This document shows positions 1 to 32,866 of a stretch of 32,866 nucleotides of DNA, piece after piece (within the stretch, counting starts at the first letter, position 1; each line of letters opens with the position of its first letter). The DNA is taken from NCBI GenBank assembly GCA_039917225.1, contig JBDSJV010000035.1, forward strand, positions 1 through 32,866. The letters are read 5' to 3'. Made by a program: the position numbers and the translations under genes. The notes beneath the pieces are model-generated. The model was not told where the DNA came from. It searched no databases and saw only the letters and a program-made list of their open reading frames with translations. The stretch comes from Candidatus Limnocylindrales bacterium. Its GTDB lineage: Bacteria; Chloroflexota; Limnocylindria; Limnocylindrales; CSP1-4.

Positions 1-2004
1 GCCGGCGACCAGGTCCTCAAGCAGATGCTGGACGACGGCATCGATCCACCCCTGCCGTTCGAGATGCAGCCGAAGACCGGTCGCAAGGCCGCCGTCATCG
101 GATCCGGCCCGGCCGGCATGGCCGCCGCCTACTACCTGCTCCTCAGCGGCCACGACGTGACCGTCTTCGAACGGGACGCGGCACCCGGCGGCATGCTCCG
201 CTACGGCATCCCGCAGTACCGTCTGCCGAAGGTCGAGGTCCTCGAGGCGGAGTACGAATCCGTCACCCGACTCGGCGGCAAGATCGTCTGCAACCAGGGA
301 CTCGGGCGGGACTTCACCCTGGACGACCTCCAGTTCCAGGGCTTCGATGCGGTCATTATCGCCATCGGCTGCTACGACACGAACAAGCTCGGCGTCCCGG
401 GCGAGGACGCGGCCGAGGTGCTCGACGGCCTCGAGTACCTGCGGACCGCGACACTCGGCCTGCCGTATCCGAACCATGTCGGCAAGCGCGTCGTCGTTAT
501 CGGCGGCGGCTTCACCTCGATGGACTCCACTCGGACCTCCGTCCGCCAGGGCGCCAAGGAAGTCACGCTCGTCTATCGCCGCGACATGAAGGACATGCCA
601 GCCGCGGGCGAGGTCCACGAGGCGATCGAAGAGGGCGTCACCGCCATCTTCCAGGCCGGCCCGACCCGGGTCATCACAGACGCCAAGGGCAACGTGACCG
701 GCGTCGAGTTCATCCGGATGGCGCTCGGTGAGCCCGACGCGTCCGGACGGCGGCGACCGCAGCCGGCACCCGGCACGGAATTCACGATCCCCTGTGACAG
801 GGTCCTGCTGGCCATCGGCCAGGGACCGGACCTGACATGGATCGGACCCGGATCCACGGGGCCGACCGCAACCAAGAACAAGCGCCTGCAGGCCGACGCC
901 GTCACGTTCGAAACGGCCCGTCGTGGCGTGTTCGCGACTGGCGACGTGCGGATCGGTGCAGCCACCGTGGTCCAGGCGGTCGCCGAGGGCCGCCGTTCCG
1001 CCTACGCGGCCGACGCCTATCTCCGCGGTCACGACCTGTCCGAGATCAAGACCCGCCAGACCCTGGCCGAGCCCCAGCCCGAGTTCCTGTCAATCGTCCC
1101 CTTCACCTCGGAGGCGAAGGAGCCGCGATACCGCCTCAAGGCCCTCGAGCCCGACGTCCGCAACAGCAGCTACGTCGAGTACGAGATCCCGTACTCGGTG
1201 GCCGAAGTGGTCGCCGAATCGACCCGCTGTCTGCAATGCACCTGCGAGGCGATCGGCTTCTGCGACCTCCGTCGCCTCGGGATCGAGTACGGAACCACGC
1301 TCCAGACGCTGGAGCCGCAGCACCACCAGGGCGCCGGCTACCGGAGCGTCACCGAGAACCGCTTCACCGGCGTCAACCACGACTACATCCGCGACGACAG
1401 CCACGCCTTCATCCTGCGCGAGCCGTCGCGCTGCATCGACTGCGGCCGCTGCGCGACCGTGTGCGCCGAGGTCGTCGGGGCGGCCTGCTACGACTTCATG
1501 CGCATCGGCTTCGACACGCTCGTGACGACGCCGCTCGATATGAGCCTCAACGACACGCCGTGCGTGTCATGCGGACGGTGCGCCGAGACGTGCCCGACCG
1601 GCGCGCTGATGCCCAAGCCGCGCATCCTCCAGAAGTTCGAGGTCGACGAGAGCCGCTGCATCCTGTGCGGCATCTGCGTCGACGCCTGCCCGTACGACGC
1701 ACTGCGCCATGGCGACGAGTTCGAGCTCGCGCACACCAGCCGCGAGGAGCCGATGATCGACCTGATGGCCCTCGCCTCGATCGATCGCGAGACCGACGTG
1801 ACCTACATCCGGCGCGAGCGTGACTGGCTCCAGCGAGCGGTCGAGGAGGGCCGCTTCGTCGATCGCGCGAAGCTCCTGCCCGTCCTCCCGGCCTCGGTCG
1901 CTTCATCCGGCGGCAACGGCAGCGCAAACGGCAGCGCGAAGGCGCTGCAGACCGGTGGCCACGACCACGGTGGGGCGGGCGGCACGCACGCCCACACGAA
2001 GTAG
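1..2004 (+). CDS. 5'-truncated multidomain flavo-iron-sulfur oxidoreductase: GltD-like NAD(P)H/FAD domain, then NuoG-N-terminal-like Cys clusters, then a NuoI-like 2x[4Fe-4S] C-terminus
   Basis: Frame 1 is open from nt 1 with no stop before the first ATG at 25, so the 5' end lies outside the window. GltD-like motifs: dinucleotide folds 'KAAVIGSGPAGMAAAYYL' and 'RVVVIGGGFTSMD', plus 'VFATGDVRIGAATVVQAVAEGRRSA'. Four Cys motifs follow: 'CLQCTCEAIGFCDL', 'RCIDCGRCATVCAEVVG', 'CVSCGRCAETCPTGAL' and 'CILCGICVDACPYDAL'. Next comes a NuoI-like post-cluster segment 'DEFELAHTSREEPMIDL' and a Gly/Ser/Asn/His-rich tail. The TAG stop at 2002-2004 is 7 nt before the nuoJ ATG. Confidence 0.8.
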   Translation, partial: AGDQVLKQMLDDGIDPPLPFEMQPKTGRKAAVIGSGPAGMAAAYYLLLSGHDVTVFERDAAPGGMLRYGIPQYRLPKVEVLEAEYESVTRLGGKIVCNQGLGRDFTLDDLQFQGFDAVIIAIGCYDTNKLGVPGEDAAEVLDGLEYLRTATLGLPYPNHVGKRVVVIGGGFTSMDSTRTSVRQGAKEVTLVYRRDMKDMPAAGEVHEAIEEGVTAIFQAGPTRVITDAKGNVTGVEFIRMALGEPDASGRRRPQPAPGTEFTIPCDRVLLAIGQGPDLTWIGPGSTGPTATKNKRLQADAVTFETARRGVFATGDVRIGAATVVQAVAEGRRSAYAADAYLRGHDLSEIKTRQTLAEPQPEFLSIVPFTSEAKEPRYRLKALEPDVRNSSYVEYEIPYSVAEVVAESTRCLQCTCEAIGFCDLRRLGIEYGTTLQTLEPQHHQGAGYRSVTENRFTGVNHDYIRDDSHAFILREPSRCIDCGRCATVCAEVVGAACYDFMRIGFDTLVTTPLDMSLNDTPCVSCGRCAETCPTGALMPKPRILQKFEVDESRCILCGICVDACPYDALRHGDEFELAHTSREEPMIDLMALASIDRETDVTYIRRERDWLQRAVEEGRFVDRAKLLPVLPASVASSGGNGSANGSAKALQTGGHDHGGAGGTHAHTK

Positions 2005-2011
2005 CCGACCG

Positions 2012-2602
2012 ATGCGAGCCTGGATGAACCTGCTGATCGCCGCCATCGCCGGCGCGATCATCACGACGCCTGCGTTGCTGGTCTTCGTCCTGGGCGGGGG
2101 GTCCGTGGATGACGCCCTGTTCGCGGCCCTCGCGACGCTGATGCTGACCTCCGCTCTGCTGGTGGTCACGATGCGGGACATCATCCGCTGCGGACTGGCG
2201 ATGATCGTGGCGTTTCTGGCCCTGGCCGGGATCTACGTCATCGTCGGCGCTCCGCTCGTCGCCGCAGCCCAGGTCATCGTCTACATCGGTGCGATCAGCG
2301 TCCTGATCCTGTTCGCGATCATGCTGACGGAGTCGAAGGCGGCTCCCTCGCGACTGGTGTTCCAGACGCAGGCGATCCCCGCCGCGGTGGCCTCGATCAT
2401 CCTGGCGGTCCTGATCACGCTCGGGATCAGCGCGACGGACTGGGGAGCCGCGGCCGTTCGCTTCCGATTGGGAACCGAGGCGTTGGCACAGGTGCTGTTC
2501 CGCGACTATGTCCTGCCCTTCGAAGTGGTCAGCGTCCTGCTCCTCGCCGCCGTGGTGGGCGGCGTCTTCATCGCCAAGCGCGAGCCCGAGGATCCGAGCT
2601 GA
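2012..2602 (+). CDS. nuoJ: NADH-quinone oxidoreductase subunit J
   Basis: '[21 protein letters not shown]' and C-terminal '[26 protein letters not shown]' are NuoJ/ND6 hallmarks. The protein has several TM helices. ATG 2012 is in frame with the listed ORF 1820..2602 and lies 7 nt after the upstream stop. A GTG at 2105 would give a more canonical length. The stop shares one nt with the nuoK ATG (TGATG). Confidence 0.88.
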
Positions 2603-2919
2603 TGGGCCTGGCCAACTCGCTCGACGCCTACCTGGTCCTGTCGGGCGCCCTCTTCGCGATCGGCACGTTCGGCTTCCTCGCCCGCCGCAACGCGATCAGC
2701 ATGCTGATGTCGATCGAGCTGATGCTCAACGCGGTCAACCTCGCGATCGTCGCCTTCGGCTCGTTCGTTCCGGCCCTCAAGGCTGATGGCTCGATCATCG
2801 CCCTGATGGTCATGGCCGTGGCCGCGGCCGAAGCCACCGTCGGGCTGGCGATCATCATCGCCATCTATCGGAATCGGAAGACGCCGCTGGTCGACGAGTA
2901 CGACCACATGCGCCGGTGA
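2602..2919 (+). CDS. nuoK: NADH-quinone oxidoreductase subunit K
   Basis: 105 aa with three hydrophobic helices. '[40 protein letters not shown]' is typical of NuoK/ND4L, including the membrane Glu. It lies between nuoJ and nuoL with overlapping start and stop codons. Confidence 0.95.
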
Positions 2920-4907
2920 GCATGGAGACGCTGATCCCGCTGATCGCCGCCCTGCCAATCGCCGGCTTCCTGTTCACGGCCGCCGTCGGGCGTCGCCTCG
3001 GACAACAGGCCCATATCGTCCCGGTCGCCGCCGTCGCGATCAGCTGGCTGATCGCCATGATCGTCGTCTTCACGGCCCTGACCGGCGGGTTCGGCGAGGA
3101 GGGGCGGTCGGTCAAGCTGTGGGACTGGATCCCCGCCGGGGGCTTTCACATCGAGGCAGCGTTCTTCGTTGACAACCTGACCGCGGTCCTGCTGATCGTG
3201 GTCACGACGATCGGCTTGCTCGTCCATGTCTACTCGATCGGCTACATGAGCCACGACCCGGGCTACTGGCGCTTCTTCGCCTACCTGAATCTGTTCATGT
3301 TCTCGATGCTCCTGCTCGTCCTCGGCGACAGCTGGCTGACGGTCTTCGTCGCCTGGGAACTGGTGGGCCTGTCCAGCTACTTGCTGATCGGCTTCTGGTA
3401 CCGCAAGAACTCGGCGGCCCTGGCCAGCAAGAAGGCGTTCATCGTCAACCGCGTCGGTGACGTCGGCTTCGCCCTCGGCATCATGGCGATCTGGGTCAAT
3501 ACCGGAACGCTCAACATCCGCGAGTCGATCGACGTCCTGACGAGCGAGACTTTCACGGCCTTCCCGATCCCGGTCGCGATCGTGGCGCTCCTTCTGTTCG
3601 CCGGAGCGATGGGCAAGAGCGCCCAGTTCCCGCTCCACGTCTGGCTACCGGACGCGATGGAGGGTCCAACCCCGGTCTCGGCCCTGATCCATGCGGCCAC
3701 GATGGTCAACGCCGGCGTCTACCTCGTCGCCCGGGCCAATCCGATCTTCGCCAGCGCGCCGGAGGCTATGGTGGTGGTGGCCGGGATCGGGATCTTCACG
3801 GCGATCCTGGCGGCCTCGATCGCGATGACCCAGACGGACATCAAGCGGGTCCTGGCCTATTCGACGCTGTCCCAGCTCGGCTACATGTTCGCGGCTCTCG
3901 GCGTCGGGGCGTGGACGGCGGCGATCTTCCACCTCATGACCCACGGCTTCTTCAAGGGCCTCCTCTTCCTCGGCTCGGGCTCGGTGATCCATGCGGTCCA
4001 CGAGGAGCAGGACATGCGGAAGATGGGCGGGCTGGCGAAGAAGATCCCGCACACCTACTGGACGATGCTGATCGGGTCGATCGCCATCGCGGGCATCCCG
4101 CCACTGGCCGGCTTCTTCTCCAAGGACGAGATCCTCGGCGAGGCGTTCAAGCTCGGCTTCGCCTGGGTCTGGGCGATCGGCGTACTCGTGGCGGTCATGA
4201 CCGCGTTCTACATGTTCCGACTCATCGGACTGACCTTCTGGGGCGAGAGCCGCGTGGACAAGGCGGTCGAGCCGAAGATCCACGAGTCGCCGCGGGTCAT
4301 GACCATTCCGCTCTGGCTGCTGGCGATTCCGTCGCTGCTCCTCGGCCTGGTCCTGGCGTGGCCGGGCCCGCCGCTCGGTCCGCTTTTCGGACAGGAGGGG
4401 CCGGGGCTTCTCGCCGGGTGGCTCGAACCGGTCTACCACGACGGCCTCGAGATCCTGGGCCACCACGAGGCCGAGTTCGCCCTCTTCGGCATCGATGGCG
4501 TGCTCATCCTGATCAGCGTCGCGGTCGCCGTCATCGGCATGGTCGCCGCCTGGCGGCTGTTCGGCGTCGAGATCGGCGGCCTCCGTCGGGGCGGGAACCC
4601 TGCGCAGGTCCAGGCCCTGTCCGCCCGCGTGCCGTTCCTCTACCGCGCCTCGCTCAACAAGTGGTGGTTCGATGAGCTCAACCATCTGGTGTTCATCGTC
4701 ATCGGCGGGCGCATCGCGGCCTTCCTGTGGTGGTTCGATGCCAACATCGTGGACGGCATCGTGAACGGCATCGGTACCGTCACCCGCCTGAGCGGCGGAG
4801 GGCTTGCCCGCGTCCAGACGGGCCGGGTCCAGAACTACGCCCTGGGAATCGCGATCGGGCTCATCGTGATGGTCGCTTCGTACGCCCTGATGACAGGAGG
4901 TCGCTAG
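2916..4907 (+). CDS. nuoL: NADH-quinone oxidoreductase subunit L
   Basis: 663 aa with an antiporter-like core: '[16 protein letters not shown]' and '[34 protein letters not shown]'. The long C-terminal extension carries 'KWWFDE' and '[15 protein letters not shown]', typical of the NuoL lateral-helix region. GTG 2916 overlaps the nuoK stop (GTGA). ATG 2922 is an alternative start. Confidence 0.95.
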
Positions 4908-4909
4908 CC

Positions 4910-6547
4910 GTGGACGGTCTGCCGATCCTGTCGCTCATCACGTTCCTGCCGCTGGCGGGGGCGCTTCTGATCGCGTTCCTGCCGTCGACCTACGCGCGAC
5001 CGGTCGCCCTCGGAGCCGCACTCCTCACCTGGATCGTGTCCCTCCTCCTGGCGATCGGCTTCTCGGCCAGTCGCGGCGGGTTGTTCCAGTTCACCGAGGA
5101 GGTGTCCTGGATCCCGGCCTTCGGGATCGAGTACAAGCTCGGCGTCGACGGGCTGTCGCTCCTGCTGGTGGTCCTGACCACGACGCTGTCGTGGATCAGC
5201 ATCCTGGCCAGCTTCAAGCCGATCCAGACCCGGATCAAGGAATACATGATCTCGTTCCTGATCCTCGAGGTCGGCATGATCGGCGTGTTCCTGGCCCTCG
5301 ACACGTTCCTCTTCTACATCTTCTGGGAGATCGTCCTCGTCCCGATGTACCTGATCATCGGGATCTGGGGTGGCGCGAACCGCATCTACGCCACGATCAA
5401 GTTCGTCCTCTACACCCTCGTCGGCTCGCTGCTCATGCTGGTGGCCATCCTCGCCACGGCATTCGCCTTCCAGGCGGCCCACGGCGGGGACTGGACGGGG
5501 GCCTTCGACTACGAGGCCCTGCGGGCCTTCGCGGCCAGCGGCGGCGGCTTCGATCCGACGCTCCAGCTGCTCGCCTTCGGGGCGTTCTTCCTCGCCTTCG
5601 CGATCAAGGTCCCGATGTTCCCGTTCCACACCTGGCTGCCCGACGCCCACGTCGAGGCGCCGACCGCCGGCTCGGTCATCCTGGCCGGTGTTCTGCTGAA
5701 GCTCGGTGGCTACGGGTTCATCCGCTACGGCCTGTCGTTCTACCCGGATGCGGCCCAGACCTACGCGCCGGCCATCATCATCCTGAGCCTCATCGCCATC
5801 ATCTATGGGGCGATCGTGGCGCTGGTCCAGCCGGACCTCAAGAAGCTCGTCGCGTACTCGTCGGTCAGCCACATGGGCTTCGTGACGCTCGGGATCTTCA
5901 TCTTCCAGCCGCAGGGCATGGAAGGAGCGATTCTCCAGATGGTCAACCATGGCCTGATAACCGGCGCCCTCTTCCTCCTCGTCGGCGTGATCTATGAGCG
6001 CACGCACGATCGGGCGATCGCCAGGATGGGCGGACTGGCGGCGCGAATGCCGGTCTACGTGACGATCTTCGGGTTCTTCGTCTTCGCCTCGGCCGGGCTG
6101 CCCGGTCTGTCCGGCTTCGTCGGGGAGTTCCTCACCCTCGTCGGCGCCTTCAGCTTCAATCCGTTGACCGCCGCGGTGGCCACGTTCGTGATGATCCTCG
6201 GGGCCGCCTACCTGCTCTGGATGTTCCAGCGCGTTGCGACCGGCGAACTGTCCTCGTTCCTGTCCGGACTCGGCTCCCACCTGACCGACGTCAGCCCGAC
6301 CGAGATCCTGACCCTGGCCCCGCTCATGGCGCTGGTGGTGGCCTTCGGGTTGTTCCCGGGGATCCTGCTCGACGTCATCAACGGCTCGGTGGACCGGGCG
6401 CTGGCGGACGTCAACGGCGGGGCGGCGATTGCCATCGACCCGCTCGCTCTCGCGATCGGGCTCGGTGCGCTCGCGGCCGTCGTGGTCCTGCGGGTCGTGA
6501 CACTCCCGATGTTCCGGGGTCGGGCCTCGGCCGAGAACTCCGCATGA
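4910..6547 (+). CDS. nuoM: NADH-quinone oxidoreductase subunit M
   Basis: 'KVPMFPFHTWLPDAHVEAPTAGSVILAGVLLKLGGYG' is an ND4/NuoM hallmark. GTG 4910 is in frame with the listed ORF 4727..6547, lies 2 nt after the nuoL stop, and is preceded by AGGAGG at 4895-4900. The listed upstream extension overlaps nuoL and reads as Arg-rich nonsense. Confidence 0.92.
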   Translation: MDGLPILSLITFLPLAGALLIAFLPSTYARPVALGAALLTWIVSLLLAIGFSASRGGLFQFTEEVSWIPAFGIEYKLGVDGLSLLLVVLTTTLSWISILASFKPIQTRIKEYMISFLILEVGMIGVFLALDTFLFYIFWEIVLVPMYLIIGIWGGANRIYATIKFVLYTLVGSLLMLVAILATAFAFQAAHGGDWTGAFDYEALRAFAASGGGFDPTLQLLAFGAFFLAFAIKVPMFPFHTWLPDAHVEAPTAGSVILAGVLLKLGGYGFIRYGLSFYPDAAQTYAPAIIILSLIAIIYGAIVALVQPDLKKLVAYSSVSHMGFVTLGIFIFQPQGMEGAILQMVNHGLITGALFLLVGVIYERTHDRAIARMGGLAARMPVYVTIFGFFVFASAGLPGLSGFVGEFLTLVGAFSFNPLTAAVATFVMILGAAYLLWMFQRVATGELSSFLSGLGSHLTDVSPTEILTLAPLMALVVAFGLFPGILLDVINGSVDRALADVNGGAAIAIDPLALAIGLGALAAVVVLRVVTLPMFRGRASAENSA

Positions 6548-6557
6548 GCGCCACCTG

Positions 6558-8030
6558 ATGACCTTCGAGGACCTCGTAACGATCGCCCCGTTCGTCGCGG
6601 CCATCCTGGTCGCGTGCGGTGTCGTCGTGGCCGACATCATCGTCCCGGGACGCCGAACGGCGGTGCTGGCGGTGGCGTTCGCCGGTCTTGCCGTCATCGC
6701 GCTGCTCACGATCAGCGCTGGAACGACCGCCGCCACGGCCTTCGGCGGTTCGTATCGCGTCGACGACCTGACGACCTACCTCGACCTGATCTTCATCGGG
6801 ATCGTCGCCCTGACGCTGCTCTTTGCTCCGGACTACCTGGAGGCGCGGCGACTGCCCCTCGCCGAGTTCACGGCGGTGCTGCTGTTCGCGATGACCGGCG
6901 CGATGCTGCTTGCGGCATCGGCCGACCTCCTCGTCCTGTTCATTGGCCTCGAACTGATGGTCCTGCCGGGCTACCTGCTCGCCGGCTACCACAAGTCGGA
7001 CGGCTTCTCGACCGAGGGCGCGATCAAGTACTTCCTGCTGGGATCGTTCAGCTCGGCGATCTTCCTGTTCGGCCTGGCATTCGTCTGGGGCCTCACCGGG
7101 ACGACCCGAATCAGCGAGGTCGCCGATTCGCTGGCGGCGATGACCGCAACGGGTGGCCTGTCCGCGGGATTGGCGCTCGGCCTCGCCTTCATGTCCACCG
7201 GCGTCGCCTTCAAGATCGCCGCGGTCCCGTTCCACTACTGGACACCGGACGCCTACCAGGGCTCGCCGACGCCGGTCACCGGGTACCTCAGCGTCGGGCC
7301 GAAGATCGGTGCGTTCGCCCTCATCCTTCGCCTCTTCGTCGAGGCGCTCGGCCCGCTCAAGCTCGACTGGTTGCCGGTCGTGGTGGTCCTGGCCATCCTG
7401 ACCATGACCCTCGGCAACCTCGTGGCGCTGACCCAGACCAACGTCAAGCGGATGCTGGCCTACAGCTCCATCGCCCACACCGGCTACATCCTCGTTGGTC
7501 TCGCCGCCTATGCCGCCGGTCGGATCGAGGGCCTCGAGGGCCTGCTGTTCTACGGGGCCGCCTACTCGGTCATGAACCTCGGCGTCTTTGCCGTCATCGC
7601 GGCGCTCCAGCGGCGCCAGGGCGTGACATCAAACCTGGATACCTTCGCCGGCCTCGTCCGGCGCGAGCCGGCCCTCGCGATCCTGATGACGCTGTTCCTG
7701 CTCTCGCTGACCGGTATTCCCCCGACGGCCGGGTTCTTCGCCAAGGCGTACGTGATCCTGGCCGCGGTCCAGGCGAGCCAGGCCGGGACCGACATCCTCG
7801 GGCTGCTGGCTGTGGTCGCAGTCCTGAACGCGGCGGCGGCGGCGTTCTACTACCTCCGCGTCGTGGTCTACATGTTCATGCGGGATCCGGCGTCCGACGA
7901 GCCCGGACTGGCGCACGGCCGGCTGATGTGGATCGGGTTGGCCGTCACGGCGCTGCTGACGGTCGCCTTCGGGCTGATCCCCGGTCCCTTGCTCGAGATC
8001 GTCGGGGCCGCCGCCCGCGCCATCGGGTAG
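6558..8030 (+). CDS. nuoN: NADH-quinone oxidoreductase subunit N
   Basis: 490 aa. 'KIAAVPFHYWTPDAYQGSPTPVTGYLSVGPK' and 'KRMLAYSSIAHTGYIL' are ND2/NuoN hallmarks. It is the last gene of the nuo run. Confidence 0.93.
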   Translation: MTFEDLVTIAPFVAAILVACGVVVADIIVPGRRTAVLAVAFAGLAVIALLTISAGTTAATAFGGSYRVDDLTTYLDLIFIGIVALTLLFAPDYLEARRLPLAEFTAVLLFAMTGAMLLAASADLLVLFIGLELMVLPGYLLAGYHKSDGFSTEGAIKYFLLGSFSSAIFLFGLAFVWGLTGTTRISEVADSLAAMTATGGLSAGLALGLAFMSTGVAFKIAAVPFHYWTPDAYQGSPTPVTGYLSVGPKIGAFALILRLFVEALGPLKLDWLPVVVVLAILTMTLGNLVALTQTNVKRMLAYSSIAHTGYILVGLAAYAAGRIEGLEGLLFYGAAYSVMNLGVFAVIAALQRRQGVTSNLDTFAGLVRREPALAILMTLFLLSLTGIPPTAGFFAKAYVILAAVQASQAGTDILGLLAVVAVLNAAAAAFYYLRVVVYMFMRDPASDEPGLAHGRLMWIGLAVTALLTVAFGLIPGPLLEIVGAAARAIG

Positions 8031-8034
8031 ACGT

Positions 8035-8054
8035 CCGGCGCGCTGGCGCGCTGG
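8035..8054. terminator. GC-rich hairpin between convergent nuoN and the redoxin gene; possible bidirectional terminator
   Basis: CCGGCGCG (8035-8042), loop CTGG, CGCGCTGG (8047-8054). This gives an 8-bp stem with one G-U pair. It sits in the 37-nt gap between the two stop codons. No U-tract follows, so the call is weak. Confidence 0.3.
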
Positions 8055-8067
8055 CGTGCCGCGATGG

Positions 8068-8718
8068 TCAGGGCGTGACCGTGACGCCGGGCAGGATCGT
8101 GCGAAGGTTCTCTGCCATCTGGTCGGGCCCGATCCCACCGATCGCCCCGGCCCGAATGATCCCCTCGCGATCCACCCAGAAGTGGATCGGCAGGGCGATG
8201 GCACCCCAGGCTTCCGCGGCCGTCCCGTCGACATCCAGGCCAACCGGGAACGGAGCGTTGACCAGTTTGACGAAGGAGGCGACGGTCCCCTCGTCCTCGC
8301 GGACGTCGATGGCCAGTACGACCAGGCCGGCATCCGCGTAGCGGGTGGCGAATCCGCCCATCAGCGGGAACTCGTCCACACACAGCAGACAGGTCGTCTG
8401 CATGAAATTGATCCATACCGGCCGCCCGGCGAGGTTCGCGAGGTCCACCTTGCCGCCGCCCAGCTGGGGGACTGACAGCGCCGGAGCCGGCTCGCCGATG
8501 TGGAACACGACGGTGCCGATCGTCGCCCCGACCGTCGGCGGCGGCTTCGTGATCGCGGCCTCGGTCGCTGACGGGGAGGCCGTCGCAACAGGTGGCGCCG
8601 TCGTCGCGCCAGGGAACGGGGTCAGCTCGGGCAGGAGAGCGACGGCCGCCACCAGGATCGCCACGGCGGCGACGGAGCCAGCGAACAGCCCGGCGATGAC
8701 AGCGGCACGTGGTCCCAT
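8068..8718 (-). CDS. Membrane-anchored TlpA/ResA-like thioredoxin-fold thiol:disulfide oxidoreductase
   Basis: N-terminal TM 'AAVIAGLFAGSVAAVAILVAAVALL', a Pro/Thr/Ala-rich linker, then a redoxin fold: 'GRPVWINFMQTTCLLCVDEFP' (CxxC = C-L-L-C) ... 'LVVLAIDVRED' ... 'ALPIHFWVDREGII'. Start set at ATG 8718 (residue 65 of the listed ORF). The upstream 64 codons are Arg/Pro-rich and overlap the divergent gene. Confidence 0.8.
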   Translation of the reverse strand: MGPRAAVIAGLFAGSVAAVAILVAAVALLPELTPFPGATTAPPVATASPSATEAAITKPPPTVGATIGTVVFHIGEPAPALSVPQLGGGKVDLANLAGRPVWINFMQTTCLLCVDEFPLMGGFATRYADAGLVVLAIDVREDEGTVASFVKLVNAPFPVGLDVDGTAAEAWGAIALPIHFWVDREGIIRAGAIGGIGPDQMAENLRTILPGVTVTP

Positions 8719-8783
8719 CGGTCGAGCGTACCAGTACGAGCGGGTCCCGGGCGACCCATCGGCACCGCTGCTAGCCTTCCTCC

Positions 8784-9497
8784 GTGGACGAACTCCTGGC
8801 TCGCGCCCGAACTCGACTCGTGCCCGCGATCCTGTCCGCGCTCGGGGTTGCGTTGCTGGCCGCGGGGCTGTTGACGTACAGCGCCCCGGTCGAGGCTGGA
8901 CCGGAGACATCGCAGGCGCCGATCATCGTCACGTTGCCGCCGACCGCGGCACCGTCGTTCACGGCGGCGCCGACGAACGAACCAGTCGCCACTGCCTCGC
9001 CCACGGCCGAGCCAACACCGCCGGCCGACCGCGTCGCAACGCGGGTCGTCGTCGGGGCGCTCAAGATCGACCTCGCCGTGATCCTGCCGCCGAATCCCAC
9101 CGCCTATCCGCTGTGCGACGTCGCGATGTACATCAAGGAGCTCGGACAGCCCGGGTTCGGGAGGGCGACCTATCTCTACGCGCATGCCCGCAGCGGCATG
9201 TTCCTGCCCATCCTGACGGCGTCGCGGATCGACAACGGCACGAGCATGCTGGGAATGACGATCGAGGTCTACACCAGCGACGACCAGCGGTTCACGTACC
9301 GGATCACCCAGGTGCGACGCCACCAGCTGGATCTTGACGCGGCCATCGCCACGACGACGGAGCAGGTCTGGCTCCAGACCTCGGAGGGCCCGAAGGGAAC
9401 GCCCGGCAAGACCCAGGTCGTGGCCGAGTTCGTGGCATCGGGCCCGGCCGACCCCGCGGATGCACACCCGGACCCGAAGCCAAGTGTGTGCTCCTGA
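8784..9497 (+). CDS. Membrane-anchored sortase-fold protein (class E/F-like) with Ser in place of the TLxTC cysteine
   Basis: N-terminal TM 'LVPAILSALGVALLAAGLL' and a Pro/Thr/Ala linker. The pattern that follows is sortase-like: 'RVVVGALKIDLAVI', 'QPGFGRATYLYAHARSGMFLPIL' (His134, codon 9183-9185), 'MTIEVYTSDDQRFTYRITQV', 'EQVWLQTSEGP' (Ser200, TCG at 9381-9383, where sortases have Cys), and 'GKTQVVAEFV' (Lys where sortases have Arg). The family assignment is by eye only. Confidence 0.5.
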   Translation: MDELLARARTRLVPAILSALGVALLAAGLLTYSAPVEAGPETSQAPIIVTLPPTAAPSFTAAPTNEPVATASPTAEPTPPADRVATRVVVGALKIDLAVILPPNPTAYPLCDVAMYIKELGQPGFGRATYLYAHARSGMFLPILTASRIDNGTSMLGMTIEVYTSDDQRFTYRITQVRRHQLDLDAAIATTTEQVWLQTSEGPKGTPGKTQVVAEFVASGPADPADAHPDPKPSVCS

Positions 9498-9518
9498 CCC
9501 TGATCCGGGACCCGGACC

Positions 9519-11093
9519 CTACGATTCGAGCCGAGTCCGCCGCTCGAAGGCGAGGGCCGGCAGCAGGGCGATCGCGGTCACCAGGGCCGCGATGAGGAAG
9601 ATCCCGACCATGATCCGCGACGCTTCGTCCGCCGCCCATCGCTCGAGCGCCTGGACCACCAGCCCATCCTTGAGCGGTCGGTCGCGGAGCGCTTCGGGGA
9701 TGAATGCTCGATACGACTCGGGTGTCGCGTAGACCTGGCGATAGAGGCGATCGATCGTGGTCGACCCAAAGGCGGTCAACGCGGCCAGCCCGATCGCCAT
9801 GCCGAGCATCCGGGCCACCGTGACCGTTGCCGAGGCGACACCGAACGCCGCCCGACCAACCGCCGCGACCGCCGCCGTGGAGCGTGGCGTGACCGTGAGG
9901 CCGAAACCCAATCCGAAGATGGCGAGCAGGCCCGCCACCGAGACGATGCTCGTGTTCGAGGTCCAGGAGCTCATCCCCACCAGCGCCACGACGCTCAGGC
10001 CGAGGCCGACGACCGTCACCGCGCGCAGGCCGACGACCCGGACCGCGAACCCGGCACCCAGGGCACCGATGGCGGTCGCTCCGGCGAGCGCACCCAGCGC
10101 GACCCGCTGGACGTCGGGGCCGCCGTACAGGACCCGGTCCACGAAGACGGCGCCGCCAACGATCGCCGTCGCGAACCCATAGCCGGTCAGGAGCGAGACG
10201 AGGGCCGCCGAGCTGAAGCCGCGATGGCGGAACAGGGACGCATCGAAGAACGCCCGTGGATGGCGGAGCCCGATCCGGGCCGACAGGGCCATCGCGAGGA
10301 GGCCCAGTCCGGCAGCGGATCCGAGCGCGAGTGCCGGATCGATGCGGCCGCCGGCGACCTCGTCACTGCCGGCGAGCGTCGTCGCGCCCAGGACCAGGCC
10401 GATCCCGATCGAGAACACCAGGGCGCCCCGCAGATCGACCGATCCTGGCTGTCGGTGCGTCTCCCAGCCGGCGGCCGCCGCCCAGGAGAGCGCGAGCGCG
10501 GCGACGCCGAATGGCACGTTGACGTAGAAGACGTAGCGCCATGGCGCGGCGAAGGCATCGTGGAGCGGCCCCGTGGTGAGCCCCAGTCCCTCCAGGGCGG
10601 CGGCCGGGTGGACCCCGCCGATGATCCACGCACCCACGAACGGACCGGCGGCCATCCCGAGGAACGTCAGACCGCCGACGAAACCAAGCGCTTTCGGGCG
10701 ATCCCGATCCTCGAAGAGATGGGAAGCAGCGGCGGTCGCCACCGGCACCAGGATCCCGCCACCGATGGCCTGGATGATCCGGGCTGCCACGAGCTCCTCG
10801 AGCGACTGGGCCCGGCCGGCCAGCGCCGACCCGACGGTGAACAGGACGAGCCCCGCCAGGAAGAGGCGCCGCGCACCCCATTGATCCGCGAGGCGCCCGG
10901 CCAACGGCATCGTGATGACGGTCGCGAGCAGGTACCCATTGATGATCCAGGACGCGAGGCGAAGCTGAGTCCAGCTGGCGAGATCGGTCACGATGGATGG
11001 CAGGGCAACCGCGGTCACCATGAGTTCCAGGCCCGAGAGAAAGACTCCGAGGCCCAGCGCCGCGAGCAGCACGAGACGGCTGGTGCGATCCAT
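9519..11093 (-). CDS. MFS transporter, DHA2 (EmrB/QacA-like, 14-TMS) drug:H+ antiporter family
   Basis: 524 aa and highly hydrophobic throughout. The start 'LAALGLGVFLSGLELMVTAVALPSI' is typical of the family. MFS motif A is present: 'PLAGRLADQWGARRLFLAGL'. The length fits 14 TMS. Confidence 0.85.
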   Translation of the reverse strand: MDRTSRLVLLAALGLGVFLSGLELMVTAVALPSIVTDLASWTQLRLASWIINGYLLATVITMPLAGRLADQWGARRLFLAGLVLFTVGSALAGRAQSLEELVAARIIQAIGGGILVPVATAAASHLFEDRDRPKALGFVGGLTFLGMAAGPFVGAWIIGGVHPAAALEGLGLTTGPLHDAFAAPWRYVFYVNVPFGVAALALSWAAAAGWETHRQPGSVDLRGALVFSIGIGLVLGATTLAGSDEVAGGRIDPALALGSAAGLGLLAMALSARIGLRHPRAFFDASLFRHRGFSSAALVSLLTGYGFATAIVGGAVFVDRVLYGGPDVQRVALGALAGATAIGALGAGFAVRVVGLRAVTVVGLGLSVVALVGMSSWTSNTSIVSVAGLLAIFGLGFGLTVTPRSTAAVAAVGRAAFGVASATVTVARMLGMAIGLAALTAFGSTTIDRLYRQVYATPESYRAFIPEALRDRPLKDGLVVQALERWAADEASRIMVGIFLIAALVTAIALLPALAFERRTRLES

Positions 11094-11312
11094 GGCCGGG
11101 AGTGTAGGCCTGGGCGATCAGTTCCCGGCGTGCTAACCGGCCTCCCGCCTTCTCCCACATGCCGTCGTACGCCGCACGTTGGTCCTCGAGGACCGCCGCG
11201 TCCCACGGATCCCAATGGTGGGCCTGTCTGTCGCTCATGAGTCCACCTCCGATCCGTGATCGACTAGGTGGGGGTTGACCCGCGCCAAGAGACTGGTAAG
11301 GACTGTGCCACC

Positions 11313-11681
11313 TCAGTGATGCACGTGGCGGGGCCAGCGCGCGAGCGCATCGGCCAGGACGTTGGCCTCGTTGTGGTCCTGATCGCGGGCGGCGAAGAGG
11401 AGAGTCACGAGCTCGTTGTGCTGCTCGATGTCACGAAGGAGGTCCAGGAGCTGGCCGCGTTCGAGTAGCTCCTGCTCGTAGCGCTGCTGAAACTCGGGCC
11501 ATCGGGCGAGCTCATGCCCGTACCACGTGCGCAGATCAGTCGAGGGAGCGATGTCCCGAAGCCAGAGATCGATGTTTGCCGCGTCCTTCGTCAGGCCGCG
11601 TGGCCACAACCGATCGACCAGGACACGATATCCGTCGCCGTCGGAGCGAGGTTCGTAGACGCGCTTGAGACGGATCGTCAT
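11313..11681 (-). CDS. DUF488 family protein (YeaO-like)
   Basis: 122 aa. 'IRLKRVYEPRSDGDGYRVLVDRLWPRGLTKDAANIDLWLRDIAPSTDLRTWYGH' matches the conserved DUF488 core as I recall it. Confidence 0.8.
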   Translation of the reverse strand: MTIRLKRVYEPRSDGDGYRVLVDRLWPRGLTKDAANIDLWLRDIAPSTDLRTWYGHELARWPEFQQRYEQELLERGQLLDLLRDIEQHNELVTLLFAARDQDHNEANVLADALARWPRHVHH

Positions 11682-11761
11682 GCCGTCACAACCGGCGTGA
11701 AAGTATCAGATCGGGACTCAGGCCCGGAACCCCGAGGAATAGCAGGATCGATCACGACGGC

Positions 11762-12898
11762 TCAGTCCCCATTCGGCTGCGGTAGTGGAATCGACGCCTT
11801 GCTCACCATCGGTGCAGACGCGCTGATGAGCGCCACGGCCGACGAGACGACGAACAACAGGAGGGCTGTGACATTGAGCACACCCCCTGTCTGCCACGCC
11901 GTTTCTGACCCAAGCAGGTCACCTCCCACGATCCGCAGCAGCAGACCGGCGTGCAGGAGGACGAGGTGGGCGTAGAAGCGCGGCCGGTAGGGCAGTGGGG
12001 TGCGCAACACGGCCGGCAGGATGACCGGAGCATGGCCGAAGACCATCGAGATCACGAAGCCCAGGAACAACGCGTGGAGCATCACGTCGTACAGGGATCC
12101 ACCGATCGTGGAGCCGAATGCGAGCCATCCTGCACCCGCGACCGCCAGCCAGGCGTATCCCGCGAGCAGCGACAGGGCGACGAAACGCGTGACACCTTGC
12201 CTGTGCACCGTTCGCCGAGCGATGTCGTACCGGGCGAGCCAGACGGCGAATAGAACCAGGCCCGCACCACCCACGCGCATCCCGGCCTCGGGCGCCACGA
12301 GCGTGGCCGTGACACCGAGGGCGAATACGCCGACGGCCCCGACGAAGGCGCGTCGTGCTGCCTCGGAGGGACGGCCCAAGCGCGACAGCTCGAGGCGCTC
12401 GCCGACGATGGTGAGAACGAGGAATGCGGCGAGCCAGGGGATCACGGTGCCGATCGGCCGGCCTCCGACGAGGAGCATGGCCGCAACCAGCCAGGCCAGT
12501 GCACCGATCGCCTGGACGGACGTGTGCATCGAACGCTCGATCCGGTCGAACGCCACGTACATCGCGACGAACAACGCGCCGCCGGTCGCAAGGAGGAACG
12601 CCCCGACCGGTGCCGGCAGGCCGAGGATGAGCGCCGCCGCACCCAGGCCCGAGGCCAGGGGTGCGAGATACCCCCAGGGCCGGTCGAGAGCGACGGCGCG
12701 TTCAAGAGCGATGAGCGTCCCCAGGAAGCCGAGCGTCATCAGCGGTCCATGGCTGGCCCCGAGGCGAACGGTGTCGGTCGGCATCGCCAGGCCGAGCAGG
12801 ACGAGGGCGCCGGTCAGCCCGGCGAGGAGCGCGGCACCGGCCAGGGCGAGCAGACCGAGACGCCGGAGCGGGATGGTCCGGGCGGTTATTGCAGCCAC
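11762..12898 (-). CDS. Polytopic integral membrane protein of unknown function (about 10-12 TM helices, conserved His; NnrS-like is only a guess)
   Basis: 378 aa and almost entirely hydrophobic. Recurring motifs: 'GTLIALERAVAL' / 'LTIVGERLELSRL' and 'HALFLGFVISMVFGHAPVILP'. The GTG start at 12898 overlaps the DUF59 stop by 13 nt, which suggests translational coupling. Confidence 0.7.
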   Translation of the reverse strand: MAAITARTIPLRRLGLLALAGAALLAGLTGALVLLGLAMPTDTVRLGASHGPLMTLGFLGTLIALERAVALDRPWGYLAPLASGLGAAALILGLPAPVGAFLLATGGALFVAMYVAFDRIERSMHTSVQAIGALAWLVAAMLLVGGRPIGTVIPWLAAFLVLTIVGERLELSRLGRPSEAARRAFVGAVGVFALGVTATLVAPEAGMRVGGAGLVLFAVWLARYDIARRTVHRQGVTRFVALSLLAGYAWLAVAGAGWLAFGSTIGGSLYDVMLHALFLGFVISMVFGHAPVILPAVLRTPLPYRPRFYAHLVLLHAGLLLRIVGGDLLGSETAWQTGGVLNVTALLLFVVSSAVALISASAPMVSKASIPLPQPNGD

Positions 12899-13230
12899 CC
12901 GAGCTCCACCTTGGCCTCGTCGCTCATCATCACCGGCGACCAGCGCGGCTCATAGATGAGATCGATGTCCACGTCGAGCACGCCATCGAGCTCGAACAGC
13001 GCGCGCCGGATCGAGTCGGCGAGATAGGACCCGATTGGGCAGGCCGGCGTCGTGGTCGTCATCCGGACGTGGACGACGCCCTCGCTCATCGTCGCACCGT
13101 AGACGAGACCGAGGTCGACGATGTCGATCCCAAGCTCCGGGTCGATTACCGACCGGAGCCGGTCGATGAGCGTGTCCGGATCGATCTGAGCCGGAAGCAG
13201 GCGGCCCAGGCCGATGGGCTCGTCAGCCAT
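12886..13230 (-). CDS. DUF59 / MIP18 (SufT-like) Fe-S cluster maturation family protein
   Basis: 'LIDRLRSVIDPELGIDIVDLGLVYG ... VHVRMTTTTPACPIGSYLADSI ... VDVDIDLIYEPRWSPVMMSDEAK' is the classic DUF59 pattern, including the conserved Cys in T-x-x-x-C-P. ATG 13230 overlaps the regulator stop by 8 nt (ATGGCTGA). GTG 13257 is the alternative start given in the ORF track. Confidence 0.85.
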   Translation of the reverse strand: MADEPIGLGRLLPAQIDPDTLIDRLRSVIDPELGIDIVDLGLVYGATMSEGVVHVRMTTTTPACPIGSYLADSIRRALFELDGVLDVDIDLIYEPRWSPVMMSDEAKVELGWLQ

Positions 13231-13888
13231 CGACCCGAACCCCGAGGTGAGCGACACACAGATCCGGCGCGACGAACGGCTCGAGAGTGATGGCGCTCAG
13301 GGGTGCTCCGAGCCGATGCAGCACACCACGCATCAGGCCGAGATGAACGCCGCAGACGACCTCGCTGCGCTCGCGGGCAAGGCTGCCGAACGGGCAGCGA
13401 TGAAGGCGGATCGGCTCACCGGGCTGCACGGACCGGTCGGGCTCGAAGCCGACATCACCAAGAAGACCGACCAGGCGCCCGATCGCCTCGGGCTCGTCGA
13501 TTGGGACCGTCGGATCCTCGACCATCGTCCGACCCCACCGCTCTCCGGCTTCGACTGCAGCGGCGCGGGCGTCCGGGACGCGTGCGAGTTGCTCGGCAAG
13601 GACCCCGGCCAGAGCCCGATAGGCCTCGGGATCGGGCTCGTCCGCATCCGCTCGGAGGACATAGGACAGGCGCGGTCGTCCGCGTCCGACCTGCCGTTCC
13701 GTCGTGCTCCCGACCAGGCCGGCGTCGATCAACTGGTCGAGATGCTCGCGAATCGTGTTGGGGTGGAGACCCAGTGCATGGGCCAGCTCACGGACCCCCA
13801 TCGGCCTCGCCGATCGGTGCAGGATCCGCAGCAGACGGGACCGCGTGATCCCACCGAGAATTCGGTGTCGGCGCACTGTAAATGGCAT
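13223..13888 (-). CDS. ArsR-type winged-helix transcriptional regulator with a C-terminal three-Cys domain (SufR-like guess)
   Basis: 'TRSRLLRILHRSARPMGVRELAHALGLHPNTIREHLDQLIDAGLV' is a wHTH. The C-terminal domain has 'LHRCPFGSLA', 'VVCGVHLGLMRG' and 'DLCVAHLG'. Start set at ATG 13888 (MPFTVRRH). The 16 upstream codons fall in the AT-rich intergenic region. Confidence 0.8.
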   Translation of the reverse strand: MPFTVRRHRILGGITRSRLLRILHRSARPMGVRELAHALGLHPNTIREHLDQLIDAGLVGSTTERQVGRGRPRLSYVLRADADEPDPEAYRALAGVLAEQLARVPDARAAAVEAGERWGRTMVEDPTVPIDEPEAIGRLVGLLGDVGFEPDRSVQPGEPIRLHRCPFGSLARERSEVVCGVHLGLMRGVLHRLGAPLSAITLEPFVAPDLCVAHLGVRVDG

Positions 13889-13934
13889 AGTTTGCATTTT
13901 GCACGGAAATAACCGTAAATAGCAAGTGCCAACC
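13876..13934. promoter_or_regulatory. AT-rich divergent promoter/operator region between the regulator and the hemerythrin operon
   Basis: This stretch is strikingly AT-rich for the window. A 12-mer is repeated directly with 2 mismatches: CTGTAAATGGCA (13876-13887) and CCGTAAATAGCA (13913-13924). Between the copies is a tandem TTTGCAT/TTTGCAC (13891-13904). TTGCAT (13892-13897), an 18-nt spacer and TAAATA (13916-13921) could form a weak sigma-70-type promoter giving a near-leaderless hemerythrin mRNA. Confidence 0.35.
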
Positions 13935-14420
13935 ATGAGCAGTCAGGAGTGTCACGACAACATGTCGAATCAATCCGATGCGGACGCCGCGACGGCCATC
14001 CGAGCACACCATCGGGAACTGCACGACGAGCTGCGGACCCGCGTGCTCGACGCGGTGGATACGGCGCGCGCCGGCGGGCCAGTCGGCGACGCTCGAGAGT
14101 CGGTCCTCGCCTTTCTTGATGGAGAACTGCTGCCGCACGCCGCGGCGGAGGAGGCCGCGCTCTATCCAGCCGGCGACACAGGGTCGAGTGAACTGCTCGT
14201 TCGAGCGATGCGCGACGAACACCGCAACCTGATCGCTCATGTCGACAGACTGCGGACGGCAAGTGACGGGATCGCCACGGCGACCATCGCCAGCGCGATC
14301 CTCGCCCTGTTCGAGTCGCACCTCTCGAAGGAGAATGACTTGCTCGTTCCCGCGCTCCTCGCCAGGCCCGACGTCTCGCTCGCGGCGTTGCTGGATGGGA
14401 TGCATGAGCTGGTCGGCTGA
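13935..14420 (+). CDS. Hemerythrin HHE cation-binding domain protein
   Basis: His/Glu ligand pattern spread over four helices: 'IRAHHRELHDEL', 'LLPHAAAEEAALYP', 'MRDEHRNLIAHVDRL', 'FESHLSKENDLL'. ATG 13935 was chosen. GTG 13926 and ATG 13962 are alternatives. Confidence 0.8.
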   Translation: MSSQECHDNMSNQSDADAATAIRAHHRELHDELRTRVLDAVDTARAGGPVGDARESVLAFLDGELLPHAAAEEAALYPAGDTGSSELLVRAMRDEHRNLIAHVDRLRTASDGIATATIASAILALFESHLSKENDLLVPALLARPDVSLAALLDGMHELVG

Positions 14421-14436
14421 GGTGGTCGAGGGCGCG

Positions 14437-14661
14437 ATGCGCGCGACGGATCCGGCCGTGACCCAGCTGACGACCTCACTGACGCGTGCGTTGCGTCGCC
14501 TTGGCGATGTCGGCGAACCGACGACAGCGGCCCAGATCGCAGCCCAGGCGTATGGAGCGCTCCGTCGTGAGCATGCACCGGCGGCTGAACGAATCAATCA
14601 GGTGATGCATTACCTGGCCCGCCTCGAAGAGGCTGGGAAGGAAGAGGGAGCGACACGATGA
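14437..14661 (+). CDS. Small hypothetical protein (74-85 aa), no family recognised
   Basis: The ORF is in frame with G/C-biased third codon positions. Its TGA stop overlaps the DUF2249 ATG (ATGA at 14658-14661). Possible starts are ATG 14404 (17-nt overlap with the hemerythrin gene), GTG 14422 and ATG 14437. Sequence: 'MRATDPAVTQLTTSLTRALRRLGDVGEPTTAAQIAAQAYGALRREHAPAAERINQVMHYLARLEEAGKEEG'. Confidence 0.5.
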   Translation: MRATDPAVTQLTTSLTRALRRLGDVGEPTTAAQIAAQAYGALRREHAPAAERINQVMHYLARLEEAGKEEGATR

Positions 14662-14915
14662 CAGACAACCAGATTCTCGACGTGAGGAGCGAGCCGCCGG
14701 TTCGGCGTCACGCCATCATCTTCGAAACGTTCGAGACCCTCGATGCGGGCACCGGCTTTGTGCTGGTCAACGACCATGACCCGAAGCCGCTCTACTACCA
14801 GCTTGCGGCCGAGCAGCCCGGGACGTTCACCTGGGACTACCTCGAGAGTGGGCCTGTCGTGTGGCGCGTGAGGATCGGCCGCGTCGGGACCCCTGCTGCG
14901 ACCGTCGAGGCCTGA
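14658..14915 (+). CDS. DUF2249 domain protein
   Basis: 85 aa. 'LDVRSEPPVRRHAIIFETFETLDAGTGFVLVNDHDPKPLYYQL ... FTWDYLESGPVVWRVRI' matches the DUF2249 consensus as I recall it (R-H-x-x-I-F, 'DHDP', 'GP..W'). Confidence 0.8.
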   Translation: MTDNQILDVRSEPPVRRHAIIFETFETLDAGTGFVLVNDHDPKPLYYQLAAEQPGTFTWDYLESGPVVWRVRIGRVGTPAATVEA

Positions 14916-14918
14916 CCC

Positions 14919-15695
14919 ATGAGCGACGTCGGACCCTCGAGCGGAGCCGAGACAGTGACCGTGGCGGCTACCTGGCCCATCTTCGAAGCGGCCTTGACAG
15001 GCCGCGAACCAGTGGCAGAACGGACGATGTCGTTCCGCTTCACCAAGCCGGACGACTGGACGTATCGGGCCGGCCAGTTCATCGACATCACGTTGCTCAA
15101 CCCGCCCGAGACTGACGCGGAAGGCAACACCCGGGGCTTCTCCATCTCGAGCGCCCCCAGTGAGGACGTAATCACGATCACGACCCGCCTGCGGGACACC
15201 GCGTTCAAGCGCGTCCTCCAGACCATGCCGCTCGGAACCCCGGTCAGGATCGAGGGACCGTTCGGCGACCTTCGGCTGCATCATGCGAACCGGCCGGCGG
15301 TGGTCCTCACGGGTGGGATCGGCGTCACGCCCTTCCGCAGCATCCTCGTGCAGGCGGTCAGGGACGGCGGTCTGCCGTATCGGGTCGTGGTCTTGTACGC
15401 CAACCGTCGACCCGAGGATGCGGCCTTCCTCGACGAGCTCGCCCACCTCGCGCAACAGGACTCGAATCTTACGTTCGTGCCCACGATGTCGGACATGTCA
15501 GAGTCGGGGCGCGCCTGGGATGGGGAGCGTGGCCGCATCGATGGGTCAATGCTCGGTCGCCACCTGGCTGGGGTTGCCAGCGCCATCTACTACCTCACTG
15601 GCCCGCCCGGCATGGTCAGCGGACTGCGTACGATGCTCGTCGACTCGGGCGTCGACGAGGACGACATCCGGACCGAAGAGTTCACTGGTTACTGA
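14919..15695 (+). CDS. Ferredoxin-NADP reductase-like FAD/NAD(P)H oxidoreductase
   Basis: 'YRAGQFIDI', 'RGFSISS' (R-x-[YF]-S FAD motif), 'PVRIEGPFG', 'VVLTGGIGVTPFRSIL' (NAD(P)H G-G-x-G-x-x-P), and an aromatic C-terminus '...EEFTGY'. Confidence 0.85.
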   Translation: MSDVGPSSGAETVTVAATWPIFEAALTGREPVAERTMSFRFTKPDDWTYRAGQFIDITLLNPPETDAEGNTRGFSISSAPSEDVITITTRLRDTAFKRVLQTMPLGTPVRIEGPFGDLRLHHANRPAVVLTGGIGVTPFRSILVQAVRDGGLPYRVVVLYANRRPEDAAFLDELAHLAQQDSNLTFVPTMSDMSESGRAWDGERGRIDGSMLGRHLAGVASAIYYLTGPPGMVSGLRTMLVDSGVDEDDIRTEEFTGY

Positions 15696-15711
15696 AAGAG
15701 CAGGCGAAAAC

Positions 15712-16185
15712 ATGAGACTCGACTACCAACACGAACTTCCCGAGGCATCACGAGCGATGAGCCAGCTGGAAGAAGTCATCGAATCGAGCACCCTCGAACC
15801 GCAGCTGTGTGAGCTGGTCAAGCTTCGTGCCTCGCAACTCAACGGTTGTGCCTACTGCGTAGACATGCACTCCAAGGATGCCGAGGCCATCGGCGAGGTG
15901 GCGCAGCGACTTCACCTCGTCGCCGTGTGGCGGGAGGCACCGGTGTTCAGCGCCAGGGAGCGGGCCGCCCTCGCCTGGACCGAGGCTCTGACGCTCCTGC
16001 CGCAGTCTGGGGCCCCCGACGAAGTCTACGAGGAGGTCGCTCGCCTGTTCGCTCCGGCTGAGCAGGTGGCATTGACACTGGCGATCGTCGCCATCAACGG
16101 CTGGAACCGCTTCGCGGTCGCTTTCCGCCAACCGGTCGGGAACTACGTCTCGCACCGTCATCCGGTGGATGCGTTGGGGGCCTGA
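15712..16185 (+). CDS. Carboxymuconolactone decarboxylase family / AhpD-like alkylhydroperoxidase
   Basis: 'LVKLRASQLNGCAYCVDMHSKDA' carries the AhpD-type C-x-x-C-x-x-x-H motif. 'ERAALAWTEALT' and 'AINGWNR' are typical of the family. ATG 15712 is in frame with the listed ORF 15283..16185, whose upstream part overlaps the FNR-like gene. Confidence 0.85.
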   Translation: MRLDYQHELPEASRAMSQLEEVIESSTLEPQLCELVKLRASQLNGCAYCVDMHSKDAEAIGEVAQRLHLVAVWREAPVFSARERAALAWTEALTLLPQSGAPDEVYEEVARLFAPAEQVALTLAIVAINGWNRFAVAFRQPVGNYVSHRHPVDALGA

Positions 16186-16514
16186 TGGCATCGGTCAGGC
16201 CGCCGGGATCCAGGGGCCGACTGGCGTCGAGTACATGCGGGTGCACTCGTGGAGCTAGTGCACCTGATCCTGCGCCGGGACTTTCTGGCCCTGCCGTCGA
16301 GCGAGGTCCGGGTCCTGCTCGATGGCGCGGACCACGGCCCCGGCAACCGGCGCAGGATCGTGGCGAGGTCGCGGGCGTGCCAGCTCTCGCGTGACCCCCC
16401 AGGATGCGCGGCCGTGGGTGCAGGCCGCAGCGTCCACTGCGCACGGCGACGAGCTGCGGAGCATCCGGTTCTGGGCGACCGGAACCGACCGGGACCGACC
16501 CGATGTCGGCACGG

Positions 16515-17213
16515 TCAGGCGGGATCGTCGCCCACGAAGCGGTAGCCCAACCCTCGCTCCGTCCGGATGTACCGGGGGTCCTCTGGGTTGTCACCGAGCT
16601 TCTCGCGAAGCCGGCGGATGTAGACCCTGATGTAGTCGACCTCGTCGACGTATTCACGGCCCCAGACCTTCGCCAGCAGGGTCCCGTGCTGGAGGATGTA
16701 GCCGGCGTTGCGGACCAGGTGGTAGAGCAGCTTGTACTCGGTTGGTGTCAGCTCAAGACGCTCGCCCCGTAGGCGGGCCTCCTGACGGGCGAAATCGACC
16801 TCGAGGTCGCCGGACCTGAAGGATGGGGCCCGGCTGGCTGGCGCCGGCATGTCGAGCCTGCGCAGAACGGCCTTGACTCGGGCCATGAGCTCAAGATGGT
16901 CGAACGGTTTGGTGACGTAGTCGTCTGCTCCGAGCTCCAGGCCTTTCACCTTGTCCATCGAATCGTCGTGGGCCGTAAGCATCACGACCGGCACGTCCGA
17001 GAATGCCCGGATCTGGCGGAGCACCTCGAAGCCGTCGATGTCGGGCAAGCCGATGTCGAGAAGGACGATGTCGGGACGCTTGTGTTCGATCGAGTCAAGT
17101 CCGGATTCGCCATTGACCGCGCCGATGACATCGATCTCACGCCATTGCAAAGTGAACCCGAGACGGACGGACTCGATGACATCCGGTTCGTCATCGACCA
17201 CCAGGACCCTCAT
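16515..17213 (-). CDS. OmpR/PhoB-family response regulator
   Basis: Receiver domain: 'MRVLVVDDEPD', 'PDIVLLDIGLPDIDGF', 'VVMLTAHD', 'GADDYVTKPF'. Winged-helix output: 'LTPTEYKLLYHLVRNAG', 'IRVYIRRLREKL', 'RGLGYRF'. Its start overlaps the kinase stop by 4 nt. Confidence 0.93.
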   Translation of the reverse strand: MRVLVVDDEPDVIESVRLGFTLQWREIDVIGAVNGESGLDSIEHKRPDIVLLDIGLPDIDGFEVLRQIRAFSDVPVVMLTAHDDSMDKVKGLELGADDYVTKPFDHLELMARVKAVLRRLDMPAPASRAPSFRSGDLEVDFARQEARLRGERLELTPTEYKLLYHLVRNAGYILQHGTLLAKVWGREYVDEVDYIRVYIRRLREKLGDNPEDPRYIRTERGLGYRFVGDDPA

Positions 17214-18241
17214 TCCTTAGGAGCCTCCTCGGGTCCGGCCGACGGAACGACGATGCTGAACGTACTGCCGCGACCGAGTCGGCTCCGTACGTCGATTCGG
17301 CCCTCATGCGCCTCAACGATCAGGAGGGAGATCGGAAGTCCCAAGCCGATCCCCGCGCTGGCCTCGGAATGGTCACGTTGCGCCACAAAGAAGCGTTCAA
17401 ACAGTCGGGCCTTGTCCGTCACCTTGATGCCGTGGCCCTTGTCACTGACGGTCCATGCGACGTCTGGCCCGACCCCTCGGACAGAGACCTTGATCGGAGC
17501 CCCTTGAGGTGAGTACTTCTCGGCATTGGAGAGGAGATTCACGAGAGCCTGTTCGAGCCGCCGATAGTCGCCGAAAACTGAGACCGGCCGGCTTGGTACC
17601 TCGAGCACGATGGTCTGTCCGCGTGATGCAGCGAGCAATGCAACGGATGAGATCGCCGACTCGGCGAGCTCAGTTGCATCGAACCTACGGAGCTGGAGTT
17701 GGACGCGACCGGCACGAAAGCGAGCAAGATCAAGAATGTCGCCAACCAGGCGCTGCATCCTGGTCGTATTGCGGTCGATTGTCTCCAGGAGTGTCTGGTG
17801 TTGGTCGGCGCTCGGCTCGATCGAGGGGTCGAGCAACAGGCCGATGCTCGTCCGCACCGCGGTCAGCGGTGTCCTCAGTTCGTGGGCGATCGTGGACAGG
17901 ATGTCGGTCCGCATGTGCTCGATCTCAGCGAGCATCTCGACATGCTTCGGCCGGCCGGCAATGGAGACCCCGAGTAGCCGCTCACCGAGCGGAGTCGGGA
18001 AGTAGTCACCGGAACGTTTCGCTCCTCGTACTACCCGCGCCAGACCGAGCCCGGAAAGCTCATCGAGCAGAGCCTCTGCGGCCCGTTCGTCGATTGCCGC
18101 ATCGGCCGCCGCGAATCGAATCGTCAGGTTCGAGGGTGTCACGTGGTCGTGAATGAGCGCCAGCGCAGCAACGGCGAGCGGTGAGGGTTGCGGGTTGGTG
18201 GCCATCGAGGAAACGAGCATACGCTCGCCCACGGCACCCAC
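17210..18241 (-). CDS. Sensor histidine kinase (HisKA + HATPase_c) with no predicted TM segment
   Basis: H-box 'LSTIAHELRTPLTAV', N-box 'LVNLLSNAEKYSP', G1 'VSDKGHGI', G2 'GIGLGLPIS'. The N-terminal ~110 aa are soluble with no hydrophobic helix. Possible starts: GTG 18241, ATG 18220 or ATG 18205. Confidence 0.9.
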   Translation of the reverse strand: MGAVGERMLVSSMATNPQPSPLAVAALALIHDHVTPSNLTIRFAAADAAIDERAAEALLDELSGLGLARVVRGAKRSGDYFPTPLGERLLGVSIAGRPKHVEMLAEIEHMRTDILSTIAHELRTPLTAVRTSIGLLLDPSIEPSADQHQTLLETIDRNTTRMQRLVGDILDLARFRAGRVQLQLRRFDATELAESAISSVALLAASRGQTIVLEVPSRPVSVFGDYRRLEQALVNLLSNAEKYSPQGAPIKVSVRGVGPDVAWTVSDKGHGIKVTDKARLFERFFVAQRDHSEASAGIGLGLPISLLIVEAHEGRIDVRSRLGRGSTFSIVVPSAGPEEAPKE

Positions 18242-18256
18242 TTCAGCCGGACCGGC

Positions 18257-18508
18257 TCAGCGTCTGCCAGCTCGCACGAGGTGGTGGCCAGTGACTACGA
18301 TCGGGATGGCGATGGGATCGGCGACATCGAGGCAGTGGTGCACGCGCGACTCATCGATGGGCGCCTGGTCGTACGAGCAGATACACGGACCGTTGGCGGC
18401 ACAGCCGGCGCAGCAGAACGGCAGCCCGACGTGGAACGTAGCTGAGCCGACGATCTCGAGCTCGCACGTGACGCAACTGAATGGTTTGATGGTGCTCAAG
18501 CGCCGCAT
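18257..18508 (-). CDS. Small Cys/His-rich putative metal-binding protein (TRASH/YHS-like or SmtA-type metallothionein-like zinc-ribbon)
   Basis: 83 aa with G/C-biased third codon positions. 'FSCVTCELEIVGSATFHVGLPFCCAGCAANGPCICS' gives C-x2-C-x16-C-C-x2-C-x5-C-x-C. This is close to the TRASH C-x2-C-x19-22-C-x3-C pattern and to the SmtA 'yyCSeaCAdGH' segment. It also has 'HHC' and 'GHH'. The gene ends 15 nt upstream of the kinase GTG. Confidence 0.5.
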   Translation of the reverse strand: MRRLSTIKPFSCVTCELEIVGSATFHVGLPFCCAGCAANGPCICSYDQAPIDESRVHHCLDVADPIAIPIVVTGHHLVRAGRR

Positions 18509-18785
18509 GTCATCCTCGCTGAATGGGGCGCGCTTCGGCTGTACGCCGTGAAGGGTGCGCCCCGGTGATGGCGGTAAGCCACCGCGCCTGAAGCTAGGGT
18601 CGCGGGTTGAAGACCCGTGGAAACCCGGGTGAATATGGCGTGAATGAGGTGGCCGGTCACGTTTTCATATGGCGTTCACGCTCATCCATTCGCTTGTTCG
18701 CTGAGAGCCTTCAATCTCCCGATGACGTGCCCGCTCGCCTTCGCACACCGTGTCGGTGCGCCTCGTCATAGACCGGAGACCACCG

Positions 18786-20063
18786 ATGCTGCAGACCCTT
18801 GAGATGCCCGCCCAGACGCGAGGCGCCAACCCGCTGGCGGCGGCTCTGGCCCAGTTTGATCAGACCGCCGACCACCTTCAGCTCGAACCCGGGATCCGCG
18901 CGATCCTCCGGGCGCCGAAGCGGGAGTGGACGGTCAATTTCCCGGTCATGCTCGACGACGGCACGGTGAAGGTCTTCACCGGGTATCGCGTGCAGCACAA
19001 CGTATCTCGCGGGCCGGCGAAGGGCGGCTTGCGCTATCACGAGACGGCGGACCTTGATGACGTCCGCGCCCTGGCGATGTGGATGACCTGGAAGTGCGCC
19101 CTCGTTGACGTTCCGTTCGGAGGCGCCAAGGGCGGAGTGACGCTGGATCCACGAATGTTCAGTACCAGGGAGCTCGAGGCCGTGACGCGGCGGTTCGCAA
19201 CAGAGCTTGAAGGGATCATTGGACCGGACTCGGACATCCCCGCGCCCGACGTCGGGACGAACGCACAGACGATGGCCTGGATCATGGATACGGTGTCGAT
19301 GCACCGAGGCTACTCGGTCCAGGGCGTCGTGACGGGCAAGCCTATCTCGATCGGCGGTTCGCACGGCAGGGCAGATGCGACGGGCCAGGGCGTCGTCTAC
19401 ACCATCGCCGATGCAGCGCGCCGGGGCGGCTTCACGATTGAAGGAGCACAGGTCGCCGTCCAGGGATTCGGCAACGTAGGTGAAGCGACGGCCCGGTTGA
19501 TGCACAAGGTGGGAGCACGCGTAGTTGCGATCACTGATGTCGGTGGCGGCGTGACGAACCCGGATGGCCTCGACGTGCCGCTGTTGACGCGGTACCTGCA
19601 GGAGCACGGCACGATTGCCGGCGCACCCGGCACAACGCCGATCTCGAACGACGAGCTCTTTGCGTTGGACGTTGACATCCTCGTCCTGGCTGCATTGGAA
19701 GGCCAGATCACGAAGGCGAATGCCAGCACGGTCCGTGCTCGGATCCTGGCCGAAGCGGCGAATGGCCCGACCACGCCTGATGCCGATCCGATCCTCCGCC
19801 AAAACGGAGTCGTCGTGATCCCCGACATCCTGTGCAACGCCGGAGGAGTGATCGTCAGCTACTTCGAGTGGGCCCAGAACCGGGCCGCGCTGGCATGGAC
19901 CCTTGACGAAGTCAACGAGCGTCTCCGACGCCAGATCCTCGTCGCTGCGGAGGCCGTCTGGCAACGAGCGGCGGCCGATAACGTCAGCCCACGGCTCGCG
20001 GCCAACGCGATTGCGGTCGAGCGGGTGGCCTTGGCGACCCAGCTGCGAGGCCTTTATCCCTGA
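18786..20063 (+). CDS. gdhA: Glutamate dehydrogenase (Glu/Leu/Phe/Val dehydrogenase family)
   Basis: 'KGGLRYHETADLDDVRALAMWMTWKCALVDVPFGGAKGGV' is the catalytic Lys region. 'DIPAPDVGT' is present. 'VAVQGFGNVGEATA' is the Rossmann GxGxxG. ATG 18786 is residue 13 of the listed ORF. Confidence 0.93.
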   Translation: MLQTLEMPAQTRGANPLAAALAQFDQTADHLQLEPGIRAILRAPKREWTVNFPVMLDDGTVKVFTGYRVQHNVSRGPAKGGLRYHETADLDDVRALAMWMTWKCALVDVPFGGAKGGVTLDPRMFSTRELEAVTRRFATELEGIIGPDSDIPAPDVGTNAQTMAWIMDTVSMHRGYSVQGVVTGKPISIGGSHGRADATGQGVVYTIADAARRGGFTIEGAQVAVQGFGNVGEATARLMHKVGARVVAITDVGGGVTNPDGLDVPLLTRYLQEHGTIAGAPGTTPISNDELFALDVDILVLAALEGQITKANASTVRARILAEAANGPTTPDADPILRQNGVVVIPDILCNAGGVIVSYFEWAQNRAALAWTLDEVNERLRRQILVAAEAVWQRAAADNVSPRLAANAIAVERVALATQLRGLYP

Positions 20064-20143
20064 TCGAACGGAGAGTGGTCTCTCGACTGGATCGGGCTCT
20101 GGTCGAGCAGGCCATCGGGTCGACTGAGTCGTCGATCCGCCGC

Positions 20144-21121
20144 TCACCCGAGAATCGAAGCAAATCCCAGCCCACCGCCAGCCTCAAGCCGTGCGAGCAG
20201 CAGATGGTAGTAAAGCATTCCCTGCTGGGGTCGCAGCGCGTCGATGACCTGGTCGACCTCCAGTCCGATCGGGCCGGCCACCAACGCGAGGTTCCGGGCG
20301 ACGCCCGTGTCGTTCATCGGAAAGACATCGAGCCGGCCGAGGCCGCGGAGCAGGATGACGGCCGCTGTCCACGGCCCGATGCCCTTGATGTCCTGGAGCA
20401 GGCCTGCGGCAGCCGGACTCGGGAGTGCCTCGAGCGTCGCCCGGTCGAGCCGGCCGGTCACGTGAGCCTCACCCGCACGCCGCAGCGTCGCGATCTTGCG
20501 ACCGCTGAGGCCGATCGCACGGAGGTCGTGATCCGCAGACGCCAGGAAGTGTTCGGGACCTGGGAACGGGTACAGCGAGACCCCATCGACGTCGACCGCT
20601 GGCTCAGCAGCCACGATCAGGCGCCGGACGATGGTGCTTGCTGCATGGAGACTCAGCTGCTGGAAGGTCACCACGTTCACAAATGCCTCCCAGAGCGATG
20701 CGTAACGAGGCGGTTTCACACCGCGCATGCGCAGCGCCAGTGGGCTTAACCAGGGGATGGTTGTGGCGGCCCGGCCGAATGAGCTGACGTCCCGATCCGT
20801 CCCAAGCATCGCCCGCACCAGGGCGAGGGCCGGTTCGTGGTCGTCCGGGTTGCCCTCGATCGTGGCGGCCAGGACCTCATCGCTGGCCTGAGCCACGCGG
20901 ACAATCACGGGTCCGTGCGCACCAATCAGCGCACGAACGTAGCGCCCGTCGGCCGTCAGCACGTCGACGATGTTGGTCGCCAGACGACGCAGGACGCTCA
21001 CGGTGAGATCGAGCCGATATGGAGCGATGACCGGAATTTCGTACTCTGATCGGATCGAGAGTGCTCGATCCCCGTGTACCAGGCGGCTGGCGGTCATCTG
21101 GTTGGTCAGTCGGTCTCTCAT
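20144..21121 (-). CDS. alkA: DNA-3-methyladenine glycosylase II-like HhH-GPD base-excision enzyme
   Basis: HhH 'LQDIKGIGPWTAAVILLRGLGRLDVFPMNDTGVARNL' with the catalytic Asp in 'MNDTG'. An AlkA-like N-terminal domain is present. An alternative start lies at the second Met (21097). Confidence 0.8.
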   Translation of the reverse strand: MRDRLTNQMTASRLVHGDRALSIRSEYEIPVIAPYRLDLTVSVLRRLATNIVDVLTADGRYVRALIGAHGPVIVRVAQASDEVLAATIEGNPDDHEPALALVRAMLGTDRDVSSFGRAATTIPWLSPLALRMRGVKPPRYASLWEAFVNVVTFQQLSLHAASTIVRRLIVAAEPAVDVDGVSLYPFPGPEHFLASADHDLRAIGLSGRKIATLRRAGEAHVTGRLDRATLEALPSPAAAGLLQDIKGIGPWTAAVILLRGLGRLDVFPMNDTGVARNLALVAGPIGLEVDQVIDALRPQQGMLYYHLLLARLEAGGGLGFASILG

Positions 21122-21279
21122 TCGACCTCGCCGTCTTCCCCTGGTTTGGCCGGCGGCCGACCGCGACCGCCTCCATGCGGTCCAAGGCGTCCGTCATGCT
21201 TCGCCCCGGCAGCGTACGCCCATCCGCCTCGCCGCACGCCGCCGTCGGTGGGTCGGTCCCGTACTGCCCGATCGGGGGC

Positions 21280-21308
21280 TTGACACATCTGAGGGATCAA
21301 CGCATATT
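21280..21308 (+). promoter_or_regulatory. Candidate sigma-70-type promoter of the ArsR/PI operon
   Basis: Consensus -35 TTGACA at 21280-21285, a 17-nt spacer, then CATATT at 21303-21308 (4/6 match to TATAAT). It sits about 25 nt upstream of the GTG at 21334, in the only AT-rich patch of the 212-nt intergenic region. Confidence 0.45.
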
Positions 21309-21329
21309 GATATAAACCGTCATTGATCC
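21294..21329. promoter_or_regulatory. Inverted repeat overlapping the -10 region; candidate ArsR-family operator
   Basis: GGATCAA (21294-21300) and TTGATCC (21323-21329) are perfect reverse complements. A nested ATCAA-N6-TTGAT lies at 21296-21311. The repeat overlaps the putative -10 and transcription start, directly upstream of the ArsR-family gene. Confidence 0.35.
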
Positions 21330-21333
21330 GACG

Positions 21334-21744
21334 GTGCCCAATCTCCCTTCAACGCCAGTTCCTCCATCTCCGGAGACTGCTCTGAGCCCCTCCCCAGCCC
21401 GGATCCGCTCCACGATTGCCGCGGTCGTCGACCAGCCCGATGACCTCCGCGCGGTTCGTCTGATTCACAAGACGCTCGCTGACGTGAACCGCCTGCGGAT
21501 CGTGCGGCGACTCGCCCAGGGCGAGGCCTCCGTGACGGACCTCATCGATCACGTCGGGCTGAGCCAGCCCCTGGTGTCTTGGCACCTCGGCAAGCTCCGG
21601 CTCGCAGGGCTGGTGGAGACACGCCGCGCCGGCCGCGAGACCGTGACGCGGCTCATTCCGGAAGCCTGGGATCGCTTTGCCATCTACGAGCGGCGGGTGC
21701 TGGGCCTGGCGCCCGCCGAGCGGCCACGGAGCGCGGTTTCGTGA
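21334..21744 (+). CDS. ArsR/SmtB-family transcriptional regulator
   Basis: '[57 protein letters not shown]' is a canonical ArsR wHTH. The start is GTG at 21334. Its stop overlaps the next gene's GTG (GTGA at 21741-21744). Confidence 0.85.
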
Positions 21745-22418
21745 GCGGCTCATTGGTCTCCGCCGGTATGCGAAGCCGGTTCCGGGCCATGGCCGGGCCG
21801 ATTGCCCGGGCCCTCGGACGACTGGGCCTGACGCCGAATCACCTCACCTTCATCGGCTTCGGTATCGCCGTGATCGCGGCAGTCGCGGCCGCACAGCAGG
21901 CCTGGCTCGCGGCTGGACTCCTCGTGATCTTCGGCGCGGTCTTCGACCTGTTCGACGGCGCACTTGCGCGGGCCACGAACCGGGTCAGCAGGCTCGGAGC
22001 GTTCTACGACTCCGTCTTCGACCGCTGGGGCGAGGGCGTGATCTACGTCGGCCTCGTCTGGGGGACGCTGGACTTCGGGCTCTGGCTGCCGGTCATGCTA
22101 TCGGCCACCGCCCTTGCCGCTGCCGTCATGGTCAGCTACACGCGGGCCAAGTCAGAGAGCCTCGGTTTCACGACCGGGGCCGGCATGGCTGCCGTGGGTC
22201 TCGCCCCGCGCGAGGTCCGGATCGCGATCCTCTCGATCGGCCTCATCGTGGCCGGTCTTCTTCCTGGCTTCCCGGAGGACATGGACCTCCCGGGCGCGAT
22301 GGGCTATCCGTTGTCCGGACTTGCGCTGAACGCGGCCCTCGGACTCATCACGATCCTCGCCACGATCACGACGATCCAGCGCATTCTTCACGTTCGCGCC
22401 CAGGCTCGGGAGGGCTGA
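21741..22418 (+). CDS. CDP-alcohol phosphatidyltransferase; by context a phosphatidylinositol-phosphate synthase (PgsA1-like)
   Basis: The exact signature D-x2-D-G-x2-A-R-x8-G-x3-D-x3-D is present in '[30 protein letters not shown]'. The protein is multi-TM and lies immediately upstream of ino1. Start is GTG 21741 or ATG 21768. Confidence 0.85.
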
Positions 22419-22483
22419 CGCGCGGCGCGATCACTCGAATCATCCCACCAACCATCCAGCCCATCAGGAGTCAGGAGCAAGCA

Positions 22484-23710
22484 GTGAGCAGCAAGAACGG
22501 CAAGAACGGCACGACCGCCGGAACCTGGGCCGGTTCCGGGCGCAAGGACGGCAAGATCCGGGTCGCCATCGTCGGCGTCGGGAACTGCGCCAGCAGCCTC
22601 GTCCAGGGCCGCTACTACTACGAGAACGCCAAGGTCGGTGATTTCGTCCCGGGCCTGATGCATGTCGAGCTCGGCGGCTACCACGTCCGGGACATCGAGT
22701 TCGTGGCCGCCTTCGACATCGACAAGAACAAGGTCGGCAAGGACATCTCCGAGGCCATCTACCAGAAGCCGAACAACACCATCGTCTTCCAGCAGGTCGC
22801 GAACATGGGCGTCAAGGTCGAGCGGGGGATGACCCACGACGGCCTCGGGAAGTACCTCAGCCAGATCATCGAGAAGGCCCCGGGCCCGACCGCCGACATC
22901 GTCGGGATCCTCAAGGAGCGCGAGGTCGATGTCATGGTCTCGTACCTCCCCGTCGGGAGCGAGGAGGCGACCAAGTGGTACGTCGAGCAGGCGCTCCGTG
23001 CCGGCGTCGCGTTCGTCAACGCCATCCCGGTCTTCATTGGCCGCGAGCCCTACTGGCAGCGCCGCTTCGCCGAGGCCGGGCTTCCCGTCATCGGTGACGA
23101 CATCAAGAGCCAGGTCGGCGCGACGATCAGTCACCGCGTCATGACCCGCCTATTCATGGATCGTGGCGTTCGCCTCGATCGAACCTACCAGCTGAACTTC
23201 GGCGGCAACACCGACTTCCTGAACATGCTCGAGCGGGAGCGCCTCGAGTCCAAGAAGATCAGCAAGACGAATGCCGTCACCTCCATGCTCGACTACGAGA
23301 TGGATCCCGATGACGTCCACGTCGGGCCGAGCGACCACGTGCCGTGGCTGCTCGATCGCAAGTGGTGCTACATCCGGATGGAGGGCACGACCTTCGGTGA
23401 TGTGCCGCTCAACGCCGAGCTCAAGCTCGAGGTCTGGGACAGCCCGAACAGCGCCGGTGTCATCACCGACGCCATCCGCTGCCTCAAGCTCGGCCTTGAC
23501 CGTGGCCTGAGTGGGACGCTGGTCGCCCCGTCGAGCTACTTCATGAAGAGCCCGCCGCATCAGATCCATGACGACATCGCCTTCAACCGGGTCGAGGCCT
23601 TCATCCTGGGTGAGGACAACGAGACGCTCGTCGGCACCGAGGTCCCGACGGTCCGCAAGCTGCGGAAGATGGCCGGGTCGAAGGCGAAGGTCGCCGCCGC
23701 CGCGAAGTGA
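22484..23710 (+). CDS. ino1: myo-inositol-1-phosphate synthase
   Basis: '[22 protein letters not shown]', '[13 protein letters not shown]', '[17 protein letters not shown]' and '[16 protein letters not shown]' resemble the actinobacterial/archaeal-type MIPS. GTG 22484 is preceded by tandem AGGAG motifs (22466-22470 and 22473-22477). The listed 269-codon upstream extension is out-of-frame overlap with the previous gene. Confidence 0.92.
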
Positions 23711-24717
23711 CGGATCGAGAGCGCCGACTGGAGGCACCGCATCGACGCCTCCGGTCGGGTTCGCCCTTCTTTGAACGAGCGGTGGTCGCGGGATACAAGG
23801 CGTTTGCCTGGCTGATCTCGCACATCCCGCCGGCGATTCCACGCGCCGTTCTCGGCCGCGGCGCCCAGCTGTCGTATCTCCTCTGGCCCGGCAAGCGCCG
23901 CTGGTCCAACCTGAATTTCGGGCATGTCCTGGGACTGCCGCCGAGCCATCTCCGGGTTCGCCGGACGGCACTTGCAGCGTACCGACGGTACGGCCAGTAC
24001 GTCGTGGAGCTGGCCCGGCTGCCGATGCTCGCGCGTGACCACGCCGACGAGCTGGTCAGCGGTGCGGATCTGGATGGCATCCACGAGATCTGGGCGAATT
24101 CGAAGGGTGGTCTGATCTTCACGCTCGGACACCTCGGCAACAACGAGGCCGTGGCTGCCGGCGTCGCGTCACGCGGCTGGCCGATCAACGTCGTCGCCGA
24201 CGACTCGTCGTTCCCGGGCCTGTTCGAGGAGTTCCGGCGGACGCGTGAGCAATGGGGTGTCCATGTCATCCCGTGGCGCAACCTGCGCGAGATCTACGCG
24301 GTCCTCCGGCGTCGCGAGATGCTGGCGCTGCTGATCGACTGGGGATATCGGCGCGACGGTATTCCGGTCAGGCTGTTCGATGCGTGGACCACCCTGCCCG
24401 CCGGACCCGCCTCGCTCGCCGCGAAGACCGGCTCCCGAATCCTGCCGGTGACGCTCCATCGCAGACCAGATGGCCGGACCTTCTCGATCTCGTGGGCCGA
24501 ACCGATCGAGGTGATGGGCTCTGACCCCGCCTCGCTGCAGCGGGCGACCCAGGCGATGGCCGATGCCTTCGAGGCAGCGGTGCGGGCGGCGCCGGACCAG
24601 TGGTACTCGTTCAAGCCGATCTGGCCGGCCGATCCGGCAGAGTCAGCGGTGCTCGAGGCCCGCGCCAGGGCGATGCTCAGCGGTGACCCGTCCTCCACGG
24701 CGCAGGAGTCCGCGTGA
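23707..24717 (+). CDS. LpxL/HtrB-family (PatA-like) lysophospholipid/PIM acyltransferase, copy 1
   Basis: The H-x4-[DE] acyltransferase motif appears in '[15 protein letters not shown]'. '[37 protein letters not shown]' is typical of the family. The start GTG overlaps the ino1 stop (GTGA). Confidence 0.82.
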
Positions 24718-25739
24718 ACCCTGAGACCGAACCCGTGCCCGGCGCTGCACCTCCTCCGGCGGACCGGGGGACGCCGTTCCAGCGACTTCGGGCGGGTCTC
24801 CTGGCTCTGATCGCGCGGGCCCTGATCGCGATTCCGGAGGGGCCGGTAAACGCCATCGGCGAGGCGGCCGGCGAACTCTGGTATCGAATGGCGCCAGGTC
24901 GTGCCGCGCGGGCACGGCGGAACCTCCAGCGCGTGGCGAGCCACCTGGTGGCGCGTGGGCTGGCGAACGACGCGACTCGCGCCGCCGCCGAGGACCCGGC
25001 CGCGCTCGAACGCCTGGTCCGTCGTGCCTTCCGGCAGGCGGCCCGCTACTACCTCGACATGGTCCGCCTGCCCGGGCACAGCGCCGCGGAGCTGGAGTCG
25101 CGGCTGATCGTGGAGACACCGGACACCGTGGCCGACGCCTTCGGCGAACCGGGGCCCATGGTCTTCGTCTCGATGCATTTCGGAGCGGTCGAGTATCCGG
25201 CGCTCTTCGCCGTCGCCCGAACCGGGCGCCACGTCGTCGCTCCGATGGAGACGCTCGCAGATCCCGCGCTCCAGTCATGGATCGAGCGGACTCGAGGTTC
25301 GGTCGGGGTCGACATCGTGTCGTTGCGCGATGCACGCCGGGCGCTGACCCAGGCCCTGACCGAAGGTCGGGTCGTGGGCATGGTGGCGGATCGCAACGTC
25401 GCTGGCGGCGCCATCGAAGTGCCGTTCTTCGGCGCCCCGGCCCCCCTGCCGATGGGACCGGGCCTGTTCGCGATGGAGGCCGGTCTCCCGATCTGGGTGG
25501 CCGCGGTGCGACGGGCCGGTGGCGGCCGCTACCGGGGCCAGCTCAGGCGGGTCGACATCCCGACCGAGGGCCTGCGCCGGGCCCGACTGGCCGCGGCGAT
25601 GGCTGGCGTCGCGCGGGCGATGGAGGAATCGATTGCCGCGGCGCCGGAACAGTGGTGGTCGGCGCTCGCGCCGGTCTGGCCGGATCTCGATCCCGAGGCA
25701 GCGACCGGGACCGGGCGCCTCGAGGAGGCCGGCCGATGA
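24714..25739 (+). CDS. LpxL/HtrB-family (PatA-like) acyltransferase, copy 2
   Basis: 'MVFVSMHFGAVEYPAL' carries H-x4-E. 'VVGMVADRNVAGGAIEVPFFGAPAPLPMGPGLFAMEAG' parallels copy 1. The start GTG overlaps the copy-1 stop (GTGA). Confidence 0.8.
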   Translation: MNPETEPVPGAAPPPADRGTPFQRLRAGLLALIARALIAIPEGPVNAIGEAAGELWYRMAPGRAARARRNLQRVASHLVARGLANDATRAAAEDPAALERLVRRAFRQAARYYLDMVRLPGHSAAELESRLIVETPDTVADAFGEPGPMVFVSMHFGAVEYPALFAVARTGRHVVAPMETLADPALQSWIERTRGSVGVDIVSLRDARRALTQALTEGRVVGMVADRNVAGGAIEVPFFGAPAPLPMGPGLFAMEAGLPIWVAAVRRAGGGRYRGQLRRVDIPTEGLRRARLAAAMAGVARAMEESIAAAPEQWWSALAPVWPDLDPEAATGTGRLEEAGR

Positions 25740-26545
25740 CCGAGCGCCTCGGTCGTGCCGATCTCCATATCCATACGCTCGCCTCGGATGGCACGGCCGG
25801 TGCCCTCGAGATCCTCGAGTTCGTCGAACAGACCACCGACCTCGACGTCATCGCGATCACGGATCACGAGCGGATCGATGCGGCGCGCGCCGCACAGGTC
25901 GTCGCCCGCGACGGGGGCTTCAGGGTCGAGGTGATCGTCGGGGAGGAGATCACGACACTCGGCGGTCACCTCCTGGCGCTCTGGATCGACCAGCCGATCC
26001 GCCCGTTCCGCTCGCTCCGGACCACGATCGCGGCGGTTCACGACCAGGGTGGCATCGCCATTCCCGCCCATCCGCTGGTTCCCTACCCGCTGTGCGCCCA
26101 GGGGTTCGTCCTGCGCCGCCTGCTCGAGGACGACCCGCGCTACTGGCCCGACGGGATCGAGGCCTTCAATCCGACCGCACTGGGGCGCCCCGGCCACGAG
26201 CGAGCCGTCCGCTTCGCCGAGGAGTTCGGGCTGGCTCGCATCGGCAACTCGGATGCCCACGCGCTCGAGGCGATCGGCGCCGGCCACACGACCTTCCCGG
26301 GTCGGAGTGCGGCGGATCTCAGGGCGGCCGTCGAGGCTCGCACGACGCACGAGCACGGCGCCTTCCACCGGACGACGGACCAGCTGGCGATCTTCCAGGC
26401 CCAGCTCCGCAAGTACGGCCGGGACGCACGGGCCAACCTCGGCGGCCGGATCCGGCGCGATGGCTCGGGCCGCGACCTCGGCTACCCGAGGGACCCTGGC
26501 GGGGCCGGCTCGCCGAACATCCGGGCAAGCGAGGGGGAACGATGA
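25736..26545 (+). CDS. PHP-domain metal-dependent phosphoesterase
   Basis: PHP motifs in order: 'ADLHIHTLASDG', 'VIAITDHE', 'VIVGEE', 'GIAIPAHP', 'IEAFN', 'GNSDAH'. ATG 25736 overlaps the upstream stop (ATGA). Its own stop overlaps the next ATG (ATGA at 26542). Confidence 0.85.
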   Translation: MTERLGRADLHIHTLASDGTAGALEILEFVEQTTDLDVIAITDHERIDAARAAQVVARDGGFRVEVIVGEEITTLGGHLLALWIDQPIRPFRSLRTTIAAVHDQGGIAIPAHPLVPYPLCAQGFVLRRLLEDDPRYWPDGIEAFNPTALGRPGHERAVRFAEEFGLARIGNSDAHALEAIGAGHTTFPGRSAADLRAAVEARTTHEHGAFHRTTDQLAIFQAQLRKYGRDARANLGGRIRRDGSGRDLGYPRDPGGAGSPNIRASEGER

Positions 26546-27716
26546 AGATCGGGCTTGTCACGCCGTACGTCTATCCACTCCCCGGCGGCGTGAATCAGCA
26601 CGTCCGCTACCTCTACGAGAACCTGCGGCAGCGCGGCCACGACGTCCGGATCATCACCAGCTCCCACGGTCTCCAGCGCGCGTCCCAGGGCGATGTGATC
26701 CGGATCGGGAAGGGCTTCTCGATGCCCGCCAACGGCTCGATGGGCACGATCACCCTGTCGCCGCGCTACCTCTCCCAGGTCCGGGCGGTGCTCGAGCGGG
26801 AAGACTTCGACCTGCTCCATTTCCACGAACCCTTCGTCCCCTTCCTGTCGCTCATCGTCCTCGGGTTGTCGAAGAGCGTGAACGTGGCGACCTTCCACGC
26901 CTACGGTGGCTTCTCCCCGGCCTACGAGTTCGGCTCGAAGGTGATGGGCTCGTATGCGAACCGCCTCCACGGCCGGATCGCCGTATCGGCGGCGGCGCGC
27001 CACTTCATCGACCGGTTCTTTCCGGGTGACTACAAGGTCATCCCCAATGGCGTCGACATCGCCCGATTCCGGCGCGCGGTGCCAATCGCGCGATGGCAGG
27101 ACGGGACTCGCAACATCCTCTTCGTCGGCCGCTTCGAGTCCCGAAAGGGCCTCCTGGATCTCCTCCGCGCCTACCGGATCCTCCGCAAGACCGGGTGTCC
27201 ATGTCGCCTCCTCATCGTCGGCGGTGGGCCACAGGAGCGCGAGGCGCGACGCTATGTCATGACCCGCCGGATGGGCGGAGTCGAGTTCCTTGGAAAGGTC
27301 TCCGATGAAGAGCGGGACGCCCTCTTCAAGACGGCCGATGTGTACGTCTCGCCGGCGACCGGGCGCGAATCGTTCGGGATCGTCCTGCTCGAGGCGATGG
27401 CCGCGGGTACCTCCATCGTCTGCAGCGACATCCACGGCTACAAGGGCGTCGTTCGCCGGGACCGCGACGCGCTGCTGGTGCCACCGAAGGACGCCAAGGC
27501 GCTGGCGCTCGCCATCGGGCGCCTCGTCAATGACGACGAGCTCCGGGCACGGATGGCCGCCTCGGGCCTCGAGCGTGCGAATGAGTTCTCGTGGGAGCGG
27601 GTCACCGGCAAGGTCGAGGACTACTACGGGTTCGTGATCCGTCGTCTCGCGGCGCAGGGTGCGCTGCCTCCCGGCTTCACGGCGGAAGTTCCGCCCCCCA
27701 TCCGTCCCGCTTCCGC

Positions 27717-27720
<4 letters not shown>
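26542..27720 (+). CDS. pimA: GT4 glycosyltransferase, PimA-like phosphatidylinositol mannosyltransferase
   Basis: 'MKIGLVTPYVYPLPGGVNQHVRYLYENLRQRGHDVRIIT' parallels the PimA N-terminus. The GT4 E-x7-E region is 'RESFGIVLLEAMAAGTSIVCSD'. Synteny with the PI synthase and acyltransferases supports the call. The symbol rests on context, not on a search. Confidence 0.8.
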
Positions 27721-32837
<5,117 letters not shown>

Positions 32838-32866
32838 AGGGTCCTGCCGCGCCCGGCACTGCCCGA

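Follow-up and report, generated by a model that had tools for sequence, protein, structure and literature searches.

Complex I is among the best-studied respiratory enzymes, and its 14 core subunits, including NuoI/TYKY, are treated as fixed units. The locus considered here raises the question of what enzyme is encoded when the nuoI position, directly before nuoJ, is occupied by a gene whose product joins NuoG-like clusters to a flavoprotein of the GltD type and ends in a NuoI-related segment, a composition noted in the initial annotation and borne out by domain and family matches. The window, i.e., the whole stretch of DNA analyzed (32,866 nucleotides), represents the entire contig of a Candidatus Limnocylindrales MAG, whose end truncates the fusion gene. 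The literature searched contained nothing on how Limnocylindria respire, nor on a split NuoI or a protein combining GltD, NuoG, and NuoI, which agrees with the earlier impression that this architecture had not been described.

Composition of the fusion gene

Frame 1 of the window is open from nt 1 until a TAG codon at 2002-2004 (667 codons) and contains all of the motifs previously quoted (Table 1). The resulting ORF, to which P0001 (labelled 'partial') is identical, corresponds to the distal two thirds of an ~880-aa protein; the missing ~215 N-terminal residues ([2Fe-2S], Fer4_20) lie beyond the contig end. Full-length relatives are ~880 aa long, with intact genes ranging from ~820 to 890 aa, and show Pfam matches to Fer2_4, Fer4_20 (62 bits), Pyr_redox_2, and Fer4. 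The order in the full-length protein is a [2Fe-2S] domain, a GltD FAD/NADPH domain, NuoG-like [4Fe-4S] clusters, and the C-terminal half of NuoI. Considering that the N-terminal ~215 aa are present in these relatives, the protein can be classified as a StnC/NfnA-type subunit. Residues 47-778 of one full-length relative, P0031, are colinear with 9bov_A (E 2e-162) and 8oh5_C (E 2e-140), and the alignment with StnC ends at about residue 700-708 of 1172. StnC and NfnA (BfuA) are subunits of electron-bifurcating transhydrogenases of the Stn and Nfn-Bfu types (PDB 8oh5_C, 9bov_A, and 9n5u_A; PMC10482914, PMC11829005).

Table 1. Features of the window, with coordinates in nucleotides
Feature	Position	Strand	Basis or remark
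Fusion gene, 3' part	1..2004	+	667 codons plus stop; StnC/NfnA-type GltD-NuoG subunit fused to C-terminal NuoI half
GltD/NfnB-type FAD and NAD(P)H dinucleotide-binding domain	85..990	+	Pyr_redox_2; aligns with StnC, NfnB, and GltD chains
Motif a, four-Cys CLQCTCEAIGFC, aa 410-421	1228..1263	+	Matches StnC CLECGCMDYFEC
Motifs b and c, HydA/StnC/NuoG-type ferredoxin-like domain	1432..1596	+	Colinear with 9bov_A and 8oh5_C
C-terminal NuoI half (strand before second cluster motif, motif d, F-E-L...R tail)	1621..1764	+	TIGR01971 positions 71-117 of 121
Gly/Asn/His-rich low-complexity C-terminal tail	1903..2001	+	Differs among homologues
nuoJ (196 aa)	2012..2602	+	ATG 7 nt past fusion stop; NuoJ models top, below equivalog cut-offs
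nuoK (105 aa)	2602..2919	+	NF004320 109.3 bits, cut-off 57
nuoL (663 aa)	2916..4907	+	NF005141 730 bits, cut-off 556
nuoM	4910..6547	+	GTG start behind AGGAGG; TIGR01972 589 bits, cut-off 264
nuoN (490 aa), final operon gene	6558..8030	+	TIGR01770 423 bits, cut-off 333

In the window ORF, Pyr_redox_2 scores 99.9 bits over aa 29-330 (cut-off 26.1), with GSGPAG at aa 34-39 (nt 100-117), GGGFTSMD at aa 168-175 (nt 502-525), and VYRRD at nt 571-585. Two dinucleotide folds (GxGxxG for FAD; GxGxxx and YRR for NADPH) with Fer4_20 in front, the arrangement of GltD/NfnB-type NADPH flavoproteins, are found in the full-length relatives. Assignment as the glutamate synthase small subunit proper was rejected (TIGR01317/TIGR01318, 180 versus 448 and 251 versus 483 bits). 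Motif a probably binds one [4Fe-4S] cluster, and the domain formed by motif b (CIDCGRCATVC, aa 478-488) and motif c (CVSCGRCAETCP, aa 521-532) probably carries two. This domain also matches HoxU and FeFe-hydrogenase N-terminal sequences, with a weak Fer4_Nqo3 match at aa 471-536 and matches to Fer4 families spanning aa 514-570. Motif d (CILCGICVDACP, aa 553-564, nt 1657-1692) is followed by the conserved F-E-L...R tail (nt 1714-1764), with DEFELAHTSREEPMIDL at aa 572-588, and the fusion protein ends ~100 aa beyond motif d. Domain searches of the window ORF and the full-length relatives returned no match to a molybdopterin-family domain. A weak match to NADH-G_4Fe-4S_3 was seen at aa 128-144 of P0031, and the GltD unit may conceivably interrupt an N5-type (His-ligated) cluster motif.

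An alignment of 79 homologues from two phyla reveals strong conservation of the redox sites. The four [2Fe-2S] Cys residues, the His/Cys ligands of the GltD clusters, the 17 Cys residues of motifs a-d, and the FAD and NADPH glycines of the GltD domain are invariant in every sequence, and the YRR motif is kept in approximately 70 of them. Overall identity across the two phyla is ~45%; that no FAD, NADPH, or cluster ligand in the GltD module varies at this distance indicates selection on catalysis. With an alignment of 79 sequences, AlphaFold2 modeled full-length P0031 at a mean pLDDT of 61.6, with the GltD part confident and residues 628-879 below 50; the C-terminal 268 aa of the window ORF reached a pLDDT of 44. 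The region holding the NuoI half and the Fe-S motifs had a pLDDT below 50 in both runs.

Operon setting and the two halves of NuoI

The previously noted start of nuoJ 7 nt after the fusion stop and the overlapping or near-overlapping nuoJKLMN junctions were confirmed, including the ATGA (2599-2602) and GTGA (2916-2919) overlaps of nuoJ/K and nuoK/L. The placement of the ORF in the nuoI position and in one transcription unit with nuoJ was likewise upheld by this short gap, which contains no promoter- or terminator-like site: a consensus scan of nt 1-9000 detected no promoter-like sites, and terminator-like sites only at chance level, none of them near the ORF/nuoJ junction.

For the genes upstream, flanks of ~12-22 kb around each relative's match were examined. 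The operon of relatives L001-L004 and L007-L009 reads A-B-C-D-H-IE-F-X-J-K-L-M-N (X, the fusion), and a survey for the same fusion beside nuoJ, as suggested earlier, recovered the core D-H-IE-F-X-J in all 60 loci with enough flank. We infer that the upstream genes of the window's own contig are arranged as in these relatives, which are 80-96% identical. In L001, NuoB, NuoD, and NuoH all pass their curated cut-offs (217/116, 424/360, and 321/305 bits, respectively), so that a Q-/P-module of the NuoB/C/D/H/J/K/L/M/N type is present in the window and L001 taken together. No stand-alone nuoI or nuoG, the former having been named as a point to check, occurs in the operon of any relative examined; the fusion is the sole NuoG-like protein of the operon and takes the place of NuoG. 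A canonical N-module, i.e., NuoE with N1a, NuoF with FMN and a four-Cys N3, and NuoG with a molybdopterin-like domain, is absent from the operon.

The suggestion that the C-terminus is NuoI-like proved correct, the last 167 aa scoring higher against NuoI than against any other family, although the match covers TIGR01971 positions 71-117 only (60.5 bits). Positions 1-66 are found at the N-terminus of the NuoE-like protein encoded right after nuoH in the relatives (52.6 and 54.6 bits), which contradicts the proposal of a whole NuoI covalently extended within the fusion. NuoI proper (TIGR01971/PRK05888) carries two CxxCxxCxxxCP motifs (N6a and N6b) in a single chain; here, the first motif, CETCFQCAQACP, sits on the NuoE-like protein, and only the second, CILCGICVDACP, is in the fusion. 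When rejoined, the halves match positions 1-117 without a break (104.8 and 108.6 bits), NuoI scoring far ahead of any other family, and the TIGR01971 cut-off for NuoI (113.05 bits) is missed by each half and, just, by the rejoined sequence. The best PDB matches of the rejoined halves are all NuoI/TYKY (E 5e-22), aligned end to end. The N-half begins 7 nt past nuoH in the relatives and the C-half ends 7 nt before nuoJ, so that the two together occupy the place of the gene between nuoH and nuoJ, separated by three N-module coding regions. As read from the sequence, NuoI is split into two halves, which together rebuild a complete NuoI.

The third part of the ORF had initially been described as a self-contained 2x[4Fe-4S] unit of NuoI formed by motifs c and d. 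The NuoI character of CILCGICVDACP and the tail stands, but these constitute only the second NuoI half: CVSCGRCAETCP aligns with StnC rather than with the first NuoI motif and pairs with CIDCGRCATVC in the StnC alignment. With NuoI positions 1-66 located upstream, the four motifs pair with none left over.

Partner proteins, electron input, and competing explanations

The earlier expectation that electrons enter without NuoEF is not compatible with the NuoE- and NuoF-like genes immediately upstream of the fusion, which are evident from the order nuoD-H-[NuoI N-half::NuoE]-F-[fusion]-J in all 60 loci. However, the idea of input without a working NuoEF may still hold in Limnocylindria, because the NuoE/F-like proteins of this class look degenerate. 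The NuoF-like proteins (443-449 aa) contain Complex1_51K and NADH_4Fe-4S only, end 9-19 aa past CPAGxC, and are nearest to HydB/StnB (329 bits versus 235-271 for true NuoF). They lack the N- and C-terminal cluster domains, i.e., the extra Bfu clusters, and thus differ from a BfuB with clusters B2-B5 (N-terminal [2Fe-2S] and C-terminal 2x[4Fe-4S]). Their N3 motif is CGK[T/S/A]IPC in all ~70 Limnocylindria loci, with the second Cys lost, and their FMN motif is NG[Y/F]xxDP, not NGDEGDP. Because they still have the GLRGRGGAG loop, GEET, and all N3 cysteines but one (three of four), these proteins may be fully functional in NADH oxidation. Most NuoE-like parts in Limnocylindria, including those of the window's closest relatives, lack the [2Fe-2S] (N1a) domain. 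In a Thermoleophilia clade, the genes are arranged identically, and BfuB is complete and of the bifurcating type (636-642 aa); it matches StnB/HydB end to end (770-790 bits) and carries clusters B2-B5.

The reading that we favor, and regard as reasonably likely, is that the ORF encodes most of a StnC/NfnA-type peripheral-arm subunit of a rebuilt complex I with a split NuoI and an NADPH input. A three-gene module of the Stn/Nfn-Bfu type looks to have been inserted into nuoI of an 11-subunit-type operon, which would yield nuoA-B-C-D-H-[I_N::E]-F-[G/GltD::I_C]-J-K-L-M-N. The subunit would comprise a NuoG-like [2Fe-2S] domain, an inserted GltD FAD/NADPH dehydrogenase with two [4Fe-4S] clusters, and the NuoG/HydA-like motifs a, b, and c, while the NuoI halves on two polypeptides would form the N6a/N6b ferredoxin domain docked on NuoB, NuoD, and NuoH. 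NADPH would be oxidized at the FAD of the GltD domain, and electrons would reach quinone by way of the GltD clusters, the NuoG-like clusters, N6a/N6b, and N2, a transfer that would drive the pumping of protons. With the NuoE/F-like proteins reduced and remodeled in Limnocylindria, the GltD site would probably be the main, or at least a second, input, and NuoF might still oxidize NADH or the complex exchange NADH and NADPH internally. On this basis, the module most likely feeds electrons from NADPH, and possibly also from NADH, into a proton-pumping complex I; it is the conserved YRR motif and the homology to StnC/NfnB that point to NADPH rather than NADH as the substrate.

The same architecture might instead operate with GltD as an NADP+ reductase, producing NADPH from NADH, or from quinol and the proton-motive force, as a membrane-anchored and possibly energy-linked transhydrogenase. 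StnABC is a reversible transhydrogenase in which FAD and FMN are wired via the StnC clusters, complex I is itself reversible, and most nucleotide- and FMN-loop residues are kept in the NuoF-like proteins. We nevertheless consider this unlikely, since at least 80 species have kept the entire Q-/P-module together with the split NuoI, a pattern that speaks for an important quinone link, and since such a reaction requires an FMN branch, which in Limnocylindria is weakened by the missing N3 Cys and N1a. A canonical NADH-oxidizing complex I, in which the GltD module is a regulatory or redox-sensing accessory or a structural stand-in for the molybdopterin-like domain of NuoG rather than a significant input, would fit the constant presence of NuoE/F-like genes (60/60 loci). 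The large C-terminal domain of canonical NuoG is catalytically inert, which makes an inert replacement conceivable; however, the GltD ligands are the ones invariant across two phyla, and ligand loss in Limnocylindria is on the NuoE/F side, rendering this alternative quite improbable.

The initial proposal itself, in which an entire NuoI carries its own flavin dehydrogenase as an extension and feeds NAD(P)H electrons into the Q-module of a complex without NuoEF, accounts for an ORF that ends in the nuoI slot with a GltD module and NuoI-like sequence, and it draws on the degenerate appearance of the Limnocylindria NuoE/F-like proteins. It has become very improbable given the NuoE-/NuoF-like genes directly upstream in 60 of 60 informative relatives and the location of the first NuoI cluster motif on the NuoE-like protein. 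An artefact (a chimera produced by assembly or a frameshift) or a chance neighborhood (a soluble enzyme of the Stn type that only happens to lie beside nuoJ) is barely credible. Matches to the C-terminus do include many 'stand-alone' proteins of 150-220 aa, some on contigs >100 kb, into which the gene is broken in some long-read assemblies. These pieces were rejected as separate nuoI-like genes: L005 and L006 are noisy assemblies in which many neighboring genes are also fragmented or falsely fused, indicating that the split pieces are the errors. The possibility of an assembly artefact, raised at the outset, is countered by near-identical ~880-aa proteins on hundreds of independent contigs (NCBI, JGI, and ENA); the species-level genomes that encode such a protein number at least 80 and show identical synteny. 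Moreover, the NuoI halves are exactly complementary, and the operon has no other nuoG or nuoI.

At this locus, a core Fe-S subunit of complex I seems to be divided in two, the input module being encoded and tethered between the halves, and an NADPH-binding flavoprotein appears to be wired into the cluster chain. To our knowledge, NADPH is not regarded as a substrate of complex I. A functional enzyme of this kind could run respiratory energy conservation directly from NADPH, or could instead generate NADPH by reverse electron flow, in either case without a separate transhydrogenase. It would also offer a natural example of the grafting of an N-module onto an 11-subunit ancestor, a long-standing question in complex I evolution, and would physically link the soluble Bfu/Stn bifurcating enzymes to a proton pump. 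The lineages with the fusion are abundant in lakes and soils. Generic annotations such as 'FAD-dependent oxidoreductase' and 'NuoE' hide the missing separate NuoG and NuoI in their genomes, and pathway-completeness tools that expect each of the two as its own protein might score complex I as incomplete as a result. A broader proposal can be put forward only tentatively: in two phyla, in bacteria that are mostly uncultured, the whole input module of complex I would derive from a Stn/Nfn-type NADPH transhydrogenase inserted in nuoI, with the N6a/N6b subunit formed from two polypeptides. In Limnocylindria, where the NADH branch would be vestigial, the enzyme would be a proton-pumping NADPH:quinone oxidoreductase, and in Thermoleophilia, with its complete BfuB, it might couple NADH, NADPH, ferredoxin, and quinone at the membrane to the proton-motive force by bifurcation or confurcation.

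Relationship to known systems

The nearest published systems appear to be Nuo-Bfu and Nfn-Bfu (PMC9304861), Stn (PMC10482914), and the GltD protein of Mbx-like operons (PMC4758237). The fusion shares with StnC/NfnA the colinear [2Fe-2S] domain, GltD FAD/NADPH domain with two [4Fe-4S] clusters, four-Cys motif, and HydA/NuoG-type ferredoxin domain, as well as being encoded beside NuoE-/NuoF-like partners (a full BfuB in Thermoleophilia). In StnC, the FAD passes electrons from NADPH along the clusters as far as the NuoF-like subunit, the branch to the FdhF-like domain being a dead end (PMC10482914). This ~480-aa C-terminal domain with its cluster, which serves tetramerization in StnC, is absent from the fusion, which has half of NuoI instead, and the fusion gene lies inside a nuo operon. 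Unlike in bifurcating Bfu enzymes, the B-type partner in Limnocylindria lacks the defining clusters.

Nuo-Bfu complexes, predicted to be quinone oxidoreductases that resemble complex I and contain a BfuABC module, are built of 14 separate subunits A-N and have been described from Deferribacteres, Proteobacteria, Planctomycetes, and Nitrospirae (Schut et al. 2022, PMC9304861). A HydABC/Bfu-type E-F-G module in a nuo cluster and a predicted membrane-bound proton pump (PMC9304861) are common to both systems, and the Thermoleophilia clade has the complete BfuB as well. Nuo-Bfu, however, has an intact NuoI and a BfuA without GltD, whereas here BfuA is of the Nfn/Stn (NADPH) type, NuoI is split, and Limnocylindria has lost the bifurcation-specific clusters. 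In Mbx-like operons of Thermotoga and proteobacteria, a GltD-related flavoprotein replaces NuoI and has been proposed as the site of NAD(P)+ reduction (Degli Esposti 2015, PMC4758237). In both cases, the place of NuoI in a membrane complex related to complex I is taken by a GltD-type NAD(P)-binding flavoprotein; the Mbx-like protein, in contrast, is described as standing in for NuoI and not as joined to one of its halves, and the Mbx-type complexes have NuoD homologues with vestigial NiFe ligands, lack NuoEF, and are not quinone reductases.

With respect to canonical subunits, NuoG/Nqo3 has the N-terminal [2Fe-2S] domain (Fer2_4) and the ferredoxin-like cluster domain in common with the fusion, which differs in having neither a molybdopterin-like domain nor N7, in the GltD insertion after the [2Fe-2S] domain, and in retaining the second ferredoxin-domain cluster, as in HydA and HoxU. 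Compared to NuoI/Nqo9/TYKY (NDUFS8), the slot from nuoH to nuoJ is the same, with one half at its 5' end and the other at its 3' end, but one ferredoxin fold would be spread over two polypeptides, each fused to an N-module subunit. FpoF of F420H2 dehydrogenase and the ferredoxin-binding NdhS/O/V of NDH-1 likewise pair a conserved Q/P-module with an electron-input device other than NuoEFG. Those devices are unrelated proteins with unrelated donors, whereas that of the fusion is homologous to relatives of NuoEFG and appears to be threaded covalently through NuoI.

The fusion gene and its operon

Only the 3' part of the fusion gene, which encodes a GltD-NuoG-type protein with a NuoI-related C-terminus, lies in the window, because the gene is truncated by the contig end; a protein of 667 aa with exactly this sequence has been deposited as [quoted passage not shown]. 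Forward frames 2 and 3 contain many stops at this locus. All motifs quoted in the initial annotation were found at their positions in the ORF, and its observation of an open frame ending next to nuoJ was confirmed. Junctions from nuoJ to nuoN overlap or almost abut, and a consensus scan revealed no promoter- or terminator-like sites near the fusion/nuoJ junction.

Features of the window
Feature	Position (nt)	Strand	Remarks
Fusion gene, 3' part	1-2004	+	Frame 1 open from nt 1; TAG at 2002-2004; 667 codons
Tail of fusion	1903-2001	+	Gly/Asn/His-rich, low complexity; GNGSANGS...GGHDHGGAGGTHAHTK
nuoJ	2012 (start)	+	ATG, 7 nt past the fusion stop
nuoK	2602-2919	+	Passes curated NCBIfam cut-off
nuoL	2916-4907	+	Passes curated NCBIfam cut-off
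nuoM	4910-6547	+	GTG start, AGGAGG ahead of it; passes curated NCBIfam cut-off
nuoN	6558-8030	+	Passes curated NCBIfam cut-off
Large ORF	8345-9337	+	One of three (330-478 aa) directly 3' of the nuo operon
Large ORF	11762-12898	-	As above
Large ORF	18711-20147	-	As above
677-aa ORF	21677-23710	+	myo-Inositol-1-phosphate synthase domain at residues 481-589
GT4 glycosyltransferase	25519-27720	+	Follows the 677-aa ORF
1706-aa ORF	27717-32837	-	Extends almost to contig end; residues ~996-1481 resemble PMT, PMT_4TMC (protein O-mannosyltransferase-like)

The three large ORFs 3' of the operon had no Pfam match, and the two scanned against NCBIfam (those beginning at 8345 and 11762) had none there either; they may be genes peculiar to this lineage or may have arisen by chance in GC-rich DNA. 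The long N-terminal part of the 1706-aa ORF had no family match, and this ORF may be over-extended in high-GC DNA. Since the myo-inositol-1-phosphate synthase domain sits so far along the 677-aa ORF, the true start of the latter is probably farther downstream. Together, the myo-inositol-1-phosphate synthase, GT4 and PMT-like genes may form a cell-envelope glycosylation cluster.

Genes upstream of the contig start were read from close relatives, namely L001 to L004; of these, L001 and L002 lie on contigs 2.98 Mb and 199 kb long. All four operons run nuoA-B-C-D-H, a "2Fe-2S_thioredx" protein of 221-226 aa, a NuoF-like protein of 443-449 aa, the fusion and nuoJ-K-L-M-N, with no separate nuoG or nuoI among them, and NuoB, NuoD and NuoH of L001 score above the curated complex I cut-offs. 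A survey of one genome per GTDB species yielded more than 600 pattern matches to the fusion, at least 401 of them confirmed by tblastn; the best 80 of these confirmed matches all come from Limnocylindria-type Chloroflexota MAGs (identity 80-96%), complete chromosomes among them. When proteins of L001 and of L007, a Thermoleophilia locus, were compared by tblastn with all 89 loci and the window, a single gene order emerged: D-H-IE-F-X-J (IE, NuoI N-half::NuoE-like protein; F, NuoF-like protein; X, fusion), seen in 60 loci and in partial form where the flank is short.

Across 79 fusion sequences of the Limnocylindria and Thermoleophilia clades, the four [2Fe-2S] Cys, the His and Cys residues that ligate the GltD clusters, all Cys of the four Cys motifs (a to d, from the N-terminus), the FAD and NADPH glycines, and the Glu and Arg in the NuoI tail are invariant. 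Limnocylindria homologs have the Gly/Asn/His-rich tail in variable form, and it is missing from the Thermoleophilia clade.

A contig with a Limnocylindria-type fusion at 93% identity, DASPHN010000135.1, belongs to a MAG labelled Candidatus Saccharimonadales, probably through mis-binning or a wrong label. Two long-read assemblies (ERZ25039489 contig_83919 and ERZ25039551 contig_14637) contain many frameshifted genes: the fusion gene is in pieces, NuoD and NuoH look as if fused into one protein of 873 aa, and spurious ORFs appear on the reverse strand; the "stand-alone" ferredoxin-like database proteins of 150-220 aa derive from these assemblies and were rejected as false.

Domain architecture and the two halves of NuoI

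Pfam assigns aa 29-330 of the fusion to Pyr_redox_2, of GltD type (99.9 bits), and gives a weak Fer4_Nqo3 match at aa 471-536 and 4Fe-4S motifs at aa 514-570. Sub-threshold NCBIfam matches include GltD-like families and, at aa 450-541, the N-terminal cluster domains of [FeFe]-hydrogenases and HoxU. Full-length relatives (~880 aa, identity 84-94%) have two more domains: Fer2_4, with a [2Fe-2S] site, at the N-terminus, and Fer4_20, which is the two-cluster domain known from GltD. In a PDB search, residues 47-778 of one such relative, P0031, were colinear in one stretch with 9bov_A (E 2e-162), with Sporomusa ovata StnC (8oh5_C, E 2e-140) and with NfnA (9n5u_A, E 2e-137). The four-Cys motif a (CLQCTCEAIGFC) has the counterpart CLECGCMDYFEC in StnC, and motifs b and c (CIDCGRCATVC and CVSCGRCAETCP) form a ferredoxin-type pair like that of StnC and HydA. 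Motif d (CILCGICVDACP) follows directly after motif c and is itself followed by a conserved F-E-L...R tail.

NuoI (TIGR01971) is the top NCBIfam family for the last 167 aa (60.5 bits), with coverage limited to model positions 71-117; aa 541-587 give the corresponding sub-threshold match to this 121-position model. The initial annotation was therefore right to see a NuoI-related C-terminus in the nuoI slot, ending before nuoJ, and wrong to take it for a complete NuoI: positions 1-66 are matched by residues 8-77 of the IE protein (52.6 and 54.6 bits), whose N-terminal part bears the first CxxCxxCxxxCP motif of NuoI, CETCFQCAQACP, ahead of a NuoE-like segment. The two halves, when joined in silico, matched positions 1-117 without a break and scored 104.8 and 108.6 bits, below the cut-off of 113.05, with the next unrelated families far lower. 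Their nine best PDB matches are all NuoI/TYKY/NDUFS8, and against residues 23-147 of 7ar7_I (E 5e-22) identity is strong in each half. Because the joined halves give these matches, NuoI is judged to be split immediately ahead of the second of its cluster motifs, so that its 5' half adjoins nuoH and its 3' half nuoJ, with the coding regions of E, F and G/GltD in between. Motif d and the motif on the IE protein would together supply the N6a/N6b sites, and the split thereby explains why the fusion ORF has an uneven count of ferredoxin motifs.

Homologs with a different C-terminus were also encountered. The representative search gave P0274 (1049 aa) and P0278 (705 aa), which share the [2Fe-2S]-GltD-motif a/b/c/d unit, their motif d being ~70% identical to that of the window; where the fusion has the NuoI tail, they carry a PorB-like, TPP-binding beta domain of 2-oxoacid:ferredoxin oxidoreductase. 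Their lone half-ferredoxin motif would need a partner too.

NuoE- and NuoF-like partners in two clades

For the window's lineage, the E- and F-like proteins are described from relatives. Limnocylindria F is nearer HydB/StnB (329 bits) than true NuoF (235-271 bits), ends 9-19 aa past the CPAGxC motif and lacks the N-terminal [2Fe-2S] domain, and resembles a BfuB that has been trimmed. Its N3 motif reads CGK[T/S/A]IPC, not CGKCVPC, in every one of the ~70 Limnocylindria loci (L001:8641-9990, others in L002-L089), with the remaining three N3 Cys retained. The pattern Cx2Xx2C...C is that of [3Fe-4S] sites, and the altered motif may mark such a site or a lost cluster. At the FMN contact, NG[Y/F][G/E][A/S]DP stands in place of NGDEGDP; the GLRGRGGAG loop and GEET are retained, as are other residues. 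In the closest relatives, the match of the E part to the 145-position thioredoxin-like model is confined to positions 2-64 and the part contains no Cys, so N1a must be absent there. Most Limnocylindria E parts (type L001:7979-8644) have no thioredoxin-like [2Fe-2S] domain, no Cys and a tail of 58-100 aa, while Candidatus Limnocylindrus and a few other lineages, deeper ones among them (L062-L071, L080, L088), have 3-4 Cys and a tail of ~120-133 aa. N1a thus looks to have been lost stepwise.

A second clade of fusions (816-865 aa, ~45% overall identity) belongs to Thermoleophilia/Actinomycetota MAGs, and loci L007-L009 (L007:7311-12475; e.g., MAG GCA_040769125.1) show the split NuoI and gene order of Limnocylindria. 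Its F protein (636-642 aa) aligns end-to-end with the bifurcating subunits BfuB/HydB/StnB at 770-790 bits versus 388 for Thermus Nqo1 and has the N-terminal [2Fe-2S] and C-terminal 2x[4Fe-4S] domains. All four [2Fe-2S] Cys are present in the NuoE part. By homology, a whole Stn/Nfn-Bfu-like trimer appears embedded in complex I of these MAGs.

Predicted function and relation to known complexes

With subunit composition, homologies, complementary NuoI halves and ligand conservation established, a route for electrons can be proposed. The two halves would join into a NuoI fold on NuoB/D/H, and NADPH, the specificity suggested by a YRR motif that the fusion has in common with StnC and NfnB, would be oxidized at the FAD of the GltD domain; electrons would then pass through N6a/N6b and N2 to quinone, coupled to proton pumping. 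The NADH/FMN branch is probably weakened in Limnocylindria, and for this reason NADPH is possibly the main donor there, while the full Bfu module of Thermoleophilia could add ferredoxin-linked bifurcation or confurcation. Synteny suggests that an operon of the order A-B-C-D-H-I-J-K-L-M-N took up a Stn/Nfn-Bfu three-gene cassette within its nuoI.

Among other readings, a reverse, NADPH-forming or transhydrogenase role, which the same subunits and cofactors could serve, is unlikely, though the least so of these. A merely accessory GltD domain is more doubtful still, its FAD and NADPH glycines being invariant. The complex without NuoEF envisaged in the initial annotation is very improbable, as NuoE- and NuoF-like genes lie upstream of the fusion in relatives, and an artefactual fusion, set beside its recurrence in complete chromosomes, is hardly credible. 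Of that earlier interpretation, the NuoI-like C-terminus, the undescribed architecture and the GltD input (an electron-input function predicted from sequence) stand; the absence of NuoEF and the whole NuoI do not. The actual feature, apparently a complex I whose NuoI is split around a Stn-type NADPH module and which is widespread in two phyla, is more unusual than had been proposed, and its function is predicted.

In literature coverage that mostly excluded subscription journals, no description was found of a GltD-bearing NuoG fused to NuoI, of a split NuoI, or of a split-NuoI operon in Limnocylindria or Thermoleophilia; the claim of novelty holds to that extent, absence being no proof. The predicted "Nuo-Bfu" complexes comprise 14 separate subunits including NuoI, have no GltD and come from phyla other than those of the split-NuoI complex; "Nfn-Bfu" enzymes are treated apart from them (Schut et al. 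2022, PMC9304861). A GltD-related flavoprotein takes the place of NuoI in Mbx-like operons of Thermotoga (Degli Esposti 2015, PMC4758237). StnC combines a NuoG domain with a GltD NADPH-binding domain and passes electrons from NADPH/FAD through clusters to the NuoF-like StnB, with a side branch of dead-end clusters toward a catalytically inert FdhF-like domain (PMC10482914). Compared with StnC, the fusion keeps motif a and the b/c pair but lacks the FdhF-like domain, and instead carries motif d and the F-E-L...R tail after motif c.

Follow-up and report, generated by a model that had tools for sequence, protein, structure and literature searches.

A small cysteine-rich protein encoded directly ahead of a cytoplasmic histidine kinase raises the question of whether that protein supplies the kinase with its sensory input. 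Such a locus occurs in a Candidatus Limnocylindrales bacterium (Chloroflexota) on contig JBDSJV010000035.1, of which the whole stretch of 32,866 nucleotides analysed is referred to here as the window. ORF calling in the window placed three genes on the minus strand in the order small Cys-rich protein, kinase and OmpR-type response regulator, and the following features were assigned at the locus:

18257..18508, minus strand: small Cys-rich protein of 83 aa, first gene of the operon (ORF, residue counts, homologues)
18368..18475, minus strand: conserved seven-cysteine core, residues 12-47, CxxC-x16-CCxxC-x5-CxC-SYD (invariant Cys spacing)
17210..18241, minus strand: soluble histidine kinase of 343 aa (HisKA and HATPase_c domains; no transmembrane segment, no Cys)
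17966..18184, minus strand: predicted N-terminal winged-helix domain of the kinase, residues ~20-92 (AF2 model, weak profile matches)
16515..17213, minus strand: OmpR/PhoB-family response regulator of 232 aa (Response_reg and Trans_reg_C domains)
18619..18700, no strand assigned: palindromic operator with half-sites phased at 11 bp, lying between gdh and the operon (alignment with 44 related upstream regions)
18750..20063, plus strand: glutamate dehydrogenase gene (gdh), divergent, the operator being common to both sides (ELFV_dehydrog_N and ELFV_dehydrog domains)

Operon architecture and the kinase-regulator pair

The original prediction described an 83-aa protein with eight cysteines and five histidines ending 15 nt before the kinase, and a kinase stop overlapping the regulator start. 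The ORFs and residue counts confirm both, the latter as a 4-nt overlap in which stop and start share ATGA. The small gene is preceded by a GAGGA Shine-Dalgarno sequence 4 nt 5′ of its ATG, and its TGA stop is followed, after the 15-nt gap, by the GTG start of the kinase at 18241, with ATG codons 7 and 12 codons further inside as alternative kinase starts. The public gene call of the small protein (P0001) begins at a TTG three codons in, for a length of 80 aa; the ATG is favoured because MRRLST is conserved in homologues. Small gene and kinase are even closer in loci L041 and L042, where 4-nt overlaps are found in place of the 15-nt spacing. A whole-window Rfam scan matched no RNA family, and therefore no riboswitch or leader is indicated upstream of the small gene.

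The predicted three-gene operon is real: 41 of the 50 independent species genomes show the order small gene, kinase, regulator, and the arrangement is therefore far beyond chance. A conserved module order exists in the Limnocylindria, with gdh reading away from one side of the operator and, from the other side, genes for a seven-cysteine protein, a GreA-like protein, the soluble kinase and the OmpR-type regulator. The seven-cysteine and GreA-like genes are optional parts of this module, and the window carries the former without the latter.

The kinase is a HisKA-class sensor histidine kinase, with HisKA at residues 111-178 (PF00512, 65.5 bits), HATPase_c at 224-334 (PF02518, 81 bits) and the H-box motif IAHELRTPL. 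It contains no cysteine, and no transmembrane helix is expected because its best 19-residue Kyte-Doolittle window reaches only 1.43; the membrane anchor and periplasmic sensor loop typical of CusS/CopS-type metal sensors are missing, and the domain search found no PAS or GAF domain. Structure was predicted with AF2 on a read-through model, in which the window's own small gene and kinase, lying in the same frame, were translated together with table 4 (TGA = W); the underlying alignment is block-structured and largely unpaired, and the individual domain models are good. A fold search with this model returned only kinase cores, the kinase resembling the catalytic cores of HK853, WalK and CusS. 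The N-terminal domain is modelled as three helices and a beta-hairpin (pLDDT 89-96), and weak profile matches link it to the Zur/Fur DNA-binding domain, MarR_2, HTH_45 and Rrf2. This winged-helix domain is kept in all kinase orthologues, whether the small gene is present or absent. The proposal that the kinase is cytoplasmic is thus supported, whereas the accompanying idea of a kinase with no sensor of its own is at odds with an N-terminal domain retained even by relatives that lack the small gene.

The regulator belongs to the OmpR/PhoB family (Response_reg PF00072, 102.6 bits; Trans_reg_C PF00486, 88.3 bits) and shows 78-96% identity over most of the 50 loci, and its scores stay under all NCBIfam equivalog cut-offs. 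No NCBIfam equivalog among PhoR-PhoB/PhoP, MtrAB, WalRK and heavy-metal CusRS scored above its curated cut-off: the best kinase scores were 183.7 for PnpS (cut-off 400) and 180.2 for PhoR (cut-off 334), and the best regulator scores 204.8 for MtrA (cut-off 300) and 167.9 for the heavy-metal regulator (cut-off 279).

The seven-cysteine module

The cysteines of the small protein lie at positions 12, 15, 32, 33, 36, 42, 44 and 59, and its histidines at 26, 57, 58, 75 and 76. The first seven cysteines (C12, C15, C32, C33, C36, C42 and C44) are invariant, with identical spacing in 47 of 50 loci, which are all of those in which the motif was found. Non-cysteine residues are strongly conserved as well, including FHVGLPFCCAGC and GGPCxCSYD, and together these residues indicate a folded interaction module. 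The histidine motifs singled out in the original prediction fared less well, with 'HHC' kept in only about half of the aligned relatives and the C-terminal 'GHH' not conserved among them.

Relatives of the small protein comprise 71 close homologues and 409 profile matches. Pfam has no family for the protein at E ≤ 1, and searches of Pfam and NCBIfam with the protein and 36 relatives, including the suggested YHS (PF04945) and Metallothio_Pro (PF02069) models, gave nothing relevant at E ≤ 10. Neither the window protein nor its relatives matched PF02069 at its gathering cut-off of 33 bits; in the fusion protein P0182, which carries tandem paralogous modules, only the first, four-cysteine one reaches a sub-threshold 25 bits (E 2.2e-5). 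TRASH was compared by spacing, its ligands reportedly following C-x2-C-x19-22-C-x3-C, as Ettema et al. are said to have described in 2003, against C-x2-C-x16-C-x3-C plus three further invariant cysteines in the small protein. The description of the protein as TRASH/metallothionein-like is thus a matter of resemblance. Like SmtA/BmtA (PF02069) and the TRASH/YHS treble-clef, it is small and Cys-rich, with a CxxC knuckle at the N-terminal end, a beta-hairpin and a helix starting at aromatic-C-x3-C, followed by an extra C-terminal CxC. Unlike these families, it matches no family HMM, has a spacing of 16 rather than 19-22 and carries exactly seven invariant cysteines among highly conserved other residues, and unlike SmtA/BmtA it is accompanied by a kinase-regulator pair, gdh and GreA-like genes rather than by metal transporters or SmtB. 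Weak PDB profile matches to LIM (E 0.047) and ATP7A were judged to reflect generic CxxC/treble-clef likeness. The literature yielded nothing relevant on the motif.

Modelled alone, the small protein reached a pLDDT of 52.7 and was left out of the fold search; in the read-through model, its core is predicted as a beta-hairpin and a short helix at pLDDT ~89. These results support a conserved Cys module predicted to be zinc-ribbon-like. The protein belongs to an undescribed seven-cysteine family, which is probably metal-binding judging from its sequence. The core would fold as a zinc-ribbon or treble-clef knuckle and would probably hold two metal ions, since seven thiolates fit two tetrahedral sites with one bridging cysteine.

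The operator and the glutamate dehydrogenase gene

Read on the operon strand, the operator is GTGAAC-N5-ATGAAA ... ATTCAC-N5-ATTCAC-N5-GTTTCC, its unit being a GTTCAY repeat phased at 11 bp. A phased pair is found in 34 of 45 regions upstream of the small gene (compared to 0.7% of control windows), and it occurs a single time within the 32.9-kb window. In loci L014 and L015, the phased repeats lie upstream of the small gene even though it is ~12 kb from the kinase operon. An RNA hairpin formed by the inverted repeat was considered and rejected, as conservation is confined to the 11-bp-phased half-sites and the spacers lack complementarity. Scanned across five genomes, the exact repeat pattern is almost locus-specific (reversed control, 0 matches), and this regulon scan gave no functional hint beyond gdh.

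The Streptomyces PhoR-PhoP PHO box consists of 11-nt direct repeat units (GTTCACC) and controls nitrogen genes (PMC2691820). The system described here is similar in its OmpR-family regulator, its two to four 11-bp-phased GTTCA-type repeats and its link to a nitrogen gene. It differs in that the kinase has a winged-helix domain and neither a membrane nor a PAS part, in kinase and regulator scores far below the PhoR/PhoB equivalog cut-offs, and in an operator that is palindromic and almost locus-specific, with no linked pst or phoU.

At 35 of 50 loci, the small gene has gdh as its neighbour, usually divergent, and of 20 kinase-regulator loci without the small gene, 15 also adjoin gdh. This gene is therefore the most constant neighbour of the module, and gdh rather than metal-trafficking genes is likely the regulatory target; no conserved metal transporters or chaperones were found near the locus, and a literature search on gdh-linked two-component systems in this lineage returned nothing relevant. 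This constancy could also mean that the small protein binds and modulates glutamate dehydrogenase itself, for example in a redox- or Zn-dependent manner, and is simply co-regulated with that enzyme. Such a role would be in keeping with loci L026 and L036, in which gdh is followed 33-135 nt downstream by the small gene on the same strand, the kinase pair being divergent. However, 15 of the 50 loci with the small gene lack a gdh within 5 kb, Cys-module genes of Dehalococcoidia lie away from gdh, and the small protein shows no specific mirror-tree co-variation with glutamate dehydrogenase, which together make direct modulation of the enzyme very unlikely.

The position of the small gene as the first behind the regulator's operator would also fit an output function, in which the two-component system induces a mini-metallothionein that sequesters Zn or Cu and takes no part in signalling; SmtA, and CopM of the cyanobacterial copMRS operon, are analogues. 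The cysteine content, the FC[C/S]xxC and terminal CxC shared with SmtA-like proteins and the 25-bit score of the paralogous P0182 module agree with this. Against it stand the lack of Metallothio_Pro or YHS matches for the family, the presence of only seven conserved cysteines in rigid spacing among conserved non-Cys residues (atypical of metal sponges), gdh as the conserved neighbour in place of metal transporters or chaperones, and an exact operator pattern almost confined to this locus; metal buffering is accordingly considered improbable.

Distribution, fusions and proposed function of the small protein

In the window's own family (f1), the small gene is present in 20 of 20 kinase-positive genomes, and small gene and kinase are absent together from 22 of 24 same-genus genomes. 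In the sister family f4, the small gene was found in at least 7 of 30 kinase-positive genomes, with 23 of 30 having none among the at most 18 candidates scored per genome; the f4 kinase loci without it keep the winged-helix domain, gdh and the operator. The closest relative, with a kinase 81% identical, contains only a truncated remnant of the small gene. The predicted co-occurrence of small protein and kinase therefore stands for f1 and for the 41 of 50 loci with conserved order and fails for most of f4, and the absence of the small ORF from syntenic pairs, named beforehand as the observation that would speak against a sensing subunit, is partly realised.

These distributions bear directly on the strict form of the original prediction, in which a sensor-less kinase depends on the Cys-rich protein as an obligate, detachable sensor of metal. 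Tight linkage, gene order and a kinase devoid of transmembrane segment, PAS, GAF and Cys all point in that direction. The obligate metal-sensing form is weakened by the loci without the small gene, including the one with the truncated remnant, and by the conserved winged-helix domain, and is now highly improbable. The small protein looks like a lineage-specific optional accessory, not the kinase's only or obligate sensor.

Outside this operon, the Cys module is fused to a GreA_GreB C-terminal domain in at least seven representative clusters (P0161, P0172, P0184, P0188, P0194, P0198 and P0204). Above-cut-off matches to GreA_GreB (PF01272) were obtained for the fusion proteins (30.7-64.8 bits) and for the intervening ORF of L012 (59.9 bits). 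In 15 of 50 loci, the small gene has a GreA-like neighbour, the stop of one often overlapping the start of the other, and a remnant of such a gene survives in L017. The association recalls Gre factors and the secondary-channel factors DksA/TraR, which bear a zinc finger, although the parts are in reversed order compared to DksA, with seven cysteines rather than four, and the window has no GreA-like gene. It is possible on these grounds that the Cys module and a GreA-like (Rnk-type) factor form a regulator-induced pair that binds RNA polymerase, the kinase pair controlling only expression; the location of the small gene behind the operator is as expected of a target gene, and in the window the GreA-like gene would have been lost, leaving the small protein to act alone or with an unlinked factor. 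This is judged unlikely, as the small protein is conserved in the 35 of 50 loci (including the window) with no GreA-like gene nearby, the window's incomplete genome contains only weak Gre matches, and fusions of the module to PTPS-like domains do not suit a role at RNA polymerase.

The PTPS-like fusions are found in Dehalococcoidia beside another soluble kinase pair. In this class, the Cys module is linked in 10 of 16 loci to a second soluble kinase, acidic-tailed and with no recognisable sensor domain, and an OmpR regulator, and these loci have phased repeats of their own. No genuine fusion of the Cys module to a kinase was found; an apparent one in L016 is a frameshift artefact, as the near-identical L020 has a stop and a different frame, and the L016 regulator gene is likewise frameshifted.

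The explanation preferred here, although given somewhat less than an even chance, is that the small protein would be a metal-loaded accessory whose expression the regulator controls and which acts back on the kinase. In this proposal, the phosphorylated regulator would bind the tandem 11-bp GTTCAY repeats on both operator arms and thereby control both gdh and, in the opposite direction, its own operon. The small protein would be made under this control, translated beside the kinase and most likely bind it, shifting the kinase/phosphatase balance according to whether the metal-thiolate cluster is loaded, oxidised or demetallated. The winged-helix domain of the kinase itself would sense the primary input, which is probably related to nitrogen or carbon status; the small protein would supplement this with a second input, redox or metal, and close a feedback loop. 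Counted in its favour are the tight spacing, the recurring gene order, the full occurrence in f1 and the joint absences, the phased repeats upstream of the small gene (even in L014 and L015), a repeat logic shared with the PHO box, and the independent linkage of the module to the Dehalococcoidia kinase. Counted against it are a mirror-tree correlation (r ~0.36) that is alike for kinase N-domain, kinase core, regulator and glutamate dehydrogenase, with partial correlations likewise revealing no partner specificity; the fusion of the module to GreA-like and PTPS-like domains but never genuinely to a kinase; the small gene following gdh rather than the kinase in L026 and L036; and a kinase-regulator-gdh module that, judging from gene content, appears to work without the small gene in many genomes.

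Accessory proteins that are both target and modulator of their own two-component system include ZraP with ZraSR and CpxP with CpxAR, and stand-alone sensors for soluble kinases include H-NOX with HnoK and Sda/KipI with KinA. As in those cases, the small protein is encoded with or beside a kinase-regulator pair and behind the regulator's putative sites; as in H-NOX systems, the kinase is soluble, and the accessory is dispensable in some lineages. The small protein differs from ZraP and CpxP in being cytoplasmic, and is related in sequence or fold to none of the proteins named.

A broader proposal, doubtful but possible, is that the seven-cysteine module represents a new cytoplasmic input domain, portable and based on a metal-thiolate or Fe-S switch, that plugs into soluble kinases without a classical sensor domain. 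It would have been recruited at least twice in Chloroflexota, by the gdh-adjoining winged-helix kinase in Limnocylindria and the acidic-tailed kinase in Dehalococcoidia, alone or with GreA-like or PTPS-like cargo, here coupling redox or metal state to gdh expression.

Soil, freshwater and the ocean harbour abundant Limnocylindria and SAR202-type Dehalococcoidia, mostly uncultured, and to our knowledge almost nothing has been reported on how they regulate central nitrogen metabolism. The locus offers a complete candidate circuit that runs from a soluble kinase with a winged-helix domain, through a highly conserved OmpR regulator and a defined operator, to the probable target gdh. It also brings to light a cysteine-module family that had no annotation, comprises ~400 clusters (50% identity) and accompanies two-component systems; its candidate partners, named by gene fusions and linkage, are a GreA-like factor, a PTPS-like domain and the kinase. 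Should the module turn out to act on the kinase as a redox or metal switch, it would represent a new kind of cytoplasmic accessory sensor; should it not, the operator and the gdh link would still annotate a conserved regulon.

The cysteine-rich operon and its first gene

Three genes on the minus strand of contig C35 form an operon divergent from a glutamate dehydrogenase gene (gdh), with predicted regulatory repeats between the two units. All sequences analysed come from metagenome-assembled genomes, and the genome of the window is 58% complete.

18508-16515, minus strand: three-gene operon (small gene, kinase, OmpR/PhoB-family regulator), from ORFs read in the sequence
Small protein, encoded by the first gene of the operon: 83 aa; Cys 12, 15, 32, 33, 36, 42, 44, 59; His 26, 57, 58, 75, 76
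About 18619-18700: predicted operator, the only such phased pair within the 32.9-kb window
18750-20063: gdh, divergent from the operon

The ATG of the small gene is preceded by a GAGGA ribosome-binding site, its TGA lies 15 nt from the GTG of the kinase gene (343 aa), and the ATG of the regulator gene (232 aa) overlaps the kinase stop. This layout, with the eight cysteines and five histidines of the small protein, agrees in every detail with the original prediction. Pfam assigns HisKA and HATPase_c domains to the kinase and Response_reg and Trans_reg_C domains to the regulator, both of which score under all NCBIfam equivalog cut-offs (including PhoR/PhoB, MtrAB, WalRK and heavy-metal pairs) and contain no cysteine. 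An Rfam scan of the whole window returned zero RNA elements.

The small protein represents a real, previously unannotated family. A word-indexed search recovered 71 homologues, nearly all metagenomic, with those labelled belonging to Chloroflexota or Limnocylindrales, and 409 cluster representatives among 1.8 billion match a profile of its 40-residue core. Seven cysteines are invariant in the alignment with rigid spacing (C-x2-C-x16-C-C-x2-C-x5-C-x-C), and the residues that flank them are conserved too (PF.C..C, FHVGLPFCCAGC, GGPC.CSYD). His26 is the usual residue at its position, where some members have Y, R, L, D or Q instead. Only some half of the relatives in the alignment retain the R-V-R-H-C-L-D motif that holds the eighth cysteine. 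Of the two histidine motifs singled out in the original prediction, HHC is likewise kept in only about half, and GHH shows no conservation.

The small protein is similar in form to TRASH/SmtA-type treble clefs, yet the TRASH/metallothionein-like identity first proposed for it failed the membership tests: Pfam searches with 37 family members at E≤10 matched no family, YHS and Metallothio_Pro included, the protein from the window gave no Pfam domain, and a PDB profile search returned a weak LIM-type resemblance and nothing else. Any metallothionein connection would be indirect, through the fusion protein P0182 alone, whose 4-Cys module, in tandem with a 7-Cys one, reaches 25 bits on Metallothio_Pro against a cut-off of 33. 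Neighbourhoods of the module hold no conserved metal transporter or chaperone, and a role for the small protein as a metallothionein-like buffer is considered improbable. AlphaFold2 (AF2) modelled the small protein alone poorly (pLDDT 52.7); a cleaner alignment of the core brought residues 11-40 to a pLDDT of about 89, as a beta-hairpin and a short helix beginning at FCCAGC, a predicted treble-clef or zinc-ribbon pattern. The seven invariant thiolates could accommodate two tetrahedral metal sites with one bridging cysteine or, alternatively, a Zn(Cys)4 site and a three-Cys site.

Linkage of the small gene to a soluble kinase

When one genome per species was scanned, 50 loci were found to encode the small protein, with small gene, kinase and regulator in this order on one strand in 41; the kinase pair is divergent in three, and the small gene stands alone in a few. 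Across most of the 50 loci, identity is 78-96% for the regulator, 49-87% for the kinase core and 33-81% for the kinase N-domain. In the other direction, 401 genomes of the class were screened, scoring at most 18 small-gene candidates per genome; 52 of them yielded a kinase orthologue and 34 the Cys core. Co-occurrence is complete in the family to which the window belongs (f1; 20 of 20 kinase-positive genomes), but the small gene accompanies the kinase in only 7 of 30 such genomes of the sister family f4. Taken together, these counts indicate that the small gene is almost never found without the two-component system, which itself is often present where the small gene is not. The small gene is not a fixed companion of such pairs: 20 fetched kinase loci lacking a small-gene match contain no 7-Cys ORF, retain the kinase N-domain and regulator, and carry the phased repeat pair (semi-strict pattern) in 11 cases. 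In locus L086 (G062:C11), which encodes the kinase closest to that of the window (81% identical), a truncated small gene (L086:2217-2429) retains GCAAGAPCNCSYDQE...RVRHC and has lost the N-terminal CxxC...FCC half, beside an intact kinase and regulator.

The kinase contains no hydrophobic segment of membrane-helix length, in keeping with the cytoplasmic location originally predicted. AF2 models residues of about 20-92 as three helices and a beta-hairpin, forming a winged helix (pLDDT 89-96), ahead of a standard DHp and catalytic core matching HK853, WalK and CusS. Profile searches with the N-domain gave weak matches, all to winged-helix domains (the Zur/Fur DNA-binding domain, MarR_2, HTH_45 and Rrf2). 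Every kinase orthologue retains this N-domain, whether or not the small gene is present, so the kinase is not a bare catalytic core awaiting a sensor subunit. The strict proposal that the small protein is its obligate sensor is therefore very doubtful.

The closest kinase orthologues (G062, G214, G165 and G341; 69-81% identical to the kinase encoded within 16515-18241 of the window) belong to f4; for orthologues from the family of the window itself, identity is about 50-65%. In a same-genus draw of 24 genomes, 23 lack the kinase, and none of the 12 same-genus genomes in the class draw carries it. This leaves two explanations: mis-binning of contig C35 into the 58%-complete genome, or horizontal transfer of the region.

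An operator facing gdh

Upstream of the small gene, two to three copies of a GTTCAY half-site occur at exact 11-bp spacing, followed by GTTCCC, with a mirror-image arm of RTGAAC repeats approximately 20 nt farther upstream; the copy in the window includes ATATGGCGT boxes. Of 45 upstream regions, 34 carry the phased pair, compared with 0.7% of control windows drawn from these loci, and the exact pattern is near-unique to the locus, with 10 matches versus 0 for the reversed control in five genomes of 3.3-3.6 Mb. Half-sites are conserved across loci and spacers are not, arguing for protein binding and disfavouring an RNA hairpin. In L014 and L015 the operator is still 5′ of the small gene, though the operon of GreA-like, kinase and regulator genes lies about 12 kb away. 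Streptomyces PhoP, an OmpR/PhoB regulator, binds tandem 11-nt units with a GTTCA core (PHO box GTTCACC; PMC2691820). Together, these features suggest that the regulator controls its own operon, with the small gene as first product. The logic is similar to PHO-box regulation, but the present system is not of that family.

The gdh gene adjoins the small gene in 35 of 50 loci, mostly divergently, and is adjacent in 15 of 20 kinase-regulator loci without it; L026 and L036 instead have the small gene 3′ of gdh on the same strand. The intergenic region common to gdh and the operon holds the palindromic operator, each gene faced by one arm. Adjacency of gdh with and without the small gene identifies gdh, operator, kinase and regulator as the core module; the small gene, joined in 15 loci by a GreA-like gene, is an insert between operator and kinase. 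This constant neighbour suggests a physiological setting in nitrogen or carbon metabolism. The small protein could instead regulate glutamate dehydrogenase, as its usual proximity to gdh might suggest; such a role seems remote.

Two more exact operator pairs (L081:11715 and 12524, in G043:C1) flank a gene for a 240-aa membrane protein. They adjoin a cluster of genes for two small membrane proteins, a cupredoxin-like protein and a Rieske-type ferredoxin; all these genes are possible additional regulon members in G043. A paralogous gdh-linked kinase-regulator set occurs in f4 (L087, L088, L090, L092, L094, L097, L100, L101, L103 and L104), with regulators merely 55-60% identical to that of the window, a phased repeat pair directly 5′ of the kinase in 7 of 10 loci, and a Cys-module gene in none; G150, G263 and G341 carry both types. 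In the window, a plus-strand gene run (13926-16185) converges on the 3′ end of the regulator gene, encoding a hemerythrin-like and a DUF2249 protein (by eye) and an FNR-like NAD/FAD oxidoreductase and a CMD/AhpD-family protein (by Pfam). Parts of it recur near the module in L010, L011, L013 and L052, with no overall conservation.

Module fusions and a proposed circuit

The Cys module is joined to a GreA_GreB C-domain in at least seven representatives, in line with relatives in which the small and GreA-like genes stand side by side and frequently overlap. The GreA-like genes (Rnk-like, about 130 aa) lie between small gene and kinase in L012 (5245-5631) and 14 other loci, commonly overlapping the small gene's stop. 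The window has no such gene and L017:1208-1309 holds a 34-aa remnant of one, suggesting recent loss in the clade. Based on the fusions, the small protein might act at RNA polymerase together with the GreA-like factor, an unlikely though not far-fetched role.

A second fusion type, of about 450 aa, ends in a PTPS/QueD-like domain with a His triad and also contains a middle domain and either one or two modules; it is found in Dehalococcoidia, including Candidatus Lucifugimonas marina.

L106-L115: Dehalococcoidia fusion loci, e.g. L107:2729-6509 (Candidatus Lucifugimonas marina, NZ_CP046146.1)

This fusion lies 200-600 nt 3′ of another kinase-OmpR regulator pair in 10 of 16 loci. The kinase of that pair is soluble and has only a long, acidic, low-complexity EP-repeat N-terminus, and 11-bp-phased TGTTTAC-N4-TGTTAC repeats with a TTGAC box precede the fusion gene. 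Coupling of the module to soluble kinases has thus arisen at least twice, and in both cases the module sits behind regulator-type repeats. None of the fusions examined is a genuine kinase fusion; a 447-aa single frame spanning small gene and kinase (L016:4995-6335) is a frameshift relative to L020, and the regulator gene of L016 (6335-7020) is likewise split into two frames, indicating assembly indels.

Operon, family, operator, gdh link, fusions and an asymmetric genomic linkage, in which the small gene depends on the two-component system and not the reverse, are direct observations. In the circuit that we tentatively propose, and which is a fair way from assured, the phosphorylated regulator would bind both operator arms and co-control gdh and its own operon, producing the small protein as a putative metal-thiolate module; this would most likely exert feedback on the kinase and so supply a redox or metal input in addition to whatever the winged helix senses. 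A mirror-tree analysis was flat and did not discriminate between this circuit and its rivals, and some probability is assigned to none of these readings. Similar logic is found in the accessory-modulated systems ZraP-ZraSR, CpxP-CpxAR and H-NOX-HnoK, but the present system falls outside those families. Both the Cys-module family and the gdh-linked soluble two-component system of these uncultured Chloroflexota are undescribed.

Follow-up and report, generated by a model that had tools for sequence, protein, structure and literature searches.

A conserved seven-gene operon of Limnocylindria with a predicted route to an acylated phosphatidylinositol mannoside and a PHP-family candidate for its phosphatase step

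Which enzyme turns phosphatidylinositol phosphate (PIP) into phosphatidylinositol (PI)? The PIP synthase (PIPS) route requires a PIP phosphatase, and we know of no enzyme for this step in most bacteria. The phosphatase was described as "as-yet-unidentified" by Clarke 2015 (PMC4634129). It has been identified solely in Bacteroides, as a PgpA-family protein (Heaver 2022, PMC9246714).

The question is raised again by an operon of a Candidatus Limnocylindrales bacterium, lying in a stretch of 32,866 nucleotides (the window). Its sole phosphoesterase belongs to the PHP family. The locus is probably an autoregulated seven-gene operon for a cytoplasmic-face route from glucose-6-phosphate to an acylated phosphatidylinositol mannoside. 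Since this pathway is already known, the novelty lies in one candidate non-orthologous enzyme.

Layout, conservation and control

The seven genes lie on one strand at 21334-27720, in the order ArsR–PIP synthase–Ino1–AT1–AT2–PHP–PimA (Table 1), where AT1 and AT2 are two acyltransferases. Direct reading of the junctions gives 4-nt GTGA overlaps at 21741-21744, 23707-23710, and 24714-24717, and ATGA overlaps at 25736-25739 and 26542-26545. The sole gap has no Rfam match. On L001, a related public contig, genes called independently show the same overlaps, and thus the longest-ORF rule does not account for the chosen starts. Such overlaps may couple translation of the enzymes.

The layout of seven genes, five overlaps, and one 65-nt gap is that of the original prediction. 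Its gene labels likewise agree with the Pfam and NCBIfam domains, which are, in gene order, HTH_5/ArsR, CDP-OH_P_transf, Inos-1-P_synth, Lip_A_acyltrans (twice), PHP_C/PHP, and GT4 (Glycos_transf_1 and Glyco_transf_4). The regulator, phosphatase candidate, and second acyltransferase that it counted as additions are found as the ArsR, PHP, and AT2 domains. The taxonomic placement that it called for assigns the contig to Chloroflexota, class Limnocylindria, and the synteny comparison that it proposed is given below.

Table 1. Features of the operon and its flanks, in window coordinates
Feature	Position	Strand	Basis
Sigma-70-like promoter, TTGACA, 17 nt, CATATT	21280..21308	+	sole promoter-like site in 20900-28200
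Operator site 1 (putative), palindrome ATCAAC-GCAT-ATTGAT, overlaps -10 hexamer	21296..21311	.	pattern ATMAACN4RTTGAT
Operator site 2 (putative), ATAAAC-CGTC-ATTGAT, directly abuts site 1	21312..21327	.	pattern ATMAACN4RTTGAT
ArsR/SmtB-family winged-helix regulator, 136 aa, exact start uncertain, no cysteine	21334..21744	+	HTH_5, NF033788
PIP synthase-type CDP-alcohol phosphatidyltransferase, 225 aa	21741..22418	+	signature and arginines
Sole intergenic gap, 65 nt, with ribosome-binding site AGGAGTCAGGAG before Ino1 GTG 22484	22419..22483	+	sequence read
myo-Inositol-3-phosphate synthase Ino1, 408 aa	22484..23710	+	Inos-1-P_synth, TIGR03450
Acyltransferase 1 (AT1), PatA-like, LpxL/HtrB family, 336 aa	23707..24717	+	Lip_A_acyltrans, NF005919, 5f2t
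Acyltransferase 2 (AT2), divergent paralogue, 341 aa, 25% identical to AT1	24714..25739	+	Lip_A_acyltrans, NF005919, 5f2t
PHP-family metal-dependent phosphoesterase, 269 aa, candidate PIP 3-phosphatase	25736..26545	+	PHP_C 47.9 bits
PimA-type GT4 mannosyltransferase, 392 aa	26542..27720	+	PDB PimA match
Double GT-C protein, 1706 aa: weak GT87-like module, (PE)11 linker, PMT (GT39)-like module with ~350-aa insert	27717..32837	-	PMT, GT87 scans

Loci from 80 species-level genomes were fetched for comparison, and gene order was scored in those long enough. The seven-gene order is kept in every one of these, down to about 35% identity for PIPS and the acyltransferases and 46% for PHP. In other Chloroflexota lineages the same genes are rearranged as ino1-AT(-AT)-PHP-PimA-PIPS. 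The ArsR gene heads the cluster in every Limnocylindria locus reaching that far, and also in locus L085. The arrangement is a lineage-wide trait, not peculiar to one contig, and the unit is a real operon, shared throughout a lineage of soil and freshwater bacteria.

A single promoter would drive the operon. Two 16-bp palindromes (ATCAAC-N4-RTTGAT), lying directly against each other, overlap it and are presumably bound by the cysteine-free ArsR-family protein. The pattern ATMAACN4RTTGAT occurs in the 32.9-kb window at these two sites only, against a chance expectation of 0.11 matches. Like the operon, the operators are conserved: the palindrome precedes the ArsR gene in 39 of 51 loci, and as an abutting pair, with no further match across the whole locus, in 36 of the 51. 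A TTGACA element likewise precedes the ArsR gene in most related loci.

The regulator scores 50.6 bits against HTH_5 (PF01022, cut-off 22) and 76.2 bits against NF033788 (cut-off 55). Upstream of its start, GTG 21334, no obvious Shine-Dalgarno sequence was found, and in distant relatives conservation of the first ~35 residues is poor. The metal-sensing sites of ArsR/SmtB proteins are an alpha-3 cysteine pair or alpha-5 His/Asp/Glu residues. Neither site is recognisable in the 136-residue sequence, which has no cysteine and no histidine in the C-terminal helix region. The ArsR protein would repress its own operon, presumably in response to a ligand.

Beyond the operon, and convergent with it, lies the giant GT-C gene that the original prediction had called mannosyltransferase-like and abutting. 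This 1706-aa PMT-domain reading frame ends at 27717, and its stop codon overlaps that of the GT4 gene (CTAG). Residues 995-1482 match PMT (55.3 bits) and PMT_4TMC (40.8 bits). The N-terminal module matches GT87 weakly, at 23.1-23.3 bits under a gathering cut-off of 25, and has no PDB match by sequence or profile. Among 24 homologues, 11 match GT87 at E<=0.001, and public names of homologues include GT87 ("glycosyltransferase 87 family"), DUF2029, and Gpi18-like. Of the Limnocylindria loci that extend far enough, most have a convergent PMT homologue after the PimA gene.

Enzymes with characterised relatives

The CDP-alcohol transferase carries the class I motif D1xxD2G1xxAR...G2xxxD3xxxD4 (defined in PMC4634129) as DLFDGALAR...GAFYDSVFD, residues 69-94 (D69xxDGxxAR...GxxxDxxxD94). 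In characterised PIP synthases the phosphate of inositol phosphate is bound by two arginines specific to these enzymes, R155/R195 in MtPIPS and R153/R191 in RsPIPS (PMC4634129). Both have counterparts here: R160 (in PREVR) aligns with Mt R155 and Rs R153, and R214 (in IQRIL) aligns with Rs R191, the counterpart of MtPIPS R195. S132 is present as well, and arginine stands in place of K135. The two best NCBIfam families are NF040950, archaetidylinositol-phosphate (AIP) synthase (132.8 bits, under the equivalog cut-off of 180), and NF045883, PIPSynth (114.9 bits, under the cut-off of 170), compared with 35 bits for PgsA and 27 for PssA. The best PDB matches are mycobacterial PIP synthases (6wm5/6h53, E ~1e-17). 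The protein thus groups with enzymes using inositol phosphate rather than with PgsA/PssA, the grouping that the original prediction had named as fatal to its reading, and is a putative PIP synthase, which would form PIP from CDP-DAG and inositol-1-phosphate.

Ino1 scores 122 bits against Inos-1-P_synth and 535.9 bits over the full length of TIGR03450, which is below the NCBIfam equivalog cut-off, as are the scores of the PIPS and PatA-like proteins. It is 77-97% identical across Limnocylindria loci.

AT1 and AT2 are assigned by family to the PatA-like acyltransferases, with PatA as the best characterised homologue. AT1 scores 103.8 bits against Lip_A_acyltrans and 135.2 against the PIM acyltransferase model NF005919, and AT2 97.1 and 105.2 bits; both are below the NF005919 equivalog cut-off of 209. 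They match PDB PatA (5f2t) with E values of 1e-22 and 4e-10. The catalytic residues of PatA are His126 and Glu200. The histidine is kept in both proteins, in a motif that reads HxxxxE in place of HxxxxD (AT1 H142xxxxE, AT2 H155xxxxE), and the position of E200 is aspartate in both.

The GT4 protein matches M. smegmatis PimA (4n9w/2gej) with 216 bits and 37% identity. It does not fall outside the PimA group, the other outcome that would have spoken against the original prediction, since scores to other solved structures are at most 75 bits, the value for the next one. These include 69 bits for 3c4q, which we take to be MshA, and 50 bits for PimB'. Residues Y9, G15-G16, H118, R196, R201, K202, E274, and E282 (M. 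smegmatis numbering) are conserved, and the HMMER alignment shows the EX7E motif with G16, R196, K202, and E274. In PimA the latter four bind the nucleotide sugar, GDP-mannose. At PimA R77, K78, K80, and K81, which we take to form the basic amphipathic helix for membrane binding, the protein has S, Q, R, and A. The region is thus weakly basic here: of the four basic residues a single one remains, and a further arginine lies three positions upstream. The gene is clustered with those for PIPS and a PatA-type acyltransferase. No PimB' gene occurs in the operon.

The proposed route and its phosphatase step

In the proposed route, Ino1 would produce inositol-3-phosphate, which the PIP synthase would couple with CDP-diacylglycerol to form PIP. 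The PHP phosphoesterase may then strip the inositol phosphate, converting PIP to PI. PimA would transfer mannose from GDP-mannose onto PI, the PatA-like AT1 would acylate the mannoside, and AT2 may add or transfer a further acyl chain. Families and clustering support the earlier view of one unit leading from glucose-6-phosphate to acylated PIM. However, because the operon lacks PimB', we predict an acylated monomannoside, which need not match the mycobacterial Ac1/Ac2PIM2 series.

Neither NCBIfam nor structure comparison gives the PHP protein a characterised close relative. Its metal ligands in the four PHP motifs (H11, H13, D18, H44, E71, H112, D173, and H175) do not vary among 48 sequences, and in 20 distant representatives the corresponding columns are likewise invariant. 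The AlphaFold model is confident (pLDDT 89.5) and has the PHP barrel fold, and its top Foldseek matches are PHP-family structures, with E values down to 3e-12 and 16-23% identity. The nearest characterised ones are RNase AM (7ug9, 9etk), the pAp phosphatase Cv1693 (2yb1), and histidinol-phosphate phosphatase (2yxo), whose substrates are nucleotides, RNA, or small phosphate esters. The protein has no transmembrane segment, and its C-terminal helix is modestly amphipathic and basic.

In every PI cluster examined, the PHP gene directly precedes the PimA gene, and the two usually overlap. No other feature is as invariant as this adjacency, which holds even when PIPS, ino1, or acyltransferases are missing or lie elsewhere, and PHP is retained within the rearranged clusters of other Chloroflexota lineages. 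Four PHP subgroups occur inside PI clusters with different gene orders. Another (P0368, P0377, P0378, P0387, and P0388) lies outside them, so the association with PI is specific to a subfamily. Because it is retained in rearranged PI clusters with its metal residues intact, the protein is the best candidate for the PIP to PI phosphatase; comparative context strengthens the idea of a phosphatase candidate in the original prediction.

The same adjacency would also fit a reading in which PimA mannosylates PIP and PHP then dephosphorylates mannosyl-PIP. Synthase and phosphatase pairs of this kind are known for sucrose-phosphate, trehalose-phosphate, and glucosyl-phosphoglycerate, and for MshA with MshA2. 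In loci L083 and L087, moreover, a PHP of another subgroup adjoins a GT4 other than PimA. Yet the order of two reactions is not deducible from gene adjacency, the conserved GT4 residues suggest no other acceptor, and characterised PimA acts on PI (PMC9490103), which makes this order of events unlikely. The structural relatives, together with weak NCBIfam matches to RNase RNM and nucleoside bisphosphate phosphatase and the missing membrane anchor, would instead suit a phosphoesterase for nucleotides or small molecules (pAp phosphatase, RNase AM-like, histidinol-phosphatase-like, or inositol monophosphatase-like) with a side function, for instance removal of an inhibitory by-product or balancing of the inositol-phosphate pool. 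But identity to those enzymes is low and the family scores lie far below cut-offs. The PIPS route consumes inositol phosphate directly, so an inositol monophosphatase would be superfluous, and no operon reaction produces pAp. It is also hard to explain why a bystander should be kept, as four subgroups, in differently ordered PI clusters, and we consider such a role quite improbable.

A product other than a PI mannoside, such as a soluble solute of the di-myo-inositol-phosphate type or a mycothiol-like glycosyl-inositol, seems hardly credible. The CDP-alcohol transferase does match the DIPP synthase family weakly (57 bits; PDB 4mnd, E 1e-8), as the GT4 does the MshA family (83 bits). However, the cytidylyltransferase domain is absent, the PIPS/AIPS scores are double the DIPPS score, the GT4 is far closer to PimA than to 3c4q, and two lipid-A-type acyltransferases indicate a lipid product.

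Returning to PHP as the PIP phosphatase, we know of no PHP-superfamily member that acts on a phospholipid head group. It is quite possible, though we would stop short of calling it probable, that the protein represents a novel type of lipid head-group phosphatase: a Chloroflexota PIP (PI-3-phosphate) phosphatase, non-orthologous to the PgpA type and co-regulated with the other pathway genes by an ArsR-family repressor that needs no metal and responds to a pathway intermediate. If so, it would be, as far as we know, the first PHP-superfamily enzyme shown to act on a phospholipid, and a non-orthologous replacement of the PgpA-type enzyme (BT_1525 family).

Comparison with known systems

As with other ArsR/SmtB repressors, the regulator has a winged-helix HTH_5 domain and a gene heading its own operon, with palindromic operators overlapping the promoter. 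Those repressors control metal resistance, whereas this one heads a lipid pathway and lacks cysteine and a metal site. The PHP protein has the fold and His/Asp/Glu ligand set of RNase AM/TrpH, Cv1693, HisK, TM0559, and BVU_3505, but differs from them in sequence (16-23% identity) and genomic context.

In M. tuberculosis, pgsA1-patA-pimA are clustered (Rv2612c-Rv2610c) and ino1 (Rv0046c) is unlinked. The three core enzymes of that one-strand cluster are homologous to those here, with the PIPS signature and arginines, the PatA catalytic histidine, and a PimA that keeps the GDP-mannose residues. Here, in contrast, ino1, an ArsR-family regulator, a second acyltransferase, and a PHP phosphoesterase lie inside the operon, the Rv2609c-type Nudix gene and PimB' do not, and the host belongs to Chloroflexota, not Actinomycetota.

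In Bacteroides thetaiotaomicron, BT_1522-BT_1526 cluster MIPS, PIPS, and a PIP phosphatase, and PI is made via PIP (Heaver et al. 2022, PMC9246714). The Limnocylindria operon likewise clusters MIPS, PIPS, and a candidate phosphatase, with PIP as its predicted intermediate. The Bacteroides phosphatase BT_1525 is of the PgpA family, whereas the operon here has a PHP-fold phosphoesterase only, and none of its proteins, scanned with Pfam and NCBIfam, matches a PgpA domain. The Bacteroides cluster leads to inositol sphingolipids and lacks PimA and PatA, while enzymes of both types are present here.

Architecture and gene families

Every junction across 21334-27720 was read directly in the sequence, and the seven ORFs lie on one strand. 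The original prediction had described five 4-nt overlaps and one 65-nt gap, and all of them read as claimed. On a related public contig (L001), genes called independently show the 4-nt overlap architecture as well. The start of the ArsR gene is the sole soft point in the gene boundaries. Rfam and tRNA scans of the whole window gave no match, so no riboswitch or other RNA element accounts for the gap. Terminator-like sites within the operon are at chance level, with 2 found and 2.2 expected.

Coordinates of the features discussed (window positions unless a locus is named)
Feature	Position	Strand	Details
ORF 5' of nuoJ	1-2004	+	Pyridine-nucleotide-disulphide oxidoreductase domain and C-terminal 2x[4Fe-4S] ferredoxin domain
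10.2-kb block	11107-21356		Directly upstream of the operon promoter
Sigma-70-like promoter	21280-21308		TTGACA-17-CATATT
Palindrome	21296-21311		ATCAAC-GCAT-ATTGAT, 16 bp
Palindrome	21312-21327		ATAAAC-CGTC-ATTGAT, 16 bp
GTGA overlaps	21741, 23707, 24714	+	Junction reading
Sole gap	22419-22483	+	65 nt, with AGGAGTCAGGAG ahead of the ino1 GTG start; sequence reading
ATGA overlaps	25736, 26542	+	Junction reading
GT4 stop TAG	27718-27720	+	Overlaps the stop of the convergent 1706-aa ORF on the minus strand (CTAG); sequence reading
Giant ORF	27717-32837	-	1706 aa
(PE)11 linker	31314-31379	-	aa 487-508 of the giant protein
PHP paired with GT4	L083 745-2882; L087 5739-7798
Cluster without acyltransferase	L088 5974-9643
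Second PHP-domain gene	L086 3591-4268; L088 5268-5933; L089 3033-3797	-	Cluster context

Families were assigned by Pfam and NCBIfam scans and by comparison against solved structures. Ino1 matches Inos-1-P_synth and, over the whole model length, TIGR03450 (536 bits). The GT4 carries Glycos_transf_1 and Glyco_transf_4 domains. Its structural match to M. smegmatis PimA scores 216 bits (37% identity over 360 aligned residues), and all others score 75 bits or less. In the alignment to PimA it retains Y9, G15-G16, H118, R196, R201, K202 and the E274-X7-E282 motif, residues with functional roles in the PimA structures. Compared with PimA, the helix for membrane binding is less basic.

The CDP-alcohol transferase scores highest against archaetidylinositol-phosphate synthase (132.8 bits) and phosphatidylinositol-phosphate (PIP) synthase (114.9), with 35 for PgsA and 27 for PssA, and among solved structures it matches PIP synthases from mycobacteria and Renibacterium. 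Clarke et al. 2015 (PMC4634129) defined the CDP-alcohol signature and found that R155/R195 of the Mt enzyme and R153/R191 of the Rs enzyme bind the phosphate of inositol phosphate. The signature lies at residues 69-94 of the window protein, and R160 and R214 align with the two arginines.

Both acyltransferases, AT1 and AT2, are Lip_A_acyltrans proteins with a PIM acyltransferase as top NCBIfam model (135 and 105 bits). PatA is the sole structural match for either one; its catalytic His is present in both, and its Glu200 is replaced by Asp. Scores to the curated equivalog models fall below their cut-offs, as would be expected from the distance of the phylum, and membership therefore rests on motifs and best-hit separation. 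On this motif, residue and score evidence the transferase groups with PIP synthases and not with PgsA/PssA enzymes, and the GT4 with PimA. A DIP-type solute or a mycothiol-like product is rejected in view of the family scores and the two lipid acyltransferases.

AT1 and AT2 share only 25% identity. AT1 is nearer than AT2 to PatA and to the single acyltransferase of two rearranged clusters (L084 and L085). AT2 is a candidate for a second acylation step in this lineage only. Mycobacteria acylate the inositol of AcPIM with an enzyme yet to be identified, for which a periplasmic location and no relation to PatA were predicted (PMC9490103), and for this reason AT2 is no obvious answer for mycobacteria. 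There is no PimB' in the operon, and the predicted product is therefore an acylated monomannoside.

Conservation, regulation and neighbours

The names attached to close PHP homologues are Chloroflexota or Candidatus Limnocylindrales. A scan with one genome per species gave 80 loci, mostly titled as Chloroflexota, Chloroflexia or Limnocylindria MAGs, and the window proteins were compared with all of them by tblastn. Every locus of sufficient length shows the order ArsR-PIPS-Ino1-AT1-AT2-PHP-PimA (PIPS being the PIP synthase-type transferase). Rather than a peculiarity of this contig, the operon is thus a trait of the whole lineage; clusters elsewhere in Chloroflexota are rearranged. With the order still kept, PIPS and the acyltransferases fall to about 35% identity, PHP to 46%, PimA to 57% and Ino1 to about 77-80%. 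In one locus, L062, ino1 is missing from its place in the cluster between PIPS and AT1. Together with L088, which lacks an acyltransferase, it could serve as a natural knock-out for step assignment.

PIM-type glycolipids are customarily seen as an actinobacterial hallmark. Their genes are a core trait of the sampled Limnocylindria genomes and of several other Chloroflexota lineages, and they bear on envelope construction in uncultured soil and freshwater bacteria. Diol-phosphoinositol (acyl)mannoside lipids reportedly occur in Thermomicrobia, a report that carries no weight here.

The promoter is the only sigma-70-like site in 7.3 kb. Two abutting palindromes overlap its -10 hexamer and the likely start site; the palindrome pattern has no other match in the window, where 0.11 are expected by chance. 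Of 51 loci whose sequence reaches far enough, 36 have the pair upstream of ArsR and 39 have one site or more; in two-site loci the pattern matches nowhere else in the whole locus. The rearranged cluster L085 has a related site, TTCAACGATAATTGAT, ahead of its ArsR gene. The regulator added to the pathway is a conserved one (HTH_5; NF033788 at 76 bits, over its cut-off). Its sequence lacks cysteine altogether, and no metal site can be recognised in it. It is likely to be an autorepressor responding to a non-metal ligand. The conserved operator and cysteine-free ArsR offer a small defined system for inositol-lipid regulation in a bacterium.

The closest genome, L003, is otherwise collinear with the window at 86-89% nucleotide identity. 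It lacks the 10.2-kb block, with about 60 nt between an MFS gene and the ArsR promoter. The block holds DUF488, an unknown 378-aa ORF, Fe-S assembly, hemerythrin, oxidoreductase and CMD genes, a two-component system, glutamate dehydrogenase and an HhH-GPD glycosylase. At the window's start, the ORF 5' of nuoJ occupies the place expected for NuoI in a nuo operon.

A giant gene had also been said to abut the operon, and the shared CTAG confirms this. A convergent PMT homologue lies 3' of PimA in most loci extending far enough. The window protein has two membrane modules joined by eleven Pro-Glu dipeptides. The N-terminal GT-C module (aa ~40-470) has about ten hydrophobic segments and a weak GT87 match (23 bits, cut-off 25); GT87 matches occur in 11 of 24 homologues, whose public names include GT87, DUF2029 and Gpi18-like. 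Sequence and profile comparison of this module with solved structures, PimE-type included, gave no match. The PMT (GT39)-like module (aa ~585-1700) has an FDEVYH motif, then an insert of about 350 residues with no Pfam family match. The ORF resembles two GT-C glycosyltransferase modules fused together, and its product could either glycosylate proteins or act on the outer face to extend the mannolipid.

The PHP protein and the phosphatase step

Bacterial synthesis of phosphatidylinositol (PI) proceeds via PIP, and the PIPS route requires a phosphatase to supply the PI that PimA uses. This enzyme was "as-yet-unidentified" in 2015 (PMC4634129) and was assigned in 2022, in Bacteroides alone, to a PgpA-family protein (PMC9246714); in the literature searched, no assignment was found for mycobacteria or archaea. 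Searches on PHP-type PIP phosphatases, Chloroflexota PIM genes and Limnocylindria inositol lipids gave nothing relevant beyond Heaver 2022 and Clarke 2015. Pfam and NCBIfam scans find no PgpA-like gene in the operon.

The PHP protein has a PHP_C and a weak PHP match, and the canonical metal ligands are all invariant in 48 sequences. Its AlphaFold model is confident (pLDDT 89.5). Foldseek matches it only to PHP-family structures, at 16-23% identity: uncharacterised phosphoesterases, RNase AM, PsfC, the pAp phosphatase Cv1693 and histidinol-phosphate phosphatase. At such distances homology cannot transfer function. The C-terminal helix is moderately amphipathic (hydrophobic moment ~0.4), which is not decisive for a membrane anchor.

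Among the best matches listed, PHP homologues are all Chloroflexota where named. A profile built from distant representatives reached further homologues, and those with names belong to other Chloroflexota (Dehalococcoidia, Roseiflexaceae, unclassified). Their contexts were read and checked by tblastn, and the clusters are rearranged: ino1-AT-PHP-PimA-PIPS in L084, the same preceded by ArsR in L085, ino1-AT-AT-PHP-PimA-PIPS in L086 and L089, ino1-PHP-PimA-PIPS in L088, and AT-AT-PHP-PimA-PIPS on one JGI contig. Sequence clustering gives four subgroups embedded in PI clusters, the window's included. A fifth (P0368, P0377, P0378, P0387, P0388) lies outside them, adjoining a non-PimA GT4 or in unrelated contexts.

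In L083 and L087, members of the fifth subgroup (P0368, P0387) pair with a GT4 of 26-31% identity to the window PimA, with neither PIPS nor ino1 to be seen in the vicinity; the two may form a glycosyltransferase-phosphatase pair of another kind. Dehalococcoidia-type clusters have a second, different PHP-domain gene divergently upstream of ino1, so that L086, L088 and L089 carry two PHP proteins. The window has no gene of that type.

PHP is assigned as the PIP phosphatase because it is the operon's sole phosphoesterase, sits between acyltransferase genes and PimA with translational coupling, and co-varies with the PI pathway over four subgroups. The assignment stands at about an even chance. 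The main alternative is that PHP acts on the mannosylated product, forming a synthase/phosphatase pair with PimA. In the PI-linked subgroups it is invariably directly 5' of the PimA gene, whatever else moved. That PHP is a bystander nucleotide phosphatase is less likely; a pAp phosphatase is among its distant structural relatives, and the co-variation with the PI pathway is not what a bystander would lead one to expect.

The locus is as described, and the proposed reading of it is supported: the chemistry of the pathway is known, the phylum-level setting is new, and regulator and operator are conserved alongside one attractive enzyme yet to be assigned. The operon supplies a clean, strongly conserved, translationally coupled candidate for the phosphatase that finishes PI. 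In Bacteroides the PIP phosphatase is of the PgpA family, whereas the candidate in this operon comes from the unrelated PHP superfamily.

Follow-up and report, generated by a model that had tools for sequence, protein, structure and literature searches.

Phosphatidylinositol (PI) synthesis in bacteria and archaea runs via PI-phosphate (PIP), and PI is essential in mycobacteria. To our knowledge, the mycobacterial PI/PIM operon contains no PHP gene. The PIP phosphatase of Bacteroides thetaiotaomicron is BT_1525 (PIPPh), a member of the PgpA family whose deletion mutant accumulates PIP (PMC9246714). Since BT_1525 was identified genetically, a gap at the PIP-to-PI step exists only outside the Bacteroides lineage, where reviews and structure papers as recent as 2026 list the phosphatase as unidentified (PMC6506517, PMC9385802, bioRxiv 10.64898/2026.07.15.738315). 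The mycobacterial pathway has this same gap (PMC6506517), and the candidate there is EphE, an alpha/beta-hydrolase (bioRxiv 10.64898/2026.07.15.738315). A first reading of the present DNA, made from the sequence only, had stated that no dedicated PIP phosphatase has been identified genetically in actinobacteria. The DNA is from Chloroflexota (Limnocylindria), not from an actinobacterium, and BT_1525 is known in Bacteroides (PMC9246714); in mycobacteria the enzyme is still called 'long-sought' (bioRxiv 10.64898/2026.07.15.738315). No prior proposal joining the PHP domain to PI, PIP synthase, or myo-inositol-3-phosphate synthase (MIPS) was found in the literature searched, the coverage of which was incomplete.

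The window (the whole stretch of 32,866 nt that was analysed) shares with the mycobacterial pgsA1-patA-pimA genes (Rv2612c-Rv2610c) a core of PIP synthase (PIPS), PatA-type acyltransferase, and PimA, and differs in having in addition MIPS, a second acyltransferase, an ArsR regulator, and a PHP gene. The features are as follows.

21280..21308, + strand: sigma-70-like promoter match TTGACA-17-CATATT, just 5' of the ArsR gene, possible operon promoter
21334..21744, + strand: ArsR-family HTH regulator, first operon gene (Pfam HTH_5, 1.7e-13)
21741..22418, + strand: CDP-alcohol phosphatidyltransferase, predicted PIPS (Pfam CDP-OH_P_transf, 1.5e-15)
22484..23710, + strand: myo-inositol-3-phosphate synthase, MIPS/Ino1 (NCBIfam TIGR03450; Pfam Inos-1-P_synth, 1.6e-35)
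23707..24717, + strand: PatA-like acyltransferase A (Pfam Lip_A_acyltrans, 1.3e-29)
24714..25739, + strand: PatA-like acyltransferase B (Pfam Lip_A_acyltrans, 1.4e-27)
25736..26545, + strand: PHP-fold metal phosphoesterase gene, predicted PIP (PI-3-phosphate) phosphatase
26542..27720, + strand: GT4 glycosyltransferase, PimA ortholog, GDP-mannose:PI alpha-mannosyltransferase (Pfam GT4, Glycos_transf_1)
27717..32837, - strand: PMT/GT-C family membrane protein, 1706 aa (Pfam PMT, 9.1e-15; PMT_4TMC, 2.2e-10)

The genes stand in single-operon order (ArsR, PIP synthase, inositol-3-phosphate synthase, two PatA-like acyltransferases, PHP, PimA), and their profile and structure matches mark it as a genuine PI/PIM operon. 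Either the GTG at 21741 or the ATG at 21768 could be the start of the PIPS gene. In NCBIfam its product scores highest with AIP synthase (132.8 bits) and next with PIP synthase (114.9 bits), under the cut-off in each case, and its best PDB matches are PIP synthases (PIPS and M. tuberculosis PgsA1). MIPS matches TIGR03450 with 535.9 bits (E = 4.5e-161), the cut-off of 638 not being reached. The best NCBIfam model for both acyltransferases is PIM acyltransferase (A, 135 bits, under the cut-off of 209; B, 105 bits, under the equivalog cut-off); A matches PatA in the PDB (5f2t) at 1e-22, and the two are paralogs of about 27-30% identity that cross-matched in the locus search. The GT4 protein matches PimA (PDB 4n9w/2gej) full-length, over residues 1-363, with E = 7e-63, the next family following at 4e-20. 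A reading of this gene as MshA was ruled out (MshA, PDB 7qsg, 1.5e-12 vs 7e-63 for PimA). The neighbours of PHP claimed in the sequence-only reading, two Lip_A_acyltrans (PatA-like) genes 5' and a PimA-like GT4 gene 3', are borne out.

The PHP gene is real. Positions 25736-26545 (+) translate to 269 aa without an internal stop, and the four PHP motifs quoted earlier are all present in the translation, at residues 11-19 (HIHTLASDG), 40-45 (AITDHE), 110-113 (PAHP), and 170-175 (GNSDAH). The start/stop overlap claimed for both ends was also found, with ATGA at each junction: the ATG at 25736 shares bases with the TGA of the upstream acyltransferase gene (CCGATGA), and the ATG at 26542, with which the next gene (GT4) begins, runs into the PHP stop codon, TGA at 26543-26545 (CGATGAAG). 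A Shine-Dalgarno-like run, GGAGGAGG, lies immediately 5' of the PHP ATG. The ORF list has a longer ORF in the PHP frame, starting at 25277. Because PHP homologs of 252-275 aa are alignable from residue 1, the start at 25736 is supported; the start at 25277 was ruled out, its extension not being covered by homologs.

Metal-ligand motifs, a profile threshold, and a distorted-barrel fold place the protein in the PHP superfamily (Pfam PF02811 / PF13263). The Pfam PHP_C threshold was passed (47.9 bits vs a cut-off of 21.3), and the N-terminal Pfam PHP model alone scored 19.4, below its cut-off of 26.4, which many homologs pass. Relatives numbered 4018 at E <= 1e-5 in one search, and a second search gave 152 cluster representatives at E < 1e-30. 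Across 54 diverse homologs, conservation is complete or no lower than 90% at H11, H13, D18, H44, E71, H78, H112, E142, N145, D173, and H175, and in the AlphaFold2 model (mean pLDDT 89.9, pTM 0.87) the metal-ligand residues are located at predicted strand ends; by residue conservation, the active site and its metal-ligand set are intact. All 38 Foldseek matches in the PDB at E <= 1e-3 were PHP-domain proteins, the probability against PHP structures being 1.0. The best structural matches were the uncharacterised PHP phosphoesterases TM0559 (2anu) and BVU_3505 (3e38) (E = 1e-11 to 1e-12; TM 0.6-0.7 normalised to the smaller protein; sequence identity 18-20%), which are alike in having a compact PHP domain with a PHP_C-type E-x-x-N motif.

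Among solved structures, the family profile best matched 9etk (5.1e-25), 7ug9 (4.4e-20), and 2yb1 (1.6e-16), and the closest characterised sequence relatives act on nucleotides or RNA. RNase AM/TrpH (YciV) and Cv1693, a 3',5'-nucleoside bisphosphate phosphatase (7ug9, 9etk, 2yb1), share the PHP fold, with HxH, D, H, E, H, H, E, and DxH aligning, whereas the window protein has no counterpart of RNase AM residues about 86-169 and stands in a context of lipid synthesis, not RNA metabolism. Its nearest NCBIfam model is the CehA/McbA metallohydrolase domain (NF038032; 67.1 bits over residues 7-179, cut-off 80 not reached). The models for RNase RNM (NF047791; 46.3 bits vs 375, the match confined to residues 8-75), 3',5'-nucleoside bisphosphate phosphatase (NF041577; 37.2 vs 400), and PHP-type histidinol-phosphate phosphatase (NF004981; 18.5 vs 117) were likewise not reached; PDB 2yxo, the structural test for the last of these, matched the PHP model weakly (E = 4e-4, TM 0.38). 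The PgpA family was absent from the Pfam and NCBIfam matches of the protein.

Association with PI synthesis outside the window, whose absence the sequence-only reading had named as one possible refutation, was examined in other genomes and metagenomes; strong, broad linkage was found, and the proposal survived. The genome search used a 14-sequence subset of the PHP alignment as query and sampled loci, not whole genomes. The PHP relative (41-85% identity) stands among PI genes in 80/80 genome loci, and PI genes lie within 6 kb in 60/60 of those with a flank of at least 2.5 kb. The metagenome sample was anchored on a Thermodesulfobium homolog of PHP with 34% identity; 22 of its 26 loci with adequate flanks were PI-linked (PIPS in 21, MIPS in 16), as were 14 of the 16 whose flanks reached 4 kb or more, PIPS being present in all 14. 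The PI-linked loci range in GC from 0.29 to 0.74 and come from Limnocylindria, Ktedonobacteria, Anaerolineae, Dehalococcoidia, Dormibacterota-labelled MAGs, and Thermodesulfobiota. Most are from Chloroflexota and neighbours, so shared ancestry accounts for part of the conservation. About 1/6 to 1/4 of the family members whose flanks could be used do not adjoin PI genes. The loci sampled held no actinobacterial family member, and the mycobacterial problem is therefore not solved by PHP alone.

At least five gene-order changes were seen across the loci, PHP being kept throughout; the orders include PIPS-MIPS-AT-AT-PHP-PimA, MIPS-AT-(AT)-PHP-PimA-PIPS, PHP2-MIPS-AT-PHP-PIPS-AT-PimA, and PIPS-MIPS-AT-PimA-AT-PHP. 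The Ktedonobacteraceae loci form a natural deletion series in which PimA and the acyltransferases are lost: one (L168) reads ArsR-AT-AT-PHP-GT4-PIPS-NYN, and five others (L129, L122, L135, L151, L157) are reduced to ArsR-PHP-PIPS(-NYN). These minimal loci, having neither PimA nor acyltransferases, tie PHP to the synthase step.

The PHP protein is proposed as the PIP phosphatase that completes the two-step prokaryotic PI route, a strong candidate by association and elimination to which we assign a probability of roughly 0.6. The earlier guilt-by-association argument is strengthened by the linkage to PI genes across several phyla and gene orders. As for elimination, PHP is the only hydrolase in the conserved cluster that has no assigned role, and no member of other phosphatase families (PgpA, PAP2, HAD, IMPase) was found among the window ORFs scanned. 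The window PIPS keeps the equivalents of PgsA1 R94, S132, R152, and R155, the R195 region lying outside the alignment, and in PgsA1 these four residues hold the phosphate of the inositol phosphate (PMC6506517). With these residues kept, the product of the synthase should be PIP, and a phosphatase would be needed. As we infer its substrate and pathway position, MIPS would make inositol-3-phosphate, which PIPS, a membrane CDP-alcohol transferase, would join to CDP-diacylglycerol to give PIP; PHP, a predicted cytoplasmic phosphomonoesterase whose metal site would be multinuclear, would then strip PIP of its 3-phosphate to give PI, which would be mannosylated by PimA, and the mannosylated product would be acylated by the two PatA-like enzymes.

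The reaction proposed, PIP to PI, and the clustering of the gene with MIPS and PIP synthase are those of BT_1525. The two differ in that BT_1525 belongs to the PgpA family, unrelated to the soluble PHP-fold metalloenzyme of the window, and in that BT_1525 is backed by genetics, whereas the window protein is likened to it by functional analogy. The membrane-targeting features of PHP do not support a lipid substrate. The protein is acidic (pI 6.06, vs a pI near 10 for PimA, PIPS, and both acyltransferases) and has no transmembrane segment, and its C-terminal helix is weakly amphipathic (muH <= 0.45) and followed by an Arg-rich tail; no membrane-binding surface was evident from transmembrane segments, amphipathicity, or pI. 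A soluble acidic PHP might reach the membrane lipid via PIPS, via PimA, or via its own Arg-rich C-terminal tail.

An unlikely alternative is a later step in the same pathway: PIP would first be used by PimA, and perhaps by the acyltransferases, and PHP would then take the 3-phosphate off mannosylated PIP. In the window the PHP and PimA genes are translationally coupled, and in most loci PHP stands directly 5' of PimA. In many GT4 pathways, moreover, the sugar is added to an acceptor that still carries its phosphate, which is removed only later (OtsA/OtsB, MshA/MshA2, SPS/SPP). The minimal ArsR-PHP-PIPS loci of Ktedonobacteraceae argue against it, there being no PimA or acyltransferase nearby, as does Thermodesulfobium, where PHP is immediately 5' of PIPS and not of PimA, and one locus (L091) in which an acyltransferase stands between PHP and PimA; mycobacterial PimA also uses PI as substrate in vitro. 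Several long representatives resemble PHP-GT4 or AT-PHP fusions. They were rejected as strong evidence, BLAST against the window proteins showing most to be fragmentary multi-gene frameshift artefacts, which also weakens them as an argument for a later step; P0217, for instance, is a gene-calling artefact composed of fragments of four genes. Only P0136 and P0191 (PHP-PimA, with near-full-length matches to both proteins) and P0254 (PHP-GT2) appear to be full-length fusions. They are weak evidence, the first two for the later step.

With similarly low probability, the PHP family would be a broader phospholipid or headgroup phosphatase (PGP, PIP, di-inositol-phosphate phosphate, GlcNAc-inositol-phosphate) for which PIP would be only one of the substrates here. 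Unlinked members adjoin other headgroup enzymes, namely a GT4 that most resembles GlcNAc-phosphatidylglycerol synthase (L085, L164), an MshB/Mca-like PIG-L deacetylase (L145), and an IPCT-like nucleotidyltransferase with two CDP-alcohol transferases (L150), and the PHP-GT2 fusion P0254 points the same way. Against this, these neighbour assignments are all under curated cut-offs and from single loci each, and the majority of sampled family members are PI-linked. PI-linked and unlinked members were compared by their residues and by tree. No specificity-determining positions were found between the two groups, which also favours the broader role; substrate specificity is accordingly not readable from sequence. 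A neighbour-joining tree of 164 PHP sequences gave no two clean clades for the two groups, and a monophyletic PI-linked clade is not claimed.

The sequence-only reading had also offered an inositol-monophosphatase-like enzyme, here a soluble one that would release free inositol from inositol-3-phosphate for use elsewhere. PHP is encoded alongside MIPS in most loci, is soluble and acidic as expected of a cytosolic enzyme, and belongs to a fold that includes enzymes for small soluble phosphomonoesters, histidinol phosphatase being one. This reading fared worse than PIP phosphatase and is very improbable: the enzyme would use up the substrate of a co-expressed synthase that keeps its inositol-phosphate-binding arginines, it misfits the minimal ArsR-PHP-PIPS operons with no MIPS nearby, and the metagenome neighbours are PIPS in 21/26 loci vs MIPS in 16/26. 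Least probable, and disfavoured, is the other option of the sequence-only reading, a hydrolase of the pAp or nucleotide type, taken here as an enzyme of the RNase AM/TrpH type (pAp phosphatase, 5'-3' exoribonuclease) that would act on nucleotides or RNA and lie in the operon by chance, since the RNase AM (Vibrio, E. coli) and Cv1693 nucleotidase structures that are its best solved sequence matches and the JGI label 'TrpH' on its relatives are outweighed by scores far under curated cut-offs (46 vs 375 bits and 37 vs 400), the missing insertion of ~85 residues between the matched RNase AM halves, Foldseek TM-scores of only about 0.5-0.6, a pathway in which no step produces pAp, and retention of PHP over at least five gene orders in several phyla, which chance placement cannot explain.

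For the PHP family as a whole, the chances are about even that it is the missing PIP phosphatase of Chloroflexota, Dormibacterota, and Thermodesulfobiota, a non-homologous second solution beside the Bacteroides PgpA type, with out-of-operon relatives that may act on other phosphorylated-headgroup products (PGP before GlcNAc-PG, di-inositol-phosphate phosphate, GlcNAc-inositol-phosphate). The candidate is a conserved, soluble, and easily expressed protein of 27 kDa, and the question is thus directly testable. If the PIP phosphatase reading is true, unrelated folds have been put to the PIP-to-PI step on at least two occasions, genomes of the Chloroflexota that abound in soil and freshwater can be screened with this gene as a marker of a complete PI pathway, and a large unannotated PHP branch now labelled 'TrpH-like' gains its first physiological substrate.

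A promoter and terminator scan of the operon gave nothing above chance. The match TTGACA-17-CATATT is the sole one in 20700-28200, shuffles averaging 0.7, and as the operon promoter it is possible by position and statistically not meaningful. The ArsR gene heads the cluster in nearly all related loci, the minimal ArsR-PHP-PIPS loci included. The PMT/GT-C gene is convergent with the PimA gene, with a 4-nt tail overlap, and its position is kept in most Limnocylindria loci and not in other classes; its product may be a mannosyltransferase that acts downstream, on glycolipids or proteins, and its membership in the pathway is uncertain. PHP is the third most conserved gene of the operon, with a median identity of 66%; PIPS (53%) and both acyltransferases are lower.

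The gene for a PHP-fold metal phosphoesterase (PHP) lies in a run of seven closely packed forward-strand genes (21334-27720), with start and stop codons overlapping at four junctions.

21334-21744, +, ArsR-type regulator (Pfam HTH_5 family match)
about 21741-22418, +, CDP-alcohol phosphatidyltransferase, putative phosphatidylinositol phosphate (PIP) synthase (PIPS); its top relatives in NCBIfam and the PDB are archaetidylinositol-phosphate/phosphatidylinositol-phosphate synthases
22484-23710, +, inositol-3-phosphate synthase (MIPS; TIGR03450, 536 bits)
23707-24717 and 24714-25739, +, two PatA-like acyltransferases (AT; family and PDB matches)
25736-26545, +, PHP gene (motifs, PHP_C)
26542-27720, +, GT4 glycosyltransferase, full-length PimA homolog (E = 7e-63 vs 4e-20 for the next family)

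The operon is a phosphatidylinositol-mannoside pathway with a gene for each step save the conversion of PIP to phosphatidylinositol (PI), and no phosphatase family was found among the remaining scanned ORFs of the window. From association and elimination, the best available explanation is that PHP would be the PIP phosphatase (probability roughly 0.6). The candidacy, proposed in the sequence-only reading, survives the association test.

The PHP gene is real. Its stop-free translation gives 269 residues and contains the motifs HIHTLASDG, AITDHE, PAHP, and GNSDAH, and the overlaps described for both ends were confirmed: the ATG at 25736 overlaps the upstream gene's stop (ATGA), and the stop at 26543-26545 overlaps the downstream ATG at 26542. 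A longer same-frame ORF from 25277 is unsupported as the start, with homologs of 252-275 residues aligning from residue 1. PHP_C scores 47.9 bits against a Pfam threshold of 21.3, and the N-terminal Pfam PHP model falls slightly under threshold. An AlphaFold2 model built from 54 diverse homologs has a mean pLDDT of 89.9 and a pTM of 0.87, and its significant PDB matches are all PHP-domain proteins. With all PHP metal ligands present and conserved, the protein is expected to be a catalytically active phosphoesterase. It is acidic and shows no clear membrane anchor, whereas its operon partners are basic.

Linkage of PHP to PI genes outside this locus, on which the proposal had been made to depend, is present in most of the genome and metagenome loci sampled. 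Scanning one genome per species yielded 472 relatives; among the best 80 of these (41-85% identity), PHP lies between an acyltransferase and PimA in 80/80, with ArsR, PIPS, and MIPS within 5 kb in nearly all, and all 60 genome loci that have 2.5 kb or more of flank are linked. To get beyond close relatives, the metagenome scan was anchored on a 34%-identical protein from Thermodesulfobium narugense, which belongs to a different phylum. Of the 26 metagenome loci that extend 2.5 kb or more to each side, 22 have same-strand PI genes within 6 kb (PIPS in 21, acyltransferase in 19, PimA in 19, MIPS in 16); where the flank reaches 4 kb or more, 14 of 16 are linked, PIPS being present in 14/14 of these; the sampled diversity is mostly Chloroflexota and the counts are inflated by shared ancestry. 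The GC content of linked loci ranges from 29% to 74%, and named sources are Limnocylindria, Ktedonobacteraceae, Anaerolineae, Dehalococcoidia, Dormibacterota-labelled MAGs, and Thermodesulfobium.

The cluster has been rearranged repeatedly, with PHP kept throughout. The window order is PIPS-MIPS-AT-AT-PHP-PimA; others are MIPS-AT-(AT)-PHP-PimA-PIPS, PHP2-MIPS-AT-PHP-PIPS-AT-PimA in Thermodesulfobium, and PIPS-MIPS-AT-PimA-AT-PHP on a 29%-GC contig. These rearrangements, along with the cases from Thermodesulfobium and the low-GC contig, speak against inertia alone. Ktedonobacteraceae are the most informative case: one genome (locus L168) has ArsR-AT-AT-PHP-GT4-PIPS-NYN, and further contigs of the group carry ArsR-PHP-PIPS-NYN alone, neither an acyltransferase nor PimA being close by, and on one of them an insertion sequence separates PHP from PIPS; PHP therefore tracks the synthase rather than the mannosylation or acylation steps.

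In PgsA1 of M. tuberculosis, the phosphate of inositol phosphate is held by S132, R152, R155, and R195, and R94 is typical of inositol-phosphate-using enzymes (PMC6506517). In a HMMER alignment, the window PIPS has D-R at 93-94, S-Y at 132-133, and an arginine at each of the R152 and R155 positions; the R195 region falls outside this alignment, although a Q-R motif can be matched to the enzyme from Renibacterium. This is good but incomplete evidence that its product would be PIP.

Among characterised proteins, RNase AM and the nucleoside bisphosphate phosphatase Cv1693 are closest to PHP in sequence, yet PHP reaches 46 and 37 bits, respectively, where the equivalog cut-offs stand at 375 and 400. 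PHP lacks the roughly 85 residues that lie between the conserved halves in RNase AM, and structural similarity is modest (TM 0.5-0.6). PHP narrowly misses the CehA/McbA model and fails that for histidinol phosphatase.

Roughly a fifth of the family members sampled do not adjoin PI genes. At L085 (7205-9126) and L164 (3149-5691), PHP adjoins a GT4 closest to GlcNAc-phosphatidylglycerol synthase, and at L145 (6403-8184) an MshB/Mca-like PIG-L deacetylase, all matches being below curated cut-offs. At L150 (545-4975), PHP is followed by a weakly IPCT-like NTP-transferase (sub-threshold), two CDP-alcohol phosphatidyltransferases, and a B12-radical SAM enzyme; this locus may represent a headgroup pathway of the CDP-inositol or di-inositol-phosphate type, also needing a phosphatase. 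These sub-threshold neighbour assignments hint that the family may serve several phosphorylated headgroups. No residues separating linked from unlinked members were found, and a distance tree did not resolve them.

The mycobacterial step was ascribed to a 'yet-unidentified phosphatase' (PMC6506517), and the enzyme was described as unidentified across archaea and bacteria generally (PMC9385802). In 2022, BT_1525 was genetically assigned to it in Bacteroides (PMC9246714); its family, PgpA, has no similarity to PHP. The biochemical gap noted in the sequence-only reading is real. A July 2026 preprint still calls the mycobacterial enzyme 'long-sought' and puts forward the alpha/beta-hydrolase EphE, without biochemical proof (10.64898/2026.07.15.738315). 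The actinobacterial framing is wrong for this window, whose close homologs (72-91% identity) belong without exception to Chloroflexota MAGs, chiefly Candidatus Limnocylindria/Limnocylindrales, and the PIP phosphatase reading would apply to Chloroflexota and allies, not actinobacteria. Reaction and fold are known and their combination is without earlier description; no paper tying a PHP protein to PI synthesis was found, within incomplete literature coverage. The hypothesis addresses a recognised pathway gap and is directly testable with a simple soluble enzyme.

In each class examined, and in the minimal ArsR-PHP-PIPS loci as well, the PI cluster begins with a gene for an ArsR-type regulator (21334-21744 in the window, 2018-2362 in L129, 2833-3180 in L122, 5632-5991 in L168). 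This suggests that PI synthesis has a dedicated regulator that is conserved. In Ktedonobacteraceae-type loci, PIPS is consistently followed by a 650-780 aa protein with a C-terminal NYN nuclease domain (L129 4465-6690, L151 13377-15719, L168 11383-13689, L170 10832-12799). The second Thermodesulfobium PHP (L084 7508-8164, 218 aa) is a shorter, distant paralog that lies within the PI cluster, directly upstream of MIPS. Representative proteins P0136 and P0191 are apparently full-length PHP-PimA fusions and P0254 is a PHP-GT2 fusion; many other 'fusions' in the set are frameshift artefacts joining fragments of adjacent operon genes.

The tandem acyltransferases share about 27-30% identity, and the pair is retained in most Chloroflexota PI operons. 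Mycobacteria have a single PatA, and no enzyme is known for inositol-ring acylation; the second paralog could be a candidate for that step. Convergent with PimA, with a 4-nt tail overlap, is a 1706-aa PMT/GT-C family membrane protein (27717-32837, -), kept in this position in most Limnocylindria loci and not in other classes, which may act in glycolipid extension or protein mannosylation. At the other end of the window (25-8030), a Pyr_redox_2/4Fe-4S protein precedes complex I-type membrane subunits (NuoJ-, K-, L-, M-, and N-like), and in the closest relative (L001) the operon likewise has these Proton_antipo_M genes upstream of it.
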